Part shown: positions 1 through 64,000 of the stretch, piece by piece | How the letters are laid out: each line of letters opens with the position of its first letter | Position numbering within the stretch: position 1 is the first letter of the stretch | Assembly (NCBI RefSeq): GCF_947623445.1 | Contig: NC_135248.1 | Coordinates: forward strand, 2,598,977-2,662,976 | Direction: 5' to 3' | From: Clavelina lepadiformis | Taxonomy: Eukaryota | DNA length: 64,000 nt | Position numbers and translations under genes: made by a program | The notes under the pieces: generated by a model | Seen by the model: the letters and a program-made list of their open reading frames with translations, nothing else | Database searches by the model: none | Told to the model about the DNA's origin: nothing

Positions 1-2461
1 TGCCCAACTCCGAATGAAGTATGGATTGTTGGGTACTCAATAGTACATCATGTGTATAGACAGCACGGATCAATATATTTTGTTCCTTTTTCTTCTGCTC
101 TCCCAAACCCACAGTAACCTCCCATCAGGAGAATCCAGAAGTCTAAACCATAGGTCGGCAACCAGCGGCTCTTTCATCTCTGTGCTCTGGTTCCCGCCAC
201 TCAGAGCCAATGAGCTGATTTAGGAAAACTTAATGTGATTAGCTAATGGTGGTTATTAGTGTCACGATGTAATAACTTAATGCGTTTGTCTGATTATTAT
301 TCAGATTGTTTTATGGTGATGTGGAAAATCTTATATAAACACTACCCAGTGGTTTTCGCGGGCATACAACGCATGACTGCTTGCCACTCACGTGATCCTA
401 AGTTTGTTTTTGTTCGAGGTCGCATGACTTGGATATTGGTCTTTGTTTGATGACTCTGCGGATGTTCATCGTTGTAGTGAGAATTTTGTGAGGTTAACTA
501 CTGAAGTTTTTACGTCTAACTGTAAAGCATTGGTTCGAATTATACATATAGCGTTAGGTTTTTTGTTTTAAGTATCCAATTAGGTGTTGTGGATCTGAGT
601 AGGCTTTAGTTTGGCGGAAACGAAACCAAATGGCTCTTTCAATGCTAAAGGTTGCCGACCCGTGACTAAACAATTCGCGTTTGACCACATTTTCTACTTT
701 GTTCTCCGGGATACCCAGATTACTCACCTAAAGTAATTCATGGTCGAACCGTTGATATTTTACCGCTTGGTATAGCAAGCATGACTTGTTTTGCAAGTTT
801 TTTTAGGCATTCTGGTGACTTCATCATACCATCCTAGTTAGTAATGTGACGGTTACGTCACGAGTCACGAGTTGTTTTCGAAATGCTGGAGTTTTATTTT
901 GGCATCTTGCAATTCAGTTGTTGATCGGACTTGAATTCTCTTCTAATGACGTTCAGATAAATTACCTCGCTTGATCTGGTGTGCCATATATATACTGTTG
1001 TCATGTTTGCAATTATTCCTTTACGTATCGATTTCACTGGTTACTACTGCGCAATGTAACATTCAGTCAGCTTTGCCCGAAGGTGAAAGCCTTTGTGTCT
1101 AATAATAAATAAAAATGGGAACTTTATCATTTAGTAATATGCATAGACAGAATTTAAGCAACTAACAGCATAGTCACGCCGTTTGAGAAATGAGAACTCA
1201 TATCGTTGAAGAAGAAGTAAAACAAGTTATTACCATCAACCGTCCTCGCTCATACTATAGTAATAGTCGTCAGTGTACGCGGTCTTTATGGCGAATATGT
1301 TTGTTGTGTAATACTTCACACAAGTAATACAGCAACGAAAATACTTATTTGTCATAGGAAATCGCAATTTGAAGAAGTAAGGGTAAGTTAAGGGCTTTAA
1401 TTTTTAGAGAATGGCGTATTGCAGTGTTGTTCTATTCATCTGGTATAAGTTATACCATGAACACTTTTTAGAAATTCTGATTCTGAAACATCCACTTTCA
1501 AGCGCAATTTATTGGTAAATGTCCAAGCTTCATGACCATAGATGGAAATTGGAAGAAAAACTGATTTAAAAAATGAGAGCTTAGCGGATATTAGAAAGGC
1601 CTCGCTTGTTGAAGTTCACGTATGACTGCACTTGCTTTTAAATTCAATCTTTGGTCGATCATGAGTTGCGTTACCAGGCGTTTGACTCCCACCTGCTTCG
1701 GTGTTTCTCCGCAGACTTGAAAAGAAAACCAATGAAAACCGAGTAAGGGTTTCAAGAGATTAAATTCCTCGGTTTTCTTTACGATTATTTTTATCTCGAA
1801 ATGAACAATCGCAAATAAACAAAGATCTCTGGCAACCACATTCACAGTGGACGGTGACTTGCAACTGTTTAATGTCTATTTTTCAAACAGAAACAACCTT
1901 TAGAACGTTTGTACCGCAGTTTAATGGCTATTATAATACTATTTAATGGTTGCTGTCAATATCATACTTGTGCAACGCTCTCCAAAGTTAAATTCGAAGC
2001 ACTCAATGTTACGTTTTTAGGGTCAGAAAAGCATACGTAGGTATTTTTGCGTATTCCTAAAAAGTTTGCAAATCTGGGAAAAAAATCGTTAAGAATAGAA
2101 CATGTTGTCCAAAAATAGAATAAAAAGCATTCGTTGTTAAATTTAGTAAACTTACCTACCCAAGCATAACTAGGCCAGCACAGAACACGAAAGCAAACAA
2201 TAATATATGTGAGTTTAAACAGTGCATTAAACCTTTAATTTTAAATCCATTTTTCTAATTTCAACTTAGAAAAACGTCTGTTGGTTAAAATGTGATTATC
2301 AGGATCAGCAAAGAAGAAAATAAAGCAAATAAATGACTCAAAATTTATACATATCGAATATTATTACGCAAATGAGTAACTTTTTGGTTACTAGTTACTG
2401 GAATTTTTCGAGTACTGTGTTATATTTTAATTTGGTAAATAAGTTAATTAACGCATGACAG

Positions 2462-2469
2462 TGACGTCA
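2462..2469. promoter_or_regulatory. Perfect CRE palindrome TGACGTCA upstream of the U1 collectin gene. Conserved in all five units (U2 ~10958, U3 ~19459, U4 ~26463, U5 ~32901).
   Basis: Motif reading only. It lies ~390 bp upstream of the ATG in U3-U5, and ~1.2 kb upstream in U1/U2 because of the MITE. A TATA-like ctatttataca sits ~115 bp upstream of the ATG. Confidence 0.3.
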
Positions 2470-2718
2470 GTACGACAAAGCAAATTCACAGTACACTGGT
2501 AGTAGCCGCATAAGATATACGTCACATTTATCTACCTGTCTCAGAGACATAATGTATTTGTTAAAGTCTTCGACCTTTTGAAATTGCTCCAGGGTAATAC
2601 TTTAAATTATTTTACTCGACACTATATCGCTTAACAAAGTGGTCAAGTCTATATGCAATATAGTACTTATATTTTTTAAATATTGCAATGCCTGTTTTTT
2701 AATGTTGCAGTTTAAATA

Positions 2719-3522
2719 AGGTACCTGTACCGAATAAGATCCAGTCCCTAATAAGGCCCATTGCTCATATTTCGCAAACCCGTGCAAATAAATGAAAGAT
2801 TTTGTCCCTACATAAAAACTAGTATAAATTCATGATGGTTTACCAGATTTCATCCTTGTCACGTGATCAACCGATTCGCTAGAGCACAACAAAAATTTGA
2901 TATTTGCAGTTAAGATGGTTTTGTTAATTTAGAAAAAAAAGTAAGTGAGAATTTGGCCGGTTAAATGAACTGTTGTCAGCCGGCTGAAGTTTTCATGTAA
3001 CAACCAACTTAGTATTGAAAAGGATAATGCACTTTTTTTTGCAAAAATTTTTCTGATGATAAAAATGTGACATTTTTTTGGTGGATGCCACATGCGCCTA
3101 ATAAGGCCCATACAAGATGCTTGGCTAATTGATGTCCAGACTTCAAGAGTGGTTCCAGTCATCAGTTGGCAAATTGTTGCAGTTACTTTGATGCGCCCAG
3201 TGGAATCTTTTTAAATGTTTGTACAACTTAAAATGTGAAATTTCTAATAATGTTATATGTTGTCTATTACTTTGTTTTGAATCAAAATACTCACAAAATT
3301 GGTGGGCCTTATTAGGAGCCTATGCTCCTAATAAGGCCCATTTTTTGGAATTTTTAATTTCTTTATAAGAATTTTTTGGAGGGTTGTCAGGTAATGTGGT
3401 TTTAATATGTTGTAGTCCTATACCCTCACTAATAGAATACGATTCTTCAGTCTATTCTCATTTATGGTTCTTGAGTTATTTTCAAAAAAGTGTTAGGTGG
3501 GCCTTATTCGGTACAGGTACCT
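2719..3522. mobile_element. 804-bp Tc1/mariner-type MITE (non-autonomous) with TA target-site duplication. Lies in the proximal promoter of the U1 collectin gene.
   Basis: Terminal inverted repeats AGGTACCTGTACCGAATAAG ... CTTATTCGGTACAGGTACCT. TA on both flanks. Internal palindromes cctaataaggccc/gggccttattagg, including a 42-bp perfect palindrome at ~3301-3342. The empty site gt(t/g)taaaTAataggac is preserved in U3, U4 and U5. No ORF. Confidence 0.8.
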
Positions 3523-3661
3523 TAATAGGACTATTTGTACCAAAAACCACGTCATAAGTGCCCGCAAAAATATCGTTTATGTTGTTTTTATTTTCAATGT
3601 TCAACCTTAAGTCTATTTTCTAATAGATTAAGTCATTGTTCTGAAAAGTAATCACTAAGAC

Positions 3662-3914
3662 ATGATGATGATGATGCTTGTATGCTTCTTATTTGTCACC
3701 GCATCACTTGTAAACGGACAAGATTACTTGACTTGCTTGAGAAACAGTGACGCATTTGCTGGTATCAACCCTCAAGACACAGTATCCAACATTCGGGGCC
3801 CGCCAGGTTACCCTGGTAAACGGGGAAGTCCAGGTGACAGGGGTCTACAAGGTGACAAAGGTTCCAAGGGTGAACCCGGATCATCCGACCGTGAAGAAAT
3901 TAGACGCTTAAGAG
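3662..3914 (+). CDS. collectin-like C-type lectin, exon 1 of 4 (U1): signal peptide plus collagen-like region
   Basis: ORF 3662-3925 encodes MMMMMLVCFLFVTASLVNG (signal peptide) then GPPGYPGKRGSPGDRGLQGDKGSKGEPGSS, which is 10 Gly-X-Y triplets. Donor is AG|GTGTGC at 3915, phase 1. Confidence 0.7.
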
Positions 3915-4073
3915 GTGTGCGTTAGATCATACACTGACGTAGTGAATTGAACTGTTTCAATTTTCTCCTGATTTTATTTGCAATACATTATGTGGTCATA
4001 CTTGTAAGCTTTCAAAAATCATGTGACAATTTTGTTAGTTATGAATGTTTTATGCAGCTGATTTGCTTTTCAG

Positions 4074-4139
4074 AAACCCAAGCTCTTATAAATATCGCCA
4101 TAAGACCACTTCAGGACAAAATATCACGCCTGTGTCAAG
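4074..4139 (+). CDS. collectin-like gene, exon 2 (U1): neck
   Basis: Acceptor ttttcag|, 66 nt, phase 1 to phase 1, encoding ETQALINIAIRPLQDKISRLCQ. Donor AAG|GTTTGG. The acceptor choice is supported because a 1-bp deletion in U3 just upstream of it keeps this frame but breaks the alternative (tatgcag|ctg). Confidence 0.55.
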
Positions 4140-4240
4140 GTTTGGTGCCGTTGTTAATAATAATGTTTTCTTTGATATGATCTTATCGAGTTTTTAGATT
4201 TGTTAAAAAATAACCTGACTTTTTTCATCCTATCAGAAGT
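4091..4240 (+). repeat. 150-bp direct duplication flanking the MULE-like insert, copy A. Contains the 3' 49 nt of exon 2 plus its donor. Copy B is at 5430-5578.
   Basis: Sequence aatatcgccataagaccacttcaggacaaaatatcacgcctgtg(t/c)caaggtttg...cctatcagaagt occurs once in U3, U4 and U5 but twice in U1/U2. The two copies are ~8% diverged. Confidence 0.8.
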
Positions 4241-5429
4241 GGTATACCGACACTTAATCACGCGACACTTAATCACTCGACACTTAATCACCGACACATA
4301 ATCACTAGAACATTTAATCACGCGACACATAATCACTTGGATGCGACAGCACTTGGACAGCGCCTTTGTCTATACTCTATAGCCTGTCTATACCGTCTTT
4401 GTTCTTTCAACTGTACACAGTACATTTTGAACTTGTTCCCGGTCTTATTTCTGCAGCAGTTTACTGCCTCGTTCAAAATAAAACGCGAGCAACCTACGAT
4501 CGCTTCCTTGATGCAATTAAAACAATGATCCCCACTGCTGCACCGGAATGCGTTTTGCTCGATTTTGAGACTGCCGCAGTAAGTGCTTTCCGCACAGCAT
4601 TTCCTACTGCAAATGTTAGGAGTTGTTATTTTCACCTTACACAAAGCGTCCTGCGCAAAGTTAATGAAATTGGCATGAAATGTGACTACGAGTCTGATGA
4701 GTGATGACGAATTAAGAACAGCTGATAGGTGTTTACCAGCCTTAGCCATGGTCCCTTCCTCTGACGTAGTCGAGTCATTTCTGATCTTAGCTGATAGCAT
4801 GCCCGATCACGAGAAGATGCCTGAGCTGCTTTCGTATTTCGAACACACATATATCAGAGGCAGACGACATCCGGGACGTGGTGAAAATTACGGCTCAGCC
4901 ATCTTTCCAATCGAAAGTTGGAATCATTACGAAGCCGGGGCAGGTTGCATTGCAAGAACCACAAATGCAGTCGAAGGTTGGCATTTTGGTCTCGAAGTGC
5001 TTTTTCAATGCCACCACCCGACATTGTGGACTTTCATACAGGGAATTGAAAAAGACATTCAAATGCAACGTGCAAAGTTTCTGCAAGGAATTGCTGGTAC
5101 TCAACCTTCTATTCCAATACGGTACAAGGCACTGAAACTGCGCGTGCAAAACACAGTTGACCGTTATCTGTCAAGAGATTTTAGTTTATCTTCGTGCAGT
5201 TGCTTACATTTCCCATGCATGACATTGTTACCGAGTGTGTACCGTAGCCTTATCTGCGCAAGCAATGTTTAATCATTTTAACAAGTTCTTTTCAGGTTTA
5301 TATTTGTTTTTTCGTGTGTAGACATGCAATTTTCGATACTGTAAATGTGTGATTAAATGTCCGAGTGATTAGGCCTATGTGTCGGTGATTAAGTGTCGCG
5401 TGATTAAGTGTCACCAAACCATCAGAAGT
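4241..5429 (+). mobile_element. MULE (Mutator-like) DNA transposon remnant in intron 2 of the U1 collectin gene
   Basis: Terminal inverted repeats of ~85-95 bp (4241-4336 and 5347-5429) built from tandem 14-bp subrepeats cgacacttaatcac (gtgattaagtgtcg at the other end). Internal ORFs 4366-4704 and 4682-5272 (frameshifted) carry the MULE core motif LLDFETAAVSAFRTAFPTANVRSCYFHLTQSV and the motif TTNAVEGWHFGL. The ~300 aa total is too short to be autonomous. Confidence 0.6.
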
Positions 5430-5578
5430 AATATCGCCATAAGACCACTTCAGGACAAAATATCACGCCTGTGCCAAGGTTTGATGCCGTTGTTAATAAT
5501 GATGTTTCTTTGATATGATCTTATCGAGTTATTAGATTTGTTAAAAAAGAACCCCACTTTTTTCATCCTATCAGAAGT
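5430..5578 (+). repeat. 150-bp flanking duplication, copy B. Carries a second potential donor (CCAAG|GTTTGA) 1.3 kb downstream of exon 2.
   Basis: See copy A. Confidence 0.8.
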
Positions 5579-6004
5579 AACGCCATGCGAGCAAAGTTGT
5601 TTTGTTTGACTGTGTTTTCGCTGTTTTCTGCGCACGTACGAAAATTCTCCTGCTGGTCGGCTACATTCTGCCCTTTCACGCTTTAGATTTAAATTCATTT
5701 AAAATAAATTCAACAGGATGTTATGAAAGCCATTATAACTGGCGTTGAAAAGTACGTAGTTCAGACCGAAAATGCTAGTTCTTGACTATCCCTTGGAAGC
5801 TTGTAGTATCAACCATGCTCAGAAATCAGGAACGTATCTGAAAGTCTTTAGTCGGCCTATACTAAGCTAATAAAAAATTGAAAATTTGTTATTTAACTCG
5901 TTTCTTCTTTGTACTTCTTCCTAAATGATATACTATGCTTATCAATGCTGACACTGGCAGTTTCTTATTGGATTAATTACTTTTTACAACTACTTCTTTC
6001 CAAG

Positions 6005-6152
6005 TTGCTGAAAGTGGTTGGTATACGCCGTTTAACGGATATCAATATCGCCTTACTGAAACTGAACAAAACTGGCAAGAAAGTCGACGTTTGTGCCAAG
6101 CAATGGGCGGTGATCTGGCCGCTGTTGGAATGAGGAACGTCGTCATTCGAAG
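6005..6152 (+). CDS. collectin-like gene, exon 3 (U1): N-terminal half of the C-type lectin domain
   Basis: Acceptor ccaag|, 148 nt, phase 1. Encodes (V)AESGWYTPFNGYQYRLTETEQNWQESRRLCQAMGGDLAAVGMRNVVIR, a typical CTLD start (GW..F.G..Y....T..W..A...C...GG.LA). Donor AG|GTTAGA. Confidence 0.7.
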
Positions 6153-6260
6153 GTTAGAAGTGGAATAAAACTGTCACATAAATGAAATATTACCACAACC
6201 ACGTCCAGAAATGTGCATCACTGTAATGGCAGAAGACAACGAAGTAACGTTTTTTTGCAG

Positions 6261-6525
6261 GAAACTTCTCACCGAAGTATTTAAATTTGTCCAAAATGTG
6301 TGGATAGGACTGAATGACATTTCCCGAGAAGGACAGTGGATGTGGATAGACGGTGTACAAGCGGCTGAAGGAAACGTCAACTGGTTAGCTGGTGAACCAA
6401 ACAATTCAGGAGATGAAGATTGTGCTGTGGTGAATGTGCCTGGCCACAACGGTGCAGTCGATTATCCATGTTCCTGGACCAAAATCGCTTTATGTGAAAA
6501 AATTGTCACAGACACTTGTCAGTAA
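6261..6525 (+). CDS. collectin-like gene, exon 4 (U1): C-terminal half of the CTLD with EPN motif, then stop
   Basis: Acceptor tttttttgcag|. Encodes KLLTEVFKFVQNVWIGLNDISREGQWMWIDG...AGEPNNSGDEDCAVVN...ALCEK. Stop TAA at 6523-6525. AATAAA at ~6654 and ~6666. Confidence 0.75.
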
Positions 6526-8116
6526 GAGTTTGTGCAAAACTTGTGTCGTCTGCTTTTGATTGCAAAATTCCGTTTGCTGTCATCCATCTGAGTATTACGT
6601 CATTACGTATAATCTTCCAGTGAACGCTTTAAAAACACGGATAAACTTGTAAAAATAAAACTATAAATAAACTACCTAACACGAAGCAGAGGTGATTAAT
6701 AGCAGAATGCACGTAAAACATTTTATTCGACTCTGTTTAACTTGCATGTATGTTTTCTACGACGTCCTGCATTCATCAGCAGCGTTAAAGTTGGAATGAT
6801 GTAAATAACGGAAATTAATCAATAAACAACAACAACAATGTTTTAACAAGATAAAGAATATCATTGCTTCTCAGCCGGTGAGTCGCAAAGCTTTTTCAGG
6901 TGGGCCACGTAGATTGCTGAAATGTTTCTTTGCAAAACTGCAATATCTGTACCGCAAATGGGCGCCACCCACCGGCGGACCCAGCAACAACTAATATTGC
7001 ACACAAAAAAAGACAATTGAAGTATGGACAAGTGTTCAGTCGAGTCGTTGCAGTGAACGATAGCGTAATACGCGGACTAATTTGAATGCTGCAGACCCAA
7101 CGGTTCATAAGATTTCACCTACGCATGAAATTGCAGAGATGATTGCAAAATTAACATGAGGTATCATATAAGTATATAATCGTTTTCCCTCAATGCCAAC
7201 ACAGTTACAACAAAAACAAAAAAAGAAAATAAGCATTAATGCTGGTTATGCAAAAGCACATGACGAAGGTGTTAAACTGCTTACTTATCAATAATGCAAT
7301 TCTTTGGGTTGATTTGAACGGTATGACTTCGCTTTACATGTATATTTACTACAGAAATGGCTGCAAGAACAAGAGTTATAATGATGCAACACTGCCCAAT
7401 AAATGCGATCGTAAACATACACCGCAAAGTTAAGATTATTATCATTCCCATAATTTTGTGTGTCATTGTAAACGCTGTACTATTATTTGGTTCAAAAGTA
7501 GTGGATGGTTGTTGTTTTGCACCGACTGGTAATAGGATCGCGGGTTGTTAATACGTCAACAGTAGCAATCGTACACAACAACGCAAGGCTTGAAAGGGAA
7601 CATTGTGAAAGCCGTTTAGAAAAAGGTACAATGTGCTTTGTCCTAAGGTGCAAATCGATTTTTTCCAGAAAACAAAGTAAGTCCTACAGGACAAAAAGCC
7701 AAACTTCGTTATTTCAGTTTGTTTCATTTCAAAGAACGCTATTGAGACTAAAAACTCTGATACTGACAGTGAACGGTTTATCAGCTTACAGAAACAGTGT
7801 AGTTTGAAAAGTTTTCATGCGTGAAATTTGAGAAAACATTTTGCAACATGTTAATTGATTGAAGATCCTGAAAAGTATAGAAAATTAATTAAGATTAAAG
7901 ATAACAAAAATGTAAAAGTAAAACAGCAAGAAAAATGATGACAAGTTGAGGGAAAATCATTTGTTTACTACGCGACTGGTTACAGTTTTCGTGAATCGGT
8001 CACCGACATTTTGCCGTCACACAACACACAAAATTTAAAACCAAAGCTCAGTTAGTGTTATCATAAATACATAAGTAGCCTTTACACAATACACATAAAA
8101 ACAAATATACACAGTA

Positions 8117-8150
8117 TATATATATATATATATATATATATACTGTGTAA
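8117..8150. repeat. (TA)n microsatellite embedded in a palindrome cacagta(ta)n tactgtg. Also at 16613-16646.
   Basis: Direct reading. U3 and U4 have only a few TA units at the orthologous site. Confidence 0.9.
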
Positions 8151-11100
8151 TGTGTATATAAACTACCCGCAATTTGTCTTAACATTTTGTGTGTTATGCA
8201 AAGTGTAGTCGGTTGTGAAATAAATGGTAAGAAAAAAACGAACCGTAGCAGATATGACAGATAAATAAGCGCGTTGGTAGATCTCGTTATTTTAGAATGA
8301 GAGGCAAGTGCCGTAATAAGTTAACTTGAAAGTAATAAAAGGCTTTGTGTAAGTTCACTTGAAAATTTATGTTCATGAGTATTTATAAGAACCAAGCATT
8401 TAGCTCCAAAAGTCTGCCGCAAAATGTCGCAAATTTACCACTCACTGTAAACTGGGTGTTGAGAATTTTGACGCTTCAATGTAAAATCGACTTGCATGCC
8501 CAACTCCGAATGAAGTATGGATTGTTGGGTACTCAATAGTACATCATGTGTATAGACAGCACGGATCAATATATTTTGTTCCTTTTTCTTCTGCTCTCCC
8601 AAACCCACAGTAACCTCCCATCAGGAGAATCCAGAAGTCTAAACCATAGGTCGGCAACCAGCGGCTCTTTCATCTCTGTGCTCTGGTTCCCGCCACTCAG
8701 AGCCAATGAGCTGATTTAGGAAAACTTAATGTGATTAGCTAATGGTGGTTATTAGTGTCACGATGTAATAACTTAATGCGTTTGTCTGATTATTATTCAG
8801 ATTGTTTTATGGTGATGTGGAAAATCTTATATAAACACTACCCAGTGGTTTTCGCGGGCATACAACGCATGACTGCTTGCCACTCACGTGATCCTAAGTT
8901 TGTTTTTGTTCGAGGTCGCATGACTTGGATATTGGTCTTTGTTTGATGACTCTGCGGATGTTCATCGTTGTAGTGAGAATTTTGTGAGGTTAACTACTGA
9001 AGTTTTTACGTCTAACTGTAAAGCATTGGTTCGAATTATACATATAGCGTTAGGTTTTTTGTTTTAAGTATCCAATTAGGTGTTGTGGATCTGAGTAGGC
9101 TTTAGTTTGGCGGAAACGAAACCAAATGGCTCTTTCAATGCTAAAGGTTGCCGACCCGTGACTAAACAATTCGCGTTTGACCACATTTTCTACTTTGTTC
9201 TCCGGGATACCCAGATTACTCACCTAAAGTAATTCATGGTCGAACCGTTGATATTTTACCGCTTGGTATAGCAAGCATGACTTGTTTTGCAAGTTTTTTT
9301 AGGCATTCTGGTGACTTCATCATACCATCCTAGTTAGTAATGTGACGGTTACGTCACGAGTCACGAGTTGTTTTCGAAATGCTGGAGTTTTATTTTGGCA
9401 TCTTGCAATTCAGTTGTTGATCGGACTTGAATTCTCTTCTAATGACGTTCAGATAAATTACCTCGCTTGATCTGGTGTGCCATATATATACTGTTGTCAT
9501 GTTTGCAATTATTCCTTTACGTATCGATTTCACTGGTTACTACTGCGCAATGTAACATTCAGTCAGCTTTGCCCGAAGGTGAAAGCCTTTGTGTCTAATA
9601 ATAAATAAAAATGGGAACTTTATCATTTAGTAATATGCATAGACAGAATTTAAGCAACTAACAGCATAGTCACGCCGTTTGAGAAATGAGAACTCATATC
9701 GTTGAAGAAGAAGTAAAACAAGTTATTACCATCAACCGTCCTCGCTCATACTATAGTAATAGTCGTCAGTGTACGCGGTCTTTATGGCGAATATGTTTGT
9801 TGTGTAATACTTCACACAAGTAATACAGCAACGAAAATACTTATTTGTCATAGGAAATCGCAATTTGAAGAAGTAAGGGTAAGTTAAGGGCTTTAATTTT
9901 TAGAGAATGGCGTATTGCAGTGTTGTTCTATTCATCTGGTATAAGTTATACCATGAACACTTTTTAGAAATTCTGATTCTGAAACATCCACTTTCAAGCG
10001 CAATTTATTGGTAAATGTCCAAGCTTCATGACCATAGATGGAAATTGGAAGAAAAACTGATTTAAAAAATGAGAGCTTAGCGGATATTAGAAAGGCCTCG
10101 CTTGTTGAAGTTCACGTATGACTGCACTTGCTTTTAAATTCAATCTTTGGTCGATCATGAGTTGCGTTACCAGGCGTTTGACTCCCACCTGCTTCGGTGT
10201 TTCTCCGCAGACTTGAAAAGAAAACCAATGAAAACCGAGTAAGGGTTTCAAGAGATTAAATTCCTCGGTTTTCTTTACGATTATTTTTATCTCGAAATGA
10301 ACAATCGCAAATAAACAAAGATCTCTGGCAACCACATTCACAGTGGACGGTGACTTGCAACTGTTTAATGTCTATTTTTCAAACAGAAACAACCTTTAGA
10401 ACGTTTGTACCGCAGTTTAATGGCTATTATAATACTATTTAATGGTTGCTGTCAATATCATACTTGTGCAACGCTCTCCAAAGTTAAATTCGAAGCACTC
10501 AATGTTACGTTTTTAGGGTCAGAAAAGCATACGTAGGTATTTTTGCGTATTCCTAAAAAGTTTGCAAATCTGGGAAAAAAATCGTTAAGAATAGAACATG
10601 TTGTCCAAAAATAGAATAAAAAGCATTCGTTGTTAAATTTAGTAAACTTACCTACCCAAGCATAACTAGGCCAGCACAGAACACGAAAGCAAACAATAAT
10701 ATATGTGAGTTTAAACAGTGCATTAAACCTTTAATTTTAAATCCATTTTTCTAATTTCAACTTAGAAAAACGTCTGTTGGTTAAAATGTGATTATCAGGA
10801 TCAGCAAAGAAGAAAATAAAGCAAATAAATGACTCAAAATTTATACATATCGAATATTATTACGCAAATGAGTAACTTTTTGGTTACTAGTTACTGGAAT
10901 TTTTCGAGTACTGTGTTATATTTTAATTTGGTAAATAAGTTAATTAACGCATGACAGTGACGTCAGTACGACAAAGCAAATTCACAGTACACTGGTAGTA
11001 GCCGCATAAGATATACGTCACATTTATCTACCTGTCTCAGAGACATAATGTATTTGTTAAAGTCTTCGACCTTTTGAAATTGCTCCAGGGTAATACTTTA

Positions 11101-11214
11101 AATTATTTTACTCGACACTATATCGCTTAACAAAGTGGTCAAGTCTATATGCAATATAGTACTTATATTTTTTAAATATTGCAATGCCTGTTTTTTAATG
11201 TTGCAGTTTAAATA

Positions 11215-12018
11215 AGGTACCTGTACCGAATAAGATCCAGTCCCTAATAAGGCCCATTGCTCATATTTCGCAAACCCGTGCAAATAAATGAAAGATTTTG
11301 TCCCTACATAAAAACTAGTATAAATTCATGATGGTTTACCAGATTTCATCCTTGTCACGTGATCAACCGATTCGCTAGAGCACAACAAAAATTTGATATT
11401 TGCAGTTAAGATGGTTTTGTTAATTTAGAAAAAAAAGTAAGTGAGAATTTGGCCGGTTAAATGAACTGTTGTCAGCCGGCTGAAGTTTTCATGTAACAAC
11501 CAACTTAGTATTGAAAAGGATAATGCACTTTTTTTTGCAAAAATTTTTCTGATGATAAAAATGTGACATTTTTTTGGTGGATGCCACATGCGCCTAATAA
11601 GGCCCATACAAGATGCTTGGCTAATTGATGTCCAGACTTCAAGAGTGGTTCCAGTCATCAGTTGGCAAATTGTTGCAGTTACTTTGATGCGCCCAGTGGA
11701 ATCTTTTTAAATGTTTGTACAACTTAAAATGTGAAATTTCTAATAATGTTATATGTTGTCTATTACTTTGTTTTGAATCAAAATACTCACAAAATTGGTG
11801 GGCCTTATTAGGAGCCTATGCTCCTAATAAGGCCCATTTTTTGGAATTTTTAATTTCTTTATAAGAATTTTTTGGAGGGTTGTCAGGTAATGTGGTTTTA
11901 ATATGTTGTAGTCCTATACCCTCACTAATAGAATACGATTCTTCAGTCTATTCTCATTTATGGTTCTTGAGTTATTTTCAAAAAAGTGTTAGGTGGGCCT
12001 TATTCGGTACAGGTACCT
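11215..12018. mobile_element. Same MITE, U2 copy
   Basis: U1 coordinates + 8496. Confidence 0.8.
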
Positions 12019-12157
12019 TAATAGGACTATTTGTACCAAAAACCACGTCATAAGTGCCCGCAAAAATATCGTTTATGTTGTTTTTATTTTCAATGTTCAA
12101 CCTTAAGTCTATTTTCTAATAGATTAAGTCATTGTTCTGAAAAGTAATCACTAAGAC

Positions 12158-12410
12158 ATGATGATGATGATGCTTGTATGCTTCTTATTTGTCACCGCAT
12201 CACTTGTAAACGGACAAGATTACTTGACTTGCTTGAGAAACAGTGACGCATTTGCTGGTATCAACCCTCAAGACACAGTATCCAACATTCGGGGCCCGCC
12301 AGGTTACCCTGGTAAACGGGGAAGTCCAGGTGACAGGGGTCTACAAGGTGACAAAGGTTCCAAGGGTGAACCCGGATCATCCGACCGTGAAGAAATTAGA
12401 CGCTTAAGAG
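12158..12410 (+). CDS. collectin-like gene, exon 1 (U2, identical to U1)
   Basis: ORF 12158-12421 is identical to 3662-3925. Confidence 0.7.
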
Positions 12411-12569
12411 GTGTGCGTTAGATCATACACTGACGTAGTGAATTGAACTGTTTCAATTTTCTCCTGATTTTATTTGCAATACATTATGTGGTCATACTTG
12501 TAAGCTTTCAAAAATCATGTGACAATTTTGTTAGTTATGAATGTTTTATGCAGCTGATTTGCTTTTCAG

Positions 12570-12635
12570 AAACCCAAGCTCTTATAAATATCGCCATAAG
12601 ACCACTTCAGGACAAAATATCACGCCTGTGTCAAG
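12570..12635 (+). CDS. collectin-like gene, exon 2 (U2)
   Basis: U1 coordinates + 8496; identical sequence. Confidence 0.55.
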
Positions 12636-12736
12636 GTTTGGTGCCGTTGTTAATAATAATGTTTTCTTTGATATGATCTTATCGAGTTTTTAGATTTGTT
12701 AAAAAATAACCTGACTTTTTTCATCCTATCAGAAGT

Positions 12737-13925
12737 GGTATACCGACACTTAATCACGCGACACTTAATCACTCGACACTTAATCACCGACACATAATCA
12801 CTAGAACATTTAATCACGCGACACATAATCACTTGGATGCGACAGCACTTGGACAGCGCCTTTGTCTATACTCTATAGCCTGTCTATACCGTCTTTGTTC
12901 TTTCAACTGTACACAGTACATTTTGAACTTGTTCCCGGTCTTATTTCTGCAGCAGTTTACTGCCTCGTTCAAAATAAAACGCGAGCAACCTACGATCGCT
13001 TCCTTGATGCAATTAAAACAATGATCCCCACTGCTGCACCGGAATGCGTTTTGCTCGATTTTGAGACTGCCGCAGTAAGTGCTTTCCGCACAGCATTTCC
13101 TACTGCAAATGTTAGGAGTTGTTATTTTCACCTTACACAAAGCGTCCTGCGCAAAGTTAATGAAATTGGCATGAAATGTGACTACGAGTCTGATGAGTGA
13201 TGACGAATTAAGAACAGCTGATAGGTGTTTACCAGCCTTAGCCATGGTCCCTTCCTCTGACGTAGTCGAGTCATTTCTGATCTTAGCTGATAGCATGCCC
13301 GATCACGAGAAGATGCCTGAGCTGCTTTCGTATTTCGAACACACATATATCAGAGGCAGACGACATCCGGGACGTGGTGAAAATTACGGCTCAGCCATCT
13401 TTCCAATCGAAAGTTGGAATCATTACGAAGCCGGGGCAGGTTGCATTGCAAGAACCACAAATGCAGTCGAAGGTTGGCATTTTGGTCTCGAAGTGCTTTT
13501 TCAATGCCACCACCCGACATTGTGGACTTTCATACAGGGAATTGAAAAAGACATTCAAATGCAACGTGCAAAGTTTCTGCAAGGAATTGCTGGTACTCAA
13601 CCTTCTATTCCAATACGGTACAAGGCACTGAAACTGCGCGTGCAAAACACAGTTGACCGTTATCTGTCAAGAGATTTTAGTTTATCTTCGTGCAGTTGCT
13701 TACATTTCCCATGCATGACATTGTTACCGAGTGTGTACCGTAGCCTTATCTGCGCAAGCAATGTTTAATCATTTTAACAAGTTCTTTTCAGGTTTATATT
13801 TGTTTTTTCGTGTGTAGACATGCAATTTTCGATACTGTAAATGTGTGATTAAATGTCCGAGTGATTAGGCCTATGTGTCGGTGATTAAGTGTCGCGTGAT
13901 TAAGTGTCACCAAACCATCAGAAGT
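12737..13925 (+). mobile_element. MULE-like element, U2 copy
   Basis: U1 coordinates + 8496; identical ORFs 12862-13200 and 13178-13768. Confidence 0.6.
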
Positions 13926-14500
13926 AATATCGCCATAAGACCACTTCAGGACAAAATATCACGCCTGTGCCAAGGTTTGATGCCGTTGTTAATAATGATG
14001 TTTCTTTGATATGATCTTATCGAGTTATTAGATTTGTTAAAAAAGAACCCCACTTTTTTCATCCTATCAGAAGTAACGCCATGCGAGCAAAGTTGTTTTG
14101 TTTGACTGTGTTTTCGCTGTTTTCTGCGCACGTACGAAAATTCTCCTGCTGGTCGGCTACATTCTGCCCTTTCACGCTTTAGATTTAAATTCATTTAAAA
14201 TAAATTCAACAGGATGTTATGAAAGCCATTATAACTGGCGTTGAAAAGTACGTAGTTCAGACCGAAAATGCTAGTTCTTGACTATCCCTTGGAAGCTTGT
14301 AGTATCAACCATGCTCAGAAATCAGGAACGTATCTGAAAGTCTTTAGTCGGCCTATACTAAGCTAATAAAAAATTGAAAATTTGTTATTTAACTCGTTTC
14401 TTCTTTGTACTTCTTCCTAAATGATATACTATGCTTATCAATGCTGACACTGGCAGTTTCTTATTGGATTAATTACTTTTTACAACTACTTCTTTCCAAG

Positions 14501-14648
14501 TTGCTGAAAGTGGTTGGTATACGCCGTTTAACGGATATCAATATCGCCTTACTGAAACTGAACAAAACTGGCAAGAAAGTCGACGTTTGTGCCAAGCAAT
14601 GGGCGGTGATCTGGCCGCTGTTGGAATGAGGAACGTCGTCATTCGAAG
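14501..14648 (+). CDS. collectin-like gene, exon 3 (U2)
   Basis: U1 coordinates + 8496; identical sequence. Confidence 0.7.
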
Positions 14649-14756
14649 GTTAGAAGTGGAATAAAACTGTCACATAAATGAAATATTACCACAACCACGT
14701 CCAGAAATGTGCATCACTGTAATGGCAGAAGACAACGAAGTAACGTTTTTTTGCAG

Positions 14757-15021
14757 GAAACTTCTCACCGAAGTATTTAAATTTGTCCAAAATGTGTGGA
14801 TAGGACTGAATGACATTTCCCGAGAAGGACAGTGGATGTGGATAGACGGTGTACAAGCGGCTGAAGGAAACGTCAACTGGTTAGCTGGTGAACCAAACAA
14901 TTCAGGAGATGAAGATTGTGCTGTGGTGAATGTGCCTGGCCACAACGGTGCAGTCGATTATCCATGTTCCTGGACCAAAATCGCTTTATGTGAAAAAATT
15001 GTCACAGACACTTGTCAGTAA
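14757..15021 (+). CDS. collectin-like gene, exon 4 (U2)
   Basis: ORF 14707-15021 is identical to 6211-6525. Confidence 0.75.
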
Positions 15022-18000
15022 GAGTTTGTGCAAAACTTGTGTCGTCTGCTTTTGATTGCAAAATTCCGTTTGCTGTCATCCATCTGAGTATTACGTCATT
15101 ACGTATAATCTTCCAGTGAACGCTTTAAAAACACGGATAAACTTGTAAAAATAAAACTATAAATAAACTACCTAACACGAAGCAGAGGTGATTAATAGCA
15201 GAATGCACGTAAAACATTTTATTCGACTCTGTTTAACTTGCATGTATGTTTTCTACGACGTCCTGCATTCATCAGCAGCGTTAAAGTTGGAATGATGTAA
15301 ATAACGGAAATTAATCAATAAACAACAACAACAATGTTTTAACAAGATAAAGAATATCATTGCTTCTCAGCCGGTGAGTCGCAAAGCTTTTTCAGGTGGG
15401 CCACGTAGATTGCTGAAATGTTTCTTTGCAAAACTGCAATATCTGTACCGCAAATGGGCGCCACCCACCGGCGGACCCAGCAACAACTAATATTGCACAC
15501 AAAAAAAGACAATTGAAGTATGGACAAGTGTTCAGTCGAGTCGTTGCAGTGAACGATAGCGTAATACGCGGACTAATTTGAATGCTGCAGACCCAACGGT
15601 TCATAAGATTTCACCTACGCATGAAATTGCAGAGATGATTGCAAAATTAACATGAGGTATCATATAAGTATATAATCGTTTTCCCTCAATGCCAACACAG
15701 TTACAACAAAAACAAAAAAAGAAAATAAGCATTAATGCTGGTTATGCAAAAGCACATGACGAAGGTGTTAAACTGCTTACTTATCAATAATGCAATTCTT
15801 TGGGTTGATTTGAACGGTATGACTTCGCTTTACATGTATATTTACTACAGAAATGGCTGCAAGAACAAGAGTTATAATGATGCAACACTGCCCAATAAAT
15901 GCGATCGTAAACATACACCGCAAAGTTAAGATTATTATCATTCCCATAATTTTGTGTGTCATTGTAAACGCTGTACTATTATTTGGTTCAAAAGTAGTGG
16001 ATGGTTGTTGTTTTGCACCGACTGGTAATAGGATCGCGGGTTGTTAATACGTCAACAGTAGCAATCGTACACAACAACGCAAGGCTTGAAAGGGAACATT
16101 GTGAAAGCCGTTTAGAAAAAGGTACAATGTGCTTTGTCCTAAGGTGCAAATCGATTTTTTCCAGAAAACAAAGTAAGTCCTACAGGACAAAAAGCCAAAC
16201 TTCGTTATTTCAGTTTGTTTCATTTCAAAGAACGCTATTGAGACTAAAAACTCTGATACTGACAGTGAACGGTTTATCAGCTTACAGAAACAGTGTAGTT
16301 TGAAAAGTTTTCATGCGTGAAATTTGAGAAAACATTTTGCAACATGTTAATTGATTGAAGATCCTGAAAAGTATAGAAAATTAATTAAGATTAAAGATAA
16401 CAAAAATGTAAAAGTAAAACAGCAAGAAAAATGATGACAAGTTGAGGGAAAATCATTTGTTTACTACGCGACTGGTTACAGTTTTCGTGAATCGGTCACC
16501 GACATTTTGCCGTCACACAACACACAAAATTTAAAACCAAAGCTCAGTTAGTGTTATCATAAATACATAAGTAGCCTTTACACAATACACATAAAAACAA
16601 ATATACACAGTATATATATATATATATATATATATATACTGTGTAATGTGTATATAAACTACCCGCAATTTGTCTTAACATTTTGTGTGTTATGCAAAGT
16701 GTAGTCGGTTGTGAAATAAATGGTAAGAAAAAAACGAACCGTAGCAGATATGACAGATAAATAAGCGCGTTGGTAGATCTCGTTATTTTAGAATGAGAGG
16801 CAAGTGCCGTAATAAGTTAACTTGAAAGTAATAAAAGGCTTTGTGTAAGTTCACTTGAAAATTTATGTTCATGAGTATTTATAAGAACCAAGCATTTAGC
16901 TCCAAAAGTCTGCCGCAAAATGTCGCAAATTTACCACTCACTGTAAACTGGGTGTTGAGAATTTTGACGCTTCAATGTAAAATCGACTTGCATGCCCAAC
17001 TCCGAATGAAGTATGGATTGTTGGGTACTCAATAGTACATCATGTGTATAGACAGCACGGATCAATATATTTTGTTCCTTTTTCTTCTGCTCTCCCAAAC
17101 CCACAGTAACCTCCCATCAGGAGAATCCAGAAGTCTAAACCATAGGTCGGCAACCAGCGGCTCTTTCATCTCTGTGCTCTGGTTCCCGCCACTCAGAGCC
17201 AATGAGCTGATTTAGGAAAACTTAATGTGATTAGCTAATGGTGGTTATTAGTGTCACGATGTAATAACTTAATGCGTTTGTCTGATTATTATTCAGATTG
17301 TTTTATGGTGATGTGGAAAATCTTATATAAACACTACCCAGTGGTTTTCGCGGGCATACAACGCATGACTGCTTGCCACTCACGTGATCCTAAGTTTGTT
17401 TTTGTTCGAGGTCGCATGACTTGGATATTGGTCTTTGTTTGATGACTCTGCGGATGTTCATCGTTGTAGTGAGAATTTTGTGAGGTTAACTACTGAAGTT
17501 TTTACGTCTAACTGTAAAGCATTGGTTCGAATTATACATATAGCGTTAGGTTTTTTGTTTTAAGTATCCAATTAGGTGTTGTGGATCTGAGTAGGCTTTA
17601 GTTTGGCGGAAACGAAACCAAATGGCTCTTTCAATGCTAAAGGTTGCCGACCCGTGACTAAACAATTCGCGTTTGACCACATTTTCTACTTTGTTCTCCG
17701 GGATACCCAGATTACTCACCTAAAGTAATTCATGGTCGAACCGTTGATATTTTACCGCTTGGTATAGCAAGCATGACTTGTTTTGCAAGTTTTTTTAGGC
17801 ATTCTGGTGACTTCATCATACCATCCTAGTTAGTAATGTGACGGTTACGTCACGAGTCACGAGTTGTTTTCGAAATGCTGGAGTTTTATTTTGGCATCTT
17901 GCAATTCAGTTGTTGATCGGACTTGAATTCTCTTCTAATGACGTTCAGATAAATTACCTCGCTTGATCTGGTGTGCCATATATATACTGTTGTCATGTTT

Positions 18001-19856
18001 GCAATTATTCCTTTACGTATCGATTTCACTGGTTACTACTGCGCAATGTAACATTCAGTCAGCTTTGCCCGAAGGTGAAAGCCTTTGTGTCTAATAATAA
18101 ATAAAAATGGGAACTTTATCATTTAGTAATATGCATAGACAGAATTTAAGCAACTAACAGCATAGTCACGCCGTTTGAGAAATGAGAACTCATATCGTTG
18201 AAGAAGAAGTAAAACAAGTTATTACCATCAACCGTCCTCGCTCATACTATAGTAATAGTCGTCAGTGTACGCGGTCTTTATGGCGAATATGTTTGTTGTG
18301 TAATACTTCACACAAGTAATACAGCAACGAAAATACTTATTTGTCATAGGAAATCGCAATTTGAAGAAGTAAGGGTAAGTTAAGGGCTTTAATTTTTAGA
18401 GAATGGCGTATTGCAGTGTTGTTCTATTCATCTGGTATAAGTTATACCATGAACACTTTTTAGAAATTCTGATTCTGAAACATCCACTTTCAAGCGCAAT
18501 TTATTGGTAAATGTCCAAGCTTCATGACCATAGATGGAAATTGGAAGAAAAACTGATTTAAAAAATGAGAGCTTAGCGGATATTAGAAAGGCCTCGCTTG
18601 TTGAAGTTCACGTATGACTGCACTTGCTTTTAAATTCAATCTTTGGTCGATCATGAGTTGCGTTACCAGGCGTTTGACTCCCACCTGCTTCGGTGTTTCT
18701 CCGCAGACTTGAAAAGAAAACCAATGAAAACCGAGTAAGGGTTTCAAGAGATTAAATTCCTCGGTTTTCTTTACGATTATTTTTATCTCGAAATGAACAA
18801 TCGCAAATAAACAAAGATCTCTGGCAACCACATTCACAGTGGACGGTGACTTACGACTGTTTAGTGTTTATTTTTCAAACGGAAACAACTCTTAGAACGT
18901 TTGTACCGCAGTTTAATGGCCACTATAATACTATTTAATGGCTGCTATCAATATCATACTTGTGCAACGCTCTCCAGAGTTAAATTCGAAGCACTCAATG
19001 CTACGTTTTTTTAGGATCAGAAAAGCATACGTAGCCATTTTTGCGTATTCCTAACAAGTTTGCAAATCTGGGAAAAAAATTCGTTAAGTGTAGAACATGT
19101 TGTCCAAAAATAGAATAAAAAGGCATTCGGTGTTAAAATTAGTAAACTTACCTACCCATGCATAACTAGGCCAGCACAGAACACGAAATCAAACAATAAT
19201 ATATGTAAGTTTAAACAGTGCATTAAACCTTTAATTTTAAATCCAATTTTCTAATTTCAACTTAGAAAAACGTCTGTTGGTTAAAATGTGATCATCAGGA
19301 TCAGCAAAAAAGAAAATAAAAGCAAATAAATGACTCAAAATTTATACATATCGAATATTATTACACAAATGAGTAACTTTTTGGTTACTAGTTACTGGAA
19401 TTTTTCGATTACTGTGTTATATATTAATTTGGTAAATAAGTTAATTAACTCATGACAGTGACGTCAGTACGTCTAAGCAAATTCACAGTACACTGGTAGT
19501 AGCCGCATAAGATATACGTCAGATTTATCTACCTGTCTCAGAGACATAATGTATTTGTTAAAGTCTTCGACCTTTTGAAATTGCTCCAGCGTAATACTTT
19601 AAATTATATTACTCGGCATTATATCGCTTGACAGAGTGGTCAAGTCTATATGCATTATAGTACTTATTTTTTAAATATTGCAATGCCTGTTTTTTAATGT
19701 TGCAGTTTAAACAATAGGACTATTTATACAAAAAACAACGTCATAAGTGCCCGTGAAAATATCGTTTATGTTGTTTTTATTTTCAATGTTCAACCTTACG
19801 CCTATTTTCTTATAGATTAAGTCTTTGTTCTGAAAAGTAAACACTAAGACAAAATA

Positions 19857-20103
19857 ATGATGATGCTTGTATGCTTCTTATTTGTCACTGCATCACTTGT
19901 AAACGGACAAGATTACTTGACTTGCTTGAGAAACAGTGACGCATTTGCTGGTATCAACCCCCAAGACACAGCATCCAACATTCGGGGCCCGCCAGGTTAC
20001 CCTGGTAAACGTGGAAGTCCCGGTGACAGGGGTCTACAAGGTGACAAAGGATCCAAAGCTGAACCCGGATCATCCGACCGTGAAGAAATTAGACGCTTAA
20101 GAG
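19857..20103 (+). CDS. collectin-like gene, exon 1 (U3)
   Basis: ORF 19857-20114 encodes MMMLVCF... and a collagen region GSK-AEP-GSS, where one Gly is replaced by Ala and interrupts the Gly-X-Y run. Donor AG|GTATGC. Confidence 0.65.
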
Positions 20104-20261
20104 GTATGCTTTAGATCACACACTGACGTAGTGAATTGAACTGTTTCAATTTTCTCCTGATTTTATCTGCAATACATTATTTGGTCATAAATGAAAGCTT
20201 TCAAAAATCATGTGACAATTTTGTTTGTTGTTAATATTTTTTGCAGCTGATTTGCTGTCAG

Positions 20262-20327
20262 AAACCCAAGCTCTTATAAATGACGCCATAAGACCACTTC
20301 AGGACAAAATATCACGCCTGTGTCAAG
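20262..20327 (+). CDS. collectin-like gene, exon 2 (U3)
   Basis: Acceptor tgtcag|, 66 nt, encoding ETQALINDAIRPLQDKISRLCQ. Confidence 0.55.
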
Positions 20328-20953
20328 GTTTGGTGACGTTGTTAATAATAAAGTTTTTTTGATATGATCTTATCGAGTTATTAGATTTGTTAAAAAAGAA
20401 CCCCACTTTTTTCATCCTATCAGAAGTAACGCCATGCCGGCAAAGTTGTTTTGTTTGACTGTGTTTTCGCTGTTTTCTGCGCACGTACTAAAATTCTCCA
20501 GCTGGTCGGCTACATTCTGCCCTTTCACGCTTTAGATTACAACCTGTCATGGGCATTCAGTTTATTTTTGTTTTACGTAAAATGATAAAATGCATTGAAC
20601 AAAGATGTCGTTCTATCAAAGAATTGGTAATATTAATTAGGCCGAAATAACCAAGAAAGTTCAACAGGATGTTATGAAAGCTATTATAACTGGCGTTGAA
20701 ACGTACGTAGTTCAGACCGAAAATGCTAGTTCTTGACTATATATCCCTTGGAAGCTTGTAGTATCAACTATGCTCAGAAATCAGGAAAGTTTCTGAAAGC
20801 CTTTAGTCGCCCTATACTAAGCTAATAAAACATTGAAAATTTGTAATTTAATTTATTTTTTACTTCTTCCTAAATTATAAACTACGCTTATCAATGTTGA
20901 CATTGGTAGTTTCTTATTGGACTAATTACTTTTTAAAGCTGCTTCTTCCCAAG

Positions 20954-21101
20954 TTGCTGAAAGTGGTTGGTATACGCCGTCTAACGGATATCAATATCGC
21001 CTTACTGAAACTCAACAAAACTGGCAAGAAAGTCGACGTTTGTGCCAAGCAATGGGCGGTGATCTGGCCGCTGTTGGAATGAGGAATGTCGCCATTGAAA
21101 G
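20954..21101 (+). CDS. collectin-like gene, exon 3 (U3)
   Basis: Anchored to ORF 20894-21082. 148 nt, CTLD N-half intact. Confidence 0.65.
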
Positions 21102-21209
21102 GTTAGAAATTGAATAAAAATGTCACATAAATGAAAAATTACCACAACCACGGCCAGAAATGTGCATCACTGTAATGGCAGGAGACAACGAGGTAACGTT
21201 TTTTTGCAG

Positions 21210-21474
21210 GAAACTTCTCACCGAAGTAATTAAATCTGTCCGAAATGTGTGGATAGGACTGAATGACATTTCTCGAGAAGGACAGTGGATGTGGATAGAT
21301 GATGTACGAGCGGCTGAAGGAAACGTCAACTGGTCAGCTGGTGAACCAAACAATTTTGGAAATGAAGATTGTGCTGTGGTGAATCGGCCTAGCTACAACG
21401 GTGCAGTCGATGTTCCGTGTTCCTTGACCAAATTCGCTTTATGTGAAAAAATTATCACAGATAATTGTCAGTAA
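21210..21474 (+). CDS. collectin-like gene, exon 4 (U3)
   Basis: ORF 21160-21474 encodes ...WIGLNDISREGQWMWIDDVRAAEGNVNWSAGEPNNFGNEDCAVVN...CEKIITDNCQ*. Confidence 0.7.
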
Positions 21475-24251
21475 GAGTTTGTGCAAAACTTGTGTCGTCT
21501 GTTTTTGATTGCAAAATTACGTGTGTTGTCATCCTTCTCCGTCTTACGTCATGACGTATAACCTTCTCAGTCTTACGTCATGACTCTGTTTAACTTGCAT
21601 GAATGTTTTCCACGACGTCCTGCAATCATCAGCAGCGTTAGAGTTAGAATGATTTAAAATACGGAAATTTATCAATAAACAACAACAATGTTTTAACAAG
21701 ATAAAAATTATCATTGCTTCACAGCCGGTGACTCGCGATGCTATTTCAGGTGGGCCACGTAGATTGCTGAAATGTTTCTTTGCAAAACTAGAATATCTGT
21801 ACCGCAAAGGGGCGCCACAAATCAGCGGACCCAGAAACAATTAAAATTGAACACAAACAAAGACAATTGAAGCATGGACAAGTGTACAGTTGAGTCATTG
21901 CAGTGAATGATAGCGTTATACGTGGACTAATTTGAATGCAACAGACCCAACGATTTATAAGAATTCACTTACGCATGAAGTTGCAGAGATGCTTGCAAAA
22001 TTAACGTGAGGTATCTTATAAGTATAAAATCATGTTCCCTCAATGCCAACACAGATACAAAAAAAAAACAATCAAACAAAAAAAAGCATTAATGCTGGTT
22101 ATGCAAAAGCACATGACGAAGGTGTTAAACCGCTCACTTATCAATAATGGTCATTTCTTTTCCATAATTCCATAATTCTTTAGGTTATTTTGAATGGTAC
22201 GACTTCTCTTTGCATGTATGTTTACTACAGAAATGGCTGCAAGAACAAGAGTTATAGTGATGCAACACTGCCAACAAAATTCCATCGTAAACATGCACCG
22301 CACAGTTAAGATTATTATCATTACCTTGAATTTGTGTGTCATTGTAAACGCTGTACTATTATTTGGTTCAAATGTAATGCATCGTTGTTGTTTTGCACCG
22401 ACTGGTACTAGGATCACGAGTTATTAATACTTCAACGGAAACAATCGTACACAACAACGCAAGGCTTGAAAGGGCACATTGCCAAAGCCGTTTAGAAAAA
22501 GGTAGAATGTGCTTTGTCCTAAGGTACAATTCGATTTTTTCCAGAAAACAGATAAGTCCTACAAGACAAAAAGGCAAACTTCGTTATTTCAGTTTGTTTC
22601 ATTTCAAAGAACGCTATTGAGACTAAAAACTCTCATACTGACAGTGAACGGTTTATCAGCTTACAGAAACAGTGTAGTTTGAAAGATATTCATGCGTGAA
22701 ATTCGAGAAAAAATTTTGCAACATGATAACTAATTGAAGATCTTGAAAGGTATAGAAAATTAATTAAGATTAAAGATAACAAAAATGTAAAAGTAAAACA
22801 GCAAGAAAACTGATGACAAGTTGAGGGAAAATCATTTGTTTTCTACGCGACTGGTTACAGTTTTCGTGAATCGATTACCGACTTTTTGCTTTCACATAAC
22901 ACACAAAATTTAAAACCAAAGCGCAATTAGTTTTATTATAAATACAAAAGTAGCTTTTATTCATAAAAACATATATACACGATGTAAATATATACTGTGT
23001 ATATAAACTAACTGTAATTTGTCTTAACATTTTGTGTGTTATGCAAAGTGTAGGCGGTAGTGAAATAAATGGTAAGAAAAAAACGAACCGTAGCAGATAT
23101 GACAGTTAAAAAAGCGCATTGGTATCTCTCGTTATTTTAGAAAGAGAGGCAAGTGCCATAATAAGTTAACTTGAAAGTAATAAAAAGCTTTTGGTAAGTT
23201 CACTTGAAAATTCATGTTCATGAGTATTTATAAGAACCAAGCATTTATCTCCAAAACTCACCGCAAAACGTCGCAAATTTACCGCTCACTGTAAGCTGGG
23301 TGTTGGGAATTTTGACGCTTCAATGTAAAATCGACTTGCATGCCCAACTCCGAATGAAGTATGGGTTGTTGGGTACTCAATAGTACATCATGTGCATAGA
23401 CAGCATGGATCAATATATTTTGTTCCTTTTTCTTCTGCTCTCCCAAACCCACAGTAACCTCCCATCAGGAGAATCCAGAAGTCTAAACCATAGGTCGGCA
23501 ACCCGCGGCTCTTTCATCTCTGTGCTCTGGCTCCCGCCACGCAGAGCCAATGAGCTGATTTAGGAAAACTTAATGTGAATAAATAATGGTGGTTATTAGT
23601 GTCACGATGTAATAACTTAATGCGTTTGTCTGATTATTATTCAGATTGTTTTATGCTGATGTGGAAAATCTTATATAAACACTACCCAGTGGTTTTCGCG
23701 GGCATACTACGCATGACTGCTTGTCACTCACGTGATCCTAAGTTTGTTTTTCGTTCGAGGTCGCATGTCTTGGATGTTGGTCTTTGTTTGGTGACTATGC
23801 GGATGTTCATCGTTGTAGTAAGAATTTTGTGAGGGTAACTACTGAAGTTTTACGTCTAACTGTAAAGCATTAGTTCGAATTACATATGTAGCGTTAGGTT
23901 TTTTGTTTGAAGTAGTCAATTAGGAGTTGTGGTTCAGAGTAGGTTTGAGTTTGGAGGAAACGAGACCAAATGGCTCTTTCAATGCTAAAGGTTGTCAACC
24001 CGTGGCTAAACAATTCGCTTTTGACCGCATTTGCCACTTTGTTCTCCGGGATACCCAGATTACTCAACTAAAGTTATTCATGGTCGAACCGTTGACATTT
24101 TACCGCTTGGTATAGCTAGGCTTATCATACGTTCCGTTTTAGCCGGGACAATCCCTGTCTTTAAGGCTTTGTCCCGGCGTCCCGGTCAGTCAACCAAAAA
24201 GTCCCGCTTTGGCATTTAGTCAGCCAGCATTGGCCCTACTCTACACGAATA

Positions 24252-25054
24252 AGGTACCTGTACCGAATAAGGTCCGGTCCCTAATAAGGCCCATTGCTCA
24301 TATTTCGCAAACCCGTGCAAATAAATGAAAGATTTTGTCCCTACATAAAAACTAATATAAATTCATGATGGTTTACCAGATTTCATCCTTGTCACGTGAT
24401 CAACCGATTCGCTAGAGCACAACAAAAATTTGATATTTGCAGTTAAGGTGATTTTGTTAATTTAGAAAAAAAGTAAGTGAGAATTTGGCCGGTTAAATGA
24501 ACTGCTGTCAGCCGGCTGAAGTTTTCATGTAACAACCAACTTAGTATTGAAAAGGATAATGCACTTTTTTTTGCTAAAATTTTTCTGATGATAAAAATGT
24601 GACAATTTTTTCGTGGATGCCACATGCGCCTAATAAGGCCCATACAAGATGCTTGGCTAATTGATGTCCAAACTTCAAGAGTGGTTCCAGTCATCAGTTG
24701 GCAAATTGTTGCAGTTACTTTGATGCGCCTAGTGGAATCTTTTTAAATGTTTGTACAACTTAAAATGTGAAATTTCTAATAATGTTATATGTTGTCTATT
24801 ACTATGTTTTGAATCAAAATACTCACAAAATTGGTGGGCCTTATTAGGAGCCTATGCTCCTAATAAGGCCCATTTATTGGAATTTTTAATTTCTTTATAA
24901 AAAATTTTTGGGGGGCTGTTAGGTATTGTGGTTTTAATATGTTGTAGTCATATACCCTCACTAATAGAATACGATTTTTCAGTCTATACTCATTTATGGT
25001 TCTTGAGTTATTTTCAAAAAAGTGTTAGGTGGGCCTTATTCGGTACAGGTACCT
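24252..25054. mobile_element. Third copy of the same MITE, at a non-orthologous site nested in the U4 insertion
   Basis: Same terminal inverted repeats and TA flanks (cgaaTA|AGGTACC ... GGTACCT|TAttagc). Confidence 0.75.
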
Positions 25055-25441
25055 TATTAGCATGCTGTGATTGATCTGTTTAGCCAACTTGCTGAAGAGT
25101 GATGCCTGATGCGTGTTCCTGTTTCTTTGTAATAAATGTGAAAGTAATTGATACGTTATTGTAGCGGCTAATTGGGCCAGTAGTGGGTTGATTGTGAGCG
25201 CTTTCGCTAATTCAGTAATAGTAGGTTAGTAGGAGGAGGTGTTCTTTTTGCAGCTAGGTTATTGAAAGAACTTATTTCGTACCGGTAGGCTACTTGTTTG
25301 CATTTCATGTGCAAAAATCATTTGAATGTGGAAGCCTTTATCACCTGCAAAATTAATACTGATTTTTCCTGGTGAGATTGTTTTGAGAACATAAAGTCGA
25401 ATAAAGACTTCTTGAAGAAAGTATTGTCTACAGAAAAGTAT

Positions 25442-25673
25442 GATTGGGCGACTATGTAATAATACAAATGCTTAAACATTGTTTTTTTTCATAGTTAAAT
25501 GCATTATTTTAGTTTTTCCTTGTGTCTTACTACTTTAATTGTCCATGACGATAGGAATGCAAATTACTTTCATATACTCCTAGTTAAATATGAACCACAT
25601 TTATCTGATAAGGCTCGTTGTTCTGAAGTGTCCCGGTTTTCAATCACAAAAATATGTTATGCCTAGATATAGC
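25442..25673. repeat. Dispersed ~240-bp repeat, copy 1
   Basis: ~85% identical to 46590-46831 (gggcgac(t/c)atgtaa...atgcattatttta...aggaatgcaaa...tatgaaccac...cccggttttcaatcacaaaaatatg). No ORF. Confidence 0.6.
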
Positions 25674-26858
25674 AAGCATGACTTGTTTTGCAATTTTTTT
25701 AGGCATTTTTAGGCAAAACCAATGAAAATCGAATAAGGGTTTTAAGAGATAGAATACCTCGGTTTTCTTTACGATTATTTTTATCTCGAAATGATCGGAA
25801 ACAATCGCAAATAAACAAACATCCCTGGCAACAACAATCACATTGTTCGGTGACTTACGACTGTTTAGTGTCTATTTTTCAAACGGAAACAACCTTTAGA
25901 ACGTTTGTACCGCAATTTAATGGCCACTATAATACTATTTAATGGCTGCTATCAATATCATGCTTGTGCAACGCTCTCCAAAGTTAAATTCGAAGCACTC
26001 AATGCTACGTTTTTTTAGGATCAGAAAAGCATACGTAGCCATTTTTGCATATTCCTAAAAAGTTTGCATATCTGGGAAAAAAATTCGTCAAGTGTAGAAC
26101 ATGTTGTTCAAAAATAGAAAAAAAGGCATTCGTTGTTAAAATTAGTAAACTTACCTATCCAAGCATAACTAGGCCAGCACAGAACACGAAATCAAACAAT
26201 AATATATGTAAGTTTAAACAGTGCATTAAACCTTTAATTTTAAATCCAATTTTCTAATTTCAACTTAGAAAAACGTCTGTTGGTTAAAATGTGATCATCA
26301 GGATCAGCAAAAAAGAAAATAAAAGCAAATATATGACACAAAATTTATACATATCGAATATTATTACGCAAATGAGTAACTTTTTGGTTACTAGTTACTG
26401 GAATTTTTCGAGTACCGTGTTATATTTTAATTTGGTAAATAAGTTAATTAACGCATGACAGTGACGTCAGTACGTCTAAGCAAATTCACAGTACACTGGT
26501 AGTAGCCGCATAAGATATACGTCAGATTTATCTACCTGTCTCAGAGACATAATGTATTTGCTAAAGTCTTCGACCTTTTGAAATTGCTCCAGGATAATAC
26601 TTTAAATTTAATTATATTACTCGGCACTACATCGCTTAACAGAGTGGTCAAGTCTATATACAAAATAGTACTTATTTTTTAAATCCTGCAATGCCTGTTT
26701 TTTAATGTTGCAGTGTAAATAATAGGACTATTTGTACAAAAAACCACGTCATAAGTGCCCGCAAAAATATCGTTTATTCTGTTTTTATTTTCAATGTTCA
26801 ACCTTAAGTCTATTTTCTTATAGATTAAGTCTTTGTTCTGAAAAGTAAACACTAAGAC

Positions 26859-27111
26859 ATGATGATGATGATGCTTGTATGCTTCTTATTTGTCACCGCA
26901 TCACTTGTAAACGGACAAGATTACTTGACTTGCTTGAGAAACAGTGACGCATTTGCTGGTATCAACCCCCAAGACACAGCATCCAATATTCGGGGCCCGC
27001 CAGGTTACCCCGGTAAACGGGGAAGTCCCGGTGATAGGGGTCTACAAGGTGACAAAGGTTCCAAAGGTGAACCCGGGTCATCCGACCGTGAAGAAATTAG
27101 ACGCTTAAGAG
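26859..27111 (+). CDS. collectin-like gene, exon 1 (U4)
   Basis: ORF 26859-27122; signal peptide and collagen triplets intact. Confidence 0.65.
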
Positions 27112-27269
27112 GTATGCTTTAGATCATACACTGACGTAGTGAATTGAACTGTTTCAATTTTCTCCTGATTTTATTTGCAATACATTATGTGGTCATAAAT
27201 GAAAGCTTTCAAAAATCATGTGACAATTTTGTTTGTTGTTAATATTTTTTGCAGCTGATTTGCTATCAG

Positions 27270-27335
27270 AAACCCAAGCTCTTATAAATGACGCCATAAG
27301 ACCACTTCAGGACAAAATATCACGCCTGAGTCAAG
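27270..27335 (+). CDS. collectin-like gene, exon 2 (U4)
   Basis: Acceptor atcag|, 66 nt, encoding ETQALINDAIRPLQDKISRLSQ. Confidence 0.5.
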
Positions 27336-27958
27336 GTTTGATGCCGTTGTTAATAATAAAGTTTTTTTGATATGATTAAGTTACTAGGTTTGTCAAAAAA
27401 TAACACGACCTTTTTCATCCTATCAGAATTAATAGCATGCGAGCAAAGTTGTTTTGTTTGACTGTGTTTTCGCTGTTTTCTGCGCACGTACTAAAATTCT
27501 CCAGCTGGTCGGCCATATTCTGCCCTTTTACGCTTTAGATTACAACCTGTTATGCGCATTCAGTTTATTTTTGCTTTACGCAAAATGATAAAATGCATTG
27601 AACAAAGATGTCGTTCTGCCAAAGAATTGGTAATATTAGTTAAGCCAAAATAACCAAGAAAATTCAACAGAATGTTATGAAAGCTATTATAACTGGCGTT
27701 GAAACGTACGTAGTTCAGACCGAAAATGCTAGTTATTGACTATCCCTTGGAAGCTTGGAGTATCAACTATGCTCAGAAATCAGGAAAGTTTCTGAAAGCC
27801 TTTAGTCGGCCTATACTAAGCTAATAAAACATTGAAAATTTGTTATTTAATTCGTTTTTTCTATGTATTTCTTCCTAAATTATATACTACGCTTATCAAT
27901 GTTGACATTGGCATTTTTTTATTTGACTAATTACTTTTTAAAGCTGCTTCTTCCCAAG

Positions 27959-28106
27959 TTGCTGAAAGTGGTTGGTATACGCCGTCTAACGGATATCAAT
28001 ATCGCCTTACTGAAACTGAACAAAACTGGCAAGAAAGTCGACGTTTGTGCCAAGCAATGGGCGGTGATCTGGCCGCTGTTGGAATGAGGAACGTCGCCAT
28101 TCGATG
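27959..28106 (+). CDS. collectin-like gene, exon 3 (U4)
   Basis: Anchored to ORF 27863-28087. 148 nt. Donor TG|GTTAGA. Confidence 0.65.
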
Positions 28107-28215
28107 GTTAGAAATGGAATAAAACAGTCACATAAATGAAATATTACCACAACCACGTGCAGAAATGTGCATCACTGTAATGGCAGAAGACAACGAAGTA
28201 ACGTTTTTTTTGCAG

Positions 28216-28480
28216 GAAACTTCTCACCGAAGTAATTAAATCTGTCCGAGGTGTGTGGATAGGACTGAATGACATTTCTCAAGAAGGACAGTGGATGTGG
28301 ATAGATGGTGTACGAGAGGCTGAAGGAAACGACAACTGGGCAGCTGGTGAACCAAACCATGCAGGAAATGAAGATTGTGCTGTGGTGAATGTGCCTCGCC
28401 ACATCGGTGCACACGATGTTTCATGTTCCCGGACCGAATTCGCTATATGTGAAAAAATTATCACAGACATTTCTCAGTAA
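28216..28480 (+). CDS. collectin-like gene, exon 4 (U4)
   Basis: ORF 28253-28480 encodes WIGLNDISQEGQWMWIDGVREAEGNDNWAAGEPNHAGNEDCAVVN...CEKIITDISQ*. Confidence 0.7.
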
Positions 28481-31400
28481 GAGTTTGTGCAAAACTTGTG
28501 TCGTCTGCTTTTGATTGTAAAATTACGTGCGGTGTCATCCATCTGAGTATTACGTCATGACGTATAATCTTCCTGTGAACGCTTTAAAAACACTGATAAA
28601 CTTGTAAAAATAAAGCCATTACTAAACTACCCAACACGAAGCAGAGGTGATTAATAGCAGAATGCACGTAAAACATTTTATTCGACGCTGTTTAACTTGC
28701 ATTGATGTTTTCTACGACGTCCTGCAATCATCAGCAGCGTAAAAGTTGGAATGATGTAAATAACGGAAATTTATCAATAAACAATAACAACAATATTCTA
28801 ACTAGATAAAAATATCATTGCTTCTCAGCCGGTGAGTCGCGAAGCTATTTTAGGTGGGCCACGTAGATTGCTGAACGGTTTTTTTGCAAAACTACAATAT
28901 CTGTACCGCAAATGGGCGCCACCCACCGGCGGACCCACCAACAACTAACATTGCACACAAAAAAAGACAATTGAAGTATGGACAAGTGTTCAATTGAGCC
29001 ATTGCAGTGAACGATAGCGTAATACGCGGACTAATTTGAATGCTACAGACCCAACGGTTTATAAGATTTCACCTACGCATGAAATTGCAGAGATGATTGC
29101 AAAATTAACATGAGGTAACATATAAGTATATAATCGTGTTCCCTCAATGTCAACACAGTTACAACAAAAACAAACAAAGAAAAAAAGCATTAATGTTTGT
29201 TATGCAAAAGCACATGACGAAGGTGTTAACTGCTTACTTATCAATAATGCAATTCTTTGGGTTGATTTGAACGGTATGACTTCGCTTTACATGTATATTT
29301 ACTACAGAAATGGCTGCAAGAACAAGAGTTATAATGATGCAACACTGCCCACAAAATGCGATCGTCAACATACACCGCAAACTTAAGATTATTATCATTC
29401 CCATAATTTTGTGTGTCATTGTAAACGCTGTACTATTATTTGGTTCAAAAGTAGTGAATCGTTGTTGTTTTGCACCGACTGGTAATAGGATCGCGGGTTA
29501 TTAATACGTCAACAGTAGCAATCGTACACAACAACGCAAGGCTTGAAAGGGAACATTGTCAAAGCCGTTTTGAAAAAGGTAGAATGTGCTTTGTCCTAAG
29601 TAGCAAATCGATTTTTTCCAGAAAACAAAGTAAGTCCTACAAGACAAAAAGCTAAACTTCGTTATTTCAGGTTGTTTCATTTCAAAGAACGCTATTGAGA
29701 CTAAAAACTCTCATACTGACAGTGAACGGTTTATCAGCTGACAGAAACAGTGTAGTTTGAAAGGTTTTCATGCGTGAAATTCGAGAAAAAATTTTGCAAC
29801 ATGTTAATTAAATGAAGATCTTGAAAAGTATAGAAAATTAATTAAGATTAAAGCTTAAAAAATGAAAATGTAAAAGTAAAGCAGCAAGAAAAATGAAGAC
29901 AAGTTAAGAGAAAATCATTTGTTTACTACGCGACTGGTCACAGTTTTTGTGAATCGATCACCGACATTTTGCTTTCACATAACACACAAAATTTAAAACC
30001 AAAGCACAATTAGTTTTATTATAAACACATAAGTAGCCTTTATTCATAAAAACGTATACACACAGTGTATATAAACTACCCGCAATTTGTCTTAACATTT
30101 TGTGTGTTATGCAAAGTGTAGGCGGTTGTGAAATAAATGGTAAGAAAAAAACGAACCGTAGCAGATATGACAGTTAAAACAGGCGCGTTGGTAGATCTCG
30201 TTATTTTAGAATGAGAGGCAAGTGTCGTAATAAGTTACCTTGAAAGTAAAAAAAGGCTTTTAGTAAGTTCACTTGAAAATTCATGTTCATGAGTATTTAT
30301 AAGAACCAAGCATTTAGCTCCAAAACTCCACCGCAAAACGTCGCAAATTTACCACTCACTGTAAGCTGAGTGTTGAGAATTTTGACGCTTCAATGTAAAA
30401 TCGACTTGCATGCCCAACTCCGAATGAAGTATGGATTGTTGGGTACTCAATAGTACATCATGTGTATAGACAGCACGGATCAATATATTTTGTTCCTTTT
30501 TCTTCTGCTCTCCCAAACCCACAGTAACCTTCCATCACGAGAATCGAGAAGTCTAAACCATAGGTCGGCAATCCGCGGCTCTTTCATCTCTGTGCTCTGG
30601 CTCCCGCCAGTCAGAGCCAATGAGCTGATTTAGGAAAACTTAATGTGATTAGCTAATGGTGGTTATTAGTGTCACGATGTAATAACTTAATGCGTTTGTC
30701 TGATTATTATTCAGAATGTTTTATGCTGATGTGGAAAATCTTATATAAACACTACCCAGTGGTTTTCGCGGGCATACTACGCATGACTGCTTGTCACTCA
30801 CGTGATCCTAAGTTTGTTTTTGTTCGAGGTCGCATGTCTTGGATATTGGTCTTTGTTTGATGACTCTGCGGATGTTCATCGTTGTAGTGAGAATTTTGTG
30901 AGGTTAACTACTGAAGTTTTTATCTGTAACTGTAAAGCATTAGTTCGAATTATACATGTAGTGTTAGGATTTTTGTTTGAAGTAGTCAATTATGTGTTGT
31001 GGCTCTGAGTAGGTTTGAGTTTGGCGGAAACGAGACCAAATGGTTCTTTCAATGCTAAAGGTTGCCGACCCGTGACTAAACAATTCGCGTTTGACCGCAT
31101 TTGTTACTTTGTTCCCCGGGATACCCAGATTACTCACCTAAAGTAATTCATGGTCGAACCGTTGATATTTTACTGCTTGGTATAGCAAGCATGACTTGTT
31201 TTGCAAGTTTTTTTTAGGCATTCTGGTGACTTCATCATACCATCCTAGTTAGTAATGTGACGGTTACGTCACGAGTCACGTGTTGTTTTCGAAATGCTGG
31301 AGTTTTATTTTGGGATCTTGCGATTCAGTTGTTGATCGGACTTGAATTCTCTTCTAATGACGTTCAGATGAATTACCTCGCTTGAACTGGTGTGCCATAT

Positions 31401-33330
31401 ATATACTGTTGTGATGTTTGCAATTATTCCTTTACGTTATCGATTTCACTGGTTACTACTGCGCAATGTAACATTCAGTCAGCTTTGCCCGAAGGTGAAA
31501 GCCTTTGTGTCTGATAATAAATAAAAATGGGAACTTTATCATTTAGTAATATGCATAGACAGAATTTAAGCAACTAACAGCATAGTCACGCCGTTTGAGA
31601 AATGAGAACTCATATCGTTGAAGAAGAAGTAAAACAAGTTATTACCATCAACCGTCCTCGCTCATATTGTAGCAATAGTCGTCAGTGTACGCGGTCTTTA
31701 TGGCGAATATGTTTGTTGTGTAATACTTCACACAAGTAATACAGCAACGAAAATACTTATTTGTCATAGGAAATCGTAATTTGAAGAAGTAAGGGTAAGT
31801 TAAGGGTTTTAATTTTTAGAGAATGGCGTATTGCAGTGTTGTTCTATTCATCTGGTATAAGTTATACCATGAACACTTTTTAGAAATTCTGATTCTGAAA
31901 CATCCACTTTCAAGCGCAATTTATCGGTAAATATCCAAGCTTCTTGACCATAGATGGAAATTGGAAGAAAAACTGATTTAAAAAATGAGAGCTTAGCGGA
32001 TATTAGAAAGGTCTCGCTTCATGATATTCGGTTGCTGAAGTTCACGCATGACTGCACTTGCTTTTTAAATTCAATCTTTGGTCACGCTTGAGTAGGTTAC
32101 CCGGCGATTGACTTCCACCTGCTTCGGTGTTTCTCCGCAGACTTGAAAAGAAAACCAATGAGAACCGAATAAGAGTTCCAAGAGATAGAACACCTCGGTT
32201 TTCTTTACGATTATTTTTATCTCGAAAGGATCGAAAACAATCGCAAATAAGCAAAGAATCCTGGCAACCACATTCACAGTGGACGGTGACTTGCAACTGT
32301 TTAATGTCTATTTTTCAAACAGAAACAACCTTTAGAACGTTTGTACCGCAGTTTAATGGCTATTATAATACTATTTAATGGTTGCTATCAATATCATACT
32401 TGTGCAACGCTCTCCAGAGTTAAATTCGAAACACTCAATGTTACGTTTTTAGGGTCAAAAAAGCATACGTATCCAATTTTGCGTATTCCTAAAAAGTTTG
32501 CAAATCTGGGGAAAAATCGTCAAGAATAGAAAATTTTGTCCAAAAATAGAATAAAAAGCATTCGCTGTTAAAATTAGTAAACTTACCTACCCAAGCATGA
32601 CCAGGCCAGCACAGAACACGAAAGCAAACAATAATATATGTAAGTTTAAACAGTGCATTAAACCTTTAATTTTAAATCAAATTTTCTAATTTCAACTTAG
32701 AAAAATGTCTGTTGGTTAAAATGTGATCATCAGGATCAGCAAAGAAAAAAATAAAAGCATATGAATGACACAAAATTTATACATATCGAATATTATTACG
32801 CAAATGAGTAAGCTTTTTGTTACTAGTTAAAGGAAATTTTTGAGTACTATGTTATATTTTAATTTTGTAAATACATAAGTTAATTAACGCATGATAGTGA
32901 CGTCAGTGCGACTAAGCAAATTTACAGTTCACTGGTAGCAGTCGCATAAGATATACGTCAGATTTATCTATCTGTCTCAGAGACATAATGTATTTTTGAC
33001 GTCTTCGACCATATGAAAGTACATCAGGCTAATACAGTACTTTAAATTATATTACTCGGCACTATATCGCTTGACGGAGTGGTTAAGTATATATGCAATA
33101 TAGTAGGCCTACTTATTTTTTAAATATTGCCATGCCTGAGTTTTAATATTGCAGTTAAGGGCAGATAAGTTTTTTAATATTGCAGTTTAAACGATAGGAC
33201 TATTTGTACAAAAAACAACGTCATAAGGGCCCGCGAAAATATCGTTTATGTTGTTTTTATTTTCAATGCTCAACCTTACGTCCATTTTCTTATAGATTAA
33301 GTCTTTGTTTTGAAAAGTAAACACTAAAAC

Positions 33331-33583
33331 ATGATGATGATGATATTTGTATGCTTCTTATTTGTCACCGCATCACTTGTAAACGGACAAGAATACTTGA
33401 CTTGCTTGAGAAATAGTGACGCATTTACTGGTATCAACCCCCAAGACACAGCATCCAACATTCGGGGCCCAACAGGTTACCCCGGTAAACGGGGAAGTCC
33501 CGGTGACAGGGGTGTACAAGGTGACAAAGGATCCAAAGGTGAACCCGGGTCATCCGACCGTGAAGAAATTAGACGCTTAAGAG
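33331..33583 (+). CDS. collectin-like gene, exon 1 (U5)
   Basis: ORF 33331-33594 encodes MMMMIFVCF... Donor AG|GTGTGC. Confidence 0.65.
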
Positions 33584-33743
33584 GTGTGCTTTAGATCACA
33601 CACTGACGTAGTAAATTGAACTGTTGCAATTTTCTCCTGATTTTATTTGCAATACATTGTGTGGTCATAAATGTAAGATTTTCAAAATCATGCGACAATT
33701 TTGTTTGTTATGGATGTTTTTTTTGCAGCTGATTTGCTATCAG

Positions 33744-33809
33744 AAACCCAAGCTCTCATAAATGACGCCATAAGACCACTTCAGGACAAAATATCACGCC
33801 TTTGCCAAG
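33744..33809 (+). CDS. collectin-like gene, exon 2 (U5)
   Basis: Acceptor tatcag|, 66 nt. Confidence 0.5.
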
Positions 33810-34424
33810 GTTTGGTGCCGTTGTTAATAATAATGTTTTCTTTCATATGATATTATCGAGTTATTAGATTTATTAAAAAGTAACCCGACTTTTTTCATCC
33901 TATCAGAAGTAACGCCGTGCGAGCAAATAGGTTTTGTTTGACTGTGTTTTCACTTTTTTCTGCGCACGTACAAAAATTCTCCTGTTGGTCGGCTACATTC
34001 TGCCCTTTCACGCTTTAGATTTAAACCTGTCATGGGCATTCAGTTTATTTTTGCTTCACGTAAAATGATAAAATGCATTGAACAAAGATGTCGTTCTATC
34101 AAAGAATTGGTAATATTAATTAGGCCGAAATAACCAAGAAAGTTCAACAGGATGTTATGAAAGCCATTATAACTGGCGTTGAAACGTACGTAGTTCAGAC
34201 CGAAAATGCTAGTTCTTGACTATCCCTTGGAAGCTTGTAGTATCAACTATGCTCAGGTATCAGGAAAGTTTCTGAAAGCCTTTAGTCGGCCTATACTAAG
34301 CTAATAAAACATTGAAAATTTGTTATTTAATTTACTTTTTTCTATGTACTTCTTCCTAAATTATATACTATGCTTATCAATGTTGATATTGGCAGTTTCT
34401 TATTTGACTAATTACTTTTTAAAG

Positions 34425-34584
34425 CTACTTCCCAATTGGCTGAAAGTGGTTGGTATACGCCGTCTAACGGATATCAATATCGCCTTACTGAAACTCAACA
34501 AAACTGGCAAGAAAGTCGACGTTTGTGCCAAGCAATGGGCGGTGATCTGGCCGCTGTTGGAATGAGGAATGTCGCCATTGAAAG
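34425..34584 (+). CDS. collectin-like gene, exon 3 (U5). The canonical acceptor is mutated (ccaag|ttg has become ccaat|tgg). The coordinates assume use of an in-frame cryptic acceptor taaag| 12 nt upstream.
   Basis: Anchored to ORF 34320-34565. Using aaag| at 34423-34424 keeps the frame and adds 4 aa (V becomes ATSQL). Confidence 0.35.
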
Positions 34585-34692
34585 GTTAGAAATAGAATAA
34601 AACTGTCACATAAATAAAATATTACCACAACCACGGCCAGAAATGTGCATTACCGTAATGGCAGAAGACAACGAAGTAACGTTTTTTTGCAG

Positions 34693-34957
34693 GAAACTTC
34701 TCACCGAAGTAATTAAATCTTCCCAAAATGTGTGGATAGGATTGAATGACATTTCTCGAGAAGGACAGTGGATGTGGATAGACGGCGTACGAGCGGCTGA
34801 AGGAAACGTCAACTGGGTAGCTGGTGAACCAAACAATTCAGGAGATGAAGATTGTGCTGTGGTGAATCGGCCTGGCTACAACGGAGCACTCGATTATCGG
34901 TGTTCCTTGACCCAATTCGCTTTATGTGAAAAAAATGTCACAGACACTTGTCAGTAA
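34693..34957 (+). CDS. collectin-like gene, exon 4 (U5)
   Basis: ORF 34643-34957; EPNNSGDEDCAVVN motif intact. Confidence 0.65.
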
Positions 34958-36883
34958 GAGTTTGTGCAAAACTTGTGTGGTCTGCTTTTGATTGCAAAGT
35001 TATGTGTGCTGTCATACTTCTCAGTCTTACGTCATGACTCTGTTTAACGTGCATGGATGTTTTCTACGACGTCAGCAGCGTTAAAGTTGGAATGATGTAA
35101 AATACGGAAATTTTAACAATAAACAACAACAACAACAATGTTTTAACAAGATAAAAATTATCATTGCATCTCAGCCGGTGAGTCGCGAAGCTATTTCAGG
35201 TGGGCCACATAGATTGCTGAAATGTTTCTGTGCAAAACTACAATATCTGTACCGCAAAGCGGCGGCATTGTGAACATTATAGAGCTGATTGTGATCATAC
35301 CCTATTGTTTTTGAAAAAAATTAATTTTATTCGACTCGTCTGTGTTATGCGAATTATTATAATATTTCATTTCTTCATGCAATATAAATATAAAAATGTA
35401 TAACGTCATTGTACTTTACGAATTAAAATTGCTGACGCGCCATACTGCAGTCCAAACACCAAGTCCGCACAGTGCAATAGGATGAACGACTTTGGTCGGG
35501 AAGAAAATGAAACGATGGTGCGCTTGTGGCTGCTTCAAGTCGGTGTGATGGCGATCCAACAGGAGAAAAAAATTGCACGGCCTTTAGCTAGGGTAGCGAT
35601 CCTATTATTTGCGTTCATGACGTCATCGACGGTGTCAGGGTTGTATGAAAAACCGGTCACTTGTACGTAAATGAAAATTATATATGTATTGTGCTTCAAT
35701 CGGTATGAATGACTATGTGTAAGTGTATCATCCACTAAATTATTCATATTTATGGCTATGAGTGATTGCATTCGCATACTTAAGATGACTTGGTGTTACA
35801 TAACTTTGTGTTGTGTAACACAAATCAAAAGGTGGAAAAGATTTAAAACATCCACTACAGATTTTATCACATACCGAGTGTTGTAATTCTGCATTTCCTC
35901 AAAGAATCGGTATGAAGTGACAAAGTACATAAAAAAGTATGTTTATCATAGCAGATACTTTTTGAATCTTTCTGGACAACTCAAAACAAGTCTAAAAGGT
36001 TGCTTAACGTTTCTGGCTTCCAGGTGTTGTCTTTTTGCCTTTTCGTCAATAGAGTGAGCGCCAAGCATCCAAGTTTATATGATTTTATTTCTTTACTTCG
36101 TTTCGTCATAGCTATAGCAATCTGGGTCAGGTTGCTGATTTGGTGTCGTTAACTCTTACGTTACTTAGCCCAATATACACCATACAGTACCCATCTGTAT
36201 GATGAATCAACGTTATGCATTTAAATTGAACCACAGCTTATACGACTATTTATACTTTTATAGTAACGATAAATTACTATGCGTGGTTTCATAACATGAC
36301 GTCATAACACATACTAATCTACCGCTTGTAACTCCATTAGTTTTACTCAACGTATGCACCATATTAAGAAAACCCAAACATATTAATAATAATTTTTCGT
36401 CACCTTCCCTGACGTACAGATAAATCACCAGCGTTTTGTATTGATTTTACATAACACAATTTGACGCCGTGCGAATAATGCAAGTCAGTACATCTCAACT
36501 GGTGGGTTGTCAAATTTTTTCAGGCCGCTAAGAAAGCCGAAAAGGTTCAGTACTAAATTTTGCATGAACGCGTGTTAGTGTAATTGAGCGGCTCCGTTTG
36601 TGTCGTATTAGGTATGAGGCTGAGTTTTGGAAGAGCTCTTCGCGAATATCTAAATGGTTTCGAAAAAAGAAGGGAGCTAGTTTTTATTACTTTGCATTGC
36701 AAAGCATTGTATATTGCGCTTAGTTGGAAGGTAAAAATTTGCAGAATGATCTTTAAACCTTGCAGGACTTAATAAAAGACAAAGGTGGTTTTGCGACATA
36801 AACTGCAAAGAGTCTAATTTGTTTTGATCTTTTGTCCGCCAACCTTGTGATATTTCTTGAAACATCTTTACTGCAAGGTTGAT

Positions 36884-36956
36884 ATGAGAGTAACCAGAAC
36901 CCTACTTCTAGTTCTTGTATCCTCTGCATATGGGCAACCATCCTTTTATGATTTAC
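36884..36956 (+). CDS. LDLa-repeat LGR-like GPCR, exon 1: signal peptide
   Basis: ATG at 36884 encodes MRVTRTLLLVLVSSAYGQPSFYDL. Donor AC|GTAAGT, phase 1. Confidence 0.55.
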
Positions 36957-37176
36957 GTAAGTAAAAGTAAATTTTTACAAATTTGTCGTGTCATGTACAC
37001 AATATCAAGAAGTGTACTGTGCACATGTTGTATTGCCTTTGCTTTCGAGCATTATCATTTATGAACCAAAAATATTTTGATGGAATGTGACACATCTCCG
37101 GTTGGCCATTACAGGAATGAGCTTTGTAGCTATTCTGTTTACTTGATGTCCAACTTATATTTCTTGGTATACTTAG

Positions 37177-37683
37177 GTGATTGCCATTACCACAGACCGC
37201 GTTGTGGGTCTGATGAATTCAACTGCAAATGTGGAGATGAAGGATCTGATCACGAACCAGAATGCATTCCATGGTCGTCCGTGTGTAACGCCTTCAAAGA
37301 TTGCTCCAACGGGGCTGACGAAATCGATTGCCAGTGTCCTTCCGGCAGGTTTCAATGCAGCGTTTGTGAGCGCGGTGGCCTGGAAGATTGCCGCTCGGTG
37401 TTCCAGTGCGTCGATGAAAGCTTGTTGTGTGATTACGAAGAGCAATGCGTGACGTCAAGGGACGAATATGGCGGACAATGCGTAGAGGATCAAGGTTTTC
37501 AATGTGGGGACGGTCTTTTTATAACATCATGGTGGGAATGTGACGGATTTGATGACTGCATTAATGGAACTGATGAAAAGAATTGCCCGGATTGTTTGTT
37601 TTCTCACCAGCCCTATGCATGTAAATGCAATAGAAATGGCACAGAAGGCTGTGAAACGATTAACGCGTGTTTTGGAGTTTCAG
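37177..37683 (+). CDS. LDLa-GPCR exon 2: several LDLa-like cysteine modules
   Basis: Acceptor tacttag|. Anchored to ORF 37077-37733. 507 nt, phase 1 to phase 1. Motifs CGSDEFNC, CSNGADEIDC, CDGFDDCINGTDEKNC. Candidate GC donor CAG|GCAAGT at 37684. Confidence 0.55.
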
Positions 37684-38051
37684 GCAAGTTTAAATTATTT
37701 TTGTTCAAACTAATTACTAAATTAACATTTTAAAGACAAAAAAGTTGTTCTTATTTCTCTGCATAACGTTGCACACTTCCTTGAGCTGAAGATGCTACGC
37801 TACAAACTTTCAACGATTTTTTATGAAATGGTTGCGGAGTAAAAGATTATTTTCTTAACAACTTTTAGCCGCCAATTGTGCGAATACTGTTAAGTTAAAA
37901 CTTCAAGCTTGTGTGGATACGTGACTGCGCATTATGCATTGTATTGTGTGGACAAAATTTGTTTGTTGTACATCCAAGTTGGAGGATGTTTCATTTCGTT
38001 GGAAAATGCTTTTTCACCTTAAAATAATACAAAATGTAAACAATGTATTAG

Positions 38052-38192
38052 ATGCATGTGATGGATACGACTATTGCGAAGATGGCTCAGACGAACAAAT
38101 TTGCGACACATGTTCATCTGATCAATTAGTATGTGCCTGTAACCAAAACGGCAACAATACATGCGAAGGAAGGGCGTGCTATGACAACAACT
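38052..38192 (+). CDS. LDLa-GPCR exon 3
   Basis: Acceptor tattag|, donor ACT|GTAAGT. Encodes (D)ACDGYDYCEDGSDEQICDTCSSDQLVCACNQNGNNTCEGRACYDNNC. Anchored to ORF 37934-38266. Confidence 0.6.
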
Positions 38193-38288
38193 GTAAGTCA
38201 TTGTATGTTTGTCACCGAGTGCTTGATATCAGTATAATCGGATTATTCAAAGATAACAATAAGTAAACAAATATTTTTCATTTCGTAG

Positions 38289-38435
38289 TAAAGTGCAATG
38301 GGCACGCAGACTGCGAGGATGGAAGCGATGAATGGAATTGTGATTGTCCATCGTCGAGACCTGTTCGTTGTGAATGTAACCAGGAAAATAATTACACGTG
38401 CCAAGGACATGGATGGAAGTGCTTCAAAGAAACTG
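38289..38435 (+). CDS. LDLa-GPCR exon 4
   Basis: Acceptor ttcgtag|. Encodes KCNGHADCEDGSDEWNCDCPSSRPVRCECNQENNYTCQGHGWKCFKET. The only in-phase donor is CTG|GCAAGT, a GC-AG candidate. Confidence 0.5.
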
Positions 38436-39092
38436 GCAAGTGCATGCGTTACCAGAAAGTAGATTTAATGACAGCTTACAATTTGTATTGTATCGTGTTT
38501 TCGCCATTCTCTGCGGAGAAAAATCACAACCGCTATAGCACAATAAAGAACAGACTTACAAACAGTTAGGGAACAAGAAATCAGAGGCAAAGCTGAAAGG
38601 GCAAATATGCAAGATGGCAATAATGCAAATGTACTACAAAAGGTCAGGTTATCAGGAACAAACACAGCAACAGCAAGAACAACGAGTTTCCGAAGCTGTT
38701 AGCAAATAATAAGAAGTTCATAAGTTTAACATTTTCAAGATATCATTTCATTCCGTTCTGGCATTGGCCCCGGTTTTGCTTATGCGAATTATATATATTT
38801 GCTATGTTGTAGGATATATTAAGGATACTAACATAATGATATCAAAAAAACATATATAAGCGTATATAGTTTGCTTGGTTTTAGTTTGAATTAAGATTTT
38901 TGCTGTAATAGTTTATTTGACTACTGCTGCTATACTAATAACATAATTGCTGTCCACTGGATTTATTACACTATCACAGCTGTATTAATATATTCACAGA
39001 TTTTGACTTTTTAACGTCGTAGCTGTTGCACGATTTTTAGCTCAATTTCTACCTGTAACTACATAAATTGTATAAATGTTTGTGATTTGCAG

Positions 39093-39233
39093 ACTTATGC
39101 GATGGATACGTAGACTGCGAAGACGGGAGTGACGAAGGATATTGCTTCCCGTGTCCATCAACAAGACCGCTCAACTGTGCTTGCAATCAAGAAGACAGCA
39201 CATGCCATGACTTGCCATGTTATACGGAAAGTT
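39093..39233 (+). CDS. LDLa-GPCR exon 5
   Basis: Acceptor tttgcag|, donor GTT|GTAAGT. Encodes (D)LCDGYVDCEDGSDEGYCFPCPSTRPLNCACNQEDSTCHDLPCYTES. Confidence 0.6.
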
Positions 39234-39333
39234 GTAAGTCAAAACATAAATAATTACCAAATTGTCTCAAGCAGGCGTTGTATTATCAGCACACTTTGTT
39301 GGTTCGTGTGACTTATCTATTATTTGCATGTAG

Positions 39334-39483
39334 GGAAATGCGATGGTTTCGTTGATTGCGAAGATCACAGCGATGAGGAAAATTGCGACACTTGCAGCTG
39401 GTGGGCACCGGAACGTTGTGCCTGCAACCAAGCTGGTAACAATACGTGTGAAGGATTCGGCGAGCATTGCTTTCATGAGGAAT
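39334..39483 (+). CDS. LDLa-GPCR exon 6
   Basis: Anchored to ORF 39324-39641. Encodes (W)KCDGFVDCEDHSDEENCDTCSWWAPERCACNQAGNNTCEGFGEHCFHEE. Donor AAT|GTGAGC. Confidence 0.6.
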
Positions 39484-39787
39484 GTGAGCATTATCATATA
39501 TATGCTTTGCAAGCATTGCGTAATCGTAATATGTTTGGTTTGAAAATAGTTCTTTTGGTAAAAGTGAAAAATCTTAAAAGTTTTAAATCTCTTCAAAGGT
39601 CTCTTAGAATTTATACCCTTGCAGCTGCAACAGAAAGTTAGCTGTTTTTCCTTAAAAGTTGCGGTCCCTTAAGATTTCTATTAATTCTATTAACTATTCT
39701 ATTAATATTGCCATCGCCAAAATCAAACCTTGCAAAAACTCCTGTCTACGACATTTCACATAATTTTCTACGACGTTTAATTGACAG

Positions 39788-39934
39788 ACATGTGCGATGG
39801 ATACCACGACTGCGCAGATGGAAGCGATGAATGGAATTGCCACATTTGTCCGGAAACTAGACCTCTCAATTGTGGTTGTAACAATGCAGATGGAAACAAC
39901 ACATGTGAATACTTGTCGTGTTACCAAGAAAGCT
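39788..39934 (+). CDS. LDLa-GPCR exon 7
   Basis: Acceptor ttgacag|, donor GCT|GTAAGT. Encodes (Y)MCDGYHDCADGSDEWNCHICPETRPLNCGCNNADGNNTCEYLSCYQES. Confidence 0.6.
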
Positions 39935-40036
39935 GTAAGTAGGGCTTGCTTTGTGTAAAATCCTGGTGTAATGAAATATTAGTTTTTCTCTTGTTAATTG
40001 TGACACGATGAAATGGTTTTTAATCATTTTTCATAG

Positions 40037-40186
40037 GGAAATGCGATGGAATACTGGACTGTGAAGACCACAGCGACGAATTGGGTTGCGAGGTTTGCAC
40101 GTCGTCGCGACAACATCGATGTGCTTGCAACCAAGTTACCAACAACACGTGCGAGGAACATGATCCACCATGTTTCAGTGAAGACG
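40037..40186 (+). CDS. LDLa-GPCR exon 8
   Basis: Acceptor tttcatag|, donor ACG|GTAAAA. Encodes (W)KCDGILDCEDHSDELGCEVCTSSRQHRCACNQVTNNTCEEHDPPCFSED. Confidence 0.6.
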
Positions 40187-40317
40187 GTAAAATTGTCTCT
40201 TAACAAACTAATCTTGGTGTAAGAAATATGACGACTTAGACTGCTGTTTACAAACAAAGGTTTGCAAACTAATTCTTCTAATTCAAATATTTAATAAAAA
40301 TAATTCTGTCATAATAG

Positions 40318-40467
40318 CTTTCTGTGATGGTTTCTATGACTGCACTGACGGCAGTGATGAACTTAATTGCAATTCCTGTCCATCGTGGAAACCTCGCACT
40401 TGCGCCTGCGCCCAACATGACAATAAAAGCTGTCAAAATTATGGCTTACAATGTTATTCTGATGAAG
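40318..40467 (+). CDS. LDLa-GPCR exon 9
   Basis: Acceptor ataatag|, donor AAG|GTGAGC. Encodes (A)FCDGFYDCTDGSDELNCNSCPSWKPRTCACAQHDNKSCQNYGLQCYSDE. Confidence 0.6.
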
Positions 40468-40645
40468 GTGAGCTTAATTTTGTCGGCTTTCCATGAATAA
40501 AAATTAACTCAATAATTGAAAAATTTTAACTCCCTTTAAAAACTTTGAAAGCATTCAAGTGATTTTTGTCAACAATAAACCATAAAATAGATAGTCAATT
40601 AATACATGCACGAAATTTATGTCATAAATTAATTATGATTTGCAG

Positions 40646-43131
40646 AAAGATGCGATGCTAAATCGGATTGCGACGATTCATCCGACGAACTCAATTGCAC
40701 CTGTCCAGTGAATACATTCAAATGTTTATGCTTTCTAGAGGATTATCCTACTTGTGGTGTCAGTCAGGGCTGCCTCTCAATGCAACACGTGAATGATGGC
40801 AAATGTGACTGCGACAGCTGTAACGACGAAGACCAAGTGATAACAATTCACAAACGGAAATGCGGTTCTTGCGATTTGAACATTTTTCGGCTGAAAAATA
40901 TAACAGTTTGTATTTCGCCTTGGTGTGACGTCGCAACTTGTTTCAAAGTTCCTTCTCTAAAACGCCTGGACCATGATCGTCCAAGTCATGAGTACATTTG
41001 CACTTCATTTTGTTCCAACGATACTGATTCAAGCCATTGCACTGTCATGCAATGCGCAGATGGAACTCCTATTCTGGGCGAGATGGATTTCTGCAATTAC
41101 AGGAAGGATTGTGAAGACGGAAGTGACGAAATAACAGCCGACTTCGGTTTCAAATGTTCTTCAGTATTCTCTCCTCGCGCATGCGCACTTCCTCAAGTGA
41201 ACTTGTACGACAACAAAGCAGATTGCTATGATGGGTCTGATTTATGTTTTGACGAAAGTGGAGCATTTCATTGCTTCAGATGCCTGGACAGCAAATTAAT
41301 CATCGCTTCGCAACAAGTGTGTGACGGTAAATTAGATTGCTATGACTCATCTGATGAGTGCCTTTGTGAGGATGTCGCTGCAACGCAATGTGTAACGACC
41401 GAGCATTGCAACGTAAATACAATCATAGGAGATGAAAGCGCGGCTGGTATTAATTCATCTAAACCATGTATTGGTGATACTTGCCAAAGCTTTCTTGAAG
41501 CGGCTACGATCGAGTGTCAAACCAAGCAGGCCGTGGTTGTAGCGACCCTGTGCGACGGTAGACCGGAGTGTAAAGATTTTTCGGACGAGTGCAAGTCGTG
41601 CCCTAGCCCTCCACCATTCTGTTCTGACGTATGCGCCACATTCTACCTCATAGGAGATCGTTATTGCGATGGCGAGATTGACGAGGCTTGGAAGTTCCTC
41701 AATAACTCCAATTGTCCTCAAGGATTTGATGAACGCCTGTGTTCGAAGAGATTCGATTGTAAAGCTGGGACTAAGGTCAGTGTAGACATTTTACAGCGAT
41801 GCGACGGGAGATTGGATTGCGACGATGGAAGTGATGAGAATGATTGTCCTCATCGACACAAATGTGAAGTTAAAGGAGGATTAATATCAATTCCTGAAGC
41901 TCTTGTCTTAGATGGACAGCGGGATTGTATCGATGGGTCGGATGAGTTTAGGTCTGGAATATTTTCATCACGTTTAAATTTGATCAGCGACAAGCACTTA
42001 GAAGGGTGGTTTTGGATGGCTTCATTACTCATTATGTTGGGTAACGGCCACGTCATTATATCGACCATCAAGCGGCTACGAAGAAAGCATGTTGGGCTTG
42101 AGGCTAAATCTAACCATATTCTACTCCTTAACCTTTCCATTTCTGACTTCCTTATGGGAGTATATTTGTTAATAATCTTGGGAAAAGGAGTGGAATACGC
42201 TGGTAGCTATTCTGAATTCGACTATGAATGGAGAACAAGTTCAGTTTGTTCATTTGCCGGAGTCATCTGCATGATTTCCAGCGAAACGTCTTGCTTTGTG
42301 ATGCTACTCCTCACTGCTTTCCGATTTTCGTCCGTGCTATGGCCGTTTAATGGTCATGTGAGGTCGCCAAAACTTTGGACAGCAGCGGTCACTTTTGCGT
42401 GGTTGGTTTCAATTTTACTTGCCACATTGCCCACATTTCTTCCTCATTTTAGTCGAGGAATTGTCTTCGTCAGTCAATTTGCGACATCTGATACAGTTAC
42501 TGAAGAGTTCCTCATATCGTTTGCTTGTAGGTTGTCGGGTATCACCAACACGACAATGGAGGAATCTGGGGATCCCTTGACAACTGCTAAAGCATTTCTA
42601 AAGAATTCTTTTTCTCAGTTTGCTCCACAAGGGGTGATTGGGTATTACGGAACGACCAGCGTGTGTCTGCCGACATTCTTTGCGACTCGTAACGACAGGT
42701 TCTGGATCTACTCTGTCGTTATCATCACATTTAATCTTCTATCATTTTTATCTGTCTGTGCTGGTTACATCACGATTTGGAGAAAGGCATCCAAGACGCC
42801 TGGTCAAAGCCCACGATCCAAAAAGCAAAGTGGAACGTTGCAGAGACGCATCACCTTGCTCATAGTTACAGATATGTTGTGTTGGATTCCCGTTTGCATC
42901 ATGACTTACGTGAGTGTGGGAGGCGTTGACCTTCCTCCAGGCATTGAAATCTTTACAGCTGGTGTACTTTTGCCGATCAACAGCCTCTTAAATCCATTTA
43001 TTTACTCCACATTTGTTGAAAAGCAAGTAAAGTTGGTCCTACACAAACTAGGTGCACGACCAGCACTATCGACAAGTTCACCAGGAACTGAAATGCGAGA
43101 TCTTTCACAACGAGGTTCAACGGTTAATTGA
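40646..43131 (+). CDS. LDLa-GPCR terminal exon: about 8 more LDLa-like modules, then a rhodopsin-type 7TM domain of LGR (glycoprotein-hormone/relaxin receptor) type and a C-terminal tail
   Basis: Acceptor tgatttgcag|. ORF 40708-43131. LDLa signatures CDGRLDCDDGSDENDC and CDGKLDCYDSSDEC. 7TM at ~42007-43020: TM1 WFWMASLLIMLGNGHVIISTI, TM2 LNLSISDFLMGVYLLIIL (compare NLAFADFCMG.YLLLIA of LH/TSH receptors), TM3 followed by FRF, TM7 NSLLNPFIYSTF. No LRR region. Confidence 0.85.
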
Positions 43132-44207
43132 TTTCTGACATAGGCTATTGTTGCTTTTTATTCGACTCTGTTTAAGGAGCTTTGCTTTAATATTGTGTAT
43201 ATAATTTGCCACCGTGTCAGACCCGATTTTTACGAAGCGACGTTGTCATTACAGCACAATCGTGAGCGTGTTGCCTGTTATTAAATACAGGAACAACCAT
43301 TAGATAAATAATCATCTTAAATGGTTTCTTACAGCACTCTTCGTTTTTATGTCACTAGCGTCAGTCTGAAGAAGTTTTTGGGGCATGAATGGTTTATCTA
43401 GTAAAAGAAGCTAAGTCTATAGTTCTTGCGTTCAACATATCGTTTACAAGTGAAAGTGTTTATTTGATGTTGTATACACGTTATTATGCGATTACAGGTA
43501 TTAAGCGAGTCGCATCTTGAAAACTGCCTATCTACAAGTTTTAAAAATGCTCCTATTCACCGAATCGGACAGAGATTTGGTCAGCAATCTCTCTCTTCTA
43601 GTCACTGATAAAAGTTTGCGCTTTTATATTGCGTAGAATGTGGATGGGACGTTGAAACGTGCGACCTGATAAACAAAGGCGTCAGGTGCATGGCAAGTTG
43701 AAAAAACCTTTTTCCAAAAAACATGTTCATAAATGTTAATCACAAGTTGGAAAACACATTTCAACAGATGATGCAATGTTATTAGAAAATACCACACGAG
43801 CCGCTGCAATTCTACAAGGGTTTATATTCACTTTCATTGCAAAAATAGACCTGTACGTGATGCCTAGATAAGTGTAGATGGATATCGCTACAAAGCAGTT
43901 GAGAGAAATAGGATTGTTGTAAGTTTTTTTTTCTAAATTAGCCTTTTCTCTCAGCAGAAAGCCCACAACGTTGAATCCCGGAGTGCATGTTGATATAGCA
44001 CAGACATATCATTCTCTATTATTGTAATCTGCACAGACGAAGCTCACCCGCATGGGTTTGCGAAACGTTTGTTTCACTAAAGAATTCGATAACCAGTTGC
44101 TCAACTTTTTGTCATTGTTGTTGCAACTGCTGATTGAATATGATTAAATATTCAATCACATTTTGTTGTTAAAATTATGCCTAGACGTAAACATAGTATT
44201 AACAGAG

Positions 44208-44884
44208 GTGGCAGTCGGTACTATGAACGTACGGTCGATGGTTTTGGTACTATTTTTGAAAAGTAGTTCGGTACTTTGTTGGTACTCGGTACTGTATTAG
44301 TGTGAAAGATGCTGCTGCAAATGCAATGTTTACCGCTATTCAATGTTCCCTCTAATTTTTCACGAGTCTGAGCAAACACACTAACTCCCTGAGCGGTCCC
44401 TTGGACCACTGTGAGCAACATCAGACGAGCCACGTGCGCACTGTGGCCATTATTATGCGTTTATTTTATTTTCAATGCAGGTTGGATTTTTTTCTTGTGC
44501 GCAGCACAGATTTTCTGTGCGCGGAGACCGTGTCAGCAGCGCGTATTTGCGCACGCGCGCAGCTTAGAGGGAACATTGCCGCTATTATACCGCCGGTAGA
44601 GGTTACTCCAGGTCAAAACATATGAGACGTTAATCGCTTGCAATTTTACTTGACATTTCTAGATGTATTAAGGATTAATTGACATGTATTTTTAAAAACA
44701 TACTTGTTAAAATTATGAAATAATCACGTGAAAAGTACCGAGTACCGGGACCGACTGAAATTTCTTGAAAAAATAATTAGGTAGCCTACAGAGATTGGGT
44801 AGTTTTTCAAAAGTACCGACGGTACCGGTATCAATTTTGAAAAAGTACCGCAATAAAGTAATTTGGTACTATAGTACTGCTCAC
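44208..44884. mobile_element. Foldback/MITE-like element (~680 bp) with long inverted arms rich in GGTACT/AGTACC
   Basis: Left arm 44208-44300 (ggtactatgaacg...ttggtactcggtactg) is the reverse complement of the right arm 44730-44884 (aaagtaccgagtaccgg...agtaccgacggtaccgg...ggtactatagtactgc). A nested inverted pair caatgttccctctaa / ttagagggaacattg sits at ~44340 and ~44565. No ORF. Confidence 0.5.
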
Positions 44885-46589
44885 CTATGAGTAGGCTATT
44901 ACATTGGCTAAGCCTGTAGCCTACCAATTCTTGTTGCCATGCAAAATACAGCAAGTTTGTTCCTACTCTTCAATGATTTCATCTTCGGGAACAAAAAATC
45001 CTGCCATGTGTTAACAGTATTAATAAATAATATTGCAATTTACCTTAATCTGCACTCTTGACAGCTATTTTACATAGCTATATAGTTAGCTCACGGCTAA
45101 CTCCGGCTTTAGCTCACCGTAACATTCAATAACCAGCACAGCAGGGTCAAAGCAACTTTTAAGCTTATTTAAATTAATTCAAACTAAAATAATGTATGTA
45201 GCTATAGGAATATCTAAGAAATAACTTACTTATCGGGCATCACAAACTATTGCCTTGTCCATGTGTGAAGCTTGAAGTCGCATACCTGGAGGCCAGTCTA
45301 GCCTCGGGGAAAAATCCCTACCCAAGTTGCAGCAAAAAAGTAGAAACTCCATAAACTGCTGTTTAGGTCAAAAAATTGGAAGCCTTCAAGCTTAGATCAT
45401 GTTTAAGCGATGTCTTCTACCAGTGGCTAGTAACTAGTCCATTAAGTAATAACAATGCACTAACCTGTCTCAATAGTCTGAAACATAACAGCGATCTTAG
45501 GCGCCGTATATGCTTGTAAAACCTTATAGAATCGAATAGAGTTATAGAAAATAGAATGTTAAAGTCAAGACTGCAATTTTGGGCCAAAAAGTCAAAGTTC
45601 ATCAATTTTCACCTGCTATTTAGGCTAAGGTCTAACACACGTTTTTAGCCGATACGTGGAACGTCGAAAAACATCATCGAAATCGCAAAACTTTAGGACA
45701 TACGGCGACTTATAGTAAATCTAAATCTATAGTAAAGCTTGTTTAAAACTGGTTTAACAACGTCTTTTTTGCTATTAGCGCTATGTCTGCGAGGTATTTA
45801 AAAAAGGATTGTATCTCTTTCTGAGACACACCTGTTTTTGTTCTCCAGTTAGCCTAACTCAAGATGTAGTACTCGTCTTGGCCACGTTTAAAATGTCAAA
45901 CTTTTTCTATACTTCGACAGTTGAACTAATTAAATAACTACAAAACTGATACATGTTTATCTGGCCATATGCAAGTCGTTCCTAGAACAACTACTAGGCC
46001 TAATCAGCAATAGGCAAATTACAACTTGAGATGAGATTCGTAAACGTCACGGTTCATCTCGCTCGAACACAGGAATGACAAAAGCCGCCAAACCGGCATT
46101 TGGAGACTTAGAAGGATGTTATTGTAATACGTCTAATAGTGAAGTACACATTCCGAAGTGTTACACGCCAAACAGTCAGATTGGTTGTTCTGCTGATCTT
46201 ACTTAAAATCAAAGCAGATTCAGTCACTCACACCGATTCAAAGCACTGCAAAGTAAAAACTAGGTAACTTTTTTCCAAAATATTTTCTATACTGCGTAGA
46301 AAAATTCATATGATACCAAAATAAGCAAAATCTTTACAAACCGATGCTCATCAATAGAAAATGTAGAATGTAGATTGCAAAACACTTCACTTCACTACTA
46401 GGCCTACGTGTGCAGTAGTTTTCGCGCCGCTAATTTTGCACAACAAACACAAAAACGTGGGAAACTTGTGTACCACTGTGCCTTATCTTCCCCTACTACC
46501 ACACCATTGCTTACTAGTGAGGAATCTGCTCGTAGCCCCCGTAGAACGACCCCATGATCCCCAGCTAAGAAACCCTGGTATATATAGGT

Positions 46590-46831
46590 GATTGGGCGTA
46601 TAAATGGGCGACCATGTAAATTTACAAATGCTTGAACAGTGTTTTGTTTCCTAGTAAAATGCATTATTTTATTTTTTCTTGGTGTCTTACTATTTTAGTT
46701 GTCCCTGACAATAGGAATGCAAAATAGTTTCATACTCCTAGTAAAATATGAACCACGTTGATCTCAGAAGGCGCGTTGTGCTGAAGAGTCCCGGTTTTCA
46801 ATCACAAAAATATGGTATGACTAGCTACAGC
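46590..46831. repeat. Dispersed ~240-bp repeat, copy 2
   Basis: See 25442-25673. Confidence 0.6.
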
Positions 46832-48510
46832 GCCTATCTACGAGCTGCCCCTGCAGAAAAGTGTTTTGTAGGTACGATCAATTTATTACTCGGTTATCCC
46901 TTCTGCACGTGTTACTGCAGTTTACTTGTATCATTTACAATTCTACTTCTACCATGCACTGTGGAGCGCTGTGGAGTTATCGTAAATCTAGATGTTGATG
47001 GCATGTAAATATCGACGCTAGTGCACATTTGGTCCCTGACTAGGTGACTGCCAGGATTTACACTAAGAGAAAAAAAGCGCAAAACATAATTTCAAGATTG
47101 CTAACTTTTGTAATTTGTGCAGAATGCATGCATTCCACACGCTCTTTGCAAACTTAGCTGTCTATTTCTACATCAGAGTATGTCTACTGTGACCTACTAT
47201 ATTACCTAGCATAGGCCTAGCAATTGTGAACTCCATTCTGACACTGTCAAAGTATTTTGGATATGGGAATGGGAGTGACTATTGCACCGCAAGTAGGTTA
47301 CGCAGCTTGTTGTTAAAGATAAGTGGTTAGGTAAGGAGAAGGTAATACAAAAAGTTGATTTTAGGTTTTATTGGAATTAAAGTTAAATTAGGAGGTAGAT
47401 TTAGGTTACTCTGTTATAACATTTAAGTTAGGATGGCAAGAAACTGAAAAATAGCTTTGAACGCACGATTTTTTTCTGGTGAAATAGTGACAGTCCATAG
47501 GGATTGGAGTTCAGGGGTCCAGTTCACATGCAATTGCAAAATCCCACGTGGTTCACTTGTTCTCTTAACCAAAGTTCAAAGAAATCACTAGAGATTAAAA
47601 GATACCTCCATTGAGGTTAATATAGAGGAACTTAGTTGTAAACAAGACTATGCTGGGCTAGCGGATACCCAATTATGCCGTCACCATTCAAACATGTTAT
47701 GGACTGACCAAACTAGATGGTAACTTAACGGACATTTTTAAGGGTTAGGTTAATCAGGCTGAGGAAATGTATCATGTTATATCACGACGTGATTTCTTAT
47801 GATCTTAGAAGAGTGCTCGTGGGCTGTTAATGCATGTGTAAGTGTTTGCAATGTTGGCTACACTTGTTTCATAGAAAGTTACTGTTTCACTGTAACTATA
47901 GTGATGCAAGTCGTTGTTAAAGAATAGGCTGTTAAATTAGAAAAACAGAGAATGTTACATGCAAAAAGTTGATTTTATATAGACCATAGCTATTTAGGGT
48001 TTAATGAAAGTTTAATAAAGGCTTGATATTGCACTAAGTTGTGAATGGCTTCAAGTCTAGGTAATACTTGTACATGCTGTGTAGGCTATATTGATCAAAG
48101 TTAAAACCTGAGCATCCAAAGGTTTATTGTGATTTTTTTTATTTAGCGCAACAAGTGTAGTAATAAACACATTATACTTATTAAACGTACTACACTTTAG
48201 TCCCCCTATGGACAGTCAAAGCAAGAATAAACGGATTTGAAATTGAATAACGATATTGGTGGTAAAGAATGGGAAAAAAGTGGCTTTGTTTAATAAATTT
48301 AGTTAACTTGATAATGTTAGTTTTAATAATGTTATTACTAATTCTATTTGATCTTTACGCAGCTTTTATTTTTTTCTGGACTTGCAAAATGTAAATCGCA
48401 GCCAAAATTATTAACATTAAATATATCATATATCTGACATTTGCAAGTTTGTAATTTGTTATTAAAGTGATACTGGTTGCCATACTGTCATTGGTCATCT
48501 AAAAAGTAAC

Positions 48511-48637
48511 ATGTCGGACAAGCCTGTAAGTGGTTTGAAACGAAACCATAACTCCAGTATCAAGGATAAATTTCTTTGGAATAGGAATAGAAGAGGTGCT
48601 CAAAGTTTGAAATCACGGCCATCCACAAAAGATGCTG
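48511..48637 (+). CDS. CMIP: Possible first coding exon of the CMIP-like gene (uncertain)
   Basis: ATG at 48511 encodes MSDKPVSGLKRNHNSSIKDKFLWNRNRRGAQSLKSRPSTKDA. Donor CTG|GTATGT is phase 1 and fits the next exon. Weak Kozak context and no homology support. Confidence 0.25.
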
Positions 48638-51202
48638 GTATGTATCTCATTCTCAGTGTTGTTATAGTATAAAGAATGGTACACTTTATTTTCTCTGATA
48701 TAACATAATTTTTTTATAGTATATTGATTTACTTTATGCAACTTTGGTAATTATGTTTTTAGTAAAACACAACCCAACACTAAATTACAGAATTATCATT
48801 TTGAAGGGTTTGAATCAGTTTAAATTGATTCAAATCCTAAAAATGTACTGTATAATGTGTGAGCCATACATCTTTTCAAACCAAATTTGTGACTTTTTAC
48901 TTGGTACAACTTGGATAAATATTAATGATCTTATAAACACCTGGTAGCAGTAAACAAAACAATTTACAGCCAGATTATGTCACAAAAATAAAAGTAAATG
49001 GTAGCATAGATGTTTTACCGTTTTTTATTTAGCATTAATAGTTCTTGTACAATTCTCTTCAAACTGAAACATGCTCATCTGCAGTTTCTTTAAATTTTCA
49101 CAATTTTTATGAGGAAATGTGTGTGCATTTTACTGATGATAAATACTGTCATTCATGGCTTTGTGACTTCATAACCAAATTATTAGACAGGACAGTGCAA
49201 TAGGATATATTCTGGTTAAATATCTTGGATTTGTACAAGTTTGAAAAGTTGGCTCTATACGTATAGTTCCTCGCCATACTTCAATAATTCACCTAAGAAT
49301 TTTGTGCTTCATCACGCTGATGCAGACACCTCATTACACTGTTTGAATGGTTGTAACTTGCAAAATCTATTTTTCGTGTTGTGTGTGTTTTCTTGCTTTG
49401 CCTGAAATAGTTCTATCAAGGTTTTAATTGTGATGGAAAGATCACAAACAGGCTCAGCTTCTGTGATGTGGATTGTAGAGTATTTTGATTATACATTTCA
49501 TCACCTTAGTGCTTTTGCTGTTTTCTATTCAGCTGAATTTTTTATAATTTTTTGCAAACTTTTTACATTTAATTTTTCTATTTATATGAATTTTCATATT
49601 ATTTTTTTTATACATACATATATCTATCTAATACTGTCACTGCTTATACTGAAAGATTCACATTAACCAGATGGCCTTTGAAAGATACATATTAGAAATT
49701 CAAATAATCTGATGTGAATTGCATCTTGCACACAGATGTATAAAATAAAAGCAACAGGGGATTCCCATAGATTTAATTTAGGTTTTTATTTTGATCTATT
49801 TGGTATTTGGCTACGTTAAAGCTGAATATGTCACTCCAGAGTTTTGCCTAATTTCAGTTTTTATTTCGGAATTGAAAATACACCTGTGGTTATATTAGAT
49901 ATGTTTAGTATTAGGATTTATATAGTCCACATATACCGTGATTATGGTCAAGTAACCTATGATATTATGTTGTTATGTATATAATACTTGAATTAGTCTT
50001 GAATTTGTAAACTCTTCTCTGTTACGGTAACTTTGAAATTATATATCAAATAAAATTATATGGTTGCTTTTTTACTGTAAAAACTATATATATGTATAAT
50101 ACTATAAAAACCGACTATATGTAACGAAATGAAATATGGCATGCAGTTGATGTGGATAAGGTAACATTAAGTATCCTGTATTTTTAAAATAACGAGTCCT
50201 AAATTAAATTGTGTTCGAATGACTCATCATGCTTTGCAAGTTGAAGCTGTTTCCTTAAATATTTTTAGACTTTGTTTAAAATAGATGTTGATCTGTATTT
50301 TGTCAACGCAGTTTGGTTTGTGAAAAAATATTTCCAGTCAAAACCTGTCAACATTTTATGGTGAACTGCTAGTGGTGACACACTTCCTGTTCAAGAATTA
50401 GTGGAGCATCCCATGATGACTATTTTCAGTTATCATTTTGGCACTAATTAAAATAACGTATTTTTTGCCTAGCCTATATAAGCATGTTGATGATAGTGAA
50501 AGGTTCATAGCGAAGATTTAGTTATGCTTGAGTTAGTTAGTTTTTCAACAAAGCACGGTGCTTAATGTGTGCTATGCTTGTAGGAAGTGAATTGCACTTG
50601 CTTGTTCTTTAAAGTGCTGTTGTAAACAAGGTTCAGGTATTCTTTGTATGCAAGGTAAAGAATTATTTTTGTGGTTTTATAAAATTTTGCACGACTTGGC
50701 ACATTTTGAATACAAACAACATAAAACCCCAATTTTTGCAATTAAATTAAATGTTAGTATTGCTTTGAATCGAGTTAATAGAACTCTAGAAATTTAGAAA
50801 AGCAATTCACTTACCAAGTTTTGATTGCGTGTATATTATATAGTATTTGCGAACTTGGCCTGGTCATGCTAGTGTGTGACTGTGAGTGGTTTTTAAATAT
50901 TGTTATATATTGTTTTACCTCACTAGCTAACTGAAGAGAATGTATATAACTACACAAATTTTCTTAAACTATATTTTCAAATTAGATGTTTTTTTATTTT
51001 TACATGTAATTTGATTTTAAAAATTTTGGCTTAAATATATACGTTTAGATAAAATTTACATAATTATAGATGACAGTTTTTGTGGAAGTGAGTAGATAAT
51101 TTATTTCATTCGTATTAGCAAAATTGGCATGTGTATATTATAGTTATTAAAAGAGCATACATAGTTTTAATTTATTTTTTTCAACTGTTCATTGTGTTTC
51201 AG

Positions 51203-51456
51203 ATTTAATGATCATATTCTTAAATGTTACAGACAAGCAAATCTCCAAGTTCAATGCCAGTTCACCAGATTTATTCTCCCTCAATGCAATGAGCAACAAA
51301 TACAATGTATTTTCTGGTGGATATGTCAAAGTTCATGTTTTATCTGAAATGTCTAACATGAACATTTTCGAAAAGCTGCTACACCACACCAGATCTCTCA
51401 AACAGTGGGAGATTCATGACATTAGTCTTGAGCAAGATGAAATCGTATCAAAAATG
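51203..51456 (+). CDS. CMIP: CMIP-like (PH + LRR protein) exon
   Basis: Acceptor gtgtttcag|. Anchored to ORF 51208-51474. Encodes ...NIFEKLLHHTRSLKQWEIHDISLEQDEIVSKM. Donor ATG|GTGTGT. Confidence 0.55.
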
Positions 51457-51628
51457 GTGTGTAATATTTGCTAGGCTGCTTAAAAATTTTTCTTCTTGTC
51501 ACACTAATTTTCGATTTGTTATAAATACTCGTTGTGATGTGTAATCGGTTTACGTTCTTGGTAACATAATAAAACTTACTATGGCTTGATTATCTATTTA
51601 TTTTAAAGCGTTTTTTTCCTTCTTATAG

Positions 51629-51754
51629 CCAACTGGGATTTTTAGCACACCGTTGCCTTATTCTTCAATATTAGGTGTTATGTCTGTGGACTTAACAAGA
51701 GAACCCATCAACTGTGTAAAAATCGTAACAAGCTCTTGTACCTATCTGCTTCAG
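51629..51754 (+). CDS. CMIP: CMIP-like exon
   Basis: cttatag| PTGIFSTPLPYSSILGVMSVDLTREPINCVKIVTSSCTYLLQ |GTAATA. Only this frame is open; phase 0. Confidence 0.6.
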
Positions 51755-51870
51755 GTAATAATTACCTCGTAAATTTTTGTTGTTAATTAAAGCTCCCAGT
51801 TTGTCTGTTTTAAGAAATTGCAGTTTAAGTCGTGATAAATTTTCAGTAACTTTTTCCAATTCACATCCAG

Positions 51871-51921
51871 GCACCAAATGCTTATCAAAGAGACCGTTGG
51901 TTTTACACAATTGAGTGGAAG
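51871..51921 (+). CDS. CMIP: CMIP-like exon
   Basis: catccag| APNAYQRDRWFYTIEWK |GTACTT. Confidence 0.55.
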
Positions 51922-52006
51922 GTACTTGAGAATAATACACATCTTGTGCTGTATTTTTATTACTCTATTCAACCGACAGTATATAAATCCGACTTTGTTC
52001 ATTTAG

Positions 52007-52078
52007 ATGAACGTGCACAAATACAGAATGAAGTTGTATAACTCTGTAAAGCCTGAAGCGTTACTCTATGAACTGAAG
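52007..52078 (+). CDS. CMIP: CMIP-like exon
   Basis: catttag| MNVHKYRMKLYNSVKPEALLYELK |GTAAAT. Confidence 0.55.
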
Positions 52079-52212
52079 GTAAATTCAACATTCTTAGGTT
52101 TGTCATCATTAACTTCAGATTTGGATCTTTAAAATCGTGCATAGTTTTCACATCGTAAATTTTAACACAAATCAGTTTGTTCTCATACACCTTGTGAATT
52201 TCCAAATTTCAG

Positions 52213-52302
52213 GTCCTGGTCTCTTTGACCGTAGATTGCCCTCTGTACATTGATGACACGCACCAAGTTCTCTTGGATATTGTTTCCTGCCTATTGTCAC
52301 AG
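52213..52302 (+). CDS. CMIP: CMIP-like exon
   Basis: aatttcag| VLVSLTVDCPLYIDDTHQVLLDIVSCLLSQ |GTAGTC. Confidence 0.55.
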
Positions 52303-52645
52303 GTAGTCCAATATTCTGAAGAGAAATGCATTATGACAGGCTGAAATGCTTGCCAAGCGGCTTTCGGCCAATTTCTGGTTCAGTGATTTATTAAAAATTT
52401 AACTATTTTAAATTTCTTACTGTATGTTGTTCTGAGTGACGTTAATGAGCTGGGGGCTACATGTTATTAGGTATTGAAAGATTGCCTGTAGAGAGTTAAT
52501 TATAAACGGGTGTCCAAAAATAGGCACAGTTGTTTTTGATAGCTTTACTTCTTATTCTATAGCCATGGGCTGTTGTACTATTTTTCTAAATAATGGTTAG
52601 AAGGTTGTTGTGTGTGCTATTTCAAGTTTACTTTAACTTTCATAG

Positions 52646-52690
52646 AAATCTGAAGCCATGAGCAATGTCTCGCATGAGGAACTTATCACG
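52646..52690 (+). CDS. CMIP: CMIP-like exon
   Basis: tttcatag| KSEAMSNVSHEELIT |GTAAGC. Confidence 0.5.
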
Positions 52691-52959
52691 GTAAGCTTTT
52701 GAATTGAAGTAACACTTTGCATATTTATGTGTGATATACATGTACAGGCTACCCATCTTAGAAAAGGTTTATTACACTATTAAAAACTTTTTCGTAGCAA
52801 TATATCTAGATAATGTTTAATGTCCCATGATAAGCTACAGTTGATACTCTTAAATTTTCAAGATACCACCATTAAATATGTCTGCTAACCTTAAAATGAA
52901 ACAAAAATTGAAAATGCATTTTACCAAACGTTTTATGAAGCAACGTTTTGTTTTTGTAG

Positions 52960-53022
52960 GCGCTTGCTCCTTTAGTTGACCAGAACCAACCGTCCCTGGA
53001 AATATGCAATTTTTTCTCAAAG
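52960..53022 (+). CDS. CMIP: CMIP-like exon
   Basis: tttttgtag| ALAPLVDQNQPSLEICNFFSK |GTGACC. Confidence 0.5.
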
Positions 53023-54267
53023 GTGACCGCTTTTTCTGAATGTTGTTTATACTAAAGCCTAGATATGTTTTATGCATTTCCATGCATCGGTACCTAGGGT
53101 TATGTGTTTGTGTGTAATAAGGTAGTCGGCAACAACCTGAGAGAAAACGTTTGTGTATCATAAATTAATCCGTAAAACCTCAGAAGACCAGTCCGTGTTT
53201 TCGAAAGAATCGAAATGGAATGGAGTATTATGTCTACTGTGTATAATAAACTGGTATTTGGGGGTCTTTTCTAAACAGCGAATCGTTGACGTATTTATGG
53301 CTAACTCAAATGACGCATGTTCATGGATGTCTCATTTCGTACACGCTTTCACACGTCATACATGCCGCAAGGGTTGTGTATGTTAATGTGATATCATTGC
53401 CCTTAGCGAATTTGCAGCTTTGTCTGCAGCTGTTTGGGGTTTGACTAAATCGTTTACTTGGTGCGGAATTACACGTTGCCGATTAGCATTACGGTTATTA
53501 GCAATTTAAAACTACATTTTTCTTCCCTAATTAAATTTCATCCCTAAAGGACGCGTTTTGTGGACTGTTTCCATAGCTGTTGATTTCTGCGCTAGTCATG
53601 TAGCAACAGACACATTACACACAGTGGAAATCCTAAAAACCTGTTGAAGTGCGTTTGTGCTCGAACCTAACTAAAAACAATCCTTGCCCACACAATTCGT
53701 TTTCGCCTATCTGCCGCCGTTACAATATAGTTGATCAGTCTGCTAATTATGTTTACATTTATTTTTGTTTGTTTTTTGTATAAGTAGCGTTTAAAAGAAA
53801 CACCCCCGTTTTAGGTCGTTGTAGCGATAACAGACTAGTCATACGCGTGACGTCAATATGACGATTTTGTCACGTCACTAAAGTCTAAAAAAGCTGCCAT
53901 GTACGCATTTTAAAATAGCTTTTTATTGGTCTTTTTCCTTTGGCCAAGGACTCGCAGTATACGTTTATGAAGTTCCCCCGAACTTTGCTTGGTATCAAGT
54001 TGCACCAACAGCAGTTTCTCAAAAGCCCAGACGGGGCTCAGATGTTATGGCTGAGGCCCTTTTTGCAATTACCCAAGGTCACTGAAATGTCAAACCGAAA
54101 TTAGAGGAAACCTATTTTTGGCAACTTCGAGCCCCTGCTCTTTTCTATGCCGATATAGATCTTTGTTGAACCATATCAAATGCCATCTAGTACTGTACAT
54201 TCTTACATTTACAATAGACCTACTGTGCTGTGTTAAGTTCCCGTGCCGCACTTCCGCATGTGTTTGA

Positions 54268-54423
<156 letters not shown>

Positions 54424-56191
54424 TAACATCAGTTTGAAATACTGTAGTACAGCTAGCATAGCATGTTATGTCTATATTAAGTATCTGTATTAGAATAACA
54501 CCGTTGTCGAGTGACCGCAGACACTAATTTCGTTGTTTTGTGAGTTGTATCCGTTTGTCTACTGCGTGTTGTTTTGACTTGTCAGGGCGCGGTTTCTCCT
54601 TGATCGTTTCAAAGATGAACTCTGTAATTTATTTTGTCCAAAAAATAAACATCTGTTTGGTTAGATAATTATTATCTGTTCATTTCCTTGATTACCAATT
54701 TCAAGCGCATTTTCAACCAAGTATGTGATATTACGTGTAACTGCATAACACAAAAAAATGTTTGCGTCATTTTTAAACTCTCCGAATCTGCCAAAATGTC
54801 CCCGTGTTTCACACGTCAGATCATCGTGACGTCACACTAAGAAGAATCAGTGAGTAATAAAATGTTGGTTCGCTTCCTGTTGGACTGATCTGTTACAAAC
54901 GAGCGGGCATGCTCTGGTCTGCTGGTTAACACAAGCCAAGCAAAAACCGATAGTGTTCTGAGAAAGTCATCACTGTCAACACGCGTTTTTTCACTCCCTT
55001 GTGCTATTTGGCACTTTATGCTCTCAACCTTCGGAAACCGGGTATCAATTGGAACATAATCTTGTATGTAACGATTTCATTTCGCTATTTCACTGCGTGT
55101 GAATTACTCTGCGCAATACGGTGTCTCCATCGTTATGTTATTTATGTACCCCCAAGATTTTACACCAATGGCTTATTGCAATCGGTAGCCCCGTTTCTTT
55201 GACTTTCTTATTTTCTTATGTAGAACTTTGCTCTGCTTGGTTTGTTTTTCTATCACCGATGGAATGGTTTCATAACATGCATAGTAGGCGTTTACTTTTA
55301 GACCTAACTCCCCCTTTTTACTCTTTGTGATATAAAATCATGTAACTGTGCGTATAACATAGATCATTTCCTACGTTAATTTAGCGGTAACTGCTACCGA
55401 CTTCGATGAAGTTATTTTCGCTCGTTGCTTTTGAGCTATTCATGACCGTAGTTTTTTAAATCGATGCCATGGAAATAGCGTGGATGGAAGCGAAATAAGC
55501 CGAAAGGTGGAAATAGCTTGTTGTAGTTTGAAAGTTCTATAAAGTCGTCCGCACTGAAGACGTGTCTGCCTTGATACAACGTTGTATGCCTCGGAATCTA
55601 TGCTGAAATAGCCTCATCTTCGAGACGGTAATCGGTAACCACTTTACATGTAATACTCGAATATAGGTAGTATTTTTTTAAATGTGTTCCACATATTACG
55701 CTAATAATGCCACAATTATTACCATAATCAACACATTCCAAATTCTGAACAACGCATTCGAAAAACCAAAGTCGAGTCGAGTATTTTGCATTTAGTAAAG
55801 GCTTTTTCCGGTGAACCGATCGTTTTTAAACCTTCGTGATCTCCTTGGTCCGGTAGTTGGTTGGTCTTGCCACATTTACCTTTGTATCGTGGAGTCGTCT
55901 TTTTGTGAAACTTTCCGGACTTTCACAATTTTCTTGGCATTAAGACCGATGGCATGCATTGACCATATCCGGTCAGTGCACTGGTTGTGTAATGACTCGG
56001 TGTATTGTTTAACCGTTACAAAGCATAAAACGTTTAGGTGAAAATTGCATGTTATGTAACCAAAATCTTTTCGAAAAAGTTTACAGTAGAAAATTAGTGC
56101 CATCACCAAAATCGAAAGGTTTTTGTGAACTCAAATAACCGCATCAGTTGTGCAGTCCTTGCATTAGTTGTAATAAATGTCAAATGTGTGA

Positions 56192-56404
<213 letters not shown>

Positions 56405-56686
56405 TAAGTGTGTTATGCTACACGGAATTTTAATTCCAACGATTGCGTTCGATATTGCTCATTACGATTTTCCCGGATTAACAACCATGCGAACGGCCCG
56501 CAATATACCGTCCGCTATAGGCTCGGCATTCTTTCGTTTCCTGTTTGGATTTCACGTCACACCAGTTACTTGAGAGTTCTATTTTTACATTTTTAACACA
56601 GCTGCATATCACGTTTCGCAAAGTCAAAAGCTAGCGACCATGCAATCGCTCATGCACCATCTTAGTTATATTATCGTTATATTCAG

Positions 56687-56919
56687 CGGCGAAAAGTTCA
56701 TCGCCCTAAAGCACAAACGGACGAAGACTCCAGTTGCAACTGCAGTGTCGCCTGTCAACGAACACACAAAAAACAACCTGAATAACCGCGTTCAAGCGAT
56801 TGCAACCGATGTCAAAAACACAAAAAATTCGTTGCAAGAAAATTTAAACAAACAACTGCAGCAGAAGGAACAGCAAAACAGCGACGCTAAACCTCTAAAC
56901 AACAGCAAGCAGAATCGAG
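56687..56919 (+). CDS. CMIP: CMIP-like exon (low-complexity linker)
   Basis: Acceptor ttatattcag| lies inside ORF 56640-56957. Encodes SGEKFIALKHKRTKTPVATAVSPVNEH...QQNSDAKPLNNSKQNR. Donor GAG|GTAAAA, phase 1. Confidence 0.45.
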
Positions 56920-57029
56920 GTAAAACAGGATGCTGTACATTTAAAAATAGATTTTGAAGCCTAACTATTTGAACGGTTGATACGACATTTGCTCGTAATG
57001 CATTTTATTCTGTCATCGTCTCTTAACAG

Positions 57030-57153
57030 CCGACCTTAACCTAAAGGAGTCGTACACCGCTAAACTCAACAAATTGGATGAAGGCAACAAGCATGAAATG
57101 GCTGATGAGAATTATCAGGTCGTCGTGCTTTTTGTCGAAGTTCTTAAGGAAAT
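57030..57153 (+). CDS. CMIP: CMIP-like exon
   Basis: ttaacag| (A)DLNLKESYTAKLNKLDEGNKHEMADENYQVVVLFVEVLKEM |GTGAGC. Phase 2 out. Confidence 0.45.
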
Positions 57154-57369
57154 GTGAGCAAACATCTTCTATACATTAGTTTAAATAATTGTGGGCTATG
57201 TGTTTTTTATAGATTGGTTACGATGATACAACACTGTGATATTTCATTGTGTATTATGAATCAAGATGGTCAAATTATTTTCAATAAGCCTGTTACAGTT
57301 AGCTCAGTTATATGACGAATTTGATATTTTGTTTTATTTTTCCTCCGTAACAAACACGTATTTATTTAG

Positions 57370-57435
57370 ATCGAAAATACTTGACTGGTGTCCTGGACTG
57401 GCAAGCCTGCTGCAACCTTTACCCTTTCCTGATGA
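57370..57435 (+). CDS. CMIP: CMIP-like exon
   Basis: Acceptor tatttag|, inside ORF 57266-57457. Encodes (I)SKILDWCPGLASLLQPLPFPD. Donor GA|GTATGT. Phase 2 to phase 2. Confidence 0.55.
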
Positions 57436-57786
57436 GTATGTGCTTATTCATTTATGACGCCACATAGAATCATAATACCCATTGTATACAAACTCGAATT
57501 TGCGAACAACAATTCAAATTTCCTCTTCACGTACAGTCACTTACGTCATAAAAACTATTTTTAAGTGGCTATGCACATGTGAGAAAATTAATCCCATGAC
57601 AATAACAGCAAGCTAAAATCCTTGCTGCTTGTACTGTCTTACTGACGGGCAGAAGACTTCTGAAACGAAAGTAGCACTCGATATAATTTTGAAAGCCCAG
57701 TTACTGCGTAGTGTTTAGAGCTTGGTGTTAACACCTATTGTTTTTTAAGTGTTGTCGTTTTTCACCAGTGCGTTTTATTTTCGCAG

Positions 57787-57813
57787 ATCCATGACCAATC
57801 TACAGTTTACAAG
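57787..57813 (+). CDS. CMIP: CMIP-like micro-exon (27 nt)
   Basis: tttcgcag| (E)SMTNLQFT |GTAAGT. Phase 2 to phase 2. It links the flanking exons in frame. Confidence 0.45.
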
Positions 57814-57985
57814 GTAAGTTTCATCCTTTCGAAATACCCGGGTCCTTCTTTTTAATTGAACGTCTCGAAAACTATAACTTACTGATTCTATTACAACTCT
57901 ATATGCGTCAAGTTGATTAAATTACTCATGTTATTGTTTATGTTGCTATTTCACTTCAAACAAATTTCCACCGCCCAAAAAATAA

Positions 57986-58222
<237 letters not shown>

Positions 58223-58647
58223 TAAGTTCTTTATCGGCGGATGTGCTTGTCGAAAAGATACGTTATCAAATTTCAATAACTATCATTATCCATTTGAACT
58301 TTGAAATTAAATATTAATAATAGTAAGAGTTCCCAACGTTTCGCGTTCACGTCTCAGTGTTTTTAAAGCACCTTTGCTCTTTAAACGGCTTTTTGCTTGT
58401 ATTGTATTCGGTGAAGTTTGCCATCGCTTTCCCAGCCTACTTTCTTTTCGCCTTTAACACAATATATTTAGCCTAGAATCAAGCGTATACGCTTTGATCT
58501 TATGTTCCTTAATTAGTGTGATATCGCCTTCTTTCCTCTGATTATAAGCTTCTTTCAACATGATTTCACTGCTTTGACGTCATTGCTTTTGCGTGACGAT
58601 TGCGTTTAATACCAGCAAAGCCCATTATCAATTTTTTTAATCTTTAG

Positions 58648-58773
58648 ACGGAAGCCCTGCTGAAACCGGGCATGCAAACTGGAAAGTTAAAGAAATTTCT
58701 GGCAACACTGGCCAAAACCCATTTACAAGTAGTAGTTATGCTTGCTCTGAGAGAGAACGAAGTGATGATTAAG
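58648..58773 (+). CDS. CMIP: CMIP-like exon
   Basis: tctttag| TEALLKPGMQTGKLKKFLATLAKTHLQVVVMLALRENEVMIK |GTAAGT. Confidence 0.55.
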
Positions 58774-60351
58774 GTAAGTAATTTGCATATCCCGCACGCC
58801 TGACCACCACTCAACCCACTTAAAACAACCGCGATTTACGTAAGTTAGCCTCTCCATGTAGCTTTTACTTTGGATAATAGAGGGTTGTAAATAGCTTTTG
58901 GAAGTACTTACCAAGTTAATACCGGCATTGACAAATTTCTAAGTATTATTTTTATGAAAATCATCTCAACGTTTTCCGTTTAACCGACCCAAACGCAATA
59001 ACAATAGCCTTAGATGTGGATTGGCATGACATTCGTTCGGCGTTATCAAGAAGTACAATTCTTACAGCACACTTGGTTTAATCCCTCACCTAATTGCTTA
59101 GAATGAGTCCTGGGCCCAATTGTGCCTGGTTATAAATTCTTTGAACACTATAACACACGAACGTTACTATTTTTGAAATGTAAATATAGGATGTCCGTCC
59201 CGACATGAATAATTTAAGCGCTCGCTGCATATTACACCTCTTCGACAAAGACGGGTCATGCGGGTGCGGGGCGTGAGCCTTTGTGTTTGATTTGTAATTA
59301 TGTTTCGTCGCTCGCTTGTCTGCTTTATTGACAAATGCGCTCCATTGTTGATTGCCGTGATGTCAACCTGTAATTACATTTACGTGGTTTTGTCTCGGCG
59401 TCTGTACCCAACCTACAGCTGTATTGCGTTCCCTGCGGTGTAATATGTCGGTTATTATTTTCTTTGAACTAACTAACTGGATGCTTCTTAGATGTGTTTA
59501 ATCATCAAATTGAATGAAATTTAACCAGAGCAGAATTTTGAGATTGTTCGGTTCGTTTCTGTTAGATGAAGATGGTAAATTATCTCTACACATCATAACA
59601 ACTAAGAAAAAGTTTTTAAAGTGCTCAAACTTTTGCCAAATTAACTCCCAGTTTATCAGCGGATCCTTATGTCTATGCCAAGCTCTATCTGTAACATTTC
59701 ATCAAAATCCGTGACTCTCTTTTTAAGTAATTTAGCTAACAGACCAATTAGCCAACAACCAAACGATGTTGGAAACATAACCTTCTAGACGGGAGTAATT
59801 AAACGCAGCATACGCATCATATCGAATTTGATTTCCAGAAACGATTTTGATATCGGAACCAAATTAAACTCTGGTTCATTTAGGCTGAGTACACACTTAA
59901 GATGAACTTCATATGAAACACAAATGGGCCTATGCCGCTTCAATTTGCTCAGAGCATTGATTGGATGAGCGCTGAATACAGTCGTACCCTTGTCTAAGTT
60001 AACACATTGTGACGTGACTAACTCATTGTGTAATGTTGTTGAAATGGGTAAAGATCCCCTACCATTGGTATCAAAGTTGACGGTGGCTGAACCGTGTTGG
60101 CCCGGTATACAGTAAAATAAAAAAAAATATATATATATGATAGCATTCTAGGCTCCTAGTACACCCGATGAAGCAAACAGATGCTAACAAAAGCTCGTGC
60201 AAAGAAATTAAAAATAAAAGTTAACCATAGATTGCCATCCTATATTCTACTTCTTTATTCTGCCCTTGTTGGTAAGATTTCTAGCCAGGTTTTCTGTACG
60301 TCACAAACAAACCTCTTGACGTTAATATTAAACACATAAATTTCATCAAAG

Positions 60352-60531
60352 GTCTTGAGGGATATGCTCCAGATGGGAATCTTAACCGATGAGCAAGAGC
60401 AGCTTCGTGTCGTGTCCGCACTTCGTTGCACCCCCAGCGGAAAGGAGATGTACGAAGAACTGAAATCTCTTCTCATGGTTTTGACTCAGAAAAAGGGTCC
60501 GAAAGCATTCACTTTGGCGCCGAATTCGACG
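60352..60531 (+). CDS. CMIP: CMIP-like exon
   Basis: Anchored to ORF 60355-60594. catcaaag| VLRDMLQMGILTDEQEQLRVVSALRCTPSGKEMYEELKSLLMVLTQKKGPKAFTLAPNST |GTAAGT. Confidence 0.65.
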
Positions 60532-61920
60532 GTAAGTGCACAACTTAGCGTACTGCATGCGCAAAAGCGTAAGTCGTTTAGACTGACTTTGTAGGTTTTG
60601 GGTGAAGGAACGCAATAATTTTACCAAAACAGTCGCTCTCTTCGTAAAGCTATGAAGGCTGTTATAGTCGCTCAAAAACACACCCAACTTACTGTATGAA
60701 ACGTACAGCAAACAATTTTTAGTGGATCTAGGGCATAGTAAAAACCAAAGGGGTTACACGAAGGACAGGCAGTGTTGTGATTTTCTCCTTGCTACAACAA
60801 TCCGCTCATTCCTATTAGACGTCGATTTTAGGTGCATATAAACTTGATGGAAAGCGCTTGAAGTAGCCCACAATTTGTACAAGCCATCTACCAACAGCAA
60901 CTTCCGGCGTCGTCCATAAATAGATTCATTATTTTCAATTTAACTCATTCATGGGACCATGGCTACTTATGGCAGAGTTTTGCGCGTTTTTTTACCTCAG
61001 CTGCAATATTTGCCAACTCACAAAACTTCGTCTAAGGTAGTTGTGCCAACTGTTGTGTGATTCAGGCCTATTTATACATCACAATAGTCTCAATGCTTTA
61101 CATATTGCACCCTGTCGCATAATATCAAACGTCACTGTACTATTTTAGCATAGTGTATGCCACTGACGCTTACCCTCAAGTCAGGCAAGTAACTTAGTCA
61201 AGTCATGTGATAACGAGAATAAACTCAGTATATTTGCAAGTAGCGTGCATACATCTTTTCCACACGAGATATAATATGGTTGTATGGGTTTAGAATTTCT
61301 TTGATTTCTATAATCTATAAAATAACAATCTATAAATACACAAAAACGTAATGTTAAGTCTGTCGTAATATTTTATTGGTAGAGTAAAACTCGCTATAAA
61401 TCTTATTGCCCGCCGTAAAAATGTATACAACTCGGCATTGTGTCGAGTGGTTTTTAATGATTTTCCGCTATTTGCCCTAGGTTTAAAAATGCTGAACTAG
61501 GCTCGCTTGGGTCAACGGCTGCAGATATATTTAGATAAATAGCGCGTGTGTGTATTTTAAAAGTTACAAGAGCACGGTTTAACCCGTACGCTTGCACATG
61601 CTTAAAAACTACTTTCGACGTTCACTTTGTGTTAAAAGCGACGCTGAAAACACTTTGTTGCAAGAGCATTATCCAGCTATTTTGACAACATGTCGGCCGC
61701 ATGCACGTTTTTATCTAAATCTGTCCGTGGCAAAGACGTGAAATTTCCTGTGTCACGTGCAGTTATTTGTACGTTCGCTCGTGCGTCATTTCCTTCTATG
61801 CCGGAAGTAGGCAGTTTAGTTGAATTTATTAACCTACAGTTACTGACGTACAGACGTACGGCCAATACTTTTTGACGTCTACATATACGTTATATTCGTG
61901 CTACTTGTACTTTGCTTCAG

Positions 61921-62067
61921 GATAGCGACCTACGTACACTCTTCGGAACCGGTTCTTGGGGTAGTTTGGAGCATTTGGATCTTTCCTTCACCCATGTGAC
62001 GTCAGCATCGGTCGATGTCTTACGTTATCTCCCTAACCTACGTCATCTCAACTTGTGGGCAACTCAG
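61921..62067 (+). CDS. CMIP: CMIP-like exon (start of the LRR region)
   Basis: Anchored to ORF 61912-62154. ttgcttcag| DSDLRTLFGTGSWGSLEHLDLSFTHVTSASVDVLRYLPNLRHLNLWATQ |GTAATT. Confidence 0.65.
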
Positions 62068-63819
62068 GTAATTTTATTTCCTAGAATTTATTTTCGATAC
62101 ATCTGGTTTGTGCTTGAAATAACAGCCACGTATGGTTGTGTAGTGTGGTACTGACCAAGTCCCGCTACTACTACAGTTGCTGCAACGATCTCGCCATAGT
62201 TTGTTTTGTTAATATTCAAGTTTAAACGCACAGTGCACTAGAGTTTGTCATTAAGGGCCGGGGTAGGTCACAGAAACATTTAATTTCAGACTCTGTTGGG
62301 CACAACGGGTAATTTATTGTTCCTGAGATAAACAAAGCTTCACATCACATGATGCTCATTGCTCATTTCACGCGGTTAAAGCAGACCATTTTGACGGCCA
62401 AACAAAGGGAATAAAGCTGAATTAAAATCAAAGCATGGTTCAAATTTAACTCGACGATTTGGACTAATTCTTACCTTGATTTGATTGCAATTTTGCTCCT
62501 TTCGTTTGCAGCGCGATTAAAATCTGCTTCCATCGTTTCATTCAGTTATAACCAGGGTTTCCACCGGTCTGGACTCGAAATTAAGGACGACTGGGAAACG
62601 AAAGAAGAATACTTCCTTAAACAGTGCACAACAGGAGAAGGCAATCAATGTTCTTAAAAAAAAAGAAAAACGAGACACTATTTGCATGTTCTTAATTTTG
62701 GGATCTTTTTTGTACAAAATGGTATACTAAAGGTGTCGACATGCCCAAAACTGAAACCTCTGCCCCAAAAATACGACAAAAGTAAGGACGCAAGTGAACA
62801 TAAGGACAAATCTTAGAAATAAGGACGATATGGCAACCCGGGTTATTAGAGTATATGGGATTATAGGTGCTTGAATATTTATGCCAGTCGACGCCATTAT
62901 TATCTTCCAGGCTTTTAAGCCGGTTAATTATCGATTGCTTAGTTTTTGTTTTCTACATAAGCTCCCAGAGATTAGTGTTTTTATAAATAATGTATAAGCG
63001 AGAAAGTCAGACAAATAGACTTTTCATTCTGCGCTGCTGCTTTTAAACTAGCTAAATAATGATGATTCAAGGTGAAGCGAGAAAAGCGACCAACATCTTT
63101 CAATTATGGATTCCTTGTACTGTGCGTATAGAAAGTTGACGTCATTGTTTGTTGTTTAGCATTGTGACGCAGGTTTCGCCATTGTTGATAATTTTTTCGG
63201 TCAACTTTTTTACAACGAACGGCAGCTGCTGTTTTTAGCCAAATTTATTTTTATTCATTTTTCTTAAAGTTTCGTACCAGAATTTATTTCCCCAATTTTT
63301 CATGTTCTTAAAAAGTTTATAAATATTTTCGCGGTCAAAAGCGATGGAGTCGTCTATTTATTAAATGCAAATTGGAAGTCGTTTAAATTTAGAACGCGCG
63401 AAAGCAAAACGCAGATAAATTGTTTAAAAGATGTTTATCGTAAAATATCGTCAAGTGCTGAAACTTTCAGTTTGTTTAGAAGCTTTCAAAGTCTGACGCT
63501 TGTGAGTCTTTATTTACGGAATTAATAATACAAAGGCTTGGGTAAAAGCACTCAACTTCTTTATTTAGAATATGTAAATTTTTTCTCGTTTCCCATTTTG
63601 AAAGACAAAACAGTTCTATTTTCATCGACAAGCAAAAATCCATTATGCGAGTTTACACACCAAACGATATATGATACTACACGCAAGAAATCTGGCTGTT
63701 GTAGACCTATAATGAACCCCAACACCTAAAACAACTTGCACCAGTATGAACTTAAATGCTGAAAGGTGTGTAAAGCTAACAACCTGCCTAATTGCAACTA
63801 TTTTGTTCATACTTGACAG

Positions 63820-63922
63820 ATTGATGACAAAGGCTTGCGCGCTATCTGTGACTATCTAGATCTTGAGTCGCTCAACTTATGCGAGACAAGAGTCACCAAC
63901 GAAGGAATACTTTGTCTGGAAG
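63820..63922 (+). CDS. CMIP: CMIP-like exon (LRR); the gene continues beyond the window
   Basis: cttgacag| IDDKGLRAICDYLDLESLNLCETRVTNEGILCLE |GTCAGT. Phase 1 out. Confidence 0.6.
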
Positions 63923-64000
63923 GTCAGTTTTATCTTTATACGTTCACTGGAAATTTGTAAATATATGAAATTCCAAAGATTAGAGTTTGGGTTGGGTTAA

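What the first reader, a model, noticed from the sequence alone, without database searches (positions are those of the whole stretch)
38052..40467. Seven consecutive 141-150-nt phase-1 exons each encode one 47-50-aa, 8-cysteine LDLa-like module: a tandem exon-duplication series
Each exon starts xCDGxxDCxDxSDExxC and continues C-P/x...C-x-C-N-x5-TC-x5-C-x3. Introns are all phase 1 and fall at the same position within the module. Neighbouring exons share 50-60% protein identity. This is a clean example of domain expansion by internal tandem exon duplication. The module has 8 Cys where a canonical LDLa has 6, so there is an extra disulphide and a C-x-C-N-Q/N insert.
Basis: seen in the sequence. 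Interest (0 to 1): 0.5.

Follow-up and report, generated by a model that had tools for sequence, protein, structure and literature searches.

The report
Repeated LDLa-module exons in sea-squirt receptor
Seven small, same-sized exons of a sea-squirt (Clavelina) G-protein-coupled receptor gene encode a run of eight calcium-binding LDL-receptor-type modules that carry two extra cysteines; this is an ordinary case of growth by repeat duplication in a known tunicate receptor family, with an apparently undescribed variant of the module.

Summary
Seven exons lie at 38052-40467, are 141-150 nt long and are all phase 1-1. Each encodes 47-50 aa with 8 Cys. My 10-exon model translates exactly to RefSeq XP_076825646.1 (Clavelina lepadiformis LOC143471153).

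The gene is a tunicate 'LDLRR-GPCR', a family described in Ciona in 2008. It has a signal peptide, many LDLa modules, no LRRs, and a relaxin-receptor-like 7TM.

The interpretation needs two corrections.
- The exon is not the domain. Each intron splits an LDLa module two residues before Cys4. An exon therefore encodes the C-half of one module plus the N-half of the next. The array is eight modules spread over nine exons.
- The duplications are old. Introns share no similarity, and paralogs at 43-55 % identity have the same intron position with 2-6 such exons.

The seventh exon is a cassette. It is skipped in isoform X2 and deleted in a ~90 % identical paralog.

The '8-Cys = LDLa plus insert' idea is supported. 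Pfam matches at E 1e-25, and AlphaFold/Foldseek give the LDLa fold with a ~10-residue internal insertion after Cys2. That insertion is probably a disulphide-closed, N-glycosylated hairpin. I found true 8-Cys modules only in named ascidian proteins and unnamed metagenome contigs. Interest is modest.

The parts
36884..36956 (+). Coding exon 1: start codon and signal peptide (MRVTRTLLLVLVSSAYGQPSFYDL, then a split codon). It ends in phase 1 with donor GTAAGT.
   Evidence: The translation is identical to XP_076825646.1 (P0124).
37177..37683 (+). Coding exon 2 (507 nt). It holds three LDLa-type modules without introns, then the N-terminal half of array module M1 (Ca at 37593). The donor is GC-AG type (GCAAGT).
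38052..38192 (+). Short exon 1 (141 nt, phase 1-1): C-half of M1 (CDGYDYCEDGSDEQIC) plus N-half of M2.
38289..38435 (+). Short exon 2 (147 nt, phase 1-1): C-half of M2 plus N-half of M3. The donor is GC-AG type (GCAAGT).
39093..39233 (+). Short exon 3 (141 nt): C-half of M3 plus N-half of M4.
39334..39483 (+). Short exon 4 (150 nt): C-half of M4 plus N-half of M5.
   Evidence: The M4-M5 pair was modelled.
39788..39934 (+). Short exon 5 (147 nt): C-half of M5 plus N-half of M6.
40037..40186 (+). Short exon 6 (150 nt): C-half of M6 plus N-half of M7.
40318..40467 (+). Short exon 7 (150 nt): C-half of M7 plus N-half of M8. It is the most divergent exon. It behaves as a cassette: skipped in RefSeq isoform X2 and absent from the genomic DNA of the close paralog.
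   Evidence: X1 is 1363 aa, X2 is 1313 aa; window 40282-40510 has no counterpart in L006..
40646..43131 (+). Last coding exon. It holds the C-half of M8 (to 40698), further degenerate LDLa-type modules, and the rhodopsin-type 7TM domain (TM1 from about 42007; CWIP at 42880; NPFIY at 42991), then the stop codon.

Best explanation
**What it is.** The region is the middle of the ectodomain-coding part of a Clavelina lepadiformis gene (LOC143471153). The gene encodes a tunicate 'LDLRR-GPCR': a signal peptide, a long run of LDL-receptor class A (LDLa) modules without leucine-rich repeats, and a relaxin-receptor-like rhodopsin-type 7TM domain.

**Layout.** The seven short exons, plus the end of the exon before and the start of the exon after, encode eight tandem LDLa modules. 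Every intron interrupts its module at the same place: phase 1, in the codon two residues before Cys4. Each exon therefore carries one repeat period that is out of register with the domain.

**Origin (inferred).** A repeat period that already contained an intron was multiplied by unequal recombination. This copied the intron to the same position in every new module. It happened before the Clavelina paralogs diverged. Exon number has since drifted between genes (2, 6, 6, 6 and 7).

**Consequence.** All exons are symmetric and all are cut at the homologous point of the fold. Removing or adding one exon therefore rebuilds a complete chimeric module. This is seen in isoform X2 and in the paralog that lost exon 7.

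**The module (predicted).** Each module is a canonical Ca2+-binding LDLa in which Ca = Cys1, Cb = Cys2 and Ce = Cys3. A 9-11-residue hairpin (x-Cc-N-Q-x4-5-Cd) is inserted straight after Cys2. It is probably closed by a Cc-Cd disulphide and usually carries an N-x-S/T sequon. Linkers between modules are only 1-2 residues.

**Function (inferred from LDLR-family and RXFP1 knowledge).** The acidic Ca2+ cages bind basic residues of an unknown ligand, and the ectodomain passes this on to the 7TM domain.
For: **Gene model and family**
- The gene model is identical to the RefSeq protein.
- Pfam gives Ldl_recept_a at 162.6 bits with 14 stretches, 7tm_1 at 71 bits, and no LRR family.
- The best solved-structure sequence match of the 7TM is RXFP1 (7tmw_R, E 8e-26), followed by TSHR, LHCGR, FSHR and LGR4.
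- The family was described in Ciona: LDL-A tandem repeats, no LRR, and a TM region like the INSL3/relaxin receptors (PMC2396169).

**Exon and domain are out of register**
- Exon peptides hit only Pfam profile positions 20/21-37. Re-phased peptides hit positions 2/3-37.

**Age and plasticity of the array**
- The same intron position and phase occur in paralog genes: P0002 has 6 short exons, P0004 has 6, P0010 has 2 and P0122 has 6.
- Introns show no mutual similarity.
- M2-M8 are 53 % identical to each other on average, against 30-45 % to the other LDLa-type modules of the same protein.
- Exon 7: X1 and X2 differ by exactly 50 aa. A genomic indel covers exon 7 in the paralog. The resulting hybrid M7N+M8C module keeps the 8-Cys pattern.

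**Module topology**
- Across 91 family modules the N-half has 5 Cys with very regular spacing. N-halves have 3 or 5 Cys and almost never 4.
- F, L or Y sits at position -2 of Cb, as at canonical Cys2.
- Cutting out x-Cc..Cd scores higher than cutting out Ca..Cb in 104 of 116 modules against my canonical LDLa HMM. It also raises the Pfam score of all 8 window modules.
- AF2 models reach pLDDT 79.7 and 85.7. In M4 the only two strands are the residues before Cb and Ce/Ce+1. In M5 two extra strands lie inside the insert.
- Foldseek aligns single LDLa chains of 35-37 aa over all 48 query columns, with TM 0.74-0.77 and rmsd 2.1 A (46 columns).
- Seven of 8 modules keep the D/N, D, D, E Ca2+ ligands (read from the sequence).
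- Seven of 8 inserts carry a sequon.
Against: - No coordinates were available, so the disulphide pairing (Cc-Cd) is inferred from secondary structure and alignment lengths, not measured.
- Pfam's own alignment puts Cys1-3 on Cc, Cd and Ce, because the spacing fits.
- The order and unit of the duplications are unresolved. Exons 3/5 and 4/6 and the roughly 100-nt introns within the pairs 1-2, 3-4 and 5-6 hint at two-exon blocks. In domain phase, however, the best pairs are M4/M6 (71 %) and M2/M5 (61 %).
- The Ciona homolog and the metagenome homologs are single-exon genes. I cannot say whether the introns were gained in the Clavelina lineage or lost elsewhere.
- Isoform X2 is an automatic RefSeq model, and no RNA evidence was available here.
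- Module statistics are inflated by shared ancestry.
- Ligand and signalling are unknown.
Confidence: 0.8

Rival explanations
1. The two extra cysteines form an N-terminal extension rather than an insert. Under this reading Cc, Cd and Ce are canonical Cys1-3, and Ca-x6-7-Cb is a small disulphide-closed loop in an enlarged linker between modules.
For: - Pfam's HMM aligns the modules this way, with profile positions 2/3-37 starting at Cc.
- The spacings Cc-x6-7-Cd-x4-6-Ce equal the canonical C1-x6-C2-x4-5-C3.
- phmmer alignments to LRP2 place canonical Cys1 on Cc.
Against: - Position -2 of Cd is mostly D, N or G, whereas position -2 of Cb is F, L or Y as at canonical Cys2.
- Excising Ca..Cb scores lower than excising Cc..Cd in 104 of 116 modules. 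Excising Cc..Cd raises the Pfam score in all 8 window modules.
- In the AF2 model of M4, the strand before Cb pairs with Ce/Ce+1.
- Foldseek aligns the whole 48-residue module end to end with 35-37-residue LDLa chains.
- A sequon placed right before Cd would sit on the buried face of the canonical hairpin.
Confidence: 0.2
2. The module array first grew inside a single exon, as in the intronless Ciona and metagenome homologs. Introns were later inserted independently into each module at the same position, so the exons are not duplication units.
For: - Ciona P0047 and the metagenome genes P0019 (11 tandem 8-Cys modules) and P0048 are uninterrupted ORFs.
- The introns of the window gene share no sequence similarity.
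Against: - It requires eight independent insertions at exactly the same codon position and phase.
- That codon is not conserved (it encodes D, L, D, W, Y, W, A, E), so no common proto-splice site is evident.
- The non-array modules in exon 2 and in the last exon have no introns.
- Paralogs with 2, 6 and 7 such exons all use the same position. Copying the intron along with the period explains this more simply.
Confidence: 0.08
3. The repeat is a distinct cysteine-rich fold that only shares the CDGxxDCxDxSDE motif with LDLa.
For: - There are eight Cys instead of six.
- Four of the eight isolated modules fall below Pfam's 24.1-bit cut-off when scored alone.
Against: - The whole region scores 89.8 bits, E 1.2e-25.
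- All top Foldseek hits are LDLa modules, with TM to 1ajj and 8ua4_R of 0.74-0.77.
- All six canonical Cys and the acidic Ca2+ ligands are present.
Confidence: 0.02

Closest known systems
Ciona 'LDLRR-GPCR' cluster (Kamesh et al. 2008, BMC Evol Biol 8:129; PMC2396169)
   Same: Both are tunicate rhodopsin-family GPCRs with tandem LDL-A repeats at the N-terminus, no LRRs, and a TM region most similar to the relaxin/INSL3 receptors. Both families show lineage-specific expansion, with at least 18 Clavelina paralogs. Ciona members also contain 8-Cys modules (P0047, P0060, P0146).
   Different: The paper does not mention the 8-Cys variant or gene structure. The Ciona gene checked here is a single exon. 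The Clavelina genes carry phase-1 introns inside each array module.
Type C LGRs: RXFP1/RXFP2 and Lymnaea GRL101
   Same: The 7TM domain is the closest by sequence (RXFP1 E 8e-26), and LDLa module(s) sit at the N-terminus. GRL101-like proteins appear among the hits.
   Different: Those receptors have a leucine-rich-repeat domain, which binds the hormone in RXFP1/2 (my knowledge). RXFP1/2 have one canonical 6-Cys LDLa. The window protein has no LRR. GRL101-type hits had no 8-Cys modules.
LDL receptor / LRP ligand-binding (class A, complement-type) repeats and the LDLR gene's exon-per-repeat organisation (Sudhof et al. 1985, cited in PMC2396169)
   Same: Both show the same fold and Ca2+-cage motif, phase-1 symmetric exons of one repeat length, and expansion by duplication.
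   Different: In LDLR the introns lie between repeats (my knowledge, not tested here). Here they lie inside each repeat, before Cys4. Linkers are 1-2 residues rather than mostly 3 or more. There are two extra Cys in an insert after Cys2.
LDLa modules with long Cys-free C2-C3 loops in annelid proteins (P0083 Dimorphilus, P0087 Paralvinella)
   Same: Extra residues sit at the same site of the fold, between Cys2 and Cys3.
   Different: These loops have no cysteines and no CxC motif. They are not in GPCRs.

Membership tests
Pfam PF00057 Ldl_recept_a (LDL receptor class A module) | Sequence matches the family HMM above the curated cut-off (24.1 bits). | tested here: met
   The seven-exon peptide scores 89.8 bits, E 1.2e-25, with 7 stretches. 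The whole protein scores 162.6 bits with 14 stretches. Scored one at a time, 4 of 8 modules pass. After excision of the insert, 7 of 8 pass.
Pfam PF00057 Ldl_recept_a (LDL receptor class A module) | Six conserved cysteines with canonical spacing, and the acidic Ca2+-binding cluster (C-D/N-x3-D-C-x-D-x-S-D-E). | tested here: met
   All eight modules have the six positions plus two more. The Ca2+ ligand positions are intact in 7 of 8; M1 has Y at position C5-1 (read from the sequence).
Pfam PF00057 Ldl_recept_a (LDL receptor class A module) | LDLa three-dimensional fold. | tested here: met
   AF2 models have pLDDT 79.7 and 85.7. Foldseek top hits are all LDLa. 1ajj gives TM 0.74 and rmsd 2.1; 8ua4_R gives TM 0.77. 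This is a predicted structure, not a solved one.
Pfam PF00057 Ldl_recept_a (LDL receptor class A module) | Disulphide pattern C1-C3, C2-C5, C4-C6, and Ca2+ binding. | not testable with these tools
   Model coordinates are not exposed, and this needs biochemistry.
Tunicate LDLRR-GPCR (Kamesh et al. 2008) | Rhodopsin-family 7TM most similar to the relaxin/INSL3 receptors. | tested here: met
   7tm_1 scores 71.1 bits. RXFP1 is the best PDB sequence match, E 8e-26. CWIP and NPFIY motifs are present.
Tunicate LDLRR-GPCR (Kamesh et al. 2008) | N-terminal tandem LDL-A repeats and absence of LRR domains, in a tunicate. | tested here: met
   There are 14 LDLa stretches and no LRR family in Pfam at E <= 1. 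The organism is Clavelina lepadiformis, from source names.
Type C LGR (RXFP1/2, GRL101) | Leucine-rich-repeat ectodomain between the LDLa module(s) and the 7TM. | tested here: not met
   No LRR Pfam match in the protein.
Tandem exon (repeat-period) duplication series | Consecutive symmetric exons of one repeat length, mutually homologous, with introns at homologous positions and in the same phase. | tested here: met
   The same holds in four paralog genes.
Tandem exon (repeat-period) duplication series | Residual similarity of the duplicated introns (the mark of a recent event). | tested here: not met
   No intron pair aligns beyond chance-level matches of at most 23 nt. This is consistent with old duplications and does not argue against duplication as such.

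The most novel reading that the evidence does not exclude
The 8-Cys module may be a tunicate-specific subclass of LDLa. In this reading a disulphide-stapled, N-glycosylated hairpin inserted after Cys2, together with 1-2-residue linkers, turns the usual flexible string of modules into a stiff, glycan-decorated rod. Because every exon is cut at the same point of the fold, exon skipping, loss and gain would create receptor variants with different module numbers. That would diversify ligand recognition across a large, fast-evolving GPCR family of unknown ligands.
Probability: 0.15. Interest if true: 0.5.

Novelty: new variant of a known kind. Interest (0 to 1): 0.3.

Why it matters
The practical value is mostly in correct annotation.

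- Exon and domain are out of register here. Domain-boundary or exon-shuffling arguments made from exon borders would be wrong.
- Pfam aligns these modules in a register that the structure prediction does not support.

If the 8-Cys hairpin-insert LDLa is confirmed, it adds a lineage-restricted structural variant to one of the most widespread extracellular modules. It would also give a sequence signature (C-x6-7-C-x-C-x6-7-C-x4-6-C before CDG) for recognising tunicate LDLRR-GPCRs. These receptors are still orphans 18 years after their description.

The cassette behaviour of exon 7 is a small, concrete example of how symmetric intra-domain introns allow module number to change without breaking a fold.

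Tried and rejected
- **Homolog search with the N-half profile.** The second found only 21 word-sharing candidates and no hit, so the word index is unsuited to such short Cys-rich profiles. I replaced it with the exhaustive representative search.
- **Intron-intron similarity.** This would have dated the duplications, but nothing rose above chance.
- **Two-exon duplication block.** Exons 3/5 and 4/6 are the most alike, and roughly 100-nt introns lie within the pairs 1-2, 3-4 and 5-6. This is suggestive in exon phase. It is not borne out in domain phase, where M4/M6 and M2/M5 are the best pairs, nor by intron lengths in paralog P0002. I left it unresolved.
- **'8-Cys' pattern hits outside tunicates.** Hits in crab perlecan and salmonid LRP are false. 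They are Cys5-Cys6-x-Cys1 of two canonical modules joined by a 1-residue linker.
- **Co-loss of Cys pairs as a test of pairing.** It was uninformative. The 'CCxx' class came only from annelid modules with Cys-free long loops, and the 'CxCC'/'CCxC' classes were canonical modules aligned in the other register.
- **Donor for exon 7.** No family member is more than 56 % identical to it. A recent duplication or conversion origin is therefore rejected. Deletion in the paralog is favoured.
- **Failed look-ups.** P0018 and P0123 had no record.
- **Literature.** Searches for an 8-Cys or extra-disulphide LDLa found nothing relevant. 'LDLRR-GPCR' occurs only in the 2008 paper.
Full report
**1. What is in the sequence**

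The window is AT-rich eukaryotic DNA with 34-41 % GC. Reading 37500-41000 and anchoring the splice sites gives seven exons:
- 38052-38192 (141 nt)
- 38289-38435 (147 nt)
- 39093-39233 (141 nt)
- 39334-39483 (150 nt)
- 39788-39934 (147 nt)
- 40037-40186 (150 nt)
- 40318-40467 (150 nt)

All have AG acceptors. All lengths are multiples of three and all are flanked by phase-1 introns. Donors are GT, except for GCAAGT after 38435. The donor of the preceding exon (after 37683) is also GCAAGT.

Neighbouring exons are 42-57 % identical. The most similar pairs are not neighbours: exons 3/5 at 64 % aa and 72 % nt, 1/4 at 59 %, and 4/6 at 58 %.

**2. The gene**

The exons belong to a 10-exon gene on the + strand:
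- Exon 1 (36884-36956) encodes the signal peptide.
- Exon 2 is 37177-37683.
- The seven short exons follow.
- The last exon is 40646-43131.

All nine introns are phase 1. The spliced translation is identical to RefSeq XP_076825646.1, 'uncharacterized protein LOC143471153 isoform X1' of the colonial ascidian Clavelina lepadiformis. An independent annotation of a second assembly (CAK8683041.1) uses the same junctions.

Pfam finds Ldl_recept_a (162.6 bits, 14 stretches) and 7tm_1 (71 bits), and no LRR family. The 7TM part is closest to RXFP1 among solved structures (E 8e-26), followed by the glycoprotein-hormone receptors and LGR4. It keeps the CWIP and NPFIY motifs.

This architecture is the 'LDLRR-GPCR' cluster that Kamesh et al. 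described in Ciona in 2008 as a lineage-specific expansion (PMC2396169). Clavelina has at least 18 paralogs among my hits.

**3. Exon is not domain**

The best Pfam stretch in the seven-exon peptide (residues 126-161) spans an exon junction.
- Scanned alone, every exon peptide matches only the C-terminal half of the LDLa profile (positions 20/21-37, 15-24 bits).
- Peptides re-cut after Cys6 match almost the whole profile (positions 2/3-37, 17-34 bits).

The intron therefore lies inside each LDLa module, in the codon two residues before Cys4. That is the position of the canonical Trp. Each exon encodes the C-half of module n, a 1-2-residue linker, and the N-half of module n+1.

In domain register there are eight complete modules, M1-M8. 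M1 starts in exon 2 (Ca at 37593) and M8 ends in the last exon (40698). M2-M8 are on average 53 % identical to each other, against 30-45 % to the other LDLa-type modules of the same protein. The non-array modules have no introns.

**4. The eight-cysteine module**

Over 91 family modules the pattern is C6-x1-2-Ca-x6-7-Cb-x-Cc-x6-7-Cd-x4-6-Ce-x6-C4-D-G-x2-D-C5-x-D-x-S-D-E-x2-C6. N-halves have 3 or 5 Cys and almost never 4.

Two registers are possible, because 'C-x6-7-C' occurs twice.
- Register (i): Pfam and phmmer put canonical Cys1-3 on Cc, Cd and Ce.
- Register (ii): Ca = Cys1, Cb = Cys2, Ce = Cys3, with x-Cc...Cd as an insert.

Four results favour register (ii):
- Position -2 of Cb is F, L or Y (63 of 91), like the canonical Phe before Cys2. 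Position -2 of Cd is mostly D, N or G.
- Deleting x-Cc...Cd gives a higher score than deleting Ca...Cb-x against an HMM of 295 canonical modules. This holds in 104 of 116 modules and in all eight window modules. With Pfam's own HMM the deletion raises the score of all eight, for example M1 from 16.7 to 24.3 and M5 from 26.1 to 33.3 bits.
- In the AlphaFold2 model of M4-M5 (58 sequences, pLDDT 79.7), the only two strands in M4 are the residues just before Cb and Ce/Ce+1. This is the canonical hairpin. The single-module model of M5 (91 sequences, pLDDT 85.7) adds a two-stranded mini-hairpin (N12-Q13 and N16-N17) inside the insert.
- Foldseek aligns single LDLa chains of 35-37 residues (1ajj, 8ua4_R, 8ufb_R) over all 48 query columns, at TM 0.64-0.77 and rmsd 2.1-3.2 A. 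That means end-to-end alignment with about 11 internal gap columns. The two-module model gave 46 columns for 1ajj.

I therefore read the module as a canonical LDLa with a 9-11-residue hairpin inserted after Cys2, presumably closed by a Cc-Cd disulphide. This is a prediction.

Seven of the eight inserts in this gene carry an N-x-S/T sequon. Family-wide, 28 of 91 have one directly before Cd, against 0 of 441 canonical modules at the equivalent place. Seven of eight modules keep all the acidic Ca2+ ligands; M1 has Tyr at position C5-1.

**5. Distribution of the variant**

I searched a profile of the N-halves against 1.84 billion representative proteins. It gave 263 hits at E <= 0.001.
- Among the best 150, only about 13 contain true 8-Cys modules.
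- The named ones are from Ciona intestinalis and Phallusia mammillata.
- The rest are unnamed metagenome contigs.

Pattern matches in crab perlecan and fish LRP are artefacts of 1-residue linkers. GRL101-type and amphioxus hits have none. Some annelid LDLa modules have long Cys-free Cys2-Cys3 loops, which shows that this site tolerates insertions. I found no paper describing an 8-Cys LDLa. The Ciona paper does not mention it either.

**6. History of the exon series**

The introns share no similarity beyond chance. Other Clavelina paralog genes have the same intron position and phase:

| Paralog | Identity to window protein | Short exons |
|---|---|---|
| P0002 | 55 % | 6 |
| P0004 | 46 % | 6 |
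| P0010 | 43 % | 2 |
| P0122 | same 90 %-identity cluster | 6 |

A 28 % relative (P0065) has a different intron pattern. A Ciona member (P0047) and two metagenome homologs are single uninterrupted ORFs. One of the metagenome homologs has 11 tandem 8-Cys modules.

The array with its introns therefore predates the Clavelina paralog radiation. Exon number has changed since. Whether the introns were gained in this lineage or lost elsewhere cannot be decided here.

Identical position and phase across eight modules, in a non-conserved codon (D, L, D, W, Y, W, A, E), is most simply explained by duplication of a period that already contained the intron.

**7. Exon 7 as a cassette**

- RefSeq isoform X2 (P0001, 1313 aa) lacks exactly the 50 residues of exon 7.
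- In the close paralog's genomic DNA, window 40282-40510 has no counterpart. This stretch is exon 7 plus about 36 nt and 43 nt of flanking intron. The flanks beyond it align at 90-96 %.
- The paralog protein has 1:1 counterparts of M1-M6, then a hybrid M7N+M8C with an intact 8-Cys pattern.
- Exon 7 is the most divergent exon and has no donor above 56 % identity. A recent gain is therefore unlikely and deletion in the paralog is favoured.

This shows the practical consequence of the exon layout. Any exon can be dropped and a complete chimeric module results.

**8. Function**

No function has been shown. Two inferences follow from established knowledge of LDLR-family modules and of RXFP1 (my knowledge, and the discussion in PMC2396169):
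- The Ca2+ cages probably bind basic residues of a ligand.
- The membrane-proximal LDLa-like element, 20 residues before TM1, may couple binding to the 7TM domain.

Ligand and G-protein coupling are unknown.

**9. Verdict**

- Supported: the modules are LDLa, the extra cysteines are an insert, and the array arose by duplication.
- Not supported: 'one exon, one module'; seven modules; and a clean, recent series.

The gene belongs to a known tunicate receptor family and the phenomenon is textbook. The 8-Cys hairpin-insert LDLa and the intra-domain intron layout are modest, apparently undescribed variants.

Noticed in passing
window 1-35100 (+ strand): There is a tandem array of about five copies of a 6.5-8.5 kb unit, 90-99.6 % identical (1-11212 against 8497-19711 is 99.57 %). 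Each copy carries a collectin-like gene. This consists of a signal peptide plus a collagen G-x-y exon (e.g. 33331-33594; Pfam Collagen 26.9 bits) and a C-type lectin exon with an EPN motif (6211-6525, 14707-15021, 21160-21474, 34643-34957; Lectin_C 42 bits).
   Followed up: partly
window 4366-5272 and 12862-13768 (+): The two youngest array copies each contain an identical ORF pair with a MULE transposase domain (Pfam PF10551, 44 bits). This suggests a transposon remnant was copied along with the unit.
   Followed up: partly
window 37684-37689 and 38436-38441: Two of the nine introns of the receptor gene use GC-AG splice sites (donor GCAAGT). Both junctions are used by the RefSeq model.
   Followed up: partly
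window 37593-40698 (modules M1-M8): Seven of the eight modules (all but M4) carry an N-x-S/T sequon inside the Cc-Cd insert. These are 7 of the 13 sequons of the whole ectodomain. Family-wide, 28 of 91 modules have a sequon directly before Cd, against 0 of 441 canonical LDLa at the matching place.
   Followed up: partly
L004 1001-4069 (Ciona intestinalis), L002 1535-5968 and L003 1001-4438 (metagenome contigs): Homologous LDLa-GPCR genes in Ciona and on unnamed marine metagenome contigs are single uninterrupted ORFs. One has 11 tandem 8-Cys modules. This contrasts with the intron-per-module layout in Clavelina. The source organisms of the metagenome contigs are unknown.
   Followed up: partly
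L006 4767-5037 against window 40187-40645: The ~90 % identical paralog has a 271-nt intron where the window has intron 8, exon 7 and intron 9. A stretch of about 190-230 nt including the whole exon is missing, and the reading frame and module pattern are preserved.
   Followed up: yes
window 61912-62154 (+): A short ORF has weak leucine-rich-repeat matches (LRR_4, 25 bits). It is probably an exon of a different downstream gene.
   Followed up: no
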